From positions 120,001 to 152,000 of the forward strand of contig JALHOH010000001.1 of assembly GCA_022843095.1 (NCBI GenBank): 32,000 nt of DNA, written 5' to 3'. The translations under genes were made by a program, and so were the position numbers. The stretch comes from Candidatus Saccharimonadota bacterium (GTDB taxonomy: Bacteria > Patescibacteriota > Patescibacteriia > 2-12-FULL-60-25). Shown here one piece after another: positions 1-32,000 of the stretch; positions within the stretch are counted from its first letter, which is position 1, and each line of letters begins with the position of its first letter. The notes under the pieces were generated by a model. It saw only the letters and a program-made list of their open reading frames with translations. It did not search any database and was not told the origin of the DNA.

Positions 1-1501
1 GACCCGTACGCTGACACTCGGATTTGCAAGCCTCATTATTCCTCCGCGTAGCCGGAGTGACAAAAGGGCCAGAAATCTGACACTGCGCCCCCTGATCGCA
101 AAGTTGTTCGCAGCCAGAGAGTGCTTGGGCGCGTGATGGAACACAACGCCAAATATCCGCGTCACCTTCGCGTCCAAAAAACCCACAAACGTCGGTGCTA
201 TTTTTGCACGAAGCAAACAACATTATTTCACTTGCCGCGCCACTCACGGAATAGGTCGATAGATTGCATCCATCACCTCCGCAACGGCAACGATCCCCCG
301 TTTCCCCTCCGGAACACACACCCCGAAGAGGATCGCGACTTGTCGCAATACACTGCTGACCTGGTCCGCAGGCTGCATTATTTTCACATGTTCTTTCGGT
401 AGGAATGCGACTTCCGAGCTCCGCAAGATCGCGCGTTGGTGGATTGAGACAAATCCAGGCGCCCACCGTTTCTCCTCGCACCGGAACATTTTGAATGCGG
501 AGAGAATTATGAAACGAACGATCATGCGGAATGAAAGAACAGGTGAAGCCCGACTGGCAGCGAAACTCGGAAGGACGACCTGCATTATTCGTAGATTCCA
601 CCATCCCTTGCAAAAAACCATTTCGCGCATTGGACCGCCCGGTTTCATGAGAGATCTCGGATTCATAACGTCCGCGTGATACCTTGCAACCGTCACCTAG
701 ACAACTGCAGGAGTCTCCTTTTGCTCCCACCGTACAGTAGCCATATCGTGTTGGTGGACTGGAATCGCGACCACTGAGCAATTGCAGAGTGCGTGTTTTC
801 GTTTGAGGCGTGCCACAAGGATCGTCATCCGAAAAAATATGCAGCGGATTGAACCGATCCAGGACACCGCATGCGAAATCAGAAAAAGAAAAACCTGAAT
901 CCTGCTCAACGCTATAGACGTTTCGATCCTCTGGACGTCCGCTCGGATTGCCAAAATCATAGCGTAAACACTTCGCATTTGGATTTTGAAGAAGCGACAC
1001 ACAATCATGATCCGTCGTACACATGCGCCAGTTTAAATTCAGCACCTCATCATCGATGGCGATCGTTCCCGTCGTTGCCTGAATTGGAGCCTGATACTCG
1101 ACCCGAGAAATCTTCGGCAACGTCGGCATTTTCAACTGCACAAGCGCCGGATTCACGGTATTCAAAATAAGAAACGCACCGAGCGCAATCACCATCCCCG
1201 CAAGCGCATCTTTGATGATCTCCTTTCCTTTACTGATGGTTCCTGCAACCGGACTAATCAGATATAAAAACCCTCCGTATACCACCATGATCGTCGCGAT
1301 CACGACGACGATACTGATGCCATACCGATACGCACGCGCAATGTAATCCGGCAATCCCGTGACGGATCGCGTCCCCCCGATTGGAACACTTAACTCGATG
1401 TTTCCGTCTGCTGCGAGAACCAACGGCAGAGCAACCGTCATCGCCAGTACAAACACGGCGATGAAGGCAGTGATCCGACGAATCCAGGAGAACGCGCGCA
1501 T
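1..1501 (-). CDS. Secreted or membrane-anchored protein. It has an N-terminal signal/TM segment, a T4SS-pilin-like (TrbC/VirB2-like, CPR-type) hydrophobic domain, and then a cysteine-rich region of more than 350 aa. The C-terminus runs off the window start, so the gene is partial.
   Basis: This ORF is absent from the supplied track because it is open at the window edge. Hand translation of the minus strand from the ATG at 1501-1499 gives an uninterrupted frame down to nt 2, starting MRAFSWIRRITAFIAVFVLAMTVALPLVLAADGN. The segment LPDYIARAYRYGISIVVVIATIMVVYGGFLYLISPVAGTISKGKEIIKDALAGMVIALGAFLILN fits the YGG-F/W-x-L...KGK...A-x-x-G-hydrophobic pattern of CPR pilin-like domains. I count 27 Cys downstream by hand. 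The ATG lies 3 nt after the stop of the upstream DsbA-like gene. Confidence 0.75.
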   Translation of the reverse strand, partial: MRAFSWIRRITAFIAVFVLAMTVALPLVLAADGNIELSVPIGGTRSVTGLPDYIARAYRYGISIVVVIATIMVVYGGFLYLISPVAGTISKGKEIIKDALAGMVIALGAFLILNTVNPALVQLKMPTLPKISRVEYQAPIQATTGTIAIDDEVLNLNWRMCTTDHDCVSLLQNPNAKCLRYDFGNPSGRPEDRNVYSVEQDSGFSFSDFACGVLDRFNPLHIFSDDDPCGTPQTKTRTLQLLSGRDSSPPTRYGYCTVGAKGDSCSCLGDGCKVSRGRYESEISHETGRSNARNGFLQGMVESTNNAGRPSEFRCQSGFTCSFIPHDRSFHNSLRIQNVPVRGETVGAWICLNPPTRDLAELGSRIPTERTCENNAACGPGQQCIATSRDPLRGVCSGGETGDRCRCGGDGCNLSTYSVSGAASEIMLFASCKNSTDVCGFFGREGDADIWRCVPSRAQALSGCEQLCDQGAQCQISGPFVTPATRRNNEACKSECQRTG

Positions 1502-1504
1502 ACG

Positions 1505-2287
1505 CTACTTGGTAAAGACCTGTTTCAAAAGATAATCGATGACCGCGGCAAACATCCGACGATCCATGGCGCCTTCAATCTTCTTGCCGTTAAAGAAAAA
1601 CGCCGGCGTTCCCGAAACCCCCGCCGCAATCCCATCCTGAACGTCACGCTCGACCAAGGCCCTCGTCTCTCCGGAGGTGAGGCAGCGCTGAAACGCCTCG
1701 CGCTCTAATCCAACCCGCGTGGCAAGCGCGATCAGCTGCTCTTCGGAACGCTGATCCATGGATTGATACAACGCGTCATGAAACGACCAGAACTTTCCCT
1801 GTTTTTGCGCGCACCGCGCCGCAAGCGACGGACGCACCGCCTCGGGATGCAGTTCGGGAATGGGAAAATCACGCACGATCAAACGCACCGCCTCGGGATA
1901 GTCCTTCGCAAGCATCCGCCAGGCCGCATGCGATCGCTGGCAAAAAGGACAGTCGTAATCCACGAACGCAACGATGGTGATCGGTGCCGTCGACGGCCCC
2001 ATCGCTGGCGCATTCGAATCCGCCAAATCACCAATAACCCCCGTCCCTTGCTGTTCTTGTGAGCGCCAAGATGCCTCCAGTTGTTGCGCAAACAGCGGAT
2101 TGCTTTCGCCAGCGCGAATAGCTTTGTAATACACGTAAATCTGCCGGACAAACGCGATCATTCCCGCCAATAACAAAGCTAGGAAGAGACCAAGCAGAAT
2201 CTTCCACCACGAAAAACGCCGTCGGGAGTACACCTCCTCCATAGAACAAAGTATAGCACAATCGAGACGAGTCCTTATCTTGCTCAT
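1505..2287 (-). CDS. DsbA-like thiol:disulfide oxidoreductase (thioredoxin fold) with an N-terminal TM anchor.
   Basis: The 260-aa ORF contains the CPFC active-site motif (VDYDCPFCQRS), the TM segment WWKILLGLFLALLLAGMIAF, and a C-terminal GTPAFFFNGKKIEG typical of the DsbA family. An alternative start at ATG 2242 (MEEVYSRRRF) sits 7 nt downstream of an extended -10 (TGCTATACT, minus strand 2258-2250). ATG 2287 has a short-spaced GGAG. The start is therefore ambiguous. Confidence 0.85.
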   Translation of the reverse strand: MSKIRTRLDCAILCSMEEVYSRRRFSWWKILLGLFLALLLAGMIAFVRQIYVYYKAIRAGESNPLFAQQLEASWRSQEQQGTGVIGDLADSNAPAMGPSTAPITIVAFVDYDCPFCQRSHAAWRMLAKDYPEAVRLIVRDFPIPELHPEAVRPSLAARCAQKQGKFWSFHDALYQSMDQRSEEQLIALATRVGLEREAFQRCLTSGETRALVERDVQDGIAAGVSGTPAFFFNGKKIEGAMDRRMFAAVIDYLLKQVFTK

Positions 2288-2319
2288 TTTCTCCGTCCGT
2301 ACTAAGGTACAAGAACGTT

Positions 2320-2538
2320 ATGCGCCAGCTTATTTTGAATATCGCCATGATTACGGTGTCGGTGTTGCTCACGGGGTGCGTCCTCCTGCAGCAGCGCGGC
2401 TCCGGACTTGGGGTTGCATTCGGTGGCGATTCCGCCGTGTTTCGCACCAAACGTGGCATCGAAAAAGTCGTCTTCTATTTCACGGTTGCGCTTTCCGTTT
2501 TGTTTTTCGGGATCAGCATCGTGAACCTCTTCGTCTAG
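2320..2538 (+). CDS. secG: Preprotein translocase subunit SecG.
   Basis: The 72-aa product has two TM segments with the characteristic VLLQQRGSGLGVAFGGDSAVFRTKRG loop between them. Confidence 0.85.
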   Translation: MRQLILNIAMITVSVLLTGCVLLQQRGSGLGVAFGGDSAVFRTKRGIEKVVFYFTVALSVLFFGISIVNLFV

Positions 2539-2539
2539 C

Positions 2540-4432
2540 ATGACCTTCGTTGAACGCCTCCGCGCGTTCTTCCGACGGTGGTTTTTCTGGCATGGCCGGC
2601 ACGTGTCGGAAGAGCTTGCGCCCACGACAACGCATGCCGATCATGCGCTTGTTCTTGCCGTTACCGAACCCACGCGCGTTCCCCGCTGGACCCAATTGCG
2701 TCTCTTTTCGCAGGTGGTTTCGGTCGAGGAACGTCGCGTGTTTTGGTTTTCGCTCATCGTTGGAATTTTCTGCATCGCCGTCGGAGCGGGTGATTTGATC
2801 TATCCGCATCTAGAACCCGCGCCACGCGTGGGCGGATCCTACACCGAAGCGCTTATCGGATCACCGAAATCCATCAATCCGTTGTTTGCCTCCGCAAACG
2901 ACGTAGATCGCGATTTGGTCGCGCTCATTTACTCCGGGCTGTTTCGTTTGGATGCACGCATGGAACCCGTTCCGGATTTGGCCGAACGTTACACCTGGTT
3001 GGATGAAAAAACGTTGGAAGTGCGGTTGCGTGCAGATGCACGTTTTCATGATGGCCAGCCGGTCACGGCAGATGACGTGGTCTTCACGTTTGATGCGGCC
3101 AAAAATCCTGCGTGGCGAAGCCCGCTTCTTCCCATTTTCCGCTCGGTAAAAACGCTGCGCATCGACGATGTCACCGTCCAATTGCAGTTAGATAAACCGT
3201 TCCCTGGCATCCTTGCGTATCTTACGACCGGCATTCTTCCTGCACATATCTGGCAGGATGTCGTAGAAACCAACGCCCAGATTGCAGAAGCAAACCTCAA
3301 ACCGATTGGTTCAGGACCCTACCGGGTAGAATCGTTCACGCGTGATGCGAAAGGATCTATTTTAACCTATCGACTGACCCGCTTTTCTCGCTATTACGGT
3401 CAAAAACCGTACATCGAAACGTTGCAGTTCAAATTTTTCCCGGATCACACCATGGCGCTAGATGGACTCGCGAACCACCAGGTGGATGGGGTTGCATTCC
3501 TTCCGTGGACGCTTGCATCCAAAACGCAAATCCCAAGCACCATTCAACGATCGCTTGAACTCCCGCAGGTCACGGTCGCGTTCTTCAACACCAAAGACAA
3601 ATTACTGAAGGAAGACAAGATTCGTCAGGCGTTGTCGCTTGCGATTGATCGCGAAGAATTGGAACGGTTGGTCAAAGGTCAGGCCGGCTCCGCCACCTCC
3701 CCCTTCCCCTTTCTCGAAACCACCTCGACGAAGGCCGGAAATCTGGAATCCGCGCGCATGCTCTTGGATGAACTTGGATGGAAAGAGCAAACCGAGGCAG
3801 GTGCGCCCCGTGTCTACGTTGCGCCCACGCCACGCACGACAACAAACAGTCGAACGCGTGCAGCCGCAACGACGCCAACAAGCACCATCGCGACCGCGTC
3901 CAGCACCCTGTTCACCCTCACGATCGACGTCCCCGCCCAAGAGGACCTGATCGCCGTCGCAAACTGGCTCAAGCGACGATGGGGCCTGATCGGCGCGCAG
4001 GTGGACGTCCATGTCGAAATGGCAGAAACGTTGCGAAAGCGCGTGACAACGGATCGGACGTATCAGGTCTTGCTGTGGAACATCCTGCCAACGCCAGATC
4101 AAGACGTCACCGCGTTCTGGTCCAGTACACAAACGGCGGAATACGGTCTCAACTTCTCACAGATTGCGGATCGCACCATCGATACGGCGATTGAATCCCT
4201 GAAAGCCGCGACCACAACGTCTGCGATTCACGCGTCGCGTCTCAAGCTTTTGCAGGCCATCGAAGGACGCACACCGGCGATCTTCTTGCTCAGACCGCGC
4301 TACGCCTACTTCGTGTCCGATCGCGTCCGGATTCCGGCCACAGAACCGGTCTTCAAACTCGCAAATCCGTCCGATCGATTGCTCCAAAGCGTCGATTGGT
4401 ACGTCACGACAGGATGGCGATGGAAAGATTAA
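2540..4432 (+). CDS. Extracellular solute-binding protein, family 5 (peptide/nickel ABC-type SBP), with an N-terminal TM anchor. No permease or ATPase genes lie adjacent.
   Basis: The 630-aa ORF starts 1 nt after the secG stop (TAG C ATG). The N-terminal TM segment is FWFSLIVGIFCIAVGAG. The SBP_bac_5-like core reads GGSYTEALIGSPKSINPLFASANDVDRDLVALIYSGLFRLD...DLAERYTWLDEKTLEVRLRADARFHDGQPVTADDVVFTF. It contains a T/A/R-rich low-complexity insert (PRTTTNSRTRAAATTPTSTIATASS). Confidence 0.8.
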   Translation: MTFVERLRAFFRRWFFWHGRHVSEELAPTTTHADHALVLAVTEPTRVPRWTQLRLFSQVVSVEERRVFWFSLIVGIFCIAVGAGDLIYPHLEPAPRVGGSYTEALIGSPKSINPLFASANDVDRDLVALIYSGLFRLDARMEPVPDLAERYTWLDEKTLEVRLRADARFHDGQPVTADDVVFTFDAAKNPAWRSPLLPIFRSVKTLRIDDVTVQLQLDKPFPGILAYLTTGILPAHIWQDVVETNAQIAEANLKPIGSGPYRVESFTRDAKGSILTYRLTRFSRYYGQKPYIETLQFKFFPDHTMALDGLANHQVDGVAFLPWTLASKTQIPSTIQRSLELPQVTVAFFNTKDKLLKEDKIRQALSLAIDREELERLVKGQAGSATSPFPFLETTSTKAGNLESARMLLDELGWKEQTEAGAPRVYVAPTPRTTTNSRTRAAATTPTSTIATASSTLFTLTIDVPAQEDLIAVANWLKRRWGLIGAQVDVHVEMAETLRKRVTTDRTYQVLLWNILPTPDQDVTAFWSSTQTAEYGLNFSQIADRTIDTAIESLKAATTTSAIHASRLKLLQAIEGRTPAIFLLRPRYAYFVSDRVRIPATEPVFKLANPSDRLLQSVDWYVTTGWRWKD

Positions 4433-4433
4433 C

Positions 4434-4459
4434 AAAACCCCTCCATATGGAGGGGTTTT
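4434..4459. terminator. Bidirectional intrinsic terminator between the convergent SBP gene and tRNA-Leu.
   Basis: A perfect 11-bp stem AAAACCCCTCC / GGAGGGGTTTT with an ATAT loop. It is flanked by an A-run and a T-run. Confidence 0.8.
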
Positions 4460-4463
4460 GTTG

Positions 4464-4550
4464 TGGTGGGCGGGGAGAGACTCGAACTCTCATGACCTTG
4501 CGGTCGCTAGCTCCTGAAGCTAGTGCGTCTACCAATTCCGCCACTCGCCC
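4464..4550 (-). tRNA. tRNA-Leu (anticodon CAG), class II with a long variable arm. The CCA end is encoded.
   Basis: The reverse complement reads GGGCGAGTGGCGGAATTGGTAGACGCACTAGCTTCAGGAGCTAGCGACCGCAAGGTCATGAGAGTTCGAGTCTCTCCCCGCCCACCA. The anticodon stem-loop is CTAGC-TTCAGGA-GCTAG and the T-arm is GAGAG-TTCGAGT-CTCTC. It closely resembles E. coli tRNA-Leu(CAG). There is one A:C mismatch at acceptor pair 6:67. Confidence 0.92.
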
Positions 4551-4766
4551 TTGCTCGACCGTGCGACACTACGTTCCCCATCTTCTTCGTCAGACTTCGC
4601 AAACGGGGCCCCCTGGAACACGCACACTCCTAGAATCGCTGGCCGTGCAAACAATAGCGAACCTTTCCTTTGGTGACAAGGCAAGAATTAAGATGCGGAT
4701 CCCCTTGACCCAAACCAGAACCCATGGTACCCCGTTCCGCGCTTCCACACAGGGTGGAGGCACTCT

Positions 4767-6026
4767 TTGAAAGGGAACACCGTGACAGATTCGACGGTAT
4801 TCGGAATCATCCGCGACCGTATCGGTCGCCATGAAGGAAAGACGCACATCTGGCTCTGCTCGCTCCAAGGGATTGCGAAAGACATCTTTCCTTCCCTCCT
4901 GGACGCGCCAGAGATCCGCCGCGAAGACGCCATCCGTCGAGGAATCGCCGCCGCCCATTTTGTGGCGGCACGGATCGCGGCGGAGGCGCCCTATGACCAG
5001 GTCGATCCTGGGCATGGCCTCGGCCACCATCTGCGTGACTACACGCACGCACTCCTCCTGGCCAACGCCTCTGGTCCTGAGATGGATCCTCGAATCGTAG
5101 CGCCGGCGATTGTCGGAGCAGTGGCGCACGATATGGGATGCTTCTTTTTCCGGAGATACGACGATGCGAGAAGCAGCGTGAAGCACGCCGGAGCTGGAGC
5201 GCTTCTCCTGCATGAGATCTTCGGGTACGACGACTGCGGACTGACGCAGATCGAACAGCACGCCGCCCTGTACGCGGTGGCGGCGCACACCCACTATCTC
5301 AACCCGCAGACGACCACGGACGCAGACGGGGTGGAGCGCACACTGCCGCCGTATCCGGACACGGACCCGAATGGGAATCCGTACGTTCCCGTCTGGTTCA
5401 CCCGCTGGGTGGACCGATTGGACTGCAACGGGCCAACGTTCGTCGGACGTCACTATCTGACGCTCGTCTCGGCACATCCGGAGTACCTGGATGGGAAGTT
5501 CTCGGAGTCGAGCTTCGCGCACGCGATGCAGCCTCTCCTGCGAACCCGAGAAGAACGCGGTGGAGATGCGCCCACGATGCTCGAACATCTGCACACCTTC
5601 GCCGCTTCGCAGACCAACGCGAGCCCCTACGGTCGCTTCGACTCGGATGCGATGCAGCAACTCCGTGACCGGCAAACGGCGCGCCTCCAGCGCATCGTGA
5701 ATGCCGTCCGGAATCCGCAACCGATCCGGTCGCACGAGGAGCGCACTTCCATCGCCACACGATGGGAACAGTTTCTCGCAACCGTGATCGAACCCCACCC
5801 CAAGACCGGCGCACCTGCTGCGCGGGCGCTGACCGAGAGGTTCGCAACGCTCCCGCAGATGGCGCAGGACGCCTGGTTCCGTGGATTCGAGGCGACGATG
5901 GCCGAGTATCAGGACTACCTGGACCAGATCCTCCCGATGCTGGCCGATCTCAGAAACCAACCCGACGGAGAGCACGTGATGCAGTTCCTGAATCACGATC
6001 TCATCTCGGCGCTGACGGGGAAGTAA
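4767..6026 (+). CDS. HD-superfamily (metal-dependent phosphohydrolase-like) protein with a long C-terminal helical extension. Its specific function is unknown.
   Basis: The 419-aa ORF has a TTG start 6 nt after GGTGGAGG. HD-like signature elements are GHGLGHHLRD, then IVGAVAHDMGCFF, then KHAGAGALLLHEIF. The amino-acid composition looks normal, unlike the Arg-rich antisense ORF 4590..6350. Sample lines are GC-rich (about 57-73%). Confidence 0.7.
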   Translation: MKGNTVTDSTVFGIIRDRIGRHEGKTHIWLCSLQGIAKDIFPSLLDAPEIRREDAIRRGIAAAHFVAARIAAEAPYDQVDPGHGLGHHLRDYTHALLLANASGPEMDPRIVAPAIVGAVAHDMGCFFFRRYDDARSSVKHAGAGALLLHEIFGYDDCGLTQIEQHAALYAVAAHTHYLNPQTTTDADGVERTLPPYPDTDPNGNPYVPVWFTRWVDRLDCNGPTFVGRHYLTLVSAHPEYLDGKFSESSFAHAMQPLLRTREERGGDAPTMLEHLHTFAASQTNASPYGRFDSDAMQQLRDRQTARLQRIVNAVRNPQPIRSHEERTSIATRWEQFLATVIEPHPKTGAPAARALTERFATLPQMAQDAWFRGFEATMAEYQDYLDQILPMLADLRNQPDGEHVMQFLNHDLISALTGK

Positions 6027-6032
6027 CCCCTC

Positions 6033-6061
6033 ACATCCCACCTCTTGTGTGGGATGTTTTT
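6033..6061 (+). terminator. Intrinsic terminator of the HD-domain gene.
   Basis: A 9-bp stem ACATCCCAC (6033-6041) / GTGGGATGT (6049-6057) with a 7-nt loop, followed by TTTT. Confidence 0.75.
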
Positions 6062-6090
6062 CATAAATATCCTGAACACGTTTCGTGTCC

Positions 6091-6119
6091 TTGACCCAAA
6101 AGACGTGTTTTGTTATGCT
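6091..6119 (+). promoter_or_regulatory. Sigma70-type promoter candidate upstream of rnj.
   Basis: TTGACC (6091-6096), an exact 17-nt spacer, then TATGCT (6114-6119). The predicted TSS near 6126 would give a ~200-nt 5' UTR before ATG 6331. Confidence 0.55.
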
Positions 6120-6330
6120 ATTTTTAGCAAGATCACGTTTTTCGCTGAGTGTCGAATATGCGTTCGGCCCTTTCGAAAGTCGTGAGGACAACCAAACATC
6201 TGCTCGCACCGAGTGTTTTTTGTTGGCGCATTCCCCTCCTCTTGCGCCTACGCCGGCATTCGACTTCGTTGTCCCAGTATTCAGGAAGAGGACGCACGAC
6301 GCCTCTCCATTCATCCATTTCAATTTACGT

Positions 6331-8313
6331 ATGGAAGCTATGAATCGCACACCCGGTCGCGGGCCGTTTCGGCCACGGGCTGGGTTTCATCGTGGATCGC
6401 ACCCGGCAGGAACAACGCCGACGCCGATCGCACAAGACAAAGACATGTCGCTGAAGCAGGGGTTTGCCAAAGAAGAACGTGGCACCTCCGACAGCCATGA
6501 AGTGAAGCGGCATGGTGGCGTCAACCACCGTGGACGCAAGCGCGGACAACCATTCCGTGCGGCGGACGAGTTTAAGCCACGCATGCACACGTTCAAAAAC
6601 AAGCCGGTCCACAAGACAGGCACGGACGTGGATCTTTTGGCGCCGGGAGCGGATCGGTTGCGTGTGATGGTCGTCGGCGGCAACGAAGAAGTCGGCCGCA
6701 ACATGACGATCATGGAATACGGCAACGACATCATCATCATCGACATGGGACTCCAGTTCCCGGATGAAGACATGCCGGGCGTCGACTACATCATCCCCAA
6801 CATTTCCTACCTGAAGGGCAAGGAAAAAAACATTCGTGGCGTCATCATTACGCACGCCCACTACGACCACATCGGTGGTATTCCACACATCATGCCGCGC
6901 ATCGGCAATCCGCCCATCTTTGGATCGGATTTGACCTGCGGGATTATCCAAAAACGTCAGGAAGATTTTCGTGATTGTCCGCCACTCAACCTGTACGCCG
7001 TCAAATACGATGACGTGCTGCAGCTTGGGGCGTTTAAAGTGGAATTCTTTGGGGTTGCGCACTCCGTTCCGACGTCCATGGGTGTCATTGTGAACACGCC
7101 GTGCGGGATCGTGGTGCACACCGGTGACTTCAAGCTGGAATCTGCGCCAGGAGCCCAATCCATTCAAGAAACGGAGAAACTCATGAAGCTTGGCGAACGC
7201 AACGTCCTGGCACTCATGATCGACTCGACGAACGCCTCCAAACCCGGCCGTCAGCTGACCGAAGGCGACATTCAACGCAACATCAATGAGATCATCCGGA
7301 ACGCCAAGGGCAAGGTGATTATCGCCACGTTCGCGTCCATGATCGCACGTGTCCAGCAGATCATTCGCGCCTGCGAAGAAGAGGGGCGCAAGGTGGCAAT
7401 CGAAGGGTTCTCGATGAAGTCGAACATCCTGATCGCACAGCAACTTGGATACATGGAGATCCAAAAAGGGACGATCATCGACACGAAGGATGTTCACAAG
7501 TATCCACGCGAAAAAGTGGCGATCGTGTGCACCGGCGCACAGGCCCAAGAACGCGCCGCGCTCATGCGCCTCGCGAACCACGAACATCCGTTCCTGTCCA
7601 TCGAACCGGGTGACACGATCGTCTTTTCCTCTTCGGTCATCCCAGGGAACGAACGCTCGGTCCAGCGGCTCAAGGACACGTTGTACCGCGAAGGGGCGGA
7701 CGTCGTGCACTATCAGATGATGGACGTTCACGCCGGTGGTCACGCGCAACAGGAAGACCTGATCGACACGCACAAGATGGTCAAACCGAAGTATCTGATC
7801 CCGATTGAAGGATCGTACTCATTCCTGTGCGAACACCGAAAAGCGGCTCTACGTGGAGGGTTCGAGGATAAGCGCATCATGATCGCCGACAACGGCCAGA
7901 TCATGGAATTCGACCGTGCCGGAAACGGACAGCTGACCAACAAAAAGATCCCAACGGATTACGTGTTCGTTGATGGGCTGGGGGTTGGAAACACGAACCA
8001 AATCGTGCTTCGCGATCGCCAACAGCTTGCCGGCGACGGCGTGGTGATCGTGGTTGCGGTCGTGGATGGCAAGACGGGAAAGCTCCAGGCGCTGCCGGAC
8101 ATTATCTCCCGTGGGTTCATCTACATGAAAGAACACCAAGAACTCATCCATCTTGCCCGCCAAAAAGCGGCCACCATCCTGCGGGACGACGATCCAAAGT
8201 CCGCCGCGCAAGGCCAGTATCTTCGCGATAAACTCCGCGATGACCTGGGCGAATTCCTGTTCGTGAAAACGGAACAGCGCCCCATGATCATCCCGGTCAT
8301 CATCGAAGTGTAA
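6331..8313 (+). CDS. rnj: Ribonuclease J (metallo-beta-lactamase / beta-CASP family) with a basic N-terminal extension of about 115 aa.
   Basis: Motifs seen are LRVMVVGGNEEVGRNMTIMEY, IIIDMG, and ITHAHYDHIGGIPHI (HxHxDH), plus beta-CASP and C-terminal domains. The track ORF begins at 6085, but that region overlaps the promoter and looks non-coding. The first ATG is at 6331 (MEAMNRTPGRGPF), and no SD is visible. Confidence 0.9.
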   Translation: MEAMNRTPGRGPFRPRAGFHRGSHPAGTTPTPIAQDKDMSLKQGFAKEERGTSDSHEVKRHGGVNHRGRKRGQPFRAADEFKPRMHTFKNKPVHKTGTDVDLLAPGADRLRVMVVGGNEEVGRNMTIMEYGNDIIIIDMGLQFPDEDMPGVDYIIPNISYLKGKEKNIRGVIITHAHYDHIGGIPHIMPRIGNPPIFGSDLTCGIIQKRQEDFRDCPPLNLYAVKYDDVLQLGAFKVEFFGVAHSVPTSMGVIVNTPCGIVVHTGDFKLESAPGAQSIQETEKLMKLGERNVLALMIDSTNASKPGRQLTEGDIQRNINEIIRNAKGKVIIATFASMIARVQQIIRACEEEGRKVAIEGFSMKSNILIAQQLGYMEIQKGTIIDTKDVHKYPREKVAIVCTGAQAQERAALMRLANHEHPFLSIEPGDTIVFSSSVIPGNERSVQRLKDTLYREGADVVHYQMMDVHAGGHAQQEDLIDTHKMVKPKYLIPIEGSYSFLCEHRKAALRGGFEDKRIMIADNGQIMEFDRAGNGQLTNKKIPTDYVFVDGLGVGNTNQIVLRDRQQLAGDGVVIVVAVVDGKTGKLQALPDIISRGFIYMKEHQELIHLARQKAATILRDDDPKSAAQGQYLRDKLRDDLGEFLFVKTEQRPMIIPVIIEV

Positions 8314-8315
8314 AC

Positions 8316-8339
8316 AAATCCGCCCTTAGGGGCGGATTT
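8316..8339. terminator. Bidirectional intrinsic terminator between convergent rnj and the Fur-family gene.
   Basis: A 10-bp stem AAATCCGCCC / GGGCGGATTT with a TTAG loop. The loop overlaps the stop codon of the minus-strand gene. An A-run and a T-run flank it. Confidence 0.8.
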
Positions 8340-8793
8340 TGGTGAGCGATGCCTGACACGCTGCGCAGATCCCATAGAGCTCAATCACGTGATCTTGGAT
8401 CTCGGCAAAACGCGCCTTTTTGGAAACCTCCTCGAGCACCCGAGGTGGGACGCACAACTCCACATCCTCCATCCGTCCGCACACCGTACAGGTCACGTGA
8501 TGATGATGCGTATGCGTGTCGTCCACGCATTCATACAACGCATGCCCTTCGCGTCCCTCGATCCGGCGCGCGAGACCTTGTGCCGCAAATACCTCCAGAT
8601 TGCGATACAGCGTGACCACATCCGCATCGCCACCCACGCTCGCATGCAACGCCGCCGCCGACAACGGACGCGCAGCGGCATGAAGCGCTCGAAGTAGCGC
8701 GATGCGTGGCGACGTCGCTTTTAACCCCGCTTCTCGCAGAAGCTGCTCCGCATCAAACGGATGCCTCCGCGATCGTGCCGACGGTGGTTTCAT
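8326..8793 (-). CDS. Fur-family metalloregulator. Whether it is Fur, Zur or PerR is not resolvable.
   Basis: The 155-aa product has a winged-helix region (TSPRIALLRALHAAARPLSAAALH...VTLYRNLEVFAAQGLARRI). The metal-site block is HTHHHHVTCTVCG, with a second CxxC (YGICAAC). Confidence 0.85.
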   Translation of the reverse strand: MKPPSARSRRHPFDAEQLLREAGLKATSPRIALLRALHAAARPLSAAALHASVGGDADVVTLYRNLEVFAAQGLARRIEGREGHALYECVDDTHTHHHHVTCTVCGRMEDVELCVPPRVLEEVSKKARFAEIQDHVIELYGICAACQASLTKIRP

Positions 8794-8821
8794 GTCTGCA
8801 TGCTATGCCTCTCCACGCGAC

Positions 8822-8850
8822 TTGACAAATGCAAGTTATTTGCGTTTACT
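8822..8850 (+). promoter_or_regulatory. Promoter candidate for the CooC-like gene, with an imperfect palindrome embedded in its spacer that could be a Fur-family operator.
   Basis: TTGACA (8822-8827), a 17-nt spacer, then TTTACT (8845-8850). ATG 8859 follows 8 nt later with no SD. The spacer carries AAATGCAAGT | TATTTGCGTTT, whose half-sites match 8/11 as an inverted repeat. Confidence 0.5.
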
Positions 8851-8858
8851 AGCACCGT

Positions 8859-9821
8859 ATGCGGATCGCATTCGTCGGAAAAGGAGGAAGCGGCAAAACA
8901 ACGCTTGCCGCCCGCTTTGCGCGTTGGTGCGGAGATCAAGGGATGCCAACGGTCGCTATGGACGCGGATATCAACCAGCATCTCCTGCACGCCGCAGGAA
9001 TTCCGGAGACCCGTCAACGTCAAACCATCCCTCTGGCCGATCATGCCCACGCGATCAAAACCTTCCTACGCGGCACAAACCCCCGCATCGCCGCTGTGGA
9101 TGACATGATCAAAACAACCCCCCCTGGAACCGGATCCCAACTACTGACCTTTCAGACACAGAACCCACTTTGGGACGCGGCGATTCTGGAAAACGGGGTG
9201 CACTGGGCGCTGGCCGGCGATCTGCATCCGGACGATGTCGGCGTAAAATGCTATCACGCAGTAAACGGCATCGTGGAATTACTTCTGGGACATTTCCACG
9301 ATACTCGGAACGAAGCCGTGATTGTCGACATGACCGCCGGTGCTGATGCCTTTGCTAGCGGACTATTTGGCCGCTTCGACGTCACGGCCGTGGTCGTCGA
9401 ACCAACAGAGGCGTCGCTTTCGGTGCTCCGCCAATATGTCGCGTATGCACACGACTATCCCGTGACCCTAGTCGCCATTGGAAACAAGGTTTCCGACGCA
9501 GATGACCTCACCTTTCTCCAAGCACAGACGACGGCGCAGGGCATCCCCCTGTTGACCCATGTTCCGTTTGCGCGATCCATCAAAAGCGCCTCGCAAGGAC
9601 ACGTGCTTCCCAAAGAATCCTGGGAACCGGAACTGTGTCAGGCGCTCGAAACGATGCGTCAGCACCTCTTGACAATTCCGCGAAATCCGGTGACACTGTA
9701 TTCCCTCGCCTGCGAACTACATCGAAAAAATGCGGCGCGGTGGGCCAATGCAAGTACCGGAACCACACTGGAATCTCAAATTGATCCGCACTTTGACCCT
9801 GTCGCTGCATTCGGCGCATAA
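8859..9821 (+). CDS. P-loop NTPase of the SIMIBI class (CooC/MinD/ParA-like, deviant Walker A), possibly a metallocentre-maturation or metallochaperone ATPase.
   Basis: The 320-aa ORF begins MRIAFVGKGGSGKTTLAARFA (the deviant Walker A KGGxGKT). It also has VIVDMTAG (Walker B-like). It is divergently arranged with the Fur-family gene. Confidence 0.75.
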   Translation: MRIAFVGKGGSGKTTLAARFARWCGDQGMPTVAMDADINQHLLHAAGIPETRQRQTIPLADHAHAIKTFLRGTNPRIAAVDDMIKTTPPGTGSQLLTFQTQNPLWDAAILENGVHWALAGDLHPDDVGVKCYHAVNGIVELLLGHFHDTRNEAVIVDMTAGADAFASGLFGRFDVTAVVVEPTEASLSVLRQYVAYAHDYPVTLVAIGNKVSDADDLTFLQAQTTAQGIPLLTHVPFARSIKSASQGHVLPKESWEPELCQALETMRQHLLTIPRNPVTLYSLACELHRKNAARWANASTGTTLESQIDPHFDPVAAFGA

Positions 9822-9910
9822 CCGGCCTCCGTCTTTCGTTCACACCGAACGAGGGATCAGGCCGTTTAGGCGCACGCACGCGACCGCGGCACACCTGAAG
9901 GAGGTGTTGA

Positions 9911-10603
9911 ATGTCCCTGCTCTTTTCTGACGATGAAGTGAAACGTATCACGAACGGCGCACCGGTGGATGACGAGCTGTTGCTCGACGTGTTGCATCGG
10001 TCGCTGCCGAAGGCGATGGAGATCGTGAAGGCAGCGACCGCGCACGGGACGGCCGAGACTCCGGCGGACACGACCACGGAGGGCCAGATCCTCCGCGCCA
10101 TGGCGTCGACCCCGATCCGCTGCGAGATCGAGCGCATCTACGGCGGCGTTCGGTTCGTCCTGACGCCGAAGCTTCGCCTCTTCGCGCTCCGCAACGGGAG
10201 TGCGCGGGACGCGGAGCCGGCGATTCGGGACGTGATTGGGAGCTATGCCCGCAATGCGGACGGGACCGGGATCACCTTCGACCAGATCCGGATGGAGCTC
10301 CAGGACGGGATGACCATACTGCGGGGAATCACGCTCGAGAGTCAGCACCTCGCCGATGGCGAGATCGCGACGCACGCGCCGGAGAAGATGGAGGACGCGC
10401 CGCGTCTCCAGCTCCTGCGGCTTATGGCGGTCGATCACTATCGCCGCCTGACCGAGCAGAACCTCGGACGCGCCTTCGCGTTTCTGAACTGCCACGCGAC
10501 GAGCGGCGGCAAGCCGACCCCGAAGGTGCGCGAGGCGCTCACCAAGTGGGCGTCGCTCTCGAACCAAGTGCTGAACCAGTCCCCGGTTCGCCGCGACTGC
10601 TGA
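9911..10603 (+). CDS. Hypothetical protein, GC-rich member of a tandem paralog pair (230 aa).
   Basis: The SD GAAGGAGGTG sits 4 nt before the ATG. It has the same length as the downstream ORF and shares blocks with it (MAST, L-x-ALR, I-x-DVI, LL-x-L-x-AVD-x-HRRL-x-E, KP...AL-x-x-WAS). It is followed by its own terminator. Confidence 0.7.
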   Translation: MSLLFSDDEVKRITNGAPVDDELLLDVLHRSLPKAMEIVKAATAHGTAETPADTTTEGQILRAMASTPIRCEIERIYGGVRFVLTPKLRLFALRNGSARDAEPAIRDVIGSYARNADGTGITFDQIRMELQDGMTILRGITLESQHLADGEIATHAPEKMEDAPRLQLLRLMAVDHYRRLTEQNLGRAFAFLNCHATSGGKPTPKVREALTKWASLSNQVLNQSPVRRDC

Positions 10604-10610
10604 AGCGCAT

Positions 10611-10640
10611 CCCCTCTCCCACCTGGGTGAGGGGTTTTTT
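10611..10640 (+). terminator. Intrinsic terminator of the first paralog.
   Basis: CCCCTC-T-CCC ... GGG-T-GAGGGG forms 9 bp with a 1x1 mismatch, followed by TTTTTT. Confidence 0.7.
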
Positions 10641-10742
10641 ATTCCGGAGAGACACCAATTGACGTGTCGTACAATCTGCGTCATGATGAACTCCCTTCGT
10701 CATCGCTTCTGATACGAGGGAACACAGCACAAGGAGTCTGGA

Positions 10743-11435
10743 ATGAGTGGAGACGGACCTTCGTTTGATGATGACACGCCGACCGTGGTGATGCGACGGG
10801 TTCCCGCGAACCCAAATGGTGCACTCTTACTAATCAACGATGCCTTTCCGCTGGCAGCGCTCCTCATTGCAAAAGCCGTGGGAGAAGGATCGGCCACGAT
10901 TCCGGAGGAACGAGAGGCACGTATCCAACTGCACCGCATCATGGCGTCTACCGTGGCGCGCTCCTCGCTCGAGGAGGCGGTGGACGCACGTCTCGTCTGC
11001 GCCCCGAACGCGCTTCACGCCCTTCGTCGAACAGCATCAATCACGGATGCGATCGTGAACGACGTGATCGCACATTCCCATGTAGACACGAAGGGAGAGC
11101 GCTACTCGTTCGAACGACTGAAGAAGGAATATGCGAATGCGGTCGCCGCCCTGCAGGACATCGCCGACCGATGCCAGTCAAAGATGGATCCGGTCATCGC
11201 GACAGAAACCCCGTTCACCTCACCGCTTATTCCAGAACTTCTGGAACTCCTCGCGGTAGATGGGCATCGACGACTCCTGGAACGCACCTTCCGATGTACG
11301 TTCACATCGGTGGATGGACTCGCGATTGGCGTCTCAAAACCCGAGAACCAACGCGCGCTCATTTCCTGGGCGAGCAACCGGCAACCTCCGATCACCTTCC
11401 AAATCCCGGAAGCAATTCGGCCCGGACGTTCGTAA
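10743..11435 (+). CDS. Hypothetical protein, lower-GC member of the tandem paralog pair (230 aa).
   Basis: The SD AAGGAG sits 7 nt before the ATG. It is collinear with ORF 9911..10603 at roughly 25-30% identity by eye. Confidence 0.7.
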   Translation: MSGDGPSFDDDTPTVVMRRVPANPNGALLLINDAFPLAALLIAKAVGEGSATIPEEREARIQLHRIMASTVARSSLEEAVDARLVCAPNALHALRRTASITDAIVNDVIAHSHVDTKGERYSFERLKKEYANAVAALQDIADRCQSKMDPVIATETPFTSPLIPELLELLAVDGHRRLLERTFRCTFTSVDGLAIGVSKPENQRALISWASNRQPPITFQIPEAIRPGRS

Positions 11436-11439
11436 GCAC

Positions 11440-11470
11440 CTCCTCCCTCACTTGGGCGGGGGCTTTTTTT
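11440..11470 (+). terminator. Probable intrinsic terminator of the second paralog.
   Basis: CTCCTCCC / GGGCGGGG forms an imperfect stem (one mismatch, one G:U) followed by C-TTTTTTT. Its sequence is related to the terminator at 10611-10640. Confidence 0.5.
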
Positions 11471-11497
11471 GCCCTGAATCCGTTCGCTCGATACACT
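11469..11497 (+). promoter_or_regulatory. Promoter candidate for trpS, giving a near-leaderless transcript.
   Basis: TTGCCC (11469-11474), a 17-nt spacer, then TACACT (11492-11497). ATG 11508 follows 10 nt later with no SD. Confidence 0.45.
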
Positions 11498-11507
11498 GCG
11501 TCTATCT

Positions 11508-12503
11508 ATGAAGCCCCTGTTGTTTTCTGGCGTAAAACCCACCTCCACTCCGCATCTTGGCAACTACATCGGTGCGCTTGCTCAATGGACAAAATTACAA
11601 CACGACTATCCGTGTCTTTTTTCCATCGTCGATCTACATGCGATCACGGTCCCACAAGATCCCGTGGAACTCCGAGAGCACACCCTCGCCATTGCCGCGA
11701 CGTATCTTGCCATCGGCATCGATCCCGCGCGTGCGACGTTGTTTGTGCAAAGCGAAGTCCCGGAACACGCCGAATTAAGCTGGTTACTTGGCACAATCAC
11801 CAAGCTCGGCGAACTGGAACGCATGACGCAATTCAAGGATAAGTCCCAAAAAGAAGGGGCGGAACGCGCCGGACTTGGGCTCTTTGCGTATCCCGTGCTC
11901 ATGGCCGCGGATATTTTGCTGTACCGTTCGACCGTCGTGCCGGTCGGAGACGATCAGATGCAACACCTGGAACTCACGCGATTGATCGCGCGCCGGTTTA
12001 ATGAACGGTTTGGCGATCTATTTCCAATTCCACAGGCCTTGGTCCAAAAGGTCGGTGCGCGGGTGATGAGCCTACAGCATCCGGATCGTAAGATGAGCAA
12101 ATCCGACGCAACAGACGGCGGGACCATCTGGCTCACAGATTCCGCAGACGTCATTCGAAAAAAAATCATGCGCGCGGTCACCGACACCGAAGGTGGGATC
12201 ACGTACGATGCGGAACGTAAACCCGCCGTCGCGAACCTCATGGAGATGTACCATCACATGACGGGGATGCATCTGGATGCCATCGAACGGGAATTTTCTG
12301 GCAAAGGGTATGGCGATTTCAAGAAAGCGCTTGCCGAGGCGGTCGTGGCGCATCTTGCCCCCATTTCCCAAAAACTTGCTGTGTATCAAAACGATCGCGG
12401 CGAACTGCAGCGTATCTTGGACGCCGGCCGCGATCATGCCCGCGCCCTCGCCGCTGATACGATCAGTCGCGTTCGTTCGCTCATGGGGATCGGCCGCGCC
12501 TAA
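11508..12503 (+). CDS. trpS: Tryptophan--tRNA ligase.
   Basis: The 331-aa ORF carries the class I HIGH-type motif (TSTPHLGNYIGA), KMSKS, and typical TrpRS blocks (AADILLY, VPVGDDQMQHLELTR). Confidence 0.93.
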   Translation: MKPLLFSGVKPTSTPHLGNYIGALAQWTKLQHDYPCLFSIVDLHAITVPQDPVELREHTLAIAATYLAIGIDPARATLFVQSEVPEHAELSWLLGTITKLGELERMTQFKDKSQKEGAERAGLGLFAYPVLMAADILLYRSTVVPVGDDQMQHLELTRLIARRFNERFGDLFPIPQALVQKVGARVMSLQHPDRKMSKSDATDGGTIWLTDSADVIRKKIMRAVTDTEGGITYDAERKPAVANLMEMYHHMTGMHLDAIEREFSGKGYGDFKKALAEAVVAHLAPISQKLAVYQNDRGELQRILDAGRDHARALAADTISRVRSLMGIGRA

Positions 12504-12530
12504 AAAAACGCCCTCTTGGAGGGCGTTTTT
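12504..12530. terminator. Bidirectional intrinsic terminator between convergent trpS and the cyclase gene.
   Basis: AAAAAAACGCCCTC-TTG-GAGGGCGTTTTTTT, a GC stem flanked by an A-run and a T-run. Confidence 0.8.
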
Positions 12531-14516
12531 TTATTTCTTCGTCATGACCCACGTGCCATCCCAATCTTGTAACGGCGGACAGGTGCGATAGGTTTCACAC
12601 CGTGCCTGAAGATTCTTGGTCGCCACATCTTCGGGATACGTCGCCAATAGCTGTGCACACCGTGCCTCTGCCTGCTCGAACTGCTGGGCAAAATACGCGT
12701 TCAGCGCTTCTTCGTACGCTTTGATCAAGCCAAGCTCCGCATCAGACACGGAACCAACTACACCAAAGACCTGATAAATCTGGATCGGCTCCTTTTTGCC
12801 TTTCACGGCAACCTTGTCCAGTTTTCGCACCACGAATCCGTCTCCCATCGCCTGCTTGGTGGCTTCGGTTACGATAATTTCGCTCCCATATTCCTTACAC
12901 AACCCTTCCGTGCGGGAGGCCAAATTCACACTGTCCCCGATCACGGTGTAATCAAAACGCAATTCCCCTCCGATATTCCCGACCACCATGTCACCCGTAT
13001 TCAATCCAACACCGACTTTCAAGGTAATCCCCGGAGGAAATGCCCCGGTTTTATTCATCTCCGCCAACTTGAGACGCATCTTTACTGCGGCACGCACGGC
13101 TCGTACGCCGTGATCCGGCTGATCAAACGGCGCATTCCAAAACGCCATCACCGCATCGCCAATGTATTTATCCAACACCCCGCCTTCTTCAAACACAATG
13201 TTCGTCATCTCGTGAAGATAGCGGTTCAACACCTCCACCAATTTTTCCGGGGTCAACCCTTCCGACAAGGTGGTGAATCCACGCAAATCCGAGAAGAGCA
13301 CCGTCATATGCCGGCGTTCCCCTCCTAATTTGAGCTTTGCCGGATTCTTGAGCAACGCGTCCACGACGTTCGACGACACATAGCGACTAAACGCATTCTT
13401 AATTTCACGACGACGTTGGTCCGCCTCCACCCACCGCTCGATAATAAGCGCGAGATAGCCGATCGCGATGACCAATGTGGGCCAGACGATATCGATCAAG
13501 ATTCCACGATCGAACGCGATGAATGCCCCAACGATCCATCCGACAAACAACGCAACGGCAAGCACGAGACTCCATCGCGCTTTCATGAACGGAACAAGAA
13601 GCCCAAGCAGAAGACCCGTGAGGATGAGAAGCGCGACGTACAACGCAGGAGAGAGCGGGACCAGCCAATGTTGGCCTGCGATGGTATCAAACGCACTCGC
13701 GTGAATCTCCACACCGGGCATAGGTTCGCCAACCGAGGTTGGGACGCTGTAGGCGTCGTGCAAATCGCGTGCCGTTGCCCCCACAAACACGATTGCATCC
13801 CGCAACAAAGCGGCATCCGCCTTCCCTTGCAGGACGTCTGCGGCCGAAACGGTTCGAAACGCCACACGTGGGGCGTTTGGCACGTGGATACGCATCATCC
13901 CTCGATCATCCGTCGGGAACGGAGGCAACCCCTGCTCTCCAAAGGCAAGCGCAGCAACCTCGACGCTAAAGGCGCGCACCGTGGAACGATCTTCGCCCTG
14001 TGTCATCGGAGGAAACCGGCGGACGATCTGATCCGGGTCAAGCGGCGTATTCGTATGACCGGTCGCTTTTGCCGCTGCACTGATGGATGGAATGCTGCGG
14101 ACAATCCCCTCGGTCGCAAACGTCGCGATCCCGGATTTGGATGCACGAAGCGGCAATTCAATCGGAAGCACCACGTTTCCTGCTTCACGCATCGCTCTCG
14201 CAAACGCATCATCCGAGGCCGCATCGGAAGGCTCCGGGAAATTCACGTCATACGCAATGACCTTTGCGCCGGCCACATCCAATGCACGAACGAGATCCGC
14301 GTGCACCGTGCGCGGCCAGGGCCATCGACCAATCCGACCAAGCGAGGCGTCATCGATGGCAACAACCGTGATCCGAGGATCTGCCGTACGATCCAAGAAA
14401 AACCGATCCGTATTCCGCTCGGACCAAACAGAAAACACCCCCATTGCCTGCAGGAGCACAGCAATAAGGGCGATTCCTCCACCAATTCCAACGGGCAACA
14501 AAGCCTTGAGGCGCAT
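12531..14516 (-). CDS. CHASE2 sensor-domain class III adenylate/guanylate cyclase.
   Basis: The 661-aa product has an N-terminal TM segment, a periplasmic CHASE2-like region (VVAIDDASLGRIGRWPWPRTVHADLV), a TM bundle, and then a cyclase domain (MTVLFSDLRGFTTLSE, GDAVMAFWNAP, VGLNTGDMVVGNIGG, DYTVIGDSVNLASRTE). A C-terminal helical tail ends in DWDGTW. Confidence 0.88.
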   Translation of the reverse strand: MRLKALLPVGIGGGIALIAVLLQAMGVFSVWSERNTDRFFLDRTADPRITVVAIDDASLGRIGRWPWPRTVHADLVRALDVAGAKVIAYDVNFPEPSDAASDDAFARAMREAGNVVLPIELPLRASKSGIATFATEGIVRSIPSISAAAKATGHTNTPLDPDQIVRRFPPMTQGEDRSTVRAFSVEVAALAFGEQGLPPFPTDDRGMMRIHVPNAPRVAFRTVSAADVLQGKADAALLRDAIVFVGATARDLHDAYSVPTSVGEPMPGVEIHASAFDTIAGQHWLVPLSPALYVALLILTGLLLGLLVPFMKARWSLVLAVALFVGWIVGAFIAFDRGILIDIVWPTLVIAIGYLALIIERWVEADQRRREIKNAFSRYVSSNVVDALLKNPAKLKLGGERRHMTVLFSDLRGFTTLSEGLTPEKLVEVLNRYLHEMTNIVFEEGGVLDKYIGDAVMAFWNAPFDQPDHGVRAVRAAVKMRLKLAEMNKTGAFPPGITLKVGVGLNTGDMVVGNIGGELRFDYTVIGDSVNLASRTEGLCKEYGSEIIVTEATKQAMGDGFVVRKLDKVAVKGKKEPIQIYQVFGVVGSVSDAELGLIKAYEEALNAYFAQQFEQAEARCAQLLATYPEDVATKNLQARCETYRTCPPLQDWDGTWVMTKK

Positions 14517-14557
14517 ATGGGAAGAGCGTAGGCGATCCTCCCACTTCCCGCAACCAG

Positions 14558-16600
14558 CTAGGGCTTCGTGGTCTCCGTGTACACCGTTATTCCGGTCGAA
14601 CCACTGACGCGGACGCCATTTTCACTGTAGGAAGCGGAAATCGTCCCCGATCCCGCCATTTGCCCCGCAAAAAAGGTGGCTCCGCGCATCGTGCCCAATC
14701 CACCATCGGACACGAAGAACGAGACCTGCCCCGTGACATCTTTTCGCGTCCCATCGCTATACAGAGCCGTTGCAGAAAGACCGGTCGAACCAAACATCGG
14801 GACCAACGAATTTCCTGACTCGACCAGCAGTTTCTCAAGAGAAACCGTTGGCGCGATCACGGAAAGCGACGTCTGCCCAGCAACCGTCGTCCCCGCACAA
14901 GGATACGTCGCCTCGACCGTGGCGGATCCAACCGAAGTCCCTGTAATCACATTCCCGCTCACCGATCCGATCGCTCCATACAATTTGACGGAGACCTTTG
15001 ACGAAACGTCTTGCTTGGATCCGTCAGCACGGATGACCGTTGCGAACACCGTTGCCCGCTCCTTCAAGGAAATAGGGCTTGGCTGCACGGAGACCAGAAG
15101 CTGCGTACATGCGACGTCCGTCGTTGGGGTCGGCGTCGGATTTGTTGGCGGTGTCGTGGGATTGACTGGCGGCTTTCCCGTCGTCACCGGCGGTTTTGTC
15201 GATGTCGGTTGGGTTCCGGACGGATTCATCGGCACCGATTGCGTCGATGAGACACTGTTCATTTCCGCCTGCTTGTCCTCTGGAAGCGGAATGAGCGGCA
15301 CGCTTGCGAGCTGCCCTTCTAAGCCCTTCATCCGCGCCTGAATCGCATAGACCTTTGCCAACAGGCGGCGGCGTTCCGTTTTTTCCATCTCGGATGCGCG
15401 TTCTTTCCAATCCCGCTCGACGTTCGGAACGCCATTCTTCACCACCTCAATCACCCGCTTTGCATCTTCCAACTTCCCACGCTGAACCAGAGCAGATGTT
15501 TCATCCAATCGCGCATCCATCAAAATCATGCGTCCGTACAACCGCCGTGAGGGTTGATCGATGGTTTCAAGCATCGCTTCTTCCAGCTGGAGCTTCAACC
15601 GATATGCGGGATCCAATGGCCCCACATCTTCAAAATCACGCCACGCTGTCGCAAGCACCTGACGACGTGCGGCAACCGGCATCCGATCGCCCCGTTCTTT
15701 CCATGTCTGGAGCATGGAACGCAGTCGCGTATTCGCCTCTCCTTGAGAACCCGCGTCTGCGAGGGATCGCAATTCGTACGCCTCTGCCCGTGCCACACGT
15801 GTGACATATCCCAAACGATCGTCCTGACCCATCATCCGTTCGCGGAGCACCTGCGACCAACGTGCCAACATGCCAGGCCGCTTGGGCTGAACAGAGGTAC
15901 GAAGCTGCTCTTTCGTGCGCCCAAGGAATGCCTCATCTTTGGCGCGTTGATTTGCTCGCCAAGCGTCATCTTTGGCCGCAATCGGCAACATCTTGGTGGC
16001 GTTTGGCTTGCGACCAAACGTCTGCATGAATCCTTCTGGCACCAAATTATCTAATTTCGGATCCGCCTCAGCGATCGCCTCAATGGCTGGAATCGCCTGC
16101 ACCGCCGCATGCGACACCCACAACTCGGATTGGTCCGCCGTTTTTTCCAGATCAAACGCCGTTCCGCGCACCGTTGCTACGACATCCGAAGTTTTGACGG
16201 TGTAATCCGCATCCAAATCAAGAAGTCGAAGCACACGCGACCAGACACGCCCTTGAGTCAACTCAACCTCCACCTGCGGATCATCCCCATTGGATGCCAA
16301 TCCAACAGATGCCACCGTCACCGAGGTGTTGGGCGCAAGACGCGTTTCGCCGCGATCAAAAAACCGAAGCGTCGCGTGACTCGCCGCACCGGTTCGCACC
16401 TCTGTTCCGGGGACAAGCGAGACCGGTTCAGAGATGGCGCGCCAGGATTCTCCAGGCGCTTTTACCTCAACCGTCCCCGTCAGATCGGTCACTTCTGCAC
16501 GGGCAGGAAGGGCCTCTGACAACTGCCCCGCATCCCATACCATCCAAACGCCCCCGCCAAGAACGGCGAGGATCAACAAAAGCAGCGCGAGTTTTCGCAT
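14558..16600 (-). CDS. FecR-domain protein with a TM anchor, a long helical middle region, a Thr/Pro linker and two C-terminal Big_2-like Ig domains.
   Basis: The FecR-like block is VTDLTGTVEVKAPGESWRAISEPVSLVPGTEVRTGAASHATLRFFDRGETRLAPNTSV. The linker is PTSTKPPVTTGKPPVNPTTPPTNPTPTPT. Repeated Ig-like segments end in GSATVEATY and GSGTISASY. I place the start at ATG 16600 (MRKLALLLLILAVLGG) rather than 16648, because 16634-16662 looks like the rnpB promoter. The stop lies 41 nt upstream of the cyclase start. Confidence 0.75.
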   Translation of the reverse strand: MRKLALLLLILAVLGGGVWMVWDAGQLSEALPARAEVTDLTGTVEVKAPGESWRAISEPVSLVPGTEVRTGAASHATLRFFDRGETRLAPNTSVTVASVGLASNGDDPQVEVELTQGRVWSRVLRLLDLDADYTVKTSDVVATVRGTAFDLEKTADQSELWVSHAAVQAIPAIEAIAEADPKLDNLVPEGFMQTFGRKPNATKMLPIAAKDDAWRANQRAKDEAFLGRTKEQLRTSVQPKRPGMLARWSQVLRERMMGQDDRLGYVTRVARAEAYELRSLADAGSQGEANTRLRSMLQTWKERGDRMPVAARRQVLATAWRDFEDVGPLDPAYRLKLQLEEAMLETIDQPSRRLYGRMILMDARLDETSALVQRGKLEDAKRVIEVVKNGVPNVERDWKERASEMEKTERRRLLAKVYAIQARMKGLEGQLASVPLIPLPEDKQAEMNSVSSTQSVPMNPSGTQPTSTKPPVTTGKPPVNPTTPPTNPTPTPTTDVACTQLLVSVQPSPISLKERATVFATVIRADGSKQDVSSKVSVKLYGAIGSVSGNVITGTSVGSATVEATYPCAGTTVAGQTSLSVIAPTVSLEKLLVESGNSLVPMFGSTGLSATALYSDGTRKDVTGQVSFFVSDGGLGTMRGATFFAGQMAGSGTISASYSENGVRVSGSTGITVYTETTKP

Positions 16601-16633
16601 AGATTCTACAAGCACTGTAGCAAAGGTCGAGGA

Positions 16634-16662
16634 TTGACGAAAGGCCATTTTTTCGCTATTCT
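16634..16662 (+). promoter_or_regulatory. Promoter candidate for rnpB.
   Basis: TTGACG (16634-16639), a 17-nt spacer, then TATTCT (16657-16662). The predicted TSS near 16669 coincides with the 5' strand of P1. Confidence 0.55.
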
Positions 16663-16668
16663 TCCTGC

Positions 16669-17120
16669 GCTCGGGGTGGGCAGATGACCGCTTTGCCAGG
16701 CAACTGGCCGAGAGGAAAGTCCGAGCACCTGCCGACGGGTAACCGTCGGTGTCGCGGAAGCAGCTAACGACTGCCAGGGATACGAAACGAGCGTCACTCG
16801 ACGCCTCCGTCCAACCCTAGGGAAAGTGCCACAGAGACAATACTAGCGGACGGCAACGTCCGTGAAAGGTGAAACGTCGTCCGAGGTCCCGACTCCTTTA
16901 CTGGAGCAACGTTCGGCCACGGACGTCCCCCGTCGGTAACGGCGGGGCGCGGTAAACCCTTCCTGGTGCAAGAGCAAGTCTGACGTGGTCGGGGCAACTC
17001 GGCTACGAAAGAATGGTCGCTCGCTGGAGCGTTGGTGCGAATCAACGCCAAGAGAGATGGTCATCAAACTGGGGATCGACTCCCAGGGAACAAAACTCGG
17101 CTTATCGCTCGCCCAAGCAC
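16669..17120 (+). ncRNA. rnpB: RNase P RNA, bacterial type A (about 450 nt).
   Basis: The P4 strands are GAGGAAAGTCCGAGC (16711-16725) and ACAAAACTCGGCTTATCG (17090-17107). Further conserved blocks are AGTGCCACAGAGA, GTGAAAGGTGAAA and GCGGTAAACCC. P1 pairs GGGTGGGC (16674-16681) with GCTCGCCC (17107-17114). The ends are approximate to within 5 nt. Confidence 0.92.
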
Positions 17121-17123
17121 ATG

Positions 17124-17150
17124 CAATCCCCCTCCCAACCGGAGGGGGAT
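17124..17150 (+). terminator. 3' stem-loop following rnpB.
   Basis: An 11-bp stem AATCCCCCTCC / GGAGGGGGATT with a CAACC loop. Only a short T tract follows. Confidence 0.6.
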
Positions 17151-17155
17151 TTGCC

Positions 17156-17184
17156 TTGACAAAAATCCTAGTTTCTCCCATGCT
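17156..17184 (+). promoter_or_regulatory. Promoter candidate for ORF 17217.
   Basis: TTGACA (17156-17161), a 17-nt spacer, then CATGCT (17179-17184). The SD GAAGGAGG lies downstream, 8 nt before the ATG. Confidence 0.45.
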
Positions 17185-17216
17185 CATTTCGCACATTTCA
17201 CGAAGGAGGTTCTGTC

Positions 17217-18353
17217 ATGGACGCATTGCCGCCGCTCAAAAAAGAGCAGCAGTTTCTGGTCACTCTCCTAACCCAGGCGCTCGAGGCCGGCATTCTTTTG
17301 CCGGATGAGCTCCTGGCTCGATTCCCGCCTTCCGCCATCATGCAGGAGGTGTTCCGGGATCGACCGGAACGCCGTGCCGACATTCTCGGCATGTGCGTCG
17401 GGGTCAAGCGTGGCACTGCGCTGCGCACGACCCCGGAGACGGCGACCGAGAATCTGGTGACCGCGCTCGAAGTCGAAGACACCTCGGCTGCGGAAATCGT
17501 CGCTGCGGTCGGCGCCGAGGACTACGTCCGCGCGCTTCCCGCCACCGAGGCGTACCACTTGGTGATGACGAAGCCGTGGACCACGGAAGTGGACGCGGAA
17601 CGCAAGCGCATCACCTGCATGCAGGCGCTACTCATCGCCATCATCGAACTGGACCTGCTCGCCGGCCGCGAACAGAACAAGACGCTGAACACGCACCACC
17701 AGCTGGTGAAAGCGATCGGTCACGAACATCTGATGGGAGACGAAATCCCCAAGGATTTGCGCGGCGCCATCCTGAAGCTCGCGCTTGCGCTGGGCGAAAC
17801 GCCGGCCGGGGAGAAGAAGCCGGAACCACTCACGGCGAAGATCCTGATCGGCCACTTGAAGCCGGAGGTGCTGACGAAGTACCTCCCACTCTCGACGCTC
17901 GCCCCGGCGCTGGAGGCGGTGCGCGCGAAGTTCGACTGGAAAGCCCCGGCGCCGCCAGCGGAGCTCTCCGCCCGCGCGACGGATGCCCTCGAGAGCGCTG
18001 TCGCGCCTACGGACGACGATGACCAACCGCGCACGACTGTGCGACCCCCTCCTCCCGGAAAGGACGGCGATGTCGAGGTGGAGGTTTCAGAAGAAATCGG
18101 CGATCCGGGAGAGCCGCTTGCGCCCGAGAAACCAGCAGCATCGCCGTCCGCGCCGAAGACGCCTCCAGCCGAAGAGAAGAGTGGGGGCGGTAGTACGACG
18201 AAGCCGAACGGGGGGAAGGATGCCCGAAGAACCGACGCGCCCCTTCCGGACATCTCCCCGGAAACGCTCGAAGGGGTCCCCGGAGCTGCGCCTCCGATCG
18301 TGTCCAAGGCACCGCCACAAGCGCCGCCTCCCCTTCCATCCGGAAAGAGATAG
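17217..18353 (+). CDS. Hypothetical protein with a helical N-terminal region of about 240 aa and an acidic, Pro/Ala-rich, probably disordered tail of about 135 aa.
   Basis: The 378-aa ORF has a strong SD. The tail reads ...APAPPAELS...DDDDQPRTTVRPPPPGKDGDVEVEVSEE...PEKPAASPSAPKTPPAEEK...APPQAPPPLPSGKR. It is GC-rich, and shadow ORFs occur on both strands. Confidence 0.7.
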   Translation: MDALPPLKKEQQFLVTLLTQALEAGILLPDELLARFPPSAIMQEVFRDRPERRADILGMCVGVKRGTALRTTPETATENLVTALEVEDTSAAEIVAAVGAEDYVRALPATEAYHLVMTKPWTTEVDAERKRITCMQALLIAIIELDLLAGREQNKTLNTHHQLVKAIGHEHLMGDEIPKDLRGAILKLALALGETPAGEKKPEPLTAKILIGHLKPEVLTKYLPLSTLAPALEAVRAKFDWKAPAPPAELSARATDALESAVAPTDDDDQPRTTVRPPPPGKDGDVEVEVSEEIGDPGEPLAPEKPAASPSAPKTPPAEEKSGGGSTTKPNGGKDARRTDAPLPDISPETLEGVPGAAPPIVSKAPPQAPPPLPSGKR

Positions 18354-18360
18354 CACACAA

Positions 18361-18388
18361 CACCCGACCAACTGGCCGGGTGTTTTTT
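18361..18388 (+). terminator. Intrinsic terminator of ORF 17217.
   Basis: CACCCGACC / GGCCGGGTG forms a stem with one mismatch and an AACT loop, followed by TTTTTT. Confidence 0.65.
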
Positions 18389-18397
18389 GGTATCTCT

Positions 18398-20050
18398 CTA
18401 CCAACTCCCTCCACCACCTCCGCCAAATCCGCCGCCGGATCCTCCACCAGAAAACCCAGAACTTCCGCTCCCCGCTGACGAGGGGGCGCGAAACGCCGAC
18501 GCCGCGGATGCCGTATGAAAGGACCGGCTCGTATTCGCAAACGCCATCGCGTTCCATTCCCCCGTCCCAGAGACATACGTCGGTTTTACCTGCATCCCCT
18601 CAAATTGCTTCGCCCACGCCGTCTCGACGCCAAGCGCGATCGCAGCGGGTAAAAACCGCGAAAACTGCTCGGGCGTTTTGTGGGGCGCATCAAAAAACTT
18701 GAGACGTTCGGTTTCGGTGACGGACAAAAACTTCTTCAACCCTTCAATCTCCTCGCGCACAATCGCCCCCTCCACCGTTTTGCGTGGCATGTGCCATCCA
18801 AAAAAGACGATGATGAGCGCGTTCAACAGCGAAACGGGCAAAAACAATTCTCCAACAAACGGCACAAGAATGACCCCAACGATGCCAACCGCAACTCCAA
18901 GCGCGATCCATCCGGCACGCACCGCTGCCGGATTCGCCCCAAACAATTTCAGATGCTTCAGCTCTTCAAACGCTTTTACCCGCGCCTCTTCCATCGGCTT
19001 CCAAAAATCCCCTTTCAGATCTGCAAGCGTAACCTCATCCCCGTGGTCAAAAATCCCATCGTAGATCAAACGGGAAGAGGCGGTGAGTGCATCATCCGGT
19101 TCCTTCATTTTTTTCATCGAGAACGTTTTTGCATCCTGCATCACGATCTTCAAATACCCACGCCGACCCAGATCAAAAATCTCGCCCGTGATGGCTTCAA
19201 GCGGAATATGTTGGTTGCGCAGCGCCATCATCTGCAGGGGTGTCATCTTTCGTGGCTCCTCGTATTGCGCAATCACGACCCCTCGCCCATCCGGTTCTTT
19301 GCCCCGACGACGCCACAATGTATACATGCACAAACACACGACGATCGGTGACAAAAAGATCCAATTATCGGCAAAGAAAAAACGTAGTTGATCCTGCCAG
19401 GTCCATGTCACAAACGTGCCAAGCGGGAAGGCGGCAACGATAGTCAGCCCCTCTCCTGCTCGAAGCGGACGCGTCGACTTGGCCTCGAGCGTTCCGTTCT
19501 TCATCCCAATGGTGCACGACGTCTCTTCGGAGCCAAACGATCCTACAAAACACGAAAGACGCGTCGGGTTCGCAGGCACGGCCAAAGCAAACGTGACCGC
19601 CTGGGCATCCACCTGCCACCCATTCCCGTTCACATTCCAATACAATTCCTGATGTTCGGGCAGATCATTCACCGCACGGCGCGTGTGATAGCGAATGCGA
19701 TAGGTTCGGACTCCGGTCACATACATCTCCGGATCCCCCAGTCGTACCCGCTTGTTTCCCCCTTCGTTCGTCACCTCCGACGGAACAGAAGCGTCATCTA
19801 AGGTGAATCCGTCAAACGAAAGATTCAGGCGGTAACGCGCGCCGTTTCGCTCATAGCGATCCGGTAACACACGAAAAATGCCGTGCCGCGACGCCTCTTC
19901 AAAATCGTAGGTAATGGATTCCGTGAGCGTGAGCGAGCGATCCGCCTGAAGCGTCCCTTCGACGGCAAAACGACGGATAGATTCTGCCTGCGCCGGCCAG
20001 GCAAAAAAGAGGCAAAGCACCGGGACCCCAAAACGCCACAAACGGTTCAT
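18398..20050 (-). CDS. DUF2207-family membrane protein.
   Basis: It has a signal peptide (MNRLWRFGVPVLCLFFAWPAQA) and an extracellular beta-rich domain starting SIRRFAVEGTLQADRSLTLTESITYDFE. TM helices follow, then a C-terminal Gly-rich tail (SGGGSGGGFGGGGGGSW) typical of DUF2207. The track start at 20086 is a TTG inside the upstream terminator, so I prefer ATG 20050. Confidence 0.75.
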   Translation of the reverse strand: MNRLWRFGVPVLCLFFAWPAQAESIRRFAVEGTLQADRSLTLTESITYDFEEASRHGIFRVLPDRYERNGARYRLNLSFDGFTLDDASVPSEVTNEGGNKRVRLGDPEMYVTGVRTYRIRYHTRRAVNDLPEHQELYWNVNGNGWQVDAQAVTFALAVPANPTRLSCFVGSFGSEETSCTIGMKNGTLEAKSTRPLRAGEGLTIVAAFPLGTFVTWTWQDQLRFFFADNWIFLSPIVVCLCMYTLWRRRGKEPDGRGVVIAQYEEPRKMTPLQMMALRNQHIPLEAITGEIFDLGRRGYLKIVMQDAKTFSMKKMKEPDDALTASSRLIYDGIFDHGDEVTLADLKGDFWKPMEEARVKAFEELKHLKLFGANPAAVRAGWIALGVAVGIVGVILVPFVGELFLPVSLLNALIIVFFGWHMPRKTVEGAIVREEIEGLKKFLSVTETERLKFFDAPHKTPEQFSRFLPAAIALGVETAWAKQFEGMQVKPTYVSGTGEWNAMAFANTSRSFHTASAASAFRAPSSAGSGSSGFSGGGSGGGFGGGGGGSW

Positions 20051-20078
20051 ATCTCTCCATCGTAGTGGAACTGCGCCG

Positions 20079-20111
20079 GAAATCAAAACACCGCCCCAGC
20101 AGGAGGGGCGG
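20079..20111 (-). terminator. Intrinsic terminator closing the ORFan island, after gene L.
   Basis: The minus-strand RNA reads CCGCCCC-UCCUGCU-GGGGCGG followed by UGUUUUGAUUU. Confidence 0.7.
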
Positions 20112-20133
20112 CGAACAAGAACACTCTCAACTC

Positions 20134-21096
20134 TTACGGATCATCTCCCCAAATCCATCCAAACTTTCGTTTCGGCAACTCTTGCCGGCAAAACTCTTCC
20201 AATTGTCGGAATGCATCCAAGAGGATCGCATCGCCTCCTGGCTGGTCGATGTGGAATCCGGGGGGGAGAAACATGGCAACGCAGGCCTCCAACAAGTTCA
20301 TCATCCAGGCATATGCATCCCAATCTTCAACCTCTGTATGGATCGGATAGCGTTCAAATAGTTTGAGCCCTCGCCCCAAGAGCGGCTCTTCCCACGCATT
20401 TTGGGCGCAATCACACTCATAGGCATGCCGATCCTCGTAATTCCCCTCTTCGTCGGTAATAATGCCAAGCTTACGATAGAGTGTTTCGATCTTTTGCTCT
20501 GGATGCACCCCGTCCATGAACCACTGTACTTCATCATCCGGATACCCGAAACGATCAAACAATCGCTGCATCAAGAACGCTCCCCACCGTGTGCTCGCTT
20601 TGTAGCTGAACACCCCTTGAAACAAAAAGGTACTGCCGCCTAAAAGCTGCTGTTTAGGCATCTTCGAAAAACGATTCTGCATGTACCGAAGGATATACAC
20701 TTCATCCTCCGGAATCTTCATGTCCCGCAATCGAGTGAGAAAACAGGTGTTGTCAGGCCGAAAAGCCCCTCGCAACGCCCCGTACGAAGACGAATACTCC
20801 TCATCGGGGGATTCACTGAAGTGACCCGGGAGGCCAGCAAGCCAAGCATGCGTCGCAGGCAGTGAAAAATCCCCCTGCCGCATGCGATTAACCCGCTCAT
20901 CAATACGCGACGTATTCGCATCCCGTACATACAGATGCGCCCGAACCTCACCATCTTGCAGAATCCGGTAACAACGGGTCATGTCTCCAAAGAATTCCCC
21001 GTAGATATTTGCGGTGACTTGTTGCTCCTGATTCTCGAATTCCATCACGTCAACTTCGGCAATATTCAACATCTCACCCTTCGTTTCTCCACCCAT
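20134..21096 (-). CDS. Hypothetical soluble protein (island gene L, 320 aa).
   Basis: The ORF has an ATG preceded by GGAGGTGAGGAGG, which is part of the repeated leader. The protein is acidic and Trp-rich (ends ...KRKFGWIWGDDP). I recognise no motif. Confidence 0.7.
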   Translation of the reverse strand: MGGETKGEMLNIAEVDVMEFENQEQQVTANIYGEFFGDMTRCYRILQDGEVRAHLYVRDANTSRIDERVNRMRQGDFSLPATHAWLAGLPGHFSESPDEEYSSSYGALRGAFRPDNTCFLTRLRDMKIPEDEVYILRYMQNRFSKMPKQQLLGGSTFLFQGVFSYKASTRWGAFLMQRLFDRFGYPDDEVQWFMDGVHPEQKIETLYRKLGIITDEEGNYEDRHAYECDCAQNAWEEPLLGRGLKLFERYPIHTEVEDWDAYAWMMNLLEACVAMFLPPGFHIDQPGGDAILLDAFRQLEEFCRQELPKRKFGWIWGDDP

Positions 21097-21104
21097 TTTC
21101 CAAC

Positions 21105-21174
21105 CCTCCTCACCTCCGTGAAGCCGTTCGCTTCGCGGAAGAATCAGAGGCCGTTCCCATGTTTGGGAACGGCG
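21105..21174 (-). repeat. Copy 1 of a 70-nt intergenic module (stop-proximal 10-bp hairpin, second hairpin, then SD). It fills the K|L spacer.
   Basis: On the minus strand it reads CGCCGTTCCCAAACATGGGAACGGCCTCTGATTCTTCCGCGAAGCGAACGGCTTCACGGAGGTGAGGAGG. It matches 22238-22307 at 67/70 positions. Two of the three differences fall in the loop of the first hairpin. Confidence 0.9.
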
Positions 21175-21183
21175 CTACCAGTC

Positions 21184-22233
21184 TCACGTCAGATCCGTTA
21201 CCGTCTCTGGCATGAACGTATTGAACGTCTGATCAGAAAGTACGTGCTTGATGATCAGGGCGGAAAGCACCTCACGTGCTCTCGCGAGATAGGTCTTGTC
21301 TCCCGGCGCGTCTAGGATCGGACCTCCTTCGAGAATACGGACAAGCCGGAACAGTGGACCTAACCCGTGCGCTACCATCAAACGATCATATTCCCGCCTA
21401 AGTCGACCGAAATACGCCCGTCCAGCCACCGGTTGTAAACGTGCAGGATCAATCTGCGGATCCATGAGCACGGCACACGTCGCAACCCATAGGATGGCCG
21501 GATCCATCGCCTCAACCGGATGAGCAAACACCGATCCAAGGTACTTCTGACTCTCCACTTCGTCCCGATATCCCTGTCTGAGCTGTACACACAGCTCCTC
21601 ATCTATGGAGATCTGATACCGATCCAAGAGATCAAGCATGCAGAGCTGCATTACCCTCGCACACTCCCTTGAGGTCACAAGGTGCTCCGCGACGCTTCCC
21701 AGATCAAGACGAAACCCCCCGGGAGAACACAAGAGCTGAATCATGCGCATCACATCCGGAAACGGGAAGACGTGTGCCGTTCTACTGTCCCCCACAGGCG
21801 GTCGCAACAAAAGTTGGAGATAGCATGTGTCAAACGTGGTCCCACGCATGGGGTCGCATGACGCCACCCGTACCTCGATCATCTGGGGAGAGATGCCGTA
21901 CAGCGGCTCTCCGCGCAGAAAACCAATCAGGCGTTCGGACAACCCCCACCCCGATAGCATGCGTGCGCGTCCGGGGGGTGGCGGAAGATCAAACTCATCC
22001 AAGATGGCAAGAAAATCACTGGATCCTTTATACACTAGATACGGATCCACGCGATTTTTTGAACAAGGAATGCGCCCATCAATGAGCACCGGAAAACGGT
22101 CTTTCCCAATGTCTACGACGACCCCCTCCGTACTTAAAGTCAAGCACTCATTTTGATAATCAAGCACTTTTGTAGACCATGCTTGCTTGAACTCAAGATC
22201 GCACGCTGACAGTCTCCTGATTTGATACACCAT
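21184..22233 (-). CDS. Hypothetical soluble protein (island gene K, 349 aa).
   Basis: The ATG lies 4 nt after the repeated SD block. No motif is recognised. The gene is flanked on both sides by the 70-nt module. Confidence 0.7.
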   Translation of the reverse strand: MVYQIRRLSACDLEFKQAWSTKVLDYQNECLTLSTEGVVVDIGKDRFPVLIDGRIPCSKNRVDPYLVYKGSSDFLAILDEFDLPPPPGRARMLSGWGLSERLIGFLRGEPLYGISPQMIEVRVASCDPMRGTTFDTCYLQLLLRPPVGDSRTAHVFPFPDVMRMIQLLCSPGGFRLDLGSVAEHLVTSRECARVMQLCMLDLLDRYQISIDEELCVQLRQGYRDEVESQKYLGSVFAHPVEAMDPAILWVATCAVLMDPQIDPARLQPVAGRAYFGRLRREYDRLMVAHGLGPLFRLVRILEGGPILDAPGDKTYLARAREVLSALIIKHVLSDQTFNTFMPETVTDLT

Positions 22234-22237
22234 GTTT

Positions 22238-22307
22238 CCTCCTCACCTCCGTGAAGCCGTTCGCTTCGCAGAAGAATCAGAGGCCGTTCCCACGATTGGG
22301 AACGGCG
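22238..22307 (-). repeat. Copy 2 of the 70-nt intergenic module. It fills the J|K spacer.
   Basis: On the minus strand it reads CGCCGTTCCCAATCGTGGGAACGGCCTCTGATTCTTCTGCGAAGCGAACGGCTTCACGGAGGTGAGGAGG. It begins 4 nt after the stop of gene J and ends 4 nt before the ATG of gene K. Confidence 0.9.
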
Positions 22308-22311
22308 TAGG

Positions 22312-22872
22312 TTACAACGAGGTCGAGCGCACAATCTTGAAGACTCCGCTGTCTTCAACAATTTCGCGCACGGTTCCTCGCATGTCCTGGACGTGCTTGC
22401 GTACCCGGTACAGGTACACCAGTAGCATCGGCTCGATCCAAAATAGGGTACAGACAGATGCGAACTGTCTGCGGATCGCGCCGTGAGCGTGTTCCTGCTT
22501 GATCAAAAGAAGCAGGAGGAGCACGCCCCAGATCGGTGCGAGCGCATAGAACGCCCCAAGCGCGAAGCTTGCAATGAAGAAGACGATGAACGCCCCCTTC
22601 CGCACCTCGCCTCCATCTCTGACGAGTTCGCCGCGCTGATCCGACAGCCAGAGTTGATATTCCAGCAAATCATGATCAGATGCGAGCTGCGCCGGATGTC
22701 GCACGCGCACTTCGGCTAAGAGCGTTGTCACAGATCGTGCCACGCCCTCTTTACAGGATCGCTGCTCCCACACGGCGATACGTCCCGCAAGACGACACGC
22801 CGTGCGACGACAGGTGGCTCCATGCGCCCAGGCATGCAGCTGATCGACGGTCAGAGGAACCGGAGTTTCCAT
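22312..22872 (-). CDS. Hypothetical membrane protein (island gene J, 186 aa) with a soluble N-terminal domain and two or three C-terminal TM helices.
   Basis: I place the start at ATG 22872 (METPVPLTVDQLHAW), which overlaps the stop of gene I as TAATG. The TM segments are GAFIVFFIASFALGAFYALAPIWGVLLLLLLI and CTLFWIEPMLLVYLY. Confidence 0.65.
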   Translation of the reverse strand: METPVPLTVDQLHAWAHGATCRRTACRLAGRIAVWEQRSCKEGVARSVTTLLAEVRVRHPAQLASDHDLLEYQLWLSDQRGELVRDGGEVRKGAFIVFFIASFALGAFYALAPIWGVLLLLLLIKQEHAHGAIRRQFASVCTLFWIEPMLLVYLYRVRKHVQDMRGTVREIVEDSGVFKIVRSTSL

Positions 22873-23141
22873 TACTCCCCCTCTTTTTTCACAGCCGCGC
22901 CAATGCGCGCCATTTCCTCCAGCACCTCCCCAAACAAGAGAAAGCGCAACAAGAAATACGAGCAGTGGCCGAAGAGGATGGCGCCAAGGACGGCTAGGCC
23001 CTTTTGCACCAACCAATGCGCCTGTTCACGTACGGCTGCGCCATAGCAGGCCCAAGTACCAAACAGGAGCATGCACCCGATCACGACATGAAGTACTGCG
23101 CATTCTCGTGCCGTGATCAATACTTTCTTTACTTCCTCCAT
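22872..23141 (-). CDS. Small membrane protein (island gene I, 89 aa, 2 TM).
   Basis: The start is ATG 23141 (MEEVKKVLITAR), preceded by GGAAGGAGGGTGGG. The TM segments are AVLHVVIGCMLLFGTWACYGA and LAVLGAILFGHCSYFLLRFLLF. It lies 20 nt downstream of the stop of gene H. Confidence 0.6.
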   Translation of the reverse strand: MEEVKKVLITARECAVLHVVIGCMLLFGTWACYGAAVREQAHWLVQKGLAVLGAILFGHCSYFLLRFLLFGEVLEEMARIGAAVKKEGE

Positions 23142-23161
23142 CCCACCCTCCTTCCTGGATT

Positions 23162-23590
23162 CTAACCCAGAATGATCTCGTCTACGGCAAATGCCGCACG
23201 ACCAGCGCACGTACACCACGCTTGAAGTACCGTCGCAACAACCGGTTGCAACGGACGCGGCGTCACAACGCCGAACCCTTGGCTCTGCCAGCCGGTCACG
23301 TTGCCGGCCACATCGCATTCCCCTGCGCCCTCCAATAGGATGGTCCGATCTCGTGGCAGATTCTCGAGCGCCTCGAACCGAGTCCGCTCCCGAAACACCT
23401 GCTCGAACGTCTCATCCAGAGGGATGGTGGCGCACAGATACAGGATCACATGCGAGGCGAATGCGCCAAGCCAGATCTTTTCTCCTTGCACCAAGAACTT
23501 CAAGGTCGGCCGCGAACCGCTCACGACAAACGCCTTCGCCCGACGCGACCGTGAACTCATTTCCGCTCTGCTGATGTAATGTACCTGCAT
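23162..23590 (-). CDS. Hypothetical soluble protein (island gene H, 142 aa).
   Basis: The ATG is preceded by AGGGAGG at 5-nt spacing. The composition looks globular (MQVHYISRAEMSSRSRRAKAFVVSGSRPTLKFLVQGEKIWLG). No motif is recognised. Confidence 0.6.
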   Translation of the reverse strand: MQVHYISRAEMSSRSRRAKAFVVSGSRPTLKFLVQGEKIWLGAFASHVILYLCATIPLDETFEQVFRERTRFEALENLPRDRTILLEGAGECDVAGNVTGWQSQGFGVVTPRPLQPVVATVLQAWCTCAGRAAFAVDEIILG

Positions 23591-23755
23591 TCATACCTCC
23601 CTGTTTGCCCACAGAATCCTCTGAGCAAAAAGGGAGGCAGAACGGAAATTCATCCACTACGATCTGACGAAAGAGGCGGTCGGGTAGAAACCAACGCACC
23701 TCCTTTGGAAGATCGCCCTCTCTCGTTGGAGAGAGCGCAGGATCCGAGAAGATCC

Positions 23756-24667
23756 TCAGACGCGCAAGGACAATGGCGGTGGCAACCGCACAAGTCCAAG
23801 CGCATCTCGCACGATAGAAAGGACGGCGCCGACACTGATTCCCAGGTGATACGGGAGCGCCTTGGTCCCGAGCATCTGCAGGTGCCGCGCAAGCGCGACC
23901 GGCGAAACGGAGACCATCTCACGAGTGCCGTTTGCTTCGATGTGCCAAAAATGCAGAGGCACACCGTATTCCAGCGTCGCGATCACGTACCGAAGCTGCG
24001 TTTCCAACTCCGAGCGAGTGGGAACGCGTCCGAAGTACGGAGCCGCGGATCCCCGGTAAGGCGCCCCGGTATTCACGGAGACCTCTTTTACGCACTGCTG
24101 CTTTTTTAGCATCGCATCCCAGATGCGCAACACCGTGAGCGCGATGGTCGGCGGGAGATCTTGCAGCGTTTCCACGAGGTCGATCTCCACCAACGGACTG
24201 CACCGTTTCAGGATCCGGATGCACGAGGCATAGGATCCATCCTCGGGGCGAAGCGTGAGCCCGTGAGGTGTTTCCCGAAGCGCCTCCCCCGCCGCTCCGA
24301 CGATGATCGTGTTGTCCCACTCCGTCTCATCGACGCACGTGAGAGCGACTTCGTACGTGTCTCCGGCACTTGGAGGAAATGCTCCGCGCAACTCGTCGAC
24401 GCACCGGATAGAAAGCCGCAACAACCGTTGCTGCTTAAGCGATAGCAGCCGATTTCCAAGAGCCGCGTCGAGATCGTTCCGCCAGGAAGGGACCCCATCG
24501 ATCACCGCGAGGAGCGGCTCGATGGGTCGCGTAGACCACCGTCCTTTCCCGGCGCTCATGCGCACATCGACAGGCGCCCCTTCAACACCCACGATCCGCG
24601 CGATCACTCCTTCTGGCGCAGGCACACCCGTGTCCGCGAAGACGCGAATGTCCGGTTTCGTATTCAT
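23756..24667 (-). CDS. Hypothetical soluble protein (island gene G, 303 aa).
   Basis: I place the start at ATG 24667 (MNTKPDIRVFADTG), preceded by GGAGGTGGTG, only 14 nt after the stop of gene F. No motif is recognised. Confidence 0.65.
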   Translation of the reverse strand: MNTKPDIRVFADTGVPAPEGVIARIVGVEGAPVDVRMSAGKGRWSTRPIEPLLAVIDGVPSWRNDLDAALGNRLLSLKQQRLLRLSIRCVDELRGAFPPSAGDTYEVALTCVDETEWDNTIIVGAAGEALRETPHGLTLRPEDGSYASCIRILKRCSPLVEIDLVETLQDLPPTIALTVLRIWDAMLKKQQCVKEVSVNTGAPYRGSAAPYFGRVPTRSELETQLRYVIATLEYGVPLHFWHIEANGTREMVSVSPVALARHLQMLGTKALPYHLGISVGAVLSIVRDALGLVRLPPPLSLRV

Positions 24668-24681
24668 CACCACCTCCGTTC

Positions 24682-25575
24682 CTAAAACCGCTGGCCAGAC
24701 GCGCGAGGGAACCATCTCCCGCGCACGCGCACCTTCATGACAGACGAAAGCGCCTCCGCAAACACGTACTCGCCGCGTTCGCGCACTGCATCAGTGTCCA
24801 CCGCCTTCGCCTCCGACAGGATACGCGTGCCCATCGTGACCACGCGATCCGCCAGATTCTGCCGATACGTCCAGGCCTGTTTTGCCGGCGTCACCGTGAA
24901 CCGATGAAGCGCCTGCACGCATTCCTGCACATCCGACGAAACCTCCGCGACCTCGACAGCCGCGAGAACCTGTCCAAGCTCGGACAGATCCGACAGCGTC
25001 GACGCATCCCCGACCCCGATGATCGGTCGGGAAAGACGCAACGACTGCAACACGGTCATCACGAACTTCTCGAGCACGGCACGCTGCTCTGGACCGGGAA
25101 GCGTTTGCCACCAGGCAAACAAATCCACCTCCAGAAACGCCCCAAATGCCGCAACCGCCGGCCAATAAAAGGACTCCCGAACCTGGACCAACCACAACGC
25201 ATGGCGCGTCGCACGATCCACGATCTCGAACCGGCCAGCAATGCCGGAGATCGCCCCCTTCTTTCCTGTCGCAGCATCCGACGGTCGTTCGACGGACGGG
25301 CGCAAAAACACCGTGTCCGCCGCCGGGGCAAGAAACTTCCCCTTCCAAACCGATCGGCGACGGTCCTGCCACGCGACGACATGCTTGCCGTACACGGGCT
25401 CCATCGTCCCGATGAGCTCGTACCCCAGCGCCTCCTGGGTGTGGAGATCGATACTCACCGCCTCCTCATTCGTAGGAAAGCCGACCAGCTCTCCAAGTGG
25501 GAGAGGCGAAAGCGGCTTGGCTCGCTCGGCGGCCACCAAACGATCCCGTAACATCTCCTTCTCTTTTTCGTTCAT
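24682..25575 (-). CDS. Hypothetical soluble protein (island gene F, 297 aa).
   Basis: The ATG is preceded by GGGGAGGATGGAGGAAGA. The N-terminus is MNEKEKEMLRDRLVAAERAK. No motif is recognised. Confidence 0.65.
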   Translation of the reverse strand: MNEKEKEMLRDRLVAAERAKPLSPLPLGELVGFPTNEEAVSIDLHTQEALGYELIGTMEPVYGKHVVAWQDRRRSVWKGKFLAPAADTVFLRPSVERPSDAATGKKGAISGIAGRFEIVDRATRHALWLVQVRESFYWPAVAAFGAFLEVDLFAWWQTLPGPEQRAVLEKFVMTVLQSLRLSRPIIGVGDASTLSDLSELGQVLAAVEVAEVSSDVQECVQALHRFTVTPAKQAWTYRQNLADRVVTMGTRILSEAKAVDTDAVRERGEYVFAEALSSVMKVRVRGRWFPRASGQRF

Positions 25576-25612
25576 TCTTCCTCCATCCTCCCCACGACAC
25601 CGCGTCCTGGGG

Positions 25613-25647
25613 AAAAATGAGGCCAGGAAAACCGTCCGTTTTCCTGG
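25613..25647 (-). terminator. Intrinsic terminator or attenuator inside the island, in the E|F spacer.
   Basis: The minus-strand RNA reads CCAGGAAAAC-GGACG-GUUUUCCUGG (10 bp) followed by CCUCAUUUUUCC. It starts 4 nt after the stop of gene E. Confidence 0.7.
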
Positions 25648-25651
25648 ACAC

Positions 25652-26536
25652 CTACAGGCTCTTCAATATGGTCGTCATCTGTCCAAAGCCGCTATCCAAG
25701 ATCAAGACTTCTTCTGGATAAAGTTCCCGCGCGTACGCTTCGATCGTGTGAGCAAAGACCTCGTCGTTCGAAAGGGAGAAGTATCGATCTGCGAATTCAC
25801 GCCTCACCAACGCAAACCCCCACATCGCAGCCATGACGGATCTGTCCTCGTCTCGAAGTGCCTGGACAAACCGCTCCAGCGCTTGCTTCCACGGCGTGGA
25901 AGGAATCGTCGTCACCCAGTTCGCGACGTCGTTCACCAAGGTCTGTCGTACAGGCTGCTCGGCAAATGCCGCAAGAACAACATCTTGCGCCTGTTCAACC
26001 GACCAAAGCTGCCGAATGAGCGCCAACGTGGCACGCAAAATCCTTACGGGTTGATGGATAAACGCTCCTTCGAGCGAGACCGTGGTACGCTTCCGCAATT
26101 CGCCACGCAACACGGCCATCTCCTGATGCGTAGGCTCCTGCCATTCAGAGACGAACACAGCGTAATCGAAACGAGGCTGACGGTATTGCACTCGCTTCTC
26201 CTGCCGCGGCATCCTGAGACAAAACGCCGTTGGGCAGGAATACCCATACTCGCGCTCATCCGCAGGCATAGGAGGCACACCATCCATGTACAAACAATCG
26301 CGTCGCGCCTCTCCGGTGAGCACGGATTCGAGAAGCGTCCTATTCACCGCTTCTTCTTGAACCGTTTGTGATCCAAGAAAGGCATACGCCCGATAACAGG
26401 GCAGGTACACGGTGGTGATGCGTCCACCGTTGCGCCCCACCAATCGCCAGGTGAGGTCCACCATGCGTCGCTCCTCGATCAAGGTCCTGTAGACCTCGCG
26501 AGACGCCTTCTCACCAAGAATTTCAAATGTGCTCAT
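25652..26536 (-). CDS. Hypothetical soluble protein (island gene E, 294 aa).
   Basis: I place the start at ATG 26536 (MSTFEILGEKASREVY), preceded by AAGGAGGGG at 4-5 nt. The upstream part of the track ORF covers the structured spacer. No motif is recognised. Confidence 0.65.
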   Translation of the reverse strand: MSTFEILGEKASREVYRTLIEERRMVDLTWRLVGRNGGRITTVYLPCYRAYAFLGSQTVQEEAVNRTLLESVLTGEARRDCLYMDGVPPMPADEREYGYSCPTAFCLRMPRQEKRVQYRQPRFDYAVFVSEWQEPTHQEMAVLRGELRKRTTVSLEGAFIHQPVRILRATLALIRQLWSVEQAQDVVLAAFAEQPVRQTLVNDVANWVTTIPSTPWKQALERFVQALRDEDRSVMAAMWGFALVRREFADRYFSLSNDEVFAHTIEAYARELYPEEVLILDSGFGQMTTILKSL

Positions 26537-26540
26537 CCAT

Positions 26541-26626
26541 CCCCTCCTTGGAAGCCATTCGCTTCCTCTCTCCCCACATCTGCGAATATGGGAAAAGAGG
26601 AAGCCGTCTTCATGGGAAGACGGGAA
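26541..26626 (-). repeat. Degenerate third copy of the hairpin/hairpin/SD module, in the D|E spacer.
   Basis: The minus-strand RNA reads CCGUCUUC-CCAU-GAAGACGG ... GGAAGC-GAAUG-GCUUCC-AAGGAGGGG. The segment CTCCTTGGAAGCCATTCGCTTC matches CTCCGTGAAGCCGTTCGCTTC of copies 1 and 2 at about 19/24 positions. The AGAGG..CCGT..CATG..GGGAA..CGG block is also shared, with an insertion of about 30 nt. Confidence 0.5.
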
Positions 26627-26664
26627 GAAAGAACGAAAGATCATTTCCAAAAAAGAACGATTTG

Positions 26665-27198
26665 TCAACGGATCCGCATCGTTTTGGCACGGTACCGCTG
26701 AAAGCGCACTTCCGCGTATTTATGATTGCGGAACGGACGTTCCATGCAGGTTGTGGGCGACCAAAGCGCAAGACGTCCATCCGAGAGCGGCGTCACCTGT
26801 TCTTCGTCCAGGTTTCCCGCAATCCCAGGCGTTTCTCGCCACCAAGGCCGTGGATCCGGGTCGATCGCCTCCGGCGTCCCGAACACCAAATCCCCATCCA
26901 TCCACAAGATGTCCCACGTCAGCGGATACGAAACCACCTGAAACTGATCCGCCACATACAGCCACCCTGTGACCCCTTCCAGCTCAACCATCATCTCCAT
27001 CGCTTGTCGGACCTGCTCAATCCAACGTCGCAGTGGCGCGTGGTATCGATCGAGATAGGCGCGCAACAGCACCGGCTCCCGGATCAGGGATACCACGGCT
27101 TCCTGATACGCCCGATCTTGCTCCTTCGCCCGGTCAAAGTCCCGGACGACCTGCACGATCTGCTCCTGCAACGCAAGCAGCTCTTGTTTCAGCGTCAT
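26665..27198 (-). CDS. Hypothetical protein (island gene D, 177 aa) with an N-terminal coiled-coil-like helix and a Trp-rich C-terminal domain.
   Basis: I place the start at ATG 27198 (MTLKQELLALQEQIVQVVRDFDRAKEQ), preceded by AAGGAGG at 6-nt spacing. The later segment is GWLYVADQFQVVSYPLTWDILWMDGDLVFG. Confidence 0.6.
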   Translation of the reverse strand: MTLKQELLALQEQIVQVVRDFDRAKEQDRAYQEAVVSLIREPVLLRAYLDRYHAPLRRWIEQVRQAMEMMVELEGVTGWLYVADQFQVVSYPLTWDILWMDGDLVFGTPEAIDPDPRPWWRETPGIAGNLDEEQVTPLSDGRLALWSPTTCMERPFRNHKYAEVRFQRYRAKTMRIR

Positions 27199-27269
27199 CC
27201 GGTCCTCCTTTCCAGCTCGTTCCCCTGTAGACAAACGAAACCAATGCTGAGTCCGTTTGTCCAGTTACG

Positions 27270-27295
27270 CAAAAACGCCGAGCAATCACCCGGCG
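27270..27295 (-). terminator. Intrinsic terminator in the C|D spacer.
   Basis: The minus-strand RNA reads CGCCGGG-UGAUUG-CUCGGCG (7 bp including one G:U) followed by UUUUUG. It lies about 125 nt downstream of the stop of gene C. Confidence 0.65.
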
Positions 27296-27419
27296 ACACA
27301 TTTTTGAGCGTACACTCCTCCTTAGGGCACCGTGCCCCGCACAAGATCCGCGCGTGGGTGGAGTCCACGTCAGATCCTTTGCGGGACCGGTCTCTTGGGA
27401 GTTCCGTTGAGACCGAACA

Positions 27420-27782
27420 CTAGATACCGACACACAACTTCGCCTTCAGCTCTTTTTGTCGCGCCTGGAGTCGACGCCTGTCCACGGGAGCGCGGAGAAT
27501 ATCACGGAGCCGCGACCGACACAGAACTTTCATGCAGGAATAGATGTCGTGATACTCAACCAGTGTTGGTTGTTTCCGAATATGTTTTACCATCTCTGTT
27601 TGAAGAGCTAGTATCATGTAGCCAAAACACCAAGGACTCCTCAATAGGCAAACATAGAGCATGGCGCAGAATAAGAACATGGCGCAGAAGAAAACGAACC
27701 ACAAAAACTTTTCCCTTTGACGCACGTCCTCCATCAAATTTTCAATGTGCTGAAGCTCAGAAAAATTTTCTTCTCTGTACAT
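27420..27782 (-). CDS. Small membrane protein (island gene C, 120 aa) in an AT-rich gene.
   Basis: I place the start at ATG 27782 (MYREENFSELQHIENLMEDV), preceded by GGTGGAGGG. The hydrophobic hairpin is FLWFVFFCAMFLFCAMLYVCLL..WCFGYMILAL, and the C-terminus is basic. A sample line gives about 43% GC. Confidence 0.6.
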   Translation of the reverse strand: MYREENFSELQHIENLMEDVRQREKFLWFVFFCAMFLFCAMLYVCLLRSPWCFGYMILALQTEMVKHIRKQPTLVEYHDIYSCMKVLCRSRLRDILRAPVDRRRLQARQKELKAKLCVGI

Positions 27783-27902
27783 GATCCCTCCACCCGGGTC
27801 GTGATTGACCCCATTGCATGCACCAATCTGTGATGCACGCGATGGGATCCACCTTGCAGGACGCAAGATGGTTGCCGCAGAGCGCGGCGAAGAAGGAGCA
27901 AA

Positions 27903-29666
27903 CTACTGCGCGATGACGGGGATCGCCATCGAGGGGCACGAGCGGAGGCCGCACGGGTTGATCGCGTAGATGCGATCGCCCGAGACAGCGCCCGAGGTGC
28001 GGATGTTGAGCACGCCGGGCATGCCCGACATGTAGTTGAGGTCCCACTCGCCCTGGACGTAGCCATGGGCGATGTTGAACTCCACCGAGTACGCACCGGC
28101 CGGAAGCTCGGCGGGCCAGCTGTGCGCGGGCATCGCGCGGATCTGGATCCGCACCGGCCGACCGGGGAACACGTTGATCGTGTTCGCGGTCAGGTCGATG
28201 TCGCGCGCCTGGTTCTCGCCGGCCGGAAACGTATCCTGGCCGTGCGTGGCGCCGTCCCCGTCCACGACGTAGATCCGATTCACGAAGCTCGCATGCCCCG
28301 TGAGCTGGATCCGCAGACGATCGATCACGGCCGGCTCGAGCGTCGAGCGCGCAATGTAGTTCGCCACCACGTACATCGGCGGCCGTCCGATCCAGAAGCC
28401 CGGCGTGACCGATGCGCTCGGATCGATCTCGATCGAGAGCGTGCCACGGTCATGCACCGTGACGAAGTCGACCGGCGCGGCGCTCGCGTTGGCGATGACA
28501 CCCGAGGCGAGGTTGACCGAGGCGGTCAGCTCGCTATCGTCGAAGGCGATGACGTCGCTCGGGCGCGCGATGCCGATCGAAAGCCGATCGCCCCCCGTGA
28601 GCTGTGACACGACAGAATCCATCGTGCAGCGCACCTCGAGCGTTCGCGACGTTCCGCGCGGAATCGACCAGTTCATGGCCGTGATCCGGATTCTGCCCAT
28701 CGAATCAGGCGACTGCGCCAATCCGACTTCAACGTTGCCGTCGAACAACGCACAGCTCGTCGCGACGTGCCACGCGTTGTAAGGAAGGAAGAATCCGTTG
28801 ATGTTGCCCATGGCGGACAACGTCGTCTCACGCACCTGCAGATCGCTCGCCGCGCTCGCGGTGAACACGATCCCAGTGACGGGAGCACGATTCGCCTTCT
28901 TCACCGTCTCCGTCCGCATCGGCGTTGCCGCCAGCGCGACGTTCAGGGTGGGGGCGACGACCGTGAAGGGATTTCCCTCCGCGATCTCGTTCCCCACGAT
29001 CTCCTCCGGCAAAACGAACGTGCCATCGCTGATGCGGCGCACGTCGCTCGGCCGAAAGAAGCGCGCGCCCTGCTCGTCGGTGAAGGAGATGCGATAGCTC
29101 CTCCCCACCAACTCACCGGGGACATCCTCACGGCTCGCGATGTCCATCGTGATGCCGAGGCGGCGCACTTCGCCGCGCCGCATCGCGAACGCATCACGCA
29201 CCTCCCAGAAGACGCTGTTCGTAGTGGGTGCCGAAATGGACGTCGGCCCCATGAGGGTCTGACCGGTTTCGAGGTCCTTCCACTTGATGTCGTGGAAGTA
29301 GACGCTCTCCAGCGACCCGACGAACGACCGCTCCGACGCGTCCGACACGAGTCGGTGACGCGAGGCGCGGATCTCGACGTCGTCGAGCGCCTCCAACCGG
29401 AAGGCGAAGACCACGTTGTCCTGCTGCCCGACCCTAACGTTCCGCGCGGCCGGCCCGTCGTAGTACAGACGAAGCGCGGGCCGCAGTACCGGCGGCGTCG
29501 TGCCTGCCGGCGGCGGAACGTCGCCCGGCACCATGCCCGGCGGAGACGTAATCGGAACCGGCGTTGCGATCGGAAGCGCATCTGCGGAAGCGGCCGAACC
29601 GACCACGACCGGTGAACACCCCGACAAAACCAATGCCGCCACAAAGGCGATCATCAACTTACGCAT
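27903..29666 (-). CDS. Large predicted lipoprotein (island gene B, 587 aa), apparently all-beta and built of repeated modules. It is very GC-rich.
   Basis: I place the start at ATG 29666, giving MRKLMIAFVAALVLSGCSP (signal peptide with the lipobox LSGC). A Pro-rich linker (PITSPPGMVPGDVPPPAGTTPP) follows. Strand-like segments then recur (VVFAFRLEA, LEVRCTMDS, TLSIEIDPS, VRIQIRAMP, YSVEFNIAHG). Sample lines give about 65-72% GC. Confidence 0.7.
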   Translation of the reverse strand: MRKLMIAFVAALVLSGCSPVVVGSAASADALPIATPVPITSPPGMVPGDVPPPAGTTPPVLRPALRLYYDGPAARNVRVGQQDNVVFAFRLEALDDVEIRASRHRLVSDASERSFVGSLESVYFHDIKWKDLETGQTLMGPTSISAPTTNSVFWEVRDAFAMRRGEVRRLGITMDIASREDVPGELVGRSYRISFTDEQGARFFRPSDVRRISDGTFVLPEEIVGNEIAEGNPFTVVAPTLNVALAATPMRTETVKKANRAPVTGIVFTASAASDLQVRETTLSAMGNINGFFLPYNAWHVATSCALFDGNVEVGLAQSPDSMGRIRITAMNWSIPRGTSRTLEVRCTMDSVVSQLTGGDRLSIGIARPSDVIAFDDSELTASVNLASGVIANASAAPVDFVTVHDRGTLSIEIDPSASVTPGFWIGRPPMYVVANYIARSTLEPAVIDRLRIQLTGHASFVNRIYVVDGDGATHGQDTFPAGENQARDIDLTANTINVFPGRPVRIQIRAMPAHSWPAELPAGAYSVEFNIAHGYVQGEWDLNYMSGMPGVLNIRTSGAVSGDRIYAINPCGLRSCPSMAIPVIAQ

Positions 29667-29770
29667 TTTCAAAGTCCTTTCTGGAGCACCTGCTCCAACG
29701 AAGGTTCGGATGCGCAACACATCCGAGGCTTTGTTGGAGCCATCTCTTCGCAGAACACAGAGAGATGAAC

Positions 29771-30229
29771 TCAGTGAAGACATCTGGCCGACGGAATCGT
29801 CAATGGAATCTCCATGTTCACATTGATCAACTCACCCCGACAGAGGCCAGACAGTCGAGAACGATCGGATGAGCCAACCTGGGCAAAAATCCGCATTGAA
29901 GCGAGCGAACGCCCTTCAAAAGAAGACCATTGCTCACTGCCATATCGAGGTTGACGTCCTTGAGTGCCTTCGCAAACAACATTCGCATGGACGAACCCCA
30001 TCCAACGCTGATCCATACGGAGTTGCAACCGAGATCCGCGAGAATCATGCCTCTCCCCAATTGGACCAAAAGCGAACACCCTCCATCCCGACGGACAATA
30101 CGAGAGGTCCGCCCGACTAACATCGATGCAGAGGTGGCCTTCCGGACACGAAGGAAGTGGTTCGCTCCCCCGGCACCCAGCCACCACCATCACCAATACA
30201 GCCAGAAGCAGAGTGAACAAGCTCTTCAT
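29771..30229 (-). CDS. Small Cys-containing lipoprotein (island gene A, 152 aa), the first gene of the island.
   Basis: The N-terminus is MKSLFTLLLAVLVMVVAGC (signal peptide with the lipobox VAGC). Six further Cys follow. The SD AAGGAG sits 8 nt before the ATG. Confidence 0.65.
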   Translation of the reverse strand: MKSLFTLLLAVLVMVVAGCRGSEPLPSCPEGHLCIDVSRADLSYCPSGWRVFAFGPIGERHDSRGSRLQLRMDQRWMGFVHANVVCEGTQGRQPRYGSEQWSSFEGRSLASMRIFAQVGSSDRSRLSGLCRGELINVNMEIPLTIPSARCLH

Positions 30230-30257
30230 TTTTCAGCTCCTTCTAGAACCCGTTCCT

Positions 30258-30314
30258 TACGGATTCCCCAAATTTGTTCGAGCGCCGGGCTCAAACCCAT
30301 TGCGGGAATCCGTA
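30258..30314 (-). promoter_or_regulatory. Structured element in the leader of gene A: an 11-bp long-range helix enclosing 35 nt.
   Basis: The arms TACGGATTCCC (30258-30268) and GGGAATCCGTA (30304-30314) are perfectly complementary. The enclosed region contains GAGC-GCCGG-GCTC. The element lies 29-85 nt upstream of ATG 30229. Confidence 0.55.
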
Positions 30315-30481
30315 GTCTGTTTATTTTGTCAACAGGTTAACAAAAACGCGATAACGATCCTTGTGAGAACCCCAGGAGGAGAGCCACAAGAATCAATATC
30401 GCGTTTCTTTACACGGTTTTGCAAGCGCGCTCTCCACTTCGCCCTTGCAAATCAAGTTATATTGGAAGTTTCAACAATGGA

Positions 30482-30510
30482 ACAATAACACGTTTTCATG
30501 ATTTTGTCAA
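30482..30510 (-). promoter_or_regulatory. Promoter candidate for the island, read on the minus strand.
   Basis: On the minus strand: TTGACA (30510-30505), the 17-nt spacer AAATCATGAAAACGTGT, then TATTGT (30487-30482). A second minus-strand TTGACA at 30332-30327 lacks a convincing -10. Confidence 0.45.
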
Positions 30511-30585
30511 GGACACATAAACAAAAAAGGAACTTCCAGAAACACCCGTTCCTCCTTGACCCGACATAGGGTATACTTCATCTAT

Positions 30586-31578
30586 ATGCCCCGCCGGTTA
30601 CGCGTCGCCACCCTTGGTTCTGCCATCCAAGACGTGTTTCATGTAAGCAATGCGTTTGAAACCCGGAAGGATCCCGATGCGCCAGACGGCATGGATGCCT
30701 GCATGCCGCTTGGTGCCAAAATCGCGTTGGATGATCTGGTGCTTGCAACCGGAGGGGGTGCGACCAACGCTGCCGTCACTTTTGCCCGGTTTGGATATGA
30801 GGCGATCTGCATCGCGCGGGTGGGTGCTGACCTTTTTGGAGATGGCATCGTGGATACCTTGCAAAAGGAAGGGATCACAACCACCTTCGTTCAACGCGAT
30901 CCCAAACAAAAAACCGGGTATTCTTCGATCATCGTTGCGGGCGGAGGTCATCGCGCCATCCTGACTCTGCGCGGAGCATCCGCGCATCTCGACAAAAAAG
31001 CCCTCGCTAAAACACCAAAAGTCGATGGCTGGTACATCACCTCCTTGGGAGGCGATCTCGCAACTCTACGCGTTGCCTGCGCGCGAGCCGCAACACAGCG
31101 TGCACGTATCGCCTGGAATCCTGGAAACGCCGAGCTTGCGCTTGGATTAACCGCGCTTCGTCCCATACTCAAAAAAGTCGACTACCTGATCCTCAACCGC
31201 GAGGAAGCTGCGGTCCTGACCCACCAACCCCCGCGTGCGCTGGGCAAAATCTTGGATGTCCTTGCCGCTATCGTCCCAGGAACAATCGCGGTGACAGATG
31301 GCCGCCATGGCGCGTATCTCGCCGCATCAGGAGAACTCCTCTTCGCCCCGCCCCTCCCCGCAAAACGAAAGAACACGACAGGCGCAGGAGACGCCTTTGG
31401 GAGTGCCTCTGCCGCGATCTTGTTTGCCGGTGGATCCCCGGCACTCGCACTCGCGGTCGGGATGTTAAACGCAACCGGCGTCATCCAACAGATGGGCGCA
31501 AAAGCCGGAATTCTGAAAGAACTCCCCACAGCCACAGCCATCAAACGCGTGAAAATGTTTTCGTCCAAAGAATCGTGA
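30586..31578 (+). CDS. PfkB-family carbohydrate kinase (ribokinase-like).
   Basis: It carries the N-terminal GG motif region (LATGGGATNAAVTFARFG) and the C-terminal signature NTTGAGDAFGSA. I place the start at ATG 30586 (MPRRLRVATLGSAIQDVF). TATACT at 30572-30577 sits 8 nt upstream and no SD is present. The track start at 30556 is a TTG. Confidence 0.85.
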   Translation: MPRRLRVATLGSAIQDVFHVSNAFETRKDPDAPDGMDACMPLGAKIALDDLVLATGGGATNAAVTFARFGYEAICIARVGADLFGDGIVDTLQKEGITTTFVQRDPKQKTGYSSIIVAGGGHRAILTLRGASAHLDKKALAKTPKVDGWYITSLGGDLATLRVACARAATQRARIAWNPGNAELALGLTALRPILKKVDYLILNREEAAVLTHQPPRALGKILDVLAAIVPGTIAVTDGRHGAYLAASGELLFAPPLPAKRKNTTGAGDAFGSASAAILFAGGSPALALAVGMLNATGVIQQMGAKAGILKELPTATAIKRVKMFSSKES

Positions 31579-31621
31579 GTCCGACACAATCTCCGCGCGT
31601 GAATTGTGGTATCCTAGACAC

Positions 31622-32000
31622 ATGCCCCTTGGCGCGCGTCTCAAAAAGATCCTCTTTGAAAACCAGATCCTGGTCGTCTTGTTTGCGCTCATCGCCGGAA
31701 TGCTGTTCCCCGAACCGCTTAAACCGCTGAACACCTATTCAACCCAGTTGCTGATCTTGGTGTTTTTCTTTTCCAGTTTACGATTGTCCCTGCATGAGCT
31801 CCTGACCTACGCCCGCGATTGGAAGATGCTCACCATGGCCACGGCGTTCATGCTGCTTGTCCTGCCATTCGCCCTGTACTATCCCTTTTTGGTGTTTTCG
31901 CCGGATTGGGCGCTGGCACTTCTTATCCTTGGCGCCATGCCAACCGGGATGACCATCGCGCTTGTCGCCGAGTTTTTTGGTGGAAAAACATCGCTTGCCC
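31622..32000 (+). CDS. Bile acid:sodium symporter (BASS/SBF-like) family membrane transporter. The gene is partial and runs off the window end.
   Basis: This ORF is not in the track because it is open at the window edge. From the ATG at 31622 it reads MPLGARLKKILFENQILVVLFALIAGMLFP...LILGAMPTGMTIALVAEFFGG, with multiple TM helices. The extended -10 TGGTATCCT (31607-31615) ends 6 nt before the ATG, and no SD is present. Confidence 0.6.
   Translation, partial: MPLGARLKKILFENQILVVLFALIAGMLFPEPLKPLNTYSTQLLILVFFFSSLRLSLHELLTYARDWKMLTMATAFMLLVLPFALYYPFLVFSPDWALALLILGAMPTGMTIALVAEFFGGKTSLA

Follow-up and report, generated by a model that had tools for sequence, protein, structure and literature searches.

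A conserved gene pair in Patescibacteria encodes a DsbA-like oxidoreductase and a cysteine-rich protein with a pilin-like hairpin

We have analysed a 32-kb stretch of DNA (the window) and observed, on its minus strand, a DsbA-like open reading frame (ORF; 2287..1505) followed directly by an ORF for a Cys-rich protein with a pilin-like helical hairpin (1501..1). As we describe below, the pairing of these 2 genes recurs across many Patescibacteria (CPR) genomes, and on this comparative evidence the pair is a real conserved cassette. We consider it rather probable that the cassette joins a dedicated oxidative-folding enzyme to a hairpin-anchored, disulfide-stabilized surface protein. Positions of the features are collected in Table 1.

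Table 1. Features of the two-gene cassette and its flank, in window coordinates
Feature	Positions	Strand	Evidence
Gene of the hairpin-anchored Cys-rich protein, codons 1-500 of 509, running off the window edge	1..1501	-	translation
Cys-rich ectodomain, predicted to be extracytoplasmic; 27 Cys in the part inside the window (residues 136-500)	1..1096	-	Cys positions
7-Cys module, second copy (compact), CENNAACGPGQQCIATSRDPLRGVCSGGETGDRCRCGGDGC, residues 372-412	266..388	-	regex scan
First copy, lineage-specific motif C-x8-C-x-C-x4-C, CTVGAKGDSCSCLGDGC, residues 256-272	686..736	-	regex scan
T4SS_pilin PF18895-like module, residues ~33-135	1097..1405	-	Pfam PF18895 covering 62-115
Signal peptide / first hydrophobic helix, residues 1-30, ...PLVLAA/DG	1412..1501	-	hydropathy 2.5; AlphaFold2 helix 3-30
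3-nt spacer CGT, DsbA stop to next ATG	1502..1504	-	sequence; terminator scan, none at junction
Gene of the DsbA/MdbA-like thiol-disulfide oxidoreductase (260 aa), positions including the stop codon	1505..2287	-	ORF, Pfam, PDB matches
Cis-proline loop (G-T-P, residues 226-228) of the thioredoxin fold	1604..1612	-	alignment A3
CPFC active-site motif, residues 113-116	1940..1951	-	sequence
DsbA N-terminal membrane anchor, residues ~27-48, preceded by basic SRRRFSWWK	2144..2209	-	hydropathy windows 1.9-2.1
secG, divergent from the cassette and bounding it as in syntenic relatives	2320..2538	+	Pfam SecG 8.4e-12, synteny

A preliminary description of this DNA had placed the end of the DsbA-like gene at 1505 and the next start at 1501, and both coordinates agree with the sequence: the TAG stop codon lies at 1507-1505 and the downstream ATG at 1501-1499, in one reading frame and with no overlap between the genes. 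The 3-nt spacing suggests that the 2 genes are translationally coupled. There is no obvious Shine-Dalgarno sequence before the second ATG, and a promoter and terminator scan of the window gave no significant signal when compared with shuffled sequences. Read-through of the stop codon, which would fuse the 2 in-frame ORFs, was considered and rejected because the frame relation is not conserved at other loci, where the gap between the DsbA-like gene and the module gene is mostly -4 to +8 nt. The cassette is flanked by secG on one side and, in the syntenic relatives, by uvrA on the other. Neither a second pilin-module gene nor a second DsbA gene was found within the 32-kb window. Exact-match look-ups with the DsbA sequence yielded a 1,276-bp Logan contig and nothing else, and those with the complete Cys-rich protein (P0001) and with P0002 and P0003 returned nothing.

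The product of the first gene had been described as DsbA-like, with a CPFC active site and a transmembrane (TM) anchor, and the searches bear this out. The protein scored above the Pfam gathering scores for Thioredoxin_4 (PF13462; E 2.9e-27, 96.3 bits, cut-off 23.2) and DSBA (PF01323; 1.3e-17, 64.6 bits, cut-off 25.6), which places it in the family with a thioredoxin fold and an inserted helical domain, and both the motif and the hydrophobic segment could be located. Among PDB sequences it had 18 DsbA-family matches, including Corynebacterium DsbA (4pwp), BdbD (3eu3) and 3gyk. The TM segment is aligned likewise in orthologues and, by the positive-inside rule applied to the RRR..K residues ahead of it, would be oriented N-in/C-out, with the catalytic domain predicted to be extracytoplasmic. 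In DsbA alignment A3 the first Cys and the Pro of the CPFC motif are invariant, the second Cys being replaced by Thr at locus L010 (CPFT); G226, T227 and P228 are also invariant and match the GTPSF of 3gyk, the cis form of the proline being predicted.

The second ORF had been reported as still open at the window edge, as is indeed the case: it has 500 open codons in the window, and the full-length protein, P0001, ends 9 residues later and comprises 509 aa with 28 Cys. An earlier hand count of 27 Cys within the window proved exact, all 27 lying within residues 161-496. Hydropathy and AlphaFold2 both support the proposed three-part build of a signal-like helix, a hairpin and a non-hydrophobic, Cys-rich remainder; with an alignment of 15 sequences, AlphaFold2 predicted helices at residues 3-30, 50-82 and 89-116, with pLDDT of 74-85 over the hairpin. 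Cleavage of the signal peptide would be expected between PLVLAA and DG. Within the module, helix 1 (YRYGISIVVVIATIMVVYGGFLYLI) is followed by a short basic loop (..SKGKEIIKD; SPVAGTISKGKEIIKD) and helix 2 (ALAGMVIALGAFLILNTVNP). This order, a signal peptide and then a pair of hydrophobic helices with a short basic loop between them, is the one by which PF18895 members are recognized.

The suggestion that this module belongs with pilin-like families was examined with profile and pairwise searches. The best Pfam match was T4SS_pilin (PF18895), with E 0.0047 (17.4 bits) for the whole protein and 1.5e-4 (22.2 bits) for the module alone, both scores being below the gathering score of 26.6. Phmmer searches with the module matched Patescibacteria proteins having precomputed PF18895 matches at E values from 5e-25 to 2.5e-5, and by such sequence comparison, with E 5e-25 to 1e-9, the module is unambiguously homologous to these proteins despite its sub-threshold Pfam score. 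PF18895 was matched by 11/11 aligned modules (best 1.8e-10), one of which matched TrbC/VirB2 too, and by 51 of the 81 Cys-rich relatives; a profile built from module alignment A2 scored the window module at 5.8e-42. Positions Y53, G76, G77, Y80, I96, G102, I112 and N117 of the module are invariant. Against PDB sequences, the module profile matched nothing more specific than TM hairpins of a generic kind, HtrII among them, with E > 0.3. The N-terminal position of the module, as initially described, holds for the window protein but not for most relatives, where it is internal and flanked by Cys-rich domains on either side. The layout, in which a large passenger is carried by a pilin-like anchor, is unusual in comparison with canonical VirB2, yet within this clade it is the usual one, with >80 examples.

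The extracytoplasmic region, put at more than 350 aa in the preliminary description, corresponds to the predicted ectodomain of Table 1. A phmmer search with the ectodomain against 1.84 billion representative proteins returned the query itself alone, similarity to syntenic orthologues being weak and to no other proteins; Pfam and NCBIfam yielded no family match and no recognizable catalytic domain. The best hit of these searches, to the DX module, had E 0.78 and was discarded. The 7-Cys module is found also in P0005, P0006, L003, L006, L008 and L010. Nothing was found for P0001 among PDB sequences, and Foldseek gave no PDB match at E <= 0.001. AlphaFold2 models of the ectodomain had pLDDT <50 (15 sequences), and a second run on the ectodomain alone (4 sequences) had a mean pLDDT of 32.8, a confidence too low for any fold or disulfide geometry to be assessed. 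Between syntenic orthologues, identity was 71-75% for RNase J, 45-59% for the hairpin, 38-42% for DsbA and ~25%, over partial alignments, for the ectodomain. By these comparisons we class the ectodomain as an orphan that evolves fast and whose fold could not be assigned, and its divergence, taken with its undetectability in searches, forms a pattern typical of exposed interaction surfaces. Among 84 complete relatives, 50 have an even and 34 an odd number of Cys (p 0.05), a weak skew for which start codons were crudely chosen; disulfide bonding in the ectodomain is putative.

We compared 79 genome loci carrying the module, with 48 loci counted for Cys-rich and 32 for Cys-poor module proteins. 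A DsbA-like gene was located immediately upstream on the same strand at 36 of the 48 Cys-rich loci (phmmer found 32 of these, and a profile search the other 4) and at 0/32 Cys-poor loci (Fisher p ~1e-12), and on these statistics chance adjacency was rejected. The pairing is also present on the independent metagenome contigs L002, L091, L115, L142 and L155. Conservation of the dsbA adjacency among homologues, which had been proposed as a check, was therefore observed, and neither of the two results named beforehand as fatal to the idea, a module unlike any pilin family or an adjacency not kept among homologues, came about. The pairs occur in 2 chromosomal contexts, one with the order secG, DsbA, module gene and uvrA, and the other with clpC .. 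c2, DsbA, 1-4 module genes and radA. Two MAGs carry 2 cassettes each, every cassette with its own DsbA paralogue (L005, CPFC, and L007, CTYC, in JAIOPK01; L006 and L017 in CAYZVS01), an arrangement that favours dedicated partners over a single housekeeping enzyme. Cys makes up 3.3% of module proteins vs 0.92% for neighbouring genes, and within module proteins it amounts to 5.7% on the N-side of the hairpin, 0.24% in the hairpin and 3.5% on the C-side; a VirB2-like topology, with the two flanks outside the cytoplasm, would predict just this confinement of Cys to the hairpin flanks. Many of the 81 Cys-rich module proteins bear cell-wall hydrolase passengers, of the types Peptidase_M15/VanY, Glucosaminidase, NlpC/P60, SLT, Peptidase_C39_2 and SGNH. 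Six assessable Cys-rich loci (L008, L034, L055, L056, L080 and L081) have no adjacent DsbA gene. The DsbA family is broad, and of the 80 top-scoring DsbA matches in metagenomes only 4 had a module gene downstream. Cassettes L032, L038, L042 and L054 have a DsbA homologue lacking CxxC, and their partners, like that of the CPFT copy, are still Cys-rich, which indicates that in some lineages the homologue cannot be an oxidase.

The closest characterized counterpart of the first gene product is of the MdbA type. In the monoderms Actinomyces oris and Corynebacterium diphtheriae, pilins are folded by MdbA, a DsbA-like oxidoreductase bound to the membrane. The window protein resembles it in its single TM helix, its predicted extracytoplasmic thioredoxin fold with CxxC and cis-Pro, its cell without an outer membrane and its proposed action on proteins of the surface or pilus; moreover, structures of Corynebacterium DsbA rank among its best PDB sequence matches. 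MdbA clients, unlike the proposed client of the window cassette, are sortase-assembled pilins encoded away from mdbA. An MdbA-like family (fam000318) is enriched in CPR bacteria and keeps CxxC in 89% of members (PMC6744442), a figure that the ~10% CxxC loss among cassettes fits. Meheust et al. 2019 (PMC6744442) proposed that this family acts on type IV (T4P) pilins, and adjacency to VirB2-like Cys-rich proteins is unreported there; our motif scan found no T4P prepilin motif in the window. VKOR is sometimes adjacent to fam000318 genes, whereas no VKOR or DsbB re-oxidizing partner was found within the 32-kb window.

The second gene product shares with the VirB2-like pilins of Patescibacteria (PF18895) a helical hairpin after a signal peptide and a family limited to Patescibacteria, and the second chromosomal context (group-B cassettes), with its 1-4 tandem divergent paralogues, is reminiscent of VirB2-like pilin arrays. 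It differs from these pilins, which are of ~100-160 aa, in its total length and 28-Cys ectodomain, its location away from virB4, its score below the Pfam gathering threshold and its pairing with a DsbA gene. DsbA and disulfides go unmentioned in Quinonero-Coronel et al. 2025, in which the only fusions named are VirB3-VirB4 (10.1101/2025.01.22.634366). The F-like plasmid T4SS has the thioredoxin-fold proteins TrbB, with CxxC, and TraF, without it, and the Cys-rich clients TraN (22 Cys), TraU and TraH (PMC11315126). Like the cassettes, it thus has its own thioredoxin-fold helper, in redox-active and CxxC-less versions, beside very Cys-rich envelope or adhesion proteins. We draw this as an analogy only; the F-like system operates in a diderm periplasm, its helpers are soluble and of another thioredoxin subfamily, and its clients have no pilin module.

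Monoderm conjugation systems have membrane-anchored, VirB1-type peptidoglycan hydrolases, for example CwlT, TcpG and PrgK, and the cell-wall hydrolase passengers borne by many Cys-rich module relatives recall these. The window ectodomain, unlike them, has no recognizable catalytic domain; in addition, the anchor is a VirB2-like hairpin rather than a single TM helix, and the genes lie outside T4SS clusters.

These observations are consistent with the following scheme. In a Patescibacteria (Uhrbacteria-like) genome, the 2 genes would be co-transcribed, and a single mRNA would serve for both proteins, with termination-reinitiation as the probable mode of translation. The DsbA/MdbA-type oxidoreductase would be held by its single N-terminal TM helix on the outer face of the cytoplasmic membrane, and the second protein, exported by Sec, would be seated in the membrane by its VirB2/T4SS_pilin-type hairpin (N-out, short basic cytoplasmic loop, C-out), exposing the fast-evolving ectodomain of ~375 aa. 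With the 2 proteins inserted side by side, the tethered oxidoreductase would form, and possibly shuffle, up to 14 disulfides in the emerging ectodomain. The resulting surface protein would be rigid and resistant to proteases and would serve contact with other cells or with the host envelope, a role suggested only by the peptidoglycan hydrolase or binding-domain passengers of paralogues.

The DsbA-like protein could instead be a general housekeeping oxidase of all exported proteins, next to the module gene only because that product is among its heaviest clients or through operon drift, and several points agree with such a view: across many other phyla, ordinary DsbA-family proteins share ~40-45% identity with its thioredoxin domain; Meheust et al. 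2019 (PMC6744442) regard the family in CPR bacteria as an MdbA-like enzyme of general function, sometimes with an adjacent VKOR; and Cys-rich proteins without an adjacent DsbA do occur (for example L008 and L056). However, the adjacency is held in 2 unrelated chromosomal contexts and through DsbA divergence down to ~30% identity, one genome can have 2 cassettes with separate DsbA paralogues, and none of the Cys-poor module loci shows the adjacency. We regard a housekeeping enzyme as unlikely. Another possibility is that the protein mainly helps hairpin proteins to fold or assemble without redox chemistry, as a chaperone or assembly factor comparable to the thioredoxin-fold TraF, with disulfide formation secondary; this seems to us improbable. 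It draws on the loss of CxxC in four cassettes and its change to CxxT in one, with gene, position and cis-Pro loop retained in all, and on the pairing in the F plasmid of CxxC-less TraF and redox-active TrbB with Cys-rich clients (PMC11315126). The window copy, on the other hand, has both CPFC and the GTP loop, as do 31 of the 36 other aligned cassette homologues (the 5 exceptions being L010 and the four copies without CxxC), and the association is strictly with Cys-rich partners.

As for the second gene, its product might be a true polymerizing VirB2-type pilin, or else a minor or tip pilin, with the Cys-rich domain displayed as an adhesin along a T4SS pilus or at its tip. PF18895 is, after all, its best family match; short, Cys-poor module relatives (L009, L031, L044 and L052) sit in VirB4 clusters, a c2-family gene neighbours the short pilins as well as the group-B cassettes, and VirB2-like arrays near virB4 have been reported in CPR bacteria (10.1101/2025.01.22.634366). 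Yet VirB4, c2 and other T4SS-cluster families are absent from window positions 2.3-32 kb, and syntenic relatives have uvrA downstream instead of T4SS genes. Nor is the protein a small, hairpin-only pilin, since the 375-aa ectodomain extends beyond the hairpin; in most relatives bulky domains lie on both sides of the hairpin, with which tight helical packing seems hard to reconcile, and solved VirB2/TraA pilins were matched neither by sequence nor by fold (Foldseek). A pilin of either kind appears quite unlikely. DsbA-assisted folding would be compatible with a pilus as well.

A broader reading, which we put forward tentatively, is that Patescibacteria have reused the VirB2 hairpin as a general anchor or pilus-insertion handle for a large family of disulfide-armoured exoproteins that diversifies fast, each cassette having its own co-evolving DsbA paralogue. 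Its members may include peptidoglycan hydrolases, proteins with lectin-like domains and orphan Cys-knot modules like that of the window, and the DsbA paralogue may sometimes be catalytically dead and then serve as a chaperone.

Patescibacteria are mostly uncultured and host-attached, and their surface molecules are little known. A CPR-enriched MdbA-like family, and VirB2-like pilin genes that are abundant and sometimes essential in CPR bacteria, were already known separately. The link made here is that the oxidoreductase gene shares a putative operon specifically with genes of Cys-rich, multi-domain, hairpin-anchored proteins, many with cell-wall-degrading domains, and the pairing gives the CPR DsbA family a concrete candidate client. 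Patescibacteria are generally thought to be without quinones and respiration, and the cassette raises the question of the route by which DsbA is re-oxidized in such cells. The CxxC variants and CxxC-less copies are a natural series for specialization of thioredoxin-fold helpers, and a DsbA gene followed by a hairpin protein with at least 10 Cys is a searchable signature for candidate host-interaction proteins. Were the hairpin indeed reused as a general anchor, these cassettes would represent a T4SS-derived, T4SS-independent surface attack and adhesion toolkit for epibiotic life, and the product of the window gene would help to set host specificity.

We scanned 185,579 species-representative genomes with an alignment of the hairpin module, a two-helix segment resembling T4SS_pilin (PF18895), and recovered 79 loci, all of them from Patescibacteria (CPR) by title or synteny. 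ORFs in these loci were called with our own script (longest-ORF rule, genetic code 11), and profiles and the window DsbA then served as queries against them; this rule gives approximate start sites and therefore approximate gap lengths, and code 25 lineages come out fragmented. Where module proteins were Cys-rich (at least 10 Cys), 36 of 48 loci had a DsbA homologue immediately ahead of the first module gene and on its strand, mostly with a gap of -4 to +8 nt. About 6 of the remaining Cys-rich loci begin at a contig edge and 6 are true exceptions lacking an adjacent DsbA (L008, L034, L055, L056, L080 and L081). In contrast, no DsbA gene occurred anywhere in the 32 Cys-poor loci (Fisher p ~1e-12, the loci being species representatives that are phylogenetically non-independent). 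The pair was also seen on independent metagenome contigs: in L002 the DsbA stop is followed after 4 nt by protein P0005, and L091, L115, L142 and L155 carry the same arrangement. The dsbA adjacency proposed in the preliminary description is thus conserved.

Two unrelated gene neighbourhoods contain the pair. Group A, to which the window belongs, reads RNase J .. SBP_bac_5 < secG > DsbA > module gene > uvrA, and group B reads clpC-like .. c2 > DsbA > 1-4 module genes > radA < recG. In group B the c2-DsbA-module cassette separates the clpC-like gene from radA, for example at L038 1524-16310. The two flanking genes lie side by side in the clpC operon of Firmicutes, which gives the cassette the look of an insert in a conserved housekeeping operon. 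Many of the MAG records (TPA_asm), L003, L004, L006, L008 and L010 among them, are titled "uncultured Gammaproteobacteria bacterium". They share gene order and 40-75% protein identity with the window, and the synteny of the Uhrbacteria-labelled L005; these MAGs are probably mislabelled Patescibacteria.

In the window itself, the DsbA-like gene and the Cys-rich ORF were present as first described. The DsbA-like protein has a basic N-terminus, a single hydrophobic helix at about residues 27-48 by hydropathy, CPFC at 113-116 and, at 226-228, a G-T-P loop. With 96 bits for Thioredoxin_4 and 65 bits for DSBA it comfortably exceeds both Pfam cut-offs, and it is matched by solved DsbA-family structures, including Corynebacterium DsbA and Bacillus BdbD. 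The divergent secG and DsbA genes have annotated starts only 32 bp apart (2288-2319); translation of DsbA may really begin at Met16 (2242), in keeping with the shorter N-termini of its orthologues. The preliminary description had the two genes translationally coupled. Their adjacency and the stop and start positions were confirmed, but the genes do not overlap, 3 nt (CGT) separating them, and coupled translation is a plausible consequence of this spacing. Stop and start share a frame (TAG CGT ATG, 1499-1507), probably incidentally, because the frame relation differs among other loci.

The complete Cys-rich protein, P0001, was found in a search of 5.8 billion proteins; it has 509 aa and 28 Cys and is encoded on a 683,555-bp contig, with nine residues outside the window. 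The earlier hand count of 27 Cys in the window part was exact, and all 27 lie beyond residue 160. By both hydropathy and AlphaFold2, residues 3-30 form a signal-like helix and residues 50-82 and 89-116 a helical hairpin joined by a short basic loop (hairpin pLDDT 74-85), and the remainder, the ectodomain, is non-hydrophobic. This is the minimal architecture among the relatives, in most of which the hairpin is internal (about residues 100-260) with domains to either side.

Coordinates of features in the window and in comparison loci
Feature	Locus	Position	Strand	Remark
DsbA-like ORF	window	2287 to 1505	-	260 aa
DsbA stop TAG	window	1507-1505	-	
Cys-rich protein ORF	window	opens at ATG 1501, 500 codons to window edge	-	translation
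Trio without DsbA, example	L058	1020-7602		
Trio without DsbA, example	L063	7603-14233		
Trio without DsbA, example	L065	7701-14527		
c2, VirB4 cluster	L009	10453-11604		
c2, VirB4 cluster	L031	10451-11605		
c2, VirB4 cluster	L044	11001-12257		
c2, VirB4 cluster	L052	11049-12317		
c2, group B	L014	7398-8645		also other group-B loci
CxxC-less DsbA homologue	L032	8829-9545		
CxxC-less DsbA homologue	L038	8841-9545		
CxxC-less DsbA homologue	L042	3516-4220		
CxxC-less DsbA homologue	L054	7466-8170		
CPFT DsbA homologue	L010	9085-9825		

T4SS_pilin was the sole Pfam family to match the hairpin region (E 0.0047 with the whole protein, 1.5e-4 with the module alone), both scores falling under the gathering score of 26.6 bits. 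Fourteen other proteins match the window protein, at E 5e-25 to 2.5e-5 and within the module only, and most of these have precomputed PF18895 hits. PF18895 was matched by 11 of 11 aligned modules (best 1.8e-10), one of which also matches TrbC/VirB2; solved VirB2 or TraA pilins gave no match to the module by sequence or fold. The pilin-like character claimed for this segment is therefore upheld by homology, its own PF18895 score being sub-threshold. From the direct homology and the matches of the aligned modules, we place it in the CPR "VirB2-like" superfamily of Quinonero-Coronel et al. (2025, bioRxiv 10.1101/2025.01.22.634366).

The ectodomain matched nothing in family searches and had no relatives among 1.84 billion representative proteins; its similarity to syntenic orthologues is weak (1e-11 for L003). 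A lineage-specific module that ends in C-x8-C-x-C-x4-C (CSGGETGDRCRCGGDGC) occurs in it twice and is also present in L002, L003, L006, L008 and L010. Between syntenic genomes, identity is 71-75% for RNase J, 38-42% for DsbA and 45-59% for the hairpin as against ~25% for the ectodomain, which on these comparisons is the fastest-evolving part. Module proteins contain 3.3% Cys, versus 0.92% for neighbouring genes, distributed as 0.24% in the hairpin, 5.7% on its N-side and 3.5% on its C-side; this pattern is consistent with a VirB2-type topology, which would leave both flanks extracellular. Passenger domains recognized by Pfam in 81 Cys-rich relatives were FGE-sulfatase-like (8), Peptidase_M15/VanY (5 and 3), Peptidase_C39_2 (4), SGNH/DUF459 (3), Glucosaminidase (3), NlpC/P60 (2) and SLT (1), and are mostly peptidoglycan-active or binding. 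The partner protein may have a role in host interaction.

Module proteins also occur with type IV secretion genes. Short Cys-poor ones (164-400 aa) lie within VirB4 clusters at L009, L031, L044 and L052, in the order VirB4 > x > x > pilin > c2. The c2 family (~415 aa, an N-terminal TM helix, weak TolB propeller similarity, no Pfam hit) follows the short pilin there and precedes DsbA in group-B cassettes, and so links the two gene sets. L056 (1-11296) contains a VirB4 cluster, then three very Cys-rich proteins (1,231 aa/23 Cys, 903 aa/36 Cys and 449 aa/37 Cys), then a module protein, with no adjacent DsbA. Peregrinibacteria and Peribacteria loci L057-L080 show a conserved trio without DsbA: two proteins of ~315-360 aa with three tandem T4SS_pilin-like modules apiece and, downstream, a Cys-poor protein of ~1,500-1,780 aa whose single module is N-terminal.

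The best-supported reading is that DsbA and its partner are a pair dedicated to oxidative folding. Tethered to the membrane, the DsbA/MdbA-type enzyme would be expressed together with the surface protein, itself anchored by the hairpin, and would oxidize the latter's ectodomain, with up to 14 disulfides, as this emerges from Sec. That DsbA is instead a general housekeeping enzyme is unlikely; in two MAGs both cassettes are present and have separate DsbA paralogues (L005 with L007; L006 with L017). The converse association fails: DsbA-family genes are widespread, and a module gene lies downstream in only 4 of the best 80 metagenomic matches. True incorporation of the partner into a pilus, which is compatible with folding by DsbA, seems distinctly improbable; the module is homologous to pilin-like proteins, and the whole window protein misses three pilin-defining features (family score, small size and T4SS neighbourhood), neither VirB4, c2 nor other T4SS-cluster families being found in the window.

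Several observations count against the oxidative-folding pair: no re-oxidizing partner for DsbA was seen in the window, a Cys parity test was marginal, both structure models of the ectodomain were unusable, and 5 cassette DsbAs lack a full CxxC, 4 having TNPDS or TNNQS instead and L010 having CPFT. All 5 still have the cis-Pro loop, still precede Cys-rich module genes and look like pseudo-enzyme or chaperone-like copies; in these lineages DsbA would have to serve as a chaperone, or the disulfides would have to come from a different enzyme. For the window copy, with its CPFC, a TraF-like non-redox helper function is very unlikely.

Elsewhere in the window, six successive minus-strand ORFs of 234-349 aa (20134-26668) had no Pfam match at all, an overlapping plus-strand ORF (25241-26371) is equally anonymous, and the sole match of a 626-aa ORF (27903-29783) is a lipoprotein-signal hit. 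On the minus strand at 12531-16648, a CHASE2-adenylate/guanylate cyclase gene (661 aa) adjoins that of a 696-aa FecR-domain protein, so that a small genome here pairs a sensor with a cyclase.

Meheust et al. (2019, PMC6744442) reported that an MdbA-like oxidoreductase family, 89% of whose members have CxxC and which is sometimes adjoined by VKOR, is enriched in CPR bacteria, and proposed type IV pilins as its folding clients; of its neighbouring families only the third most frequent is named, and VirB2-like or type IV secretion proteins are unmentioned. Quinonero-Coronel et al. described VirB2-like pilins and their arrays; their account covers neither DsbA nor disulfides nor passenger fusions. 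An analogy can be drawn with F-like plasmids, where TrbB and TraF are thioredoxin-fold helpers and TraN, TraU and TraH are Cys-rich clients (PMC11315126). A search of full-text literature joining CPR/Patescibacteria, VirB2/pilin and disulfide found nothing. The components of the cassette are thus already known, and the specific conserved DsbA-hairpin coupling and the fused architecture appear to be undescribed so far.

Follow-up and report, generated by a model that had tools for sequence, protein, structure and literature searches.

A candidate lineage-specific replacement island with conserved hairpin-bearing spacers in an Uhrbacteria-like Patescibacteria chromosome

The window, the whole stretch of 32,000 nucleotides that was analysed, contains a block of about 10 kb in which twelve genes all run in one direction on the minus strand (A–L, 20134–30229). 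With slightly better than even confidence, we interpret this block as a lineage-specific, replacement-type flexible genomic island at a hot-spot between the divergent PfkB and DUF2207 genes of an Uhrbacteria-like Patescibacteria (CPR) chromosome. One relative carries no genes in this slot and another a different set, with only a B-like gene in common. A variable island of this kind is ordinary; unusual are the strongly conserved RNA hairpins in its spacers.

Each of the twelve ORFs reported by a first-pass annotation was found again, and all twelve models equal the NCBI calls (identical sequences in a public protein collection; one NCBI contig of 683,555 bp). Gene starts were refined by SD position. 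The longer B ORF, which reaches 29783, is an upstream extension. GGAGG-type SDs precede 11 of the 12 genes and AAAGGA precedes B, whereas the core genes on either side of the island seem to lack an SD or a leader. F and G lie 14 nt apart and H and I 20 nt apart, I and J overlap at TAATG, and the remaining junctions measure 76–221 nt. The first-pass annotation had described all these SDs and junctions correctly, as well as the DUF2207 and PfkB flanks, the AT-rich upstream region (30230–30555, 44% GC versus 58% in the island) and a terminator near 20.1 kb, where a terminator-like hairpin is followed by a U-run (Table 1).

Codon log-likelihood ranked the called frame best of six in 11 of the 12 genes, C being tied with a reverse frame. 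Values were host-like for B and D–L and weak for A and C. Gene callers returned the same models on independent contigs, including calls of equal length for H on L030 and L031. Compared with strain variants, E, F, G, H and J gave dN/dS values of 0.09–0.31. The twelve genes are real and the testable ones (E, F, G, H, J) are under purifying selection. The composition of the island is host-like, with a tetranucleotide correlation of 0.90 between island and flanks. The host belongs to the Patescibacteria; relatives of its DUF2207 protein all stem from Patescibacteria MAGs, the best from Ca. Uhrbacteria at 45%.

Table 1. Features of the island and its flanks (positions in the window; z, spacer stability against shuffled sequences)
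Feature	Position	Strand	Remarks
DUF2207 membrane protein (flank)	18398..20086	-	conserved neighbour of slot; likely start ATG 20050
Closing intrinsic-terminator-like hairpin	20089..20113	-	9 bp (8 GC) + UUUUGAUUUC; z -3.8
L, 320-aa acidic soluble orphan protein	20134..21096	-	codon use host-like
K-L spacer with leader copy 2 (21105-21174)	21097..21183	-	z -4.3
K, 349-aa soluble orphan protein	21184..22233	-	between two leader copies; no similarity to L
J-K spacer with leader copy 1 (22238-22307)	22234..22311	-	z -5.2
J, 186-aa membrane protein	22312..22872	-	start overlaps stop of I (TAATG); dN/dS 0.27
I, 89-aa two-TM membrane protein	22872..23141	-	charged C-terminus
H, 142-aa protein	23162..23590	-	dN/dS 0.16
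G-H spacer, 165 nt	23591..23755	-	four hairpins; z -6.1
G, 303-aa orphan protein	23756..24667	-	14 nt past F; dN/dS 0.14
F, 297-aa soluble orphan protein	24682..25575	-	dN/dS 0.09
E-F spacer, 76 nt	25576..25651	-	terminator-like hairpin, then SD-masking helix; z -5.8
E, 294-aa soluble orphan protein	25652..26536	-	dN/dS 0.31
D-E spacer, 128 nt	26537..26664	-	terminator-like hairpin, then 20-bp pyrimidine/purine helix; z -4.7
D, 177-aa soluble protein	26665..27198	-	C-terminal part found on strain contig L032
C-D spacer, 221 nt	27199..27419	-	z -3.8
C, 120-aa small membrane protein	27420..27782	-	NCBI model identical; codon signal weak
B-C spacer, 120 nt	27783..27902	-	z -5.4; among strongest structures in window
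B, 587-aa lipoprotein, LSG/C	27903..29666	-	Pro-rich linker, then about four beta-sandwich modules
A-B spacer, 104 nt	29667..29770	-	three hairpins; z -4.3
A, 152-aa Cys-rich lipoprotein candidate, VVAG/C	29771..30229	-	signal peptide; NCBI model identical
Gene A structured 5' leader, ~250 nt	30230..30480	-	three long hairpins (22-nt, 26-nt arms); z -6.7
Sigma70-like promoter candidate	30482..30510	-	TTGACA-17-TATTGT with TG extension; consensus match only; inside 44% GC region
PfkB-family kinase (flank)	30556..31578	+	conserved neighbour of slot; likely start ATG 30586

The closest reference is a Ca. Uhrbacteria MAG (L001), where 46 nt separate the divergent, adjacent genes for PfkB (51% identity) and DUF2207; relative to this MAG the island is a 10.4-kb insertion. 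An ENA contig with a neighbourhood that matches the window carries PfkB(-), twelve genes (~8.6 kb) and DUF2207(+), with a 661-aa CHASE2 cyclase beyond. Its twelve genes encode, in order, proteins of 41, 546, 197, 609 (B-like), 104, 151 (SLT), 92, 100, 142, 276, 79 and 170 aa. Judged solely by gene lengths and Pfam labels, this island shares only the B-like gene with A–L; diverged counterparts are possible, for example its 142-aa gene. A second ENA strain displays two further gene differences in the slot. Three slot versions were compared. In two other samples the order D-E-F-G-H-I-J is kept at 93–98% nucleotide identity. B, K and L were absent, even as fragments, from the public assembly collection that includes these two samples, which hints that the island ends are separable.

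No family was detected for eleven of the twelve proteins, B being the exception. Profile searches against Pfam, PADLOC and PHROGs gave no significant match for any of the twelve, with LPAM_1 of Pfam as a weak match on B. NCBIfam gave none for the ten proteins run (A–H, K and L), and nothing among PDB sequences matched the island proteins. Gene A, too, had no family matches. These results agree with the earlier statement that the proteins are unassignable. Exhaustive HMMER searches of 1.84 billion proteins returned only self and near-identical strains for E, F and G, and only the self match for L; K matched only itself among 5.8 billion protein clusters. Exhaustive or near-exhaustive searching covered these five of the eleven proteins. 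Searches for phage, plasmid, integron and defence signatures found none for the island.

By sequence comparison, B is the sole island protein with homologs elsewhere. It and its relatives form a small family of envelope proteins with multiple beta-sandwiches and occur either as lipoproteins or within proteins of 1,175–1,328 aa. Residues 65–579 of B align at 34–36% identity with an internal region of such large metagenome proteins (L034–L037), which adjoin Wzy_C/TPR, GT4 glycosyltransferase and DUF5667 genes. These large surface proteins lie in glycan-biosynthesis neighbourhoods, whereas B is a shorter lipoprotein in an orphan island (GC3 of B, 0.85). B relatives occupy differing gene contexts and occur without any of the other eleven island proteins. 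Family members are built from modules, some of which have been gained or lost, and B and its homologs share a conserved C-terminus. An AlphaFold model of B is all-beta at low confidence (pLDDT of the structure models, 35 and 51), and Foldseek gave weak matches to beta-sandwich strings, such as integrin legs and the Bap BSP domain. One family member matches the Fn3-like domain fn3_5 (E = 5e-4). The lipoboxes that had been noted in A and B are both present, and hydrophobic segments are seen in all three proposed membrane proteins, C, I and J (weaker ones in G and H). Together with the envelope contexts of the B family, the lipoboxes and the TM segment in C bear out the proposed envelope-facing front end.

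All long spacers form far more stable structures than expected (z -3.8 to -6.1); for each of them, none of 200 shuffled sequences reached the same stability. The SDs of E, F, H, J, K and L are predicted to be paired with a probability of 0.8 or more; the value reaches 1.0 for F, and 0.96 for H, whose SD is masked by the last hairpin of the G-H spacer. The pyrimidine tract after the stop of B pairs with the SD of C and encloses three inner hairpins. A canonical terminator-like hairpin followed by UUUUU (27276–27295) is located in the C-D spacer, and a U-run follows the middle hairpin of the gene A leader. A 70-nt leader is duplicated before the unrelated genes K and L (copies 96% identical); copy 1 consists of a GC hairpin, an SD-masking helix and GGAGGTGAGGAGG. 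Between strains, the E-F spacer differs by 0–1 and the G-H spacer by 1–3 substitutions. L029 and L032 conserve the D-E spacer, their substitutions lying in loops or at unpaired positions. Overall, 9 of 403 spacer positions were substituted versus 86 of 1110 third codon positions (p = 3e-5). Rfam contained no matching family for the island RNA structures. The impression of shared post-transcriptional control given in the first-pass annotation was therefore upheld: the spacers are structured, several mask an SD, and they are conserved above synonymous sites. The hairpins may have another role.

Replacement flexible genomic islands ('metagenomic islands') of aquatic prokaryotes encode exposed structures (Lopez-Perez, Martin-Cuadrado, Rodriguez-Valera 2014, PMC4033161). 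Like A–L, they occupy a fixed slot between core genes with different gene sets in related genomes, have host-like composition and partly surface-exposed content, and carry no integrase or mobility gene. Classical examples, however, contain glycosyltransferase, O-antigen, S-layer and pilus genes with recognisable domains and are compared across many strains of one species, whereas A–L are nearly all orphan and mostly soluble, and the three slot versions extend across species or genus. VARTIG islands of Thermococcales are recently acquired and hypervariable; close to their 5' end lies the gene for a large secreted Ig-fold protein, and behind it come smaller genes in unique combinations, with many singletons among them (Makarova et al. 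2021, PMC8416519). A–L resemble VARTIG, and more loosely polymorphic toxin systems, in that a multi-Ig/beta-sandwich secreted protein is the only recurrent gene. Smaller, often singleton genes follow it, and the islands look recently acquired and hypervariable. In contrast to VARTIG, the host is bacterial (CPR) and not archaeal, B is a lipoprotein encoded by the second gene, no sequence relationship to arCOG07710 or arCOG14200 exists, most downstream proteins lack TM segments, and no hypervariable or toxin domain was detected at the C-terminus.

The resemblance to VARTIG (PMC8416519) raises the alternative of a conflict or self/non-self module, VARTIG- or polymorphic-toxin-like, or of a new anti-phage defence system. 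B would then serve in recognition or delivery, with the fast-turnover orphans downstream of it acting as effectors, immunity proteins or accessory factors. That B alone is common to two slot versions, belongs to a modular family and is followed by orphans fits such a module. We nevertheless consider it unlikely: no island protein has a toxin, nuclease, ATPase or protease domain, the conserved C-terminus of B is not a variable toxin tip, homology to arCOG07710 is lacking, and B is not the first gene. Moreover, TM proteins are encoded by just 3 of the 10 genes that follow B, but by most VARTIG gene families. The defence or immunity locus suggested earlier likewise found no positive evidence, none of the twelve proteins having a PADLOC match. 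A decayed integrated mobile element, for example a cryptic prophage or another CPR-specific element, with proteins too divergent for profiles, would explain the 10.4-kb insertion, the dense co-directional block with uniformly strong SDs beside SD-less or leaderless core genes, the holin-like form of I, the SLT lytic transglycosylase encoded in the island of the ENA relative and the 70-nt direct repeats bracketing K. This reading is quite improbable, however, since purifying selection does not fit decay and codon and tetranucleotide usage is host-like. Pfam and PHROGs gave no integrase, transposase, terminase, portal or capsid match, tblastn found nothing in 50,697 phage and 72,556 plasmid records, nothing in IMG/VR was related to the B module, K or G, and neither flanking direct repeats nor an adjacent tRNA are present.

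The first-pass annotation had likened A–L to an uncharacterised multi-component system, taken here as one dedicated twelve-component machine whose envelope front end and cytosolic subunits would work together and be inherited as a unit. Co-directionality, the tight couplings at F-G, H-I and I-J, a common junction architecture and the D–J order in two other samples speak for it. But this order is conserved only at 93–98% nucleotide identity, which makes it uninformative. Homologs of the island genes co-localise only in such near-identical strains; E, F, G, K and L have none beyond self and these strains in the genomes and metagenomes searched. In addition, B homologs live apart from the other eleven proteins, the slot is empty in one relative and holds other genes in another, and the ends may be separable. 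We therefore regard a conserved machine as very unlikely. Co-directional orphan ORFs with palindromic spacers, and K as a 1,133-nt unit bracketed by repeats, also recall an integron-like cassette array (CALIN) with attC sites as spacers. This possibility is effectively refuted: the island contains zero RYYYAAC...GTTRRRY pairs at attC spacing versus 1.55 expected by chance, the spacers comprise several independent hairpins plus an SD and not one long imperfect hairpin, and no integrase was found in the window.

Returning to the replacement-type island, it would most likely provide a variable module that is exposed at the surface. In this module, B and A would be the proteins on display, C, I and J would reside in the membrane, and the soluble orphans might be accessory or cargo proteins. 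Such a module could work where the cell meets hosts, neighbours or phages, and turnover of its content, by exchange or renewal, may be fast, as in other replacement islands encoding exposed structures. Since seven of the twelve proteins possess neither a signal peptide nor a TM segment, it is not evident that most of the island acts purely at the surface. Orphan genes abound throughout CPR genomes, so the A–L cluster may have no unifying function.

Transcription of the island probably starts in the AT-rich upstream region and proceeds through the structured leader, giving a single polycistronic RNA or a few of them. Every long junction would contribute a terminator-like or stabiliser hairpin, often preceding a predicted pyrimidine-tract/SD helix that masks the next ribosome-binding site. 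Expression along the island would consequently be graded and conditional. SD-sequestering leader helices are translational operators and RNA-thermometer-like elements, and polycistronic mRNAs carry intercistronic stabiliser or partial-terminator hairpins. The island spacers resemble such elements in their post-stop hairpin, the pyrimidine tract that pairs with the next GGAGG, high predicted SD pairing and conservation above synonymous sites. Unlike known elements, the layout is repeated at 5–6 junctions of one island without an Rfam match, and one 70-nt copy recurs almost unchanged before unrelated genes. The hairpin plus anti-SD/SD layout, with a shared 14-mer, was also found in spacers beside B-like genes in two other samples.

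Twelve co-directional ORFs had been described on the minus strand at 20134-30229 (the island; genes A-L in transcription order). All 12 are present, and the protein models are identical to the records of an NCBI contig of 683,555 bp. Gene starts were set at an ATG 3' of a Shine-Dalgarno (SD) site; GGAGG-type sites in eleven genes and AAAGGA in B were confirmed, as were the tight couplings F-G (14 nt), H-I (20 nt) and I-J (TAATG overlap), with 76-221 nt at the other junctions. The surroundings proposed by the first-pass annotation also held: 326 nt upstream are AT-rich (44% GC versus 58% in the island), a terminator-like hairpin with U-run marks the island end, and the flanking genes are an ordinary DUF2207 membrane protein and a PfkB-family kinase, their Pfam identities being borne out.

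To judge the reality of the genes, we used codon statistics and strain comparison. The called frame had the highest codon log-likelihood of six frames in 11 of the 12 island genes, while C tied with a reverse frame; B and D-L equalled the housekeeping genes of the window, and A and C were weak. Strain variants of D'-E-F-G-H-I-J' were found on four short contigs (L029-L032) from two sequencing runs (SRR31864886 and SRR31730576). These variants share 93-98% nucleotide identity with the window, their gene order is unchanged, and independent gene calls are of equal length. From the dN/dS values it follows that the genes compared are protein-coding and under purifying selection. As a set, the island genes are genuine and constrained.

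Features of the island and of the surrounding window
Feature	Coordinates	Strand	Length	Start	dN/dS versus strain variants
PfkB-family kinase	30556-31578	+		likely ATG 30586	
Leader of A	30230-30480	-	250 nt		
A		-	152 aa	SD-placed	
B	27903-29666	-	587 aa	SD-placed	
C		-	120 aa	SD-placed	
D		-	177 aa	SD-placed	
E		-	294 aa	SD-placed	0.31
F		-	297 aa	SD-placed	0.09
G		-	303 aa	SD-placed	0.14
H		-	142 aa	SD-placed	0.16
I		-	89 aa	SD-placed	0.61 (3 changes only)
J		-	186 aa	SD-placed	0.27
Leader copy before K	22238-22307		70 nt		
K		-	349 aa	SD-placed	
Leader copy before L	21105-21174		70 nt		
L		-	320 aa	SD-placed	
Terminator-like hairpin and U-run	20089-20113				
DUF2207 membrane protein	18398-20086	-			
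ORF, Pro/Ala-rich tail	17217-18353				
RNase P RNA, bacterial type A	16672-17120		449 nt		
ORF, call uncertain	9866-10684				
ORF, call uncertain	4590-6350				

The island is an insertion between two genes that are direct neighbours in one relative. Among 28 relatives of the DUF2207 protein, 27 come from Patescibacteria-type MAGs by record label or binning; the best (45% identity) belongs to a Ca. Uhrbacteria MAG. In the nearest reference, the Uhrbacteria MAG L001, the slot is empty: PfkB (51% identity) and DUF2207 are divergent, with start codons 46 nt apart. In the window, 10.4 kb separate the two genes. A 22.4-kb ENA contig carries PfkB (-), 12 genes and DUF2207 (+), beyond which lies a 661-aa CHASE2 cyclase. 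The products of its slot genes measure, in order, 41, 546, 197 (-), 609 (P0024, B-like), 104, 151 (SLT lytic transglycosylase), 92, 100, 142, 276, 79 and 170 aa. Compared by gene lengths and the SLT gene, the contents of this slot differ from those of the window, with the B-like gene in common. PfkB and DUF2207 thus bound the slot in all three cases, and the comparison points to a hot-spot with probably rapid content turnover, in which the one gene seen to recur encodes a probable surface protein of the B family. We also noticed that ERZ1426823 and ERZ1426529 encode an identical B-like protein preceded by different genes (one 197-aa minus-strand gene versus two plus-strand genes of 86 and 102 aa), so that strains of the ENA relative, too, differ in their slot contents.

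The island proteins had been reported to lack any assignable motif, and database searches agree. None of the 12 had a significant match in Pfam, PADLOC or PHROGs, none (I included) matched PDB sequences, and NCBIfam gave no match for the 10 proteins tested (all except I and J). Among 5.8 billion protein clusters K matched only itself, and a full HMMER pass with E, F, G and L over 1.84 billion representatives returned only four self or strain proteins. BLASTP found no paralogy among the 12 proteins, and Smith-Waterman scores against shuffles stayed at z < 2 for every pair. Thus, the five proteins of about 300 aa have no detectable family relation; K and L share a leader yet are unrelated. AlphaFold2 prediction of E, F, G and L, concatenated and without alignment, was unusable (mean pLDDT 35).

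B is the member of the island with a traceable family. As had been noted, lipoboxes are present in A (VVAG/C) and B (LSG/C), where we used as pattern a signal peptide ending in [LVI][ASTVI][GAS]C; LPAM_1 matched B with E = 0.0017, just short of the Pfam cut-off. By the lipobox criterion, both are candidate bacterial lipoproteins. Residues 60-428 of B have four relatives at 37-47% identity, and a metagenome scan yielded 4 further loci, where residues 65-579 align at 34-36% to an internal part of 1,175-1,328-aa proteins. These large proteins adjoin DUF5667, Wzy_C+TPR, GT4 glycosyltransferase and AsnB genes, a neighbourhood of cell-envelope type. The family is modular, with modules gained or missing from member to member, and one member weakly matches fn3_5, an Fn3-like domain. 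At the loci with B homologs (L033-L038), neither flank of the island nor any of the other 11 island proteins adjoins the homolog. An AlphaFold2 model of B from a 5-sequence alignment was all-beta with about four sandwich-like modules, at low confidence (pLDDT 50.7). Its Foldseek matches in the PDB (integrin legs, Bap BSP, CBM51 and TEP1; TM-scores 0.1-0.17) indicate no more than generic 'strings of beta-sandwiches', and PDB profile searches with B-family alignments gave no match.

Two peculiarities of B-family genes were seen in passing. GC3 of B is 0.85 versus about 0.62 in neighbouring genes, and is likewise raised elsewhere in the family (L036 7220-11167, 0.84 versus 0.76; L037 7640-11626, 0.63 versus 0.49), a pattern that may stem from high expression or from a compositional trait peculiar to the family. 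In P0023 (JGI; L038 458-1971), the homolog closest to B, an in-frame stop occurs, beyond which frame and similarity carry on; possible causes are pseudogene formation, a sequencing error or recoding.

The most unusual element of the island is its conserved, partly duplicated hairpin/anti-SD leader architecture. All long spacers of the island, like the A leader, fold with z-scores of -3.8 to -6.7, with 0 of 200 dinucleotide shuffles equally stable, and in a sliding scan of the window the strongest structures, the tRNA apart, fall in the island. Spacers outside the island are short (median about 44 nt). One layout recurs, in which a GC-rich hairpin just 3' of the stop codon precedes a pyrimidine tract whose predicted partner, across an inner hairpin, is the next GGAGG. 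For six genes (E, F, H, J, K and L), the SD is predicted to be paired with a probability of 0.8 or more. Strain substitutions affected 9 of 403 spacer nucleotides versus 86 of 1,110 third codon positions (Fisher p = 3e-5), and the few in spacers sit in loops or unpaired positions. The A leader has three long hairpins (z -6.7), with CUCCUCC (anti-SD-like) in the middle loop and a U-run after that hairpin.

The leader copies before K and L are 96% identical and comprise a GC hairpin, a predicted SD-masking helix and GGAGGTGAGGAGG. Their three differences (two loop bases and one U/C opposite G) leave the predicted structure intact. Flanked by these direct repeats, K forms a 'leader+ORF' unit of 1,133 nt. 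Spacers by B-like genes at L033 (ENA, 1913-2020) and L038 (JGI, 340-460) have the exact 14-mer CTCCTCTCCGCCTT in common, positioned 3' of the hairpin and 5' of the inner hairpin and GGAGG. Their layout is that of E-F, G-H, J-K and K-L in the window, and leaders of this type may be a portable module in this lineage. Rfam gave no match in spacers and leader at gathering threshold and one spurious miRNA match at E <= 1; set against the remaining window and against 489 kb from related loci, the island spacers shared chance 11-16-mers only. TTGACAAA was tried as an enriched motif and discarded (3 occurrences, no excess over shuffles).

Which kind of element is this? The first-pass annotation had proposed one conserved multi-component system; conservation, however, was found at strain level only, so that the reading as a single conserved machine is rejected or weakened. 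Not even fragments of B, K and L occurred in the assembly collection that includes both runs with D'-J', which hints that the island ends are separable, poor assembly being the alternative. A prophage or integrative element is rejected or weakened by the lack of integrase, att repeats and phage structural or packaging genes and by the host-like composition. The sole tRNA of the window lies 15 kb from the island, tblastn searches of 50,697 phage and 72,556 plasmid records were negative, and neither the B module nor K or G had a relative in IMG/VR. The same verdict applies to an integron cassette array or CALIN, for which we looked for R''(RYYYAAC) and R'(GTTRRRY) pairs after ORFs with intI nearby: 0 attC core-site pairs were counted versus 1.55 expected by chance, and the window contains no integrase. 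It also applies to a known anti-phage defence system, as PADLOC-DB 2.0 gave no match and its best E-value (0.063) is noise.

In layout, the island resembles the VARTIG loci of Thermococcales, which have an Ig-domain protein (arCOG07710/arCOG14200) with a hypervariable C-terminal Ig domain at the 5' end and mostly TM proteins downstream (PMC8416519). The resemblance ends there, however: B is the second gene, has no CARDB or Ig match in Pfam, and its C-terminus is common to its homologs and neither hypervariable nor toxin-like, while of the 10 proteins encoded downstream no more than 3 have TM segments. Lacking homology at Pfam level, a largely TM downstream set and a hypervariable or toxin C-terminus, the island is not supported as a VARTIG member. 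It is improbable, in our judgement, that it represents a CPR counterpart of VARTIG or polymorphic-toxin-like conflict modules. In such a module, a modular B displayed on an episymbiotic cell would be followed by fast-replaced orphan effector/immunity genes, all under a new portable 'hairpin + anti-SD/SD clamp' leader that could be copied before new genes (compare K/L and L033/L038).

Of all readings, the evidence best supports a replacement-type flexible genomic island at the PfkB-DUF2207 slot of an Uhrbacteria-like CPR genome. Replacement flexible islands are defined by the same slot and core borders, non-homologous contents, exposed structures, the lack of own mobility genes and border substitution peaks from homologous recombination (PMC4033161). 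Here, relatives have the same slot between the same core genes, and Pfam searches found no integrase or transposase domain. Concerning exposed structures, the B family is of envelope type, A has its lipobox, and C, I and J contain hydrophobic segments matching the TM segments noted before; 7 proteins have no export signal. The replacement-type island would combine one surface-exposed beta-sandwich lipoprotein (B) with eleven lineage-restricted genes, probably expressed as a polycistron whose junction hairpins may grade or gate output. We infer that SD masking could serve regulation and that the island may act at the cell surface or in host/phage interaction.

Variable orphan islands at hot-spots are a known kind of locus, and CPR genomes commonly contain orphan clusters. 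CPR/Patescibacteria genomes are small, host-dependent and rich in unannotated genes; to our knowledge, location, coding status and turnover rate of CPR orphan genes have rarely been demonstrated. Here, the PfkB-DUF2207 hot-spot is traceable across relatives, its orphans are under purifying selection, one surface-protein family recurs, and constraint on the intercistronic RNA structures exceeds that on synonymous sites. The island alone opens no long-standing question. The B family and the clamp-type leaders, in which an anti-SD pyrimidine tract is predicted to pair with the next SD, offer handles on cell-surface variation in these organisms. The island is also a test case for gene expression inside long operons where core genes appear largely SD-less.

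Core genes around the island (30586, 2242, 11508 and 8859) are apparently SD-less, some leaderless-looking, set against GGAGG in 11 of 12 island genes. TATACT lies 7 nt 5' of the PfkB ATG and TGCTATACT 9 nt 5' of the DsbA gene; the TrpRS and ParA-like genes are without SD. The remaining window is ordinary chromosome, with tRNA-Leu, RNase P RNA, RNase J, TrpRS, DsbA, an SBP_5 protein, a CHASE2 cyclase and FecR. Three long ORFs outside the island are without Pfam match. For two of them the opposite-strand frame scores equal or better, so the calls are uncertain; the third, with the Pro/Ala-rich tail, has a GC3 of 0.76 and a strong AAGGAGG SD. The RNase P RNA exceeds its 367-position model, so insertions must be present.

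Follow-up and report, generated by a model that had tools for sequence, protein, structure and literature searches.

Results

The features described here lie on the minus strand of the window (the whole 32-kb stretch of DNA that was analysed), in an operon of ten genes without family matches that extends from about 26.6 kb down to 20.1 kb. Its end is formed by the genes J (22312..22872), K (21184..22233) and L (20134..21096). Read from ATG 22872, J encodes about 186 aa and has a C-terminal hydrophobic segment of membrane-spanning appearance; this ATG overlaps the stop codon of the preceding 89-aa gene (22872-23141) in the form TAATG and is most likely the start of J, rather than TTG 23016. K (349 aa) and L (320 aa) are orphans. 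For K, deep searches of 5.8 billion protein clusters and of 1.84 billion representatives returned the protein itself and nothing else, and L likewise matched only itself; neither protein matches Pfam, NCBIfam, PADLOC or PHROGs, BLASTP finds no relationship between the two, and AlphaFold models computed without an alignment were unusable (pLDDT 36.8 for K and 37.9 for L). The family scans covered 28 ORFs of the window for Pfam, 8 ORFs of the operon for NCBIfam and PADLOC, and 10 for PHROGs. No recombinase, transposase or reverse transcriptase appeared among the 28 window ORFs compared with Pfam, and no gene of the operon matched a phage family in PHROGs.

The operon ends at a predicted canonical intrinsic terminator after L (20089..20113), consisting of a 9-bp GC stem followed by UUUUGAUUUC (-19.0 kcal/mol). 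Since such a terminator is found only after L, and no sigma-70-like promoter was found in or near the module described below, J, K and L are probably co-transcribed.

The spacers on the two sides of K contain the same 70 nt as a direct repeat (D1). Copy 1 lies between J and K (22238..22307) and copy 2 between K and L (21105..21174), 1133 nt apart, with 67/70 positions identical (96%) and scores of 102.8 and 103.8 bits, respectively, against the covariance model R1. Each half of the module occurs exactly twice in the window, compared with no expected occurrence in 100 shuffles. The repeat supplies the ribosome-binding sites of two unrelated genes, as an earlier note on this DNA had proposed from its letters, and it stops, as also claimed there, at the Shine-Dalgarno (SD) sequence: its 3' edge is GGAGGUGAGGAGG, followed 4 nt on by the ATG of K (22233) and 8 nt on by the ATG of L (21096). 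The same note took the module for the complete spacer, which needs correction, as the spacers measure 78 nt (J|K) and 87 nt (K|L) and the module occupies 70 nt of each. The edges of the repeat match the functional spacer on both sides, with no extension into coding sequence. GC3 is 0.57 for K, 0.56 for L and 0.65 for J. We considered K alone as a compositionally foreign gene and rejected this candidate, its codon usage and GC3 not being distinct from those of L; the similarity hints that the two module-plus-gene units may belong together, rather than K being the sole newcomer.

Hairpin 1 opens the module on the minus strand (22283..22306 in copy 1, 21150..21173 in copy 2). In both copies it has the form GCCGUUCCCA-N4-UGGGAACGGC, a perfect 10-bp stem of -18.0 kcal/mol as the earlier note had read it, with the loop AUCG in copy 1 and AACA in copy 2. 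It stands close to the upstream stop codon, at measured distances of 5 nt (J) and 10 nt (K) in place of the 4-9 nt given before. The GC-rich stem-loop is of the kind seen in intrinsic terminators. The tail, CUCUGAUUCUUC, has 4 U in its first 8 nt and is no continuous U-tract, and the terminator scan did not flag hairpin 1, while the same scan flagged the terminators after L and at 27276-27295. In a scan of a genome collection the hairpin 1 pattern had 25 matches, all terminator-like hairpins of unrelated taxa; an identical stem in 25 unrelated genomes makes hairpin 1 by itself generic.

Domain 2 follows (22239..22282 in copy 1, 21106..21149 in copy 2). The earlier note had noticed a second hairpin before the SD; this hairpin is present, and in the predicted MFE and centroid folds it forms the tip of a larger structure of 15 pairs, arranged in tiers of 4, 6 and 5 bp (CUCU:GGAG, CUUCUG:CGGAGG and GAAGC-GAACG-GCUUC in copy 1) separated by internal loops. 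Both GGAGG boxes of the tandem SD GGAGGUGAGGAGG (22238..22250 before K, 21105..21117 before L) are thereby predicted to pair with CUCU and CUUCYG. The folding energy of domain 2 is -20.6 kcal/mol in copy 1 and -22.8 kcal/mol in copy 2, where a C-G pair replaces U-G at 21137, and the probability that the SD is unpaired is 0.00 and 0.12, respectively, by thermodynamic prediction. Against shuffled sequences, both module copies fold significantly better (z = -4.5 and -3.6). By predicted accessibility, few starts in the window are as strongly masked as the SDs of K and L. This comparison, which includes housekeeping genes, suffers from uncertainty about start codons, and two of its ORFs, 9911 and 10743, match the Pfam entry 'NucS shadow ORF' and are therefore probably not genes.

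The three substitutions between the copies leave this structure intact: two fall within the 4-nt loop of hairpin 1, and the third (U/C at 22270/21137) stands opposite a G, giving a U-G or a C-G pair, so that all 25 of the 25 predicted pairs are kept in both copies. The stem preservation claimed earlier was thus upheld by the predicted fold. The chance of two of the three changes falling within one 4-nt loop is low (P = 0.009), and three substitutions placed at random would all leave the structure unharmed with a probability of 0.074. No pair is altered on both sides and one is altered on one side, in a comparison of two sequences; the search for compensatory stem changes suggested in the earlier note therefore yielded none. 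With two full copies, no compensatory change and a neutral-substitution chance of 0.074, selection on the fold of the module is not demonstrated.

A third, partial copy lies in the same operon (26543..26565), 6 nt before ATG 26536, and comprises hairpin 2 (GAAGC-GAAUG-GCUUC), CAA and GGAGG. The pattern of hairpin 2 plus SD has three matches in the window, with none expected, and the local alignment of the partial copy to the module has a z of 7.4, with 0 of 500 shuffles as good. In addition, a layout of a post-stop hairpin followed by a CU-rich strand that pairs with the SD purines recurs in the spacers at 25.6, 26.5 and 23.7 kb. The first of these (25576..25651) has a different sequence with the same two domains, namely a 10-bp hairpin and then CCUC...UUUUUCCCCA paired to UGGGGAGGA...GAGG. 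The second (26537..26664) has a hairpin, a CU-rich strand paired to GGGGAGAGAGGAAG and then the partial copy, with a promoter-like TTGACA-17-AAUGAU in or near it (26640-26668). In the third (23591..23755) the last hairpin masks the SD GGGAGG by CCUCCC, with a predicted probability of 0.00 of being unpaired. The remaining long spacers of the ten-gene operon thus have, in their predicted folds, the layout of the module.

Both copies also contain a possible mini-ORF on the minus strand. In copy 1 (22243..22293) it runs for 16 codons from a GUG in the loop of hairpin 1 to a UGA between the SD boxes; its counterpart in copy 2 (21110-21160) starts with AUG and can be extended upstream to 25 codons from GUG 21187, which overlaps the stop codon of K (GUGA). 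The mini-ORF is not significant against shuffles.

Searches for further copies and for known RNA families were largely empty. Rfam was scanned with cmscan, at E <= 1 for 17-27 kb and at the gathering score for the entire window; a tRNA and RNase P RNA were the only matches, and the module matches no Rfam riboswitch, leader or thermometer model. The covariance model search recommended in the earlier note, run with R1 over the window and the relatives, revealed no further full copy. None of the 25 matches to hairpin 1 in the genome collection, in which the source genome is absent or masked, carries the rest of the module. A strict pattern had 0 matches in metagenomes, viral collections yielded nothing with either the DNA or protein K as query, and the pattern of hairpin 2 plus GGAGG had 22 matches, mostly within coding sequence. 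Two matches of 25/26 nt in a ribosome-site context (L027 and L034) share no proteins with the window and are probably due to chance. Full and partial copies are confined to one operon, and the remaining spacers of the 32-kb window contain none.

In relatives, the corresponding locus has the conserved order pfkB / [variable cluster] / DUF2207 / FecR / CHASE2 cyclase / TrpRS / RNase J, with between 0 and 12 unrelated genes intervening between pfkB and DUF2207. None of the ten operon genes of the window, J included, has a homologue in the loci of the relatives. Three of these have repeated spacers of their own at the same locus: one of 69 nt (97%) that brackets gene C in L049 and occurs there a third time; one of 59 nt (83%) flanking a gene in L053; and one of about 41 nt around a DUF559 gene in L048. 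These repeats are structured, genome-specific and restricted to the locus, within 15-22 kb of sequence. The SD and lipoprotein signal peptide of genes B and C of L049 are common to both, while their mature parts are unrelated. SD-masking hairpins are present in the spacers of the relatives too.

The spacers of the relatives contain a conserved hairpin, GGGUCGC-NN-AUC-CCNCU-GAU-NN-GCA, which is not in Rfam. A covariance model of it (R2), built from 7 copies in 3 genomes, has 9 matches across L048, L049, L051 and L053 and none in the window at E <= 1. This hairpin and the module are alike in the pfkB-DUF2207 locus, in their position soon after stop codons and in their repetition within a genome, whereas the module is unmatched by R2 and the sequences are not significantly similar. 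We considered homology between the module and the spacers of the relatives and rejected it: the MAFFT alignment is plausible, but permutation p ranges from 0.07 to 1 and R2 is silent in the window. The 8-mer CCUCUGAU, common to the module and to the loop of the relatives' hairpin, was taken as coincidence. Given the non-significant similarity and the lack of an R2 match, what connects the window with its relatives is layout and locus, not homology.

Discussion

Our results allow us to propose, with about an even chance of being right, that the module is an intercistronic spacer of a portable kind, recently duplicated in an operon of genes without family matches, within the hypervariable pfkB-DUF2207 locus of what is probably a CPR-like bacterium (Patescibacteria), and we infer that it combines a hairpin or leaky terminator with a self-masked RBS. 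On this best reading, it belongs to none of the regulatory RNA families described so far. We judge such a portable spacer likelier than a specific riboregulator, an attC-like recombination site or a dispersed repeat of the REP or MITE type. An identity of 67/70 that breaks off sharply, between orphan genes with no relation to each other, indicates that the genes are far older than the copying, be it by illegitimate or unequal recombination, by gene conversion or by gain of a cassette.

According to this model, hairpin 1, with its strong stem and interrupted U-tract, would form right after the upstream stop codon and act as a barrier to degradation from the 3' end, as a leaky terminator, or as both, in such a way that upstream cistrons would outlast or outnumber the downstream ones. 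The CU-rich strand would then pair with the tandem GGAGG boxes around the small apical hairpin and mask the RBS of the next gene, to be opened by processing, ribosome traffic or standby binding. Since the same 70 nt stand before both genes, K and L would be given an identical initiation region and attenuation. At -21 to -23 kcal/mol, domain 2 could also just silence K and L.

A simpler possibility is that the repeat is a neutral by-product, i.e., a recent local duplication or gene-conversion tract whose hairpins and SD are features common to operons in general, the identity of the copies meaning no more for regulation than the supply of an ordinary RBS. The two copies show no covariation, their three substitutions could be neutral by chance (P = 0.074), no copies were found elsewhere, Rfam gave no match, and the stem of hairpin 1 is common in unrelated genomes, all of which speaks for such a tract. 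However, the repeat begins and stops with the functional spacer at either end, one 4-nt loop takes up two of the three changes (P = 0.009), a partial third copy stands at another start codon, and the phenomenon recurs at the same locus in relatives. We regard a purely neutral origin as possible, if unlikely.

The second reading in the earlier note, K as a cassette between direct repeats, gains from the sharp repeat edges, the hypervariable locus and the three relatives with their own repeated spacers flanking a gene, while the similar GC3 of K and L speaks against K alone as the inserted cassette. In its broadest form, the spacers of the locus would double as expression punctuation and as homology or recombination linkers for the capture, duplication and swapping of orphan genes. 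The locus would then be an integrase-free cassette platform, on which the 70-mers flanking K are one fresh insertion scar; such a platform seems to us rather unlikely. The narrower alternative, that the module or its palindrome is itself a DNA-level recombination site or homology linker for the insertion, excision and swapping of orphan genes such as K, in the manner of integron arrays or phage linkers but without a nearby integrase, is improbable. In line with it, sharp-edged direct repeats bracket K, 0 to 12 unrelated genes occupy the locus in relatives, genome-specific repeated spacers flank genes in L049, L053 and L048, and genes B and C of L049 have conserved ends with unrelated middles. 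Nevertheless, the module ends, CGCCGTTCCC at the 5' side and CCTCCTCACC as the reverse complement of the 3' side, do not match, unlike the R''/R' boxes of attC; no GTTRRRY core was noticed in the 70 nt on reading by eye; no recombinase was found among the 28 window ORFs (Pfam), 8 operon ORFs (NCBIfam, PADLOC) or 10 (PHROGs); and there are two full copies only, with no array and with similar GC3 in the genes that follow.

The mini-ORF suggests a translational relay, in which ribosomes leaving J or K would translate it, melting both domains, and on terminating at the UGA between the SD boxes would be handed to K or L. Its anatomy is attractive: both copies encode the same peptide, the substitutions amount to GUG/AUG (both start codons), UCU/UCC (synonymous) and one upstream of the mini-ORF start, a GUGA overlap is present at the stop codon of K, and comparable ORFs end at or next to the starts of genes 26536 (AUGA) and 23590 (UGAAUG). 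Yet 6-62% of shuffled spacers yield such ORFs, and the presence of a mini-ORF in four of six spacers has P = 0.04-0.08, or 0.12-0.14 when the two copies are counted once. Moreover, the mini-ORF start has no SD and lies inside a hairpin of -18 kcal/mol. We rejected the relay as a candidate for want of significance against shuffles and hold it to be quite improbable.

It is very improbable that the module is a specific riboregulator putting K and L under common control, whether as a leader bound by a ligand, a protein or a small RNA or as an RNA thermometer. Such a function would suit a fold better than its shuffles, a predicted masked SD, three GGA motifs in the 3' strand, and an element found before K and L and, as a partial copy, before the gene at 26536. 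Against it, no Rfam family appears even at E <= 1, covariation is absent, relatives do not conserve the element, inspection revealed no obvious competing helix by which the SD could be released, and domain 2 is judged far stabler than characterised thermometers. The cis-regulatory leader of the earlier note keeps its structured fold, its masked SD and the partial third copy in the same operon; it loses on covariation, on Rfam and on the genome, metagenome and viral scans, which gave no convincing copy. Weighed by what that note itself named as refuting it, namely no further copies and no structural covariation, this leader reading is weak. With no compensatory changes, no Rfam match, no convincing copies and a neutral chance of 0.074, a sequence-specific conserved regulatory RNA family is not supported. 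Least probable is a dispersed repeat of REP/BIME or MITE type spread across the source genome, with two copies falling in this operon by chance: the repeat is intergenic and contains a palindrome, and the 32 kb examined belong to a contig of 683 kb or more, but full and partial copies all lie in one operon and in none of the other spacers of the window, terminal inverted repeats are lacking, the 25 genome matches to hairpin 1 come without the rest of the module, and the analogous repeats of relatives stay at the same locus, within 15-22 kb.

If the portable spacer works as proposed, it would be a compact natural part, with a stabiliser hairpin and a self-masked tandem SD, that provides the same translation start for unrelated genes, in a little-studied, uncultured lineage for which, to our knowledge, very little is known about gene-expression signals. 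If it is a neutral duplication only, it is a minor curiosity. The wider pattern outweighs the single repeat: a syntenic hot spot, turnover of orphan genes, genome-specific repeated spacers and leaders common to unrelated proteins make the locus a concrete place in which to follow the gain of orphan genes and their integration into operons.

Several known systems were compared with the module. The ends CGCCGTTCCC and CCTCCTCACC are unrelated, so that there are no terminal inverted repeats, and the flanks differ, showing no target-site duplication, as would be seen with a MITE. The TR/VR pair of a diversity-generating retroelement would have its VR in a coding region, mismatches confined to template adenines and a reverse transcriptase close by; here both copies lie between genes, a C/U change is among the three differences and no reverse transcriptase matched. 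The layout of TIGR-Tas arrays in the literature is unrelated. Integron attC cassettes are similar in that an ORF stands between similar structured repeats (60-140 nt) and gene content varies among relatives, whereas the ends of the module are neither complementary nor paired, and it has no extrahelical bases, no integrase match and two copies without an array.

An upstream homology box in Borrelia is reportedly attributed to recombination in a fast-evolving gene set. This box, found at ospE, ospF and elp (Marconi et al., 1996, J Bacteriol 178:5615, as entered in the reference list of PMC10016077), is likewise a near-identical non-coding upstream region on different coding sequences; at the present locus, the part common to genes B and C of L049 includes a signal peptide as well. 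The Borrelia element is a promoter region on multicopy plasmids and prophages, whereas the present one is intercistronic, in one chromosomal operon, and has a post-stop hairpin.

In ROSE and fourU thermometers and in structure-based translational coupling, a pyrimidine strand pairs with the SD and initiation needs opening of the helix. The module is predicted to pair its SD in the same way (probability of being unpaired 0.00 and 0.12), but it has no Rfam match. Thermometers typically have weak helices, rich in mismatches, that melt at physiological temperatures, and domain 2, with its -20.6 and -22.8 kcal/mol over 15 pairs, is judged much stabler than those characterised. With respect to coupling, the anti-SD strand lies more than 25 nt past the upstream stop, and a terminating ribosome would therefore be unable to reach it directly.

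Enterobacterial REP/BIME elements are short, imperfect intercistronic palindromes with a family-specific head, present in tens to hundreds of copies genome-wide and associated with RAYT transposases. By contrast, the module has two full copies in one operon, a perfect palindrome within a 70-nt composite that includes a second domain and an RBS, and no transposase match in the scanned ORFs. Both place a GC-rich palindrome between cistrons near the upstream stop, at more than one spacer, and for both co-transcription and a block to 3'-to-5' decay are expected, with an effect on the relative levels of upstream and downstream products. Structured mRNAs containing REP have been described as exonuclease targets (PMC12320835).

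The module can finally be set beside the RNase III signals of phage T7, from which it differs in having no sequence relation to them, a domain 2 of 15 bp in three tiers and no phage family match in the operon. The T7 signals are related, structured elements of about 60-70 nt between unrelated genes, just upstream of the next RBS; once cut, they protect the upstream RNA by a hairpin at its 3' end and can expose the start that follows. In placement, in size and in stems broken by internal loops, the module resembles them.

Results

The repeated spacer and its predicted fold

A 70-nt module flanks gene K on both sides, as an earlier note on this DNA had described. The copies at 21105-21174 and 22238-22307 are identical at 67/70 positions (96%) and lie 1133 nt apart, and identity falls at once to background level beyond both edges. 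A search of the 32-kb window with either half of the module gives exactly two matches, where shuffling predicts zero. The module had been taken for the complete spacer; it is in fact most, not all, of each one (70 of 78 nt in J|K and of 87 nt in K|L). The genes concerned, all on the minus strand, are J (22312-22872, the start of which most likely overlaps the stop codon of an 89-aa gene, TAATG), K (21184-22233, 349 aa) and L (20134-21096, 320 aa). Comparison of the K and L proteins gave no similarity, in agreement with the claim that their coding sequences are unrelated.

Hairpin 1, at the upstream end of the module, has the perfect 10-bp stem reported before, with a computed free energy of -18.0 kcal/mol, and its distance from the upstream stop codon, given earlier as 4-9 nt, is corrected to 5 nt for J and 10 nt for K. 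Its tail, CUCUGAUUCUUC, does not amount to a proper U-tract. A terminator scan left it unflagged and flagged a canonical terminator after L (20089-20113, minus strand) and a further one at 27276-27295. The remainder of the module, 3' of hairpin 1, is predicted to form a three-tier hairpin (domain 2), comprising CUCU:GGAG, CUUCYG:CGGAGG and an apical GAAGC-GAACG-GCUUC (hairpin 2). As a consequence of this pairing, both boxes of the tandem Shine-Dalgarno (SD) sequence GGAGGUGAGGAGG are paired in the predicted fold. The free energy of domain 2 is -20.6 kcal/mol in the J|K copy and -22.8 kcal/mol in the K|L copy, the SD is predicted to be unpaired with a probability of 0.00 (K) or 0.12 (L), and the whole spacers fold better than their shuffles (z of -4.5 and -3.6).

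Two of the three substitutions between the copies fall in the hairpin 1 loop, leaving the stem intact as previously noted, and the third turns U-G into C-G; therefore, all 25 pairs are kept in both copies. The proposed check for compensatory stem changes found none between the two copies, no pair being altered on both sides. The chance that three random substitutions all leave the structure unaffected is P = 0.074, and that at least two of them fall in the 4-nt hairpin 1 loop is P = 0.009, a pattern that is suggestive, short of proof, of selection on the fold.

Further copies and genomic setting

As had been advised, the two copies were made into a covariance model, which with filters off found no third full copy in the window; a pattern search, however, recovered the 3' part (hairpin 2 and SD) at 26543-26565, shortly before the ATG at 26536. 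This partial copy reads GAAGCGAAUGGCUUC-CAA-GGAGGGGAUGG and is supported by a pattern match against zero expected and by a local alignment z of 7.4. In the genome collection, the hairpin 1 pattern gave 25 matches, all generic terminator-like hairpins and none with the rest of the module. The strict module pattern had 0 matches in the metagenome scan, the 22 matches to a looser pattern look like chance, viral scans were empty and no Rfam family matches the module.

Two loci from these pattern scans, L027 (PPFU01227836.1, 1387-1412) and L034 (PPFU01167424.1, 1111-1136), carry GAAGCGAACGGCUUCACAGGAGGUGA directly before an ATG, in ribosome-site context and identical to hairpin 2 plus SD at 25/26 nt. 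Both are metagenome contigs that have no protein similarity to the window, and the likeness is probably chance after pattern selection. Six loci of Arthrobacter sp. NPDC093125 (L006, L009, L010, L013, L018 and L024) have a longer palindromic repeat around the 10-bp stem of hairpin 1, cccaacu-agguagcag...GCCGTTCCCAGCGCTGGGAACGGC...cugcuaccu-aguuggg, which looks like a REP-like family of that genome.

The window is chromosomal, carrying RNase J, TrpRS, tRNA-Leu (CAG; 4464-4550, minus strand) and a bacterial class A RNase P RNA (16672-17120, plus strand; 163.7 bits) between a FecR-domain gene and an ORF at 17217. The RNase P RNA occupies the same position in the relatives' loci L049, L051 and L053. 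The plus-strand ORFs 9911-10603 and 10743-11435 both match Pfam 'NucS shadow ORF' and are thus unfit as gene starts; the real genes are probably on the opposite strand, e.g. 9866-10684 (minus strand).

The ten co-directional ORFs running from about 27.9 to 20.1 kb have no Pfam, NCBIfam, PADLOC or PHROG match and no similarity to one another. K and L gave self-matches only among 5.8 billion protein clusters, as did K among 1.84 billion representatives (phmmer), so that these deep searches returned no homologue of either; nor was one of J found in the relatives' loci. The spacers at 25576-25651, 26537-26664 and 23591-23755 differ in sequence and share the module's layout: a strong hairpin past the stop codon, followed by a CCUC/CU-rich strand that pairs with purines at or beside the SD, with a small apical hairpin between. 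A promoter-like TTGACA-17-AAUGAU (AATGAT in DNA) at 26640-26668 (minus strand) overlaps the stop codon of a 189-aa gene and, on this basis, a transcription unit may extend from about 26.6 kb (the gene at 26536 onward) to the terminator after L. Upstream of the operon lie two minus-strand lipoprotein-like genes whose signal peptides end in cysteine (27903-29783 and 29771-30229), the former (626 aa) markedly GC-richer (GC 0.647, GC3 0.83).

The locus in relatives

Eight loci of other assemblies keep the order pfkB / [cluster] / DUF2207 / (RNase P RNA) / FecR / CHASE2 cyclase / TrpRS / RNase J. The cluster itself ranges from 0 genes (L056) through 1 (L052) to about 12 (L053), and the 626-aa lipoprotein is the only cluster protein of the window with homologues in these loci, which from sequence comparison marks the pfkB-DUF2207 interval as a hot spot of gene turnover. 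Relatives of the neighbouring DUF2207 protein are at most 49% identical, the named ones being Patescibacteria, which makes a CPR-like source organism probable. In L056 (4786-4970), pfkB and DUF2207 are direct, divergent neighbours that enclose no cluster, and their spacer carries a long inverted repeat of TAGCTNGTAGCTGGTA-like units.

In three of the relatives' loci, a gene is bordered by that locus's own repeated spacers. L049 has a 69-nt module after gene B and again after gene C (97% identity), with a third, partial copy after gene D. Genes B and C have the SD and lipoprotein signal peptide in common and unrelated mature parts, and a 98-nt repeat (949-1046 and 1900-1997; 89%) covers the SD, start codon and lipoprotein signal peptide of two adjacent genes with unrelated mature parts, which looks like modular gene construction. 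In L053, a 59-nt spacer repeat (83%) lies on either side of a 33-aa ORF. In L048, a minus-strand gene for a DUF559 (Vsr-like endonuclease) protein, immediately upstream of DUF2207, lies between direct repeats of about 41 nt with an internal palindrome (9379-9419 and 9852-9900).

A hairpin of the form GGGUCGC-NN-AUC-CCNCU-GAU-NN-GCA, with an anti-SD-like loop (CCYCU), recurs after stop codons in L049 (815-844, 1809-1838, 3313-3342, 3612-3641), L053 (5643-5672, 6706-6736, 7500-7529), L051 (2157-2186) and L048 (5687-5718). Seven aligned copies from three loci are 100% paired with two compensatory pairs (0/500 shuffles as good), and its model finds nine copies over four loci, all within pfkB-DUF2207 clusters, and no match in the window; the hairpin is absent from Rfam. 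A second spacer element consists of CGCYUCA, a variable hairpin and UAGGGCGAA, in many cases with a strong variable hairpin before it (L049 1840-1880, 3344-3384, 3670-3714 and about 875-930; L053 about 6150-6200 and 6750-6800; L051 about 2215-2265 and 2810-2860). MAFFT lines this element up with the module of the window, but the similarity does not reach significance, as for the relatives' spacers in general; the link is therefore one of locus and layout, not of demonstrable homology.

Discussion

Our observations comprise the repeated sequence, its fold and predicted SD masking, its recurrence in the operon and a parallel phenomenon in relatives. Our preferred model, to which we give an even chance, is that the module is intercistronic punctuation: hairpin 1 would shield the upstream cistron from decay or serve it as a leaky terminator, and domain 2 would give the next cistron a ribosome-binding site that masks itself. 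J, K and L would be co-transcribed, and K and L would receive identical initiation signals because the module was copied. The earlier suggestion of a conserved cis-regulatory leader finds support in the fold, the masked SD and the partial copy, but not in covariation, Rfam or any convincing public copy.

As to how the SD opens, inspection revealed no alternative pairing that frees it. A translational relay could do so through a mini-ORF ending at the UGA that separates the two SD boxes; the anatomy fits, with a start at G/AUG in the hairpin 1 loop or at a GUGA overlap with the K stop codon, yet the mini-ORF is not significant against shuffled spacers (P 0.04 to 0.14). An RNA thermometer is judged unlikely in view of the stability of the helix.

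Concerning its origin, the repeat reflects recent copying, insertion or conversion. We favor modular recombination, with spacers travelling with or bracketing genes, because the repeat breaks off sharply where the functional spacer ends and because of the parallels in L049, L053 and L048. The same evidence agrees with the earlier proposal that the repeats mark K as an inserted cassette, but the GC3 of K (0.57) resembles that of L (0.56; J, 0.65), which mildly favors two module-plus-gene units over K alone as the insert. An old tandem gene duplication cannot have left this residue, since the spacer is 96% identical and the orphan genes beside it are unrelated to each other. Taken alone, the repeat probably represents a functional spacer that was duplicated recently; more notable is the hot spot, lineage-wide, and the repeated structured spacers that it contains.

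With respect to known systems, the module differs from a canonical terminator in lacking a U-tract, does not show the tested defining features of attC sites, MITEs or DGR repeats, and falls outside both the Rfam families and the relatives' own hairpin family. Its proposed action resembles that of the intercistronic hairpins of REP or T7 type, combined here with an SD-sequestering leader, and its sharing among unrelated genes recalls the upstream homology box of Borrelia (Marconi et al. 1996, cited in PMC10016077).
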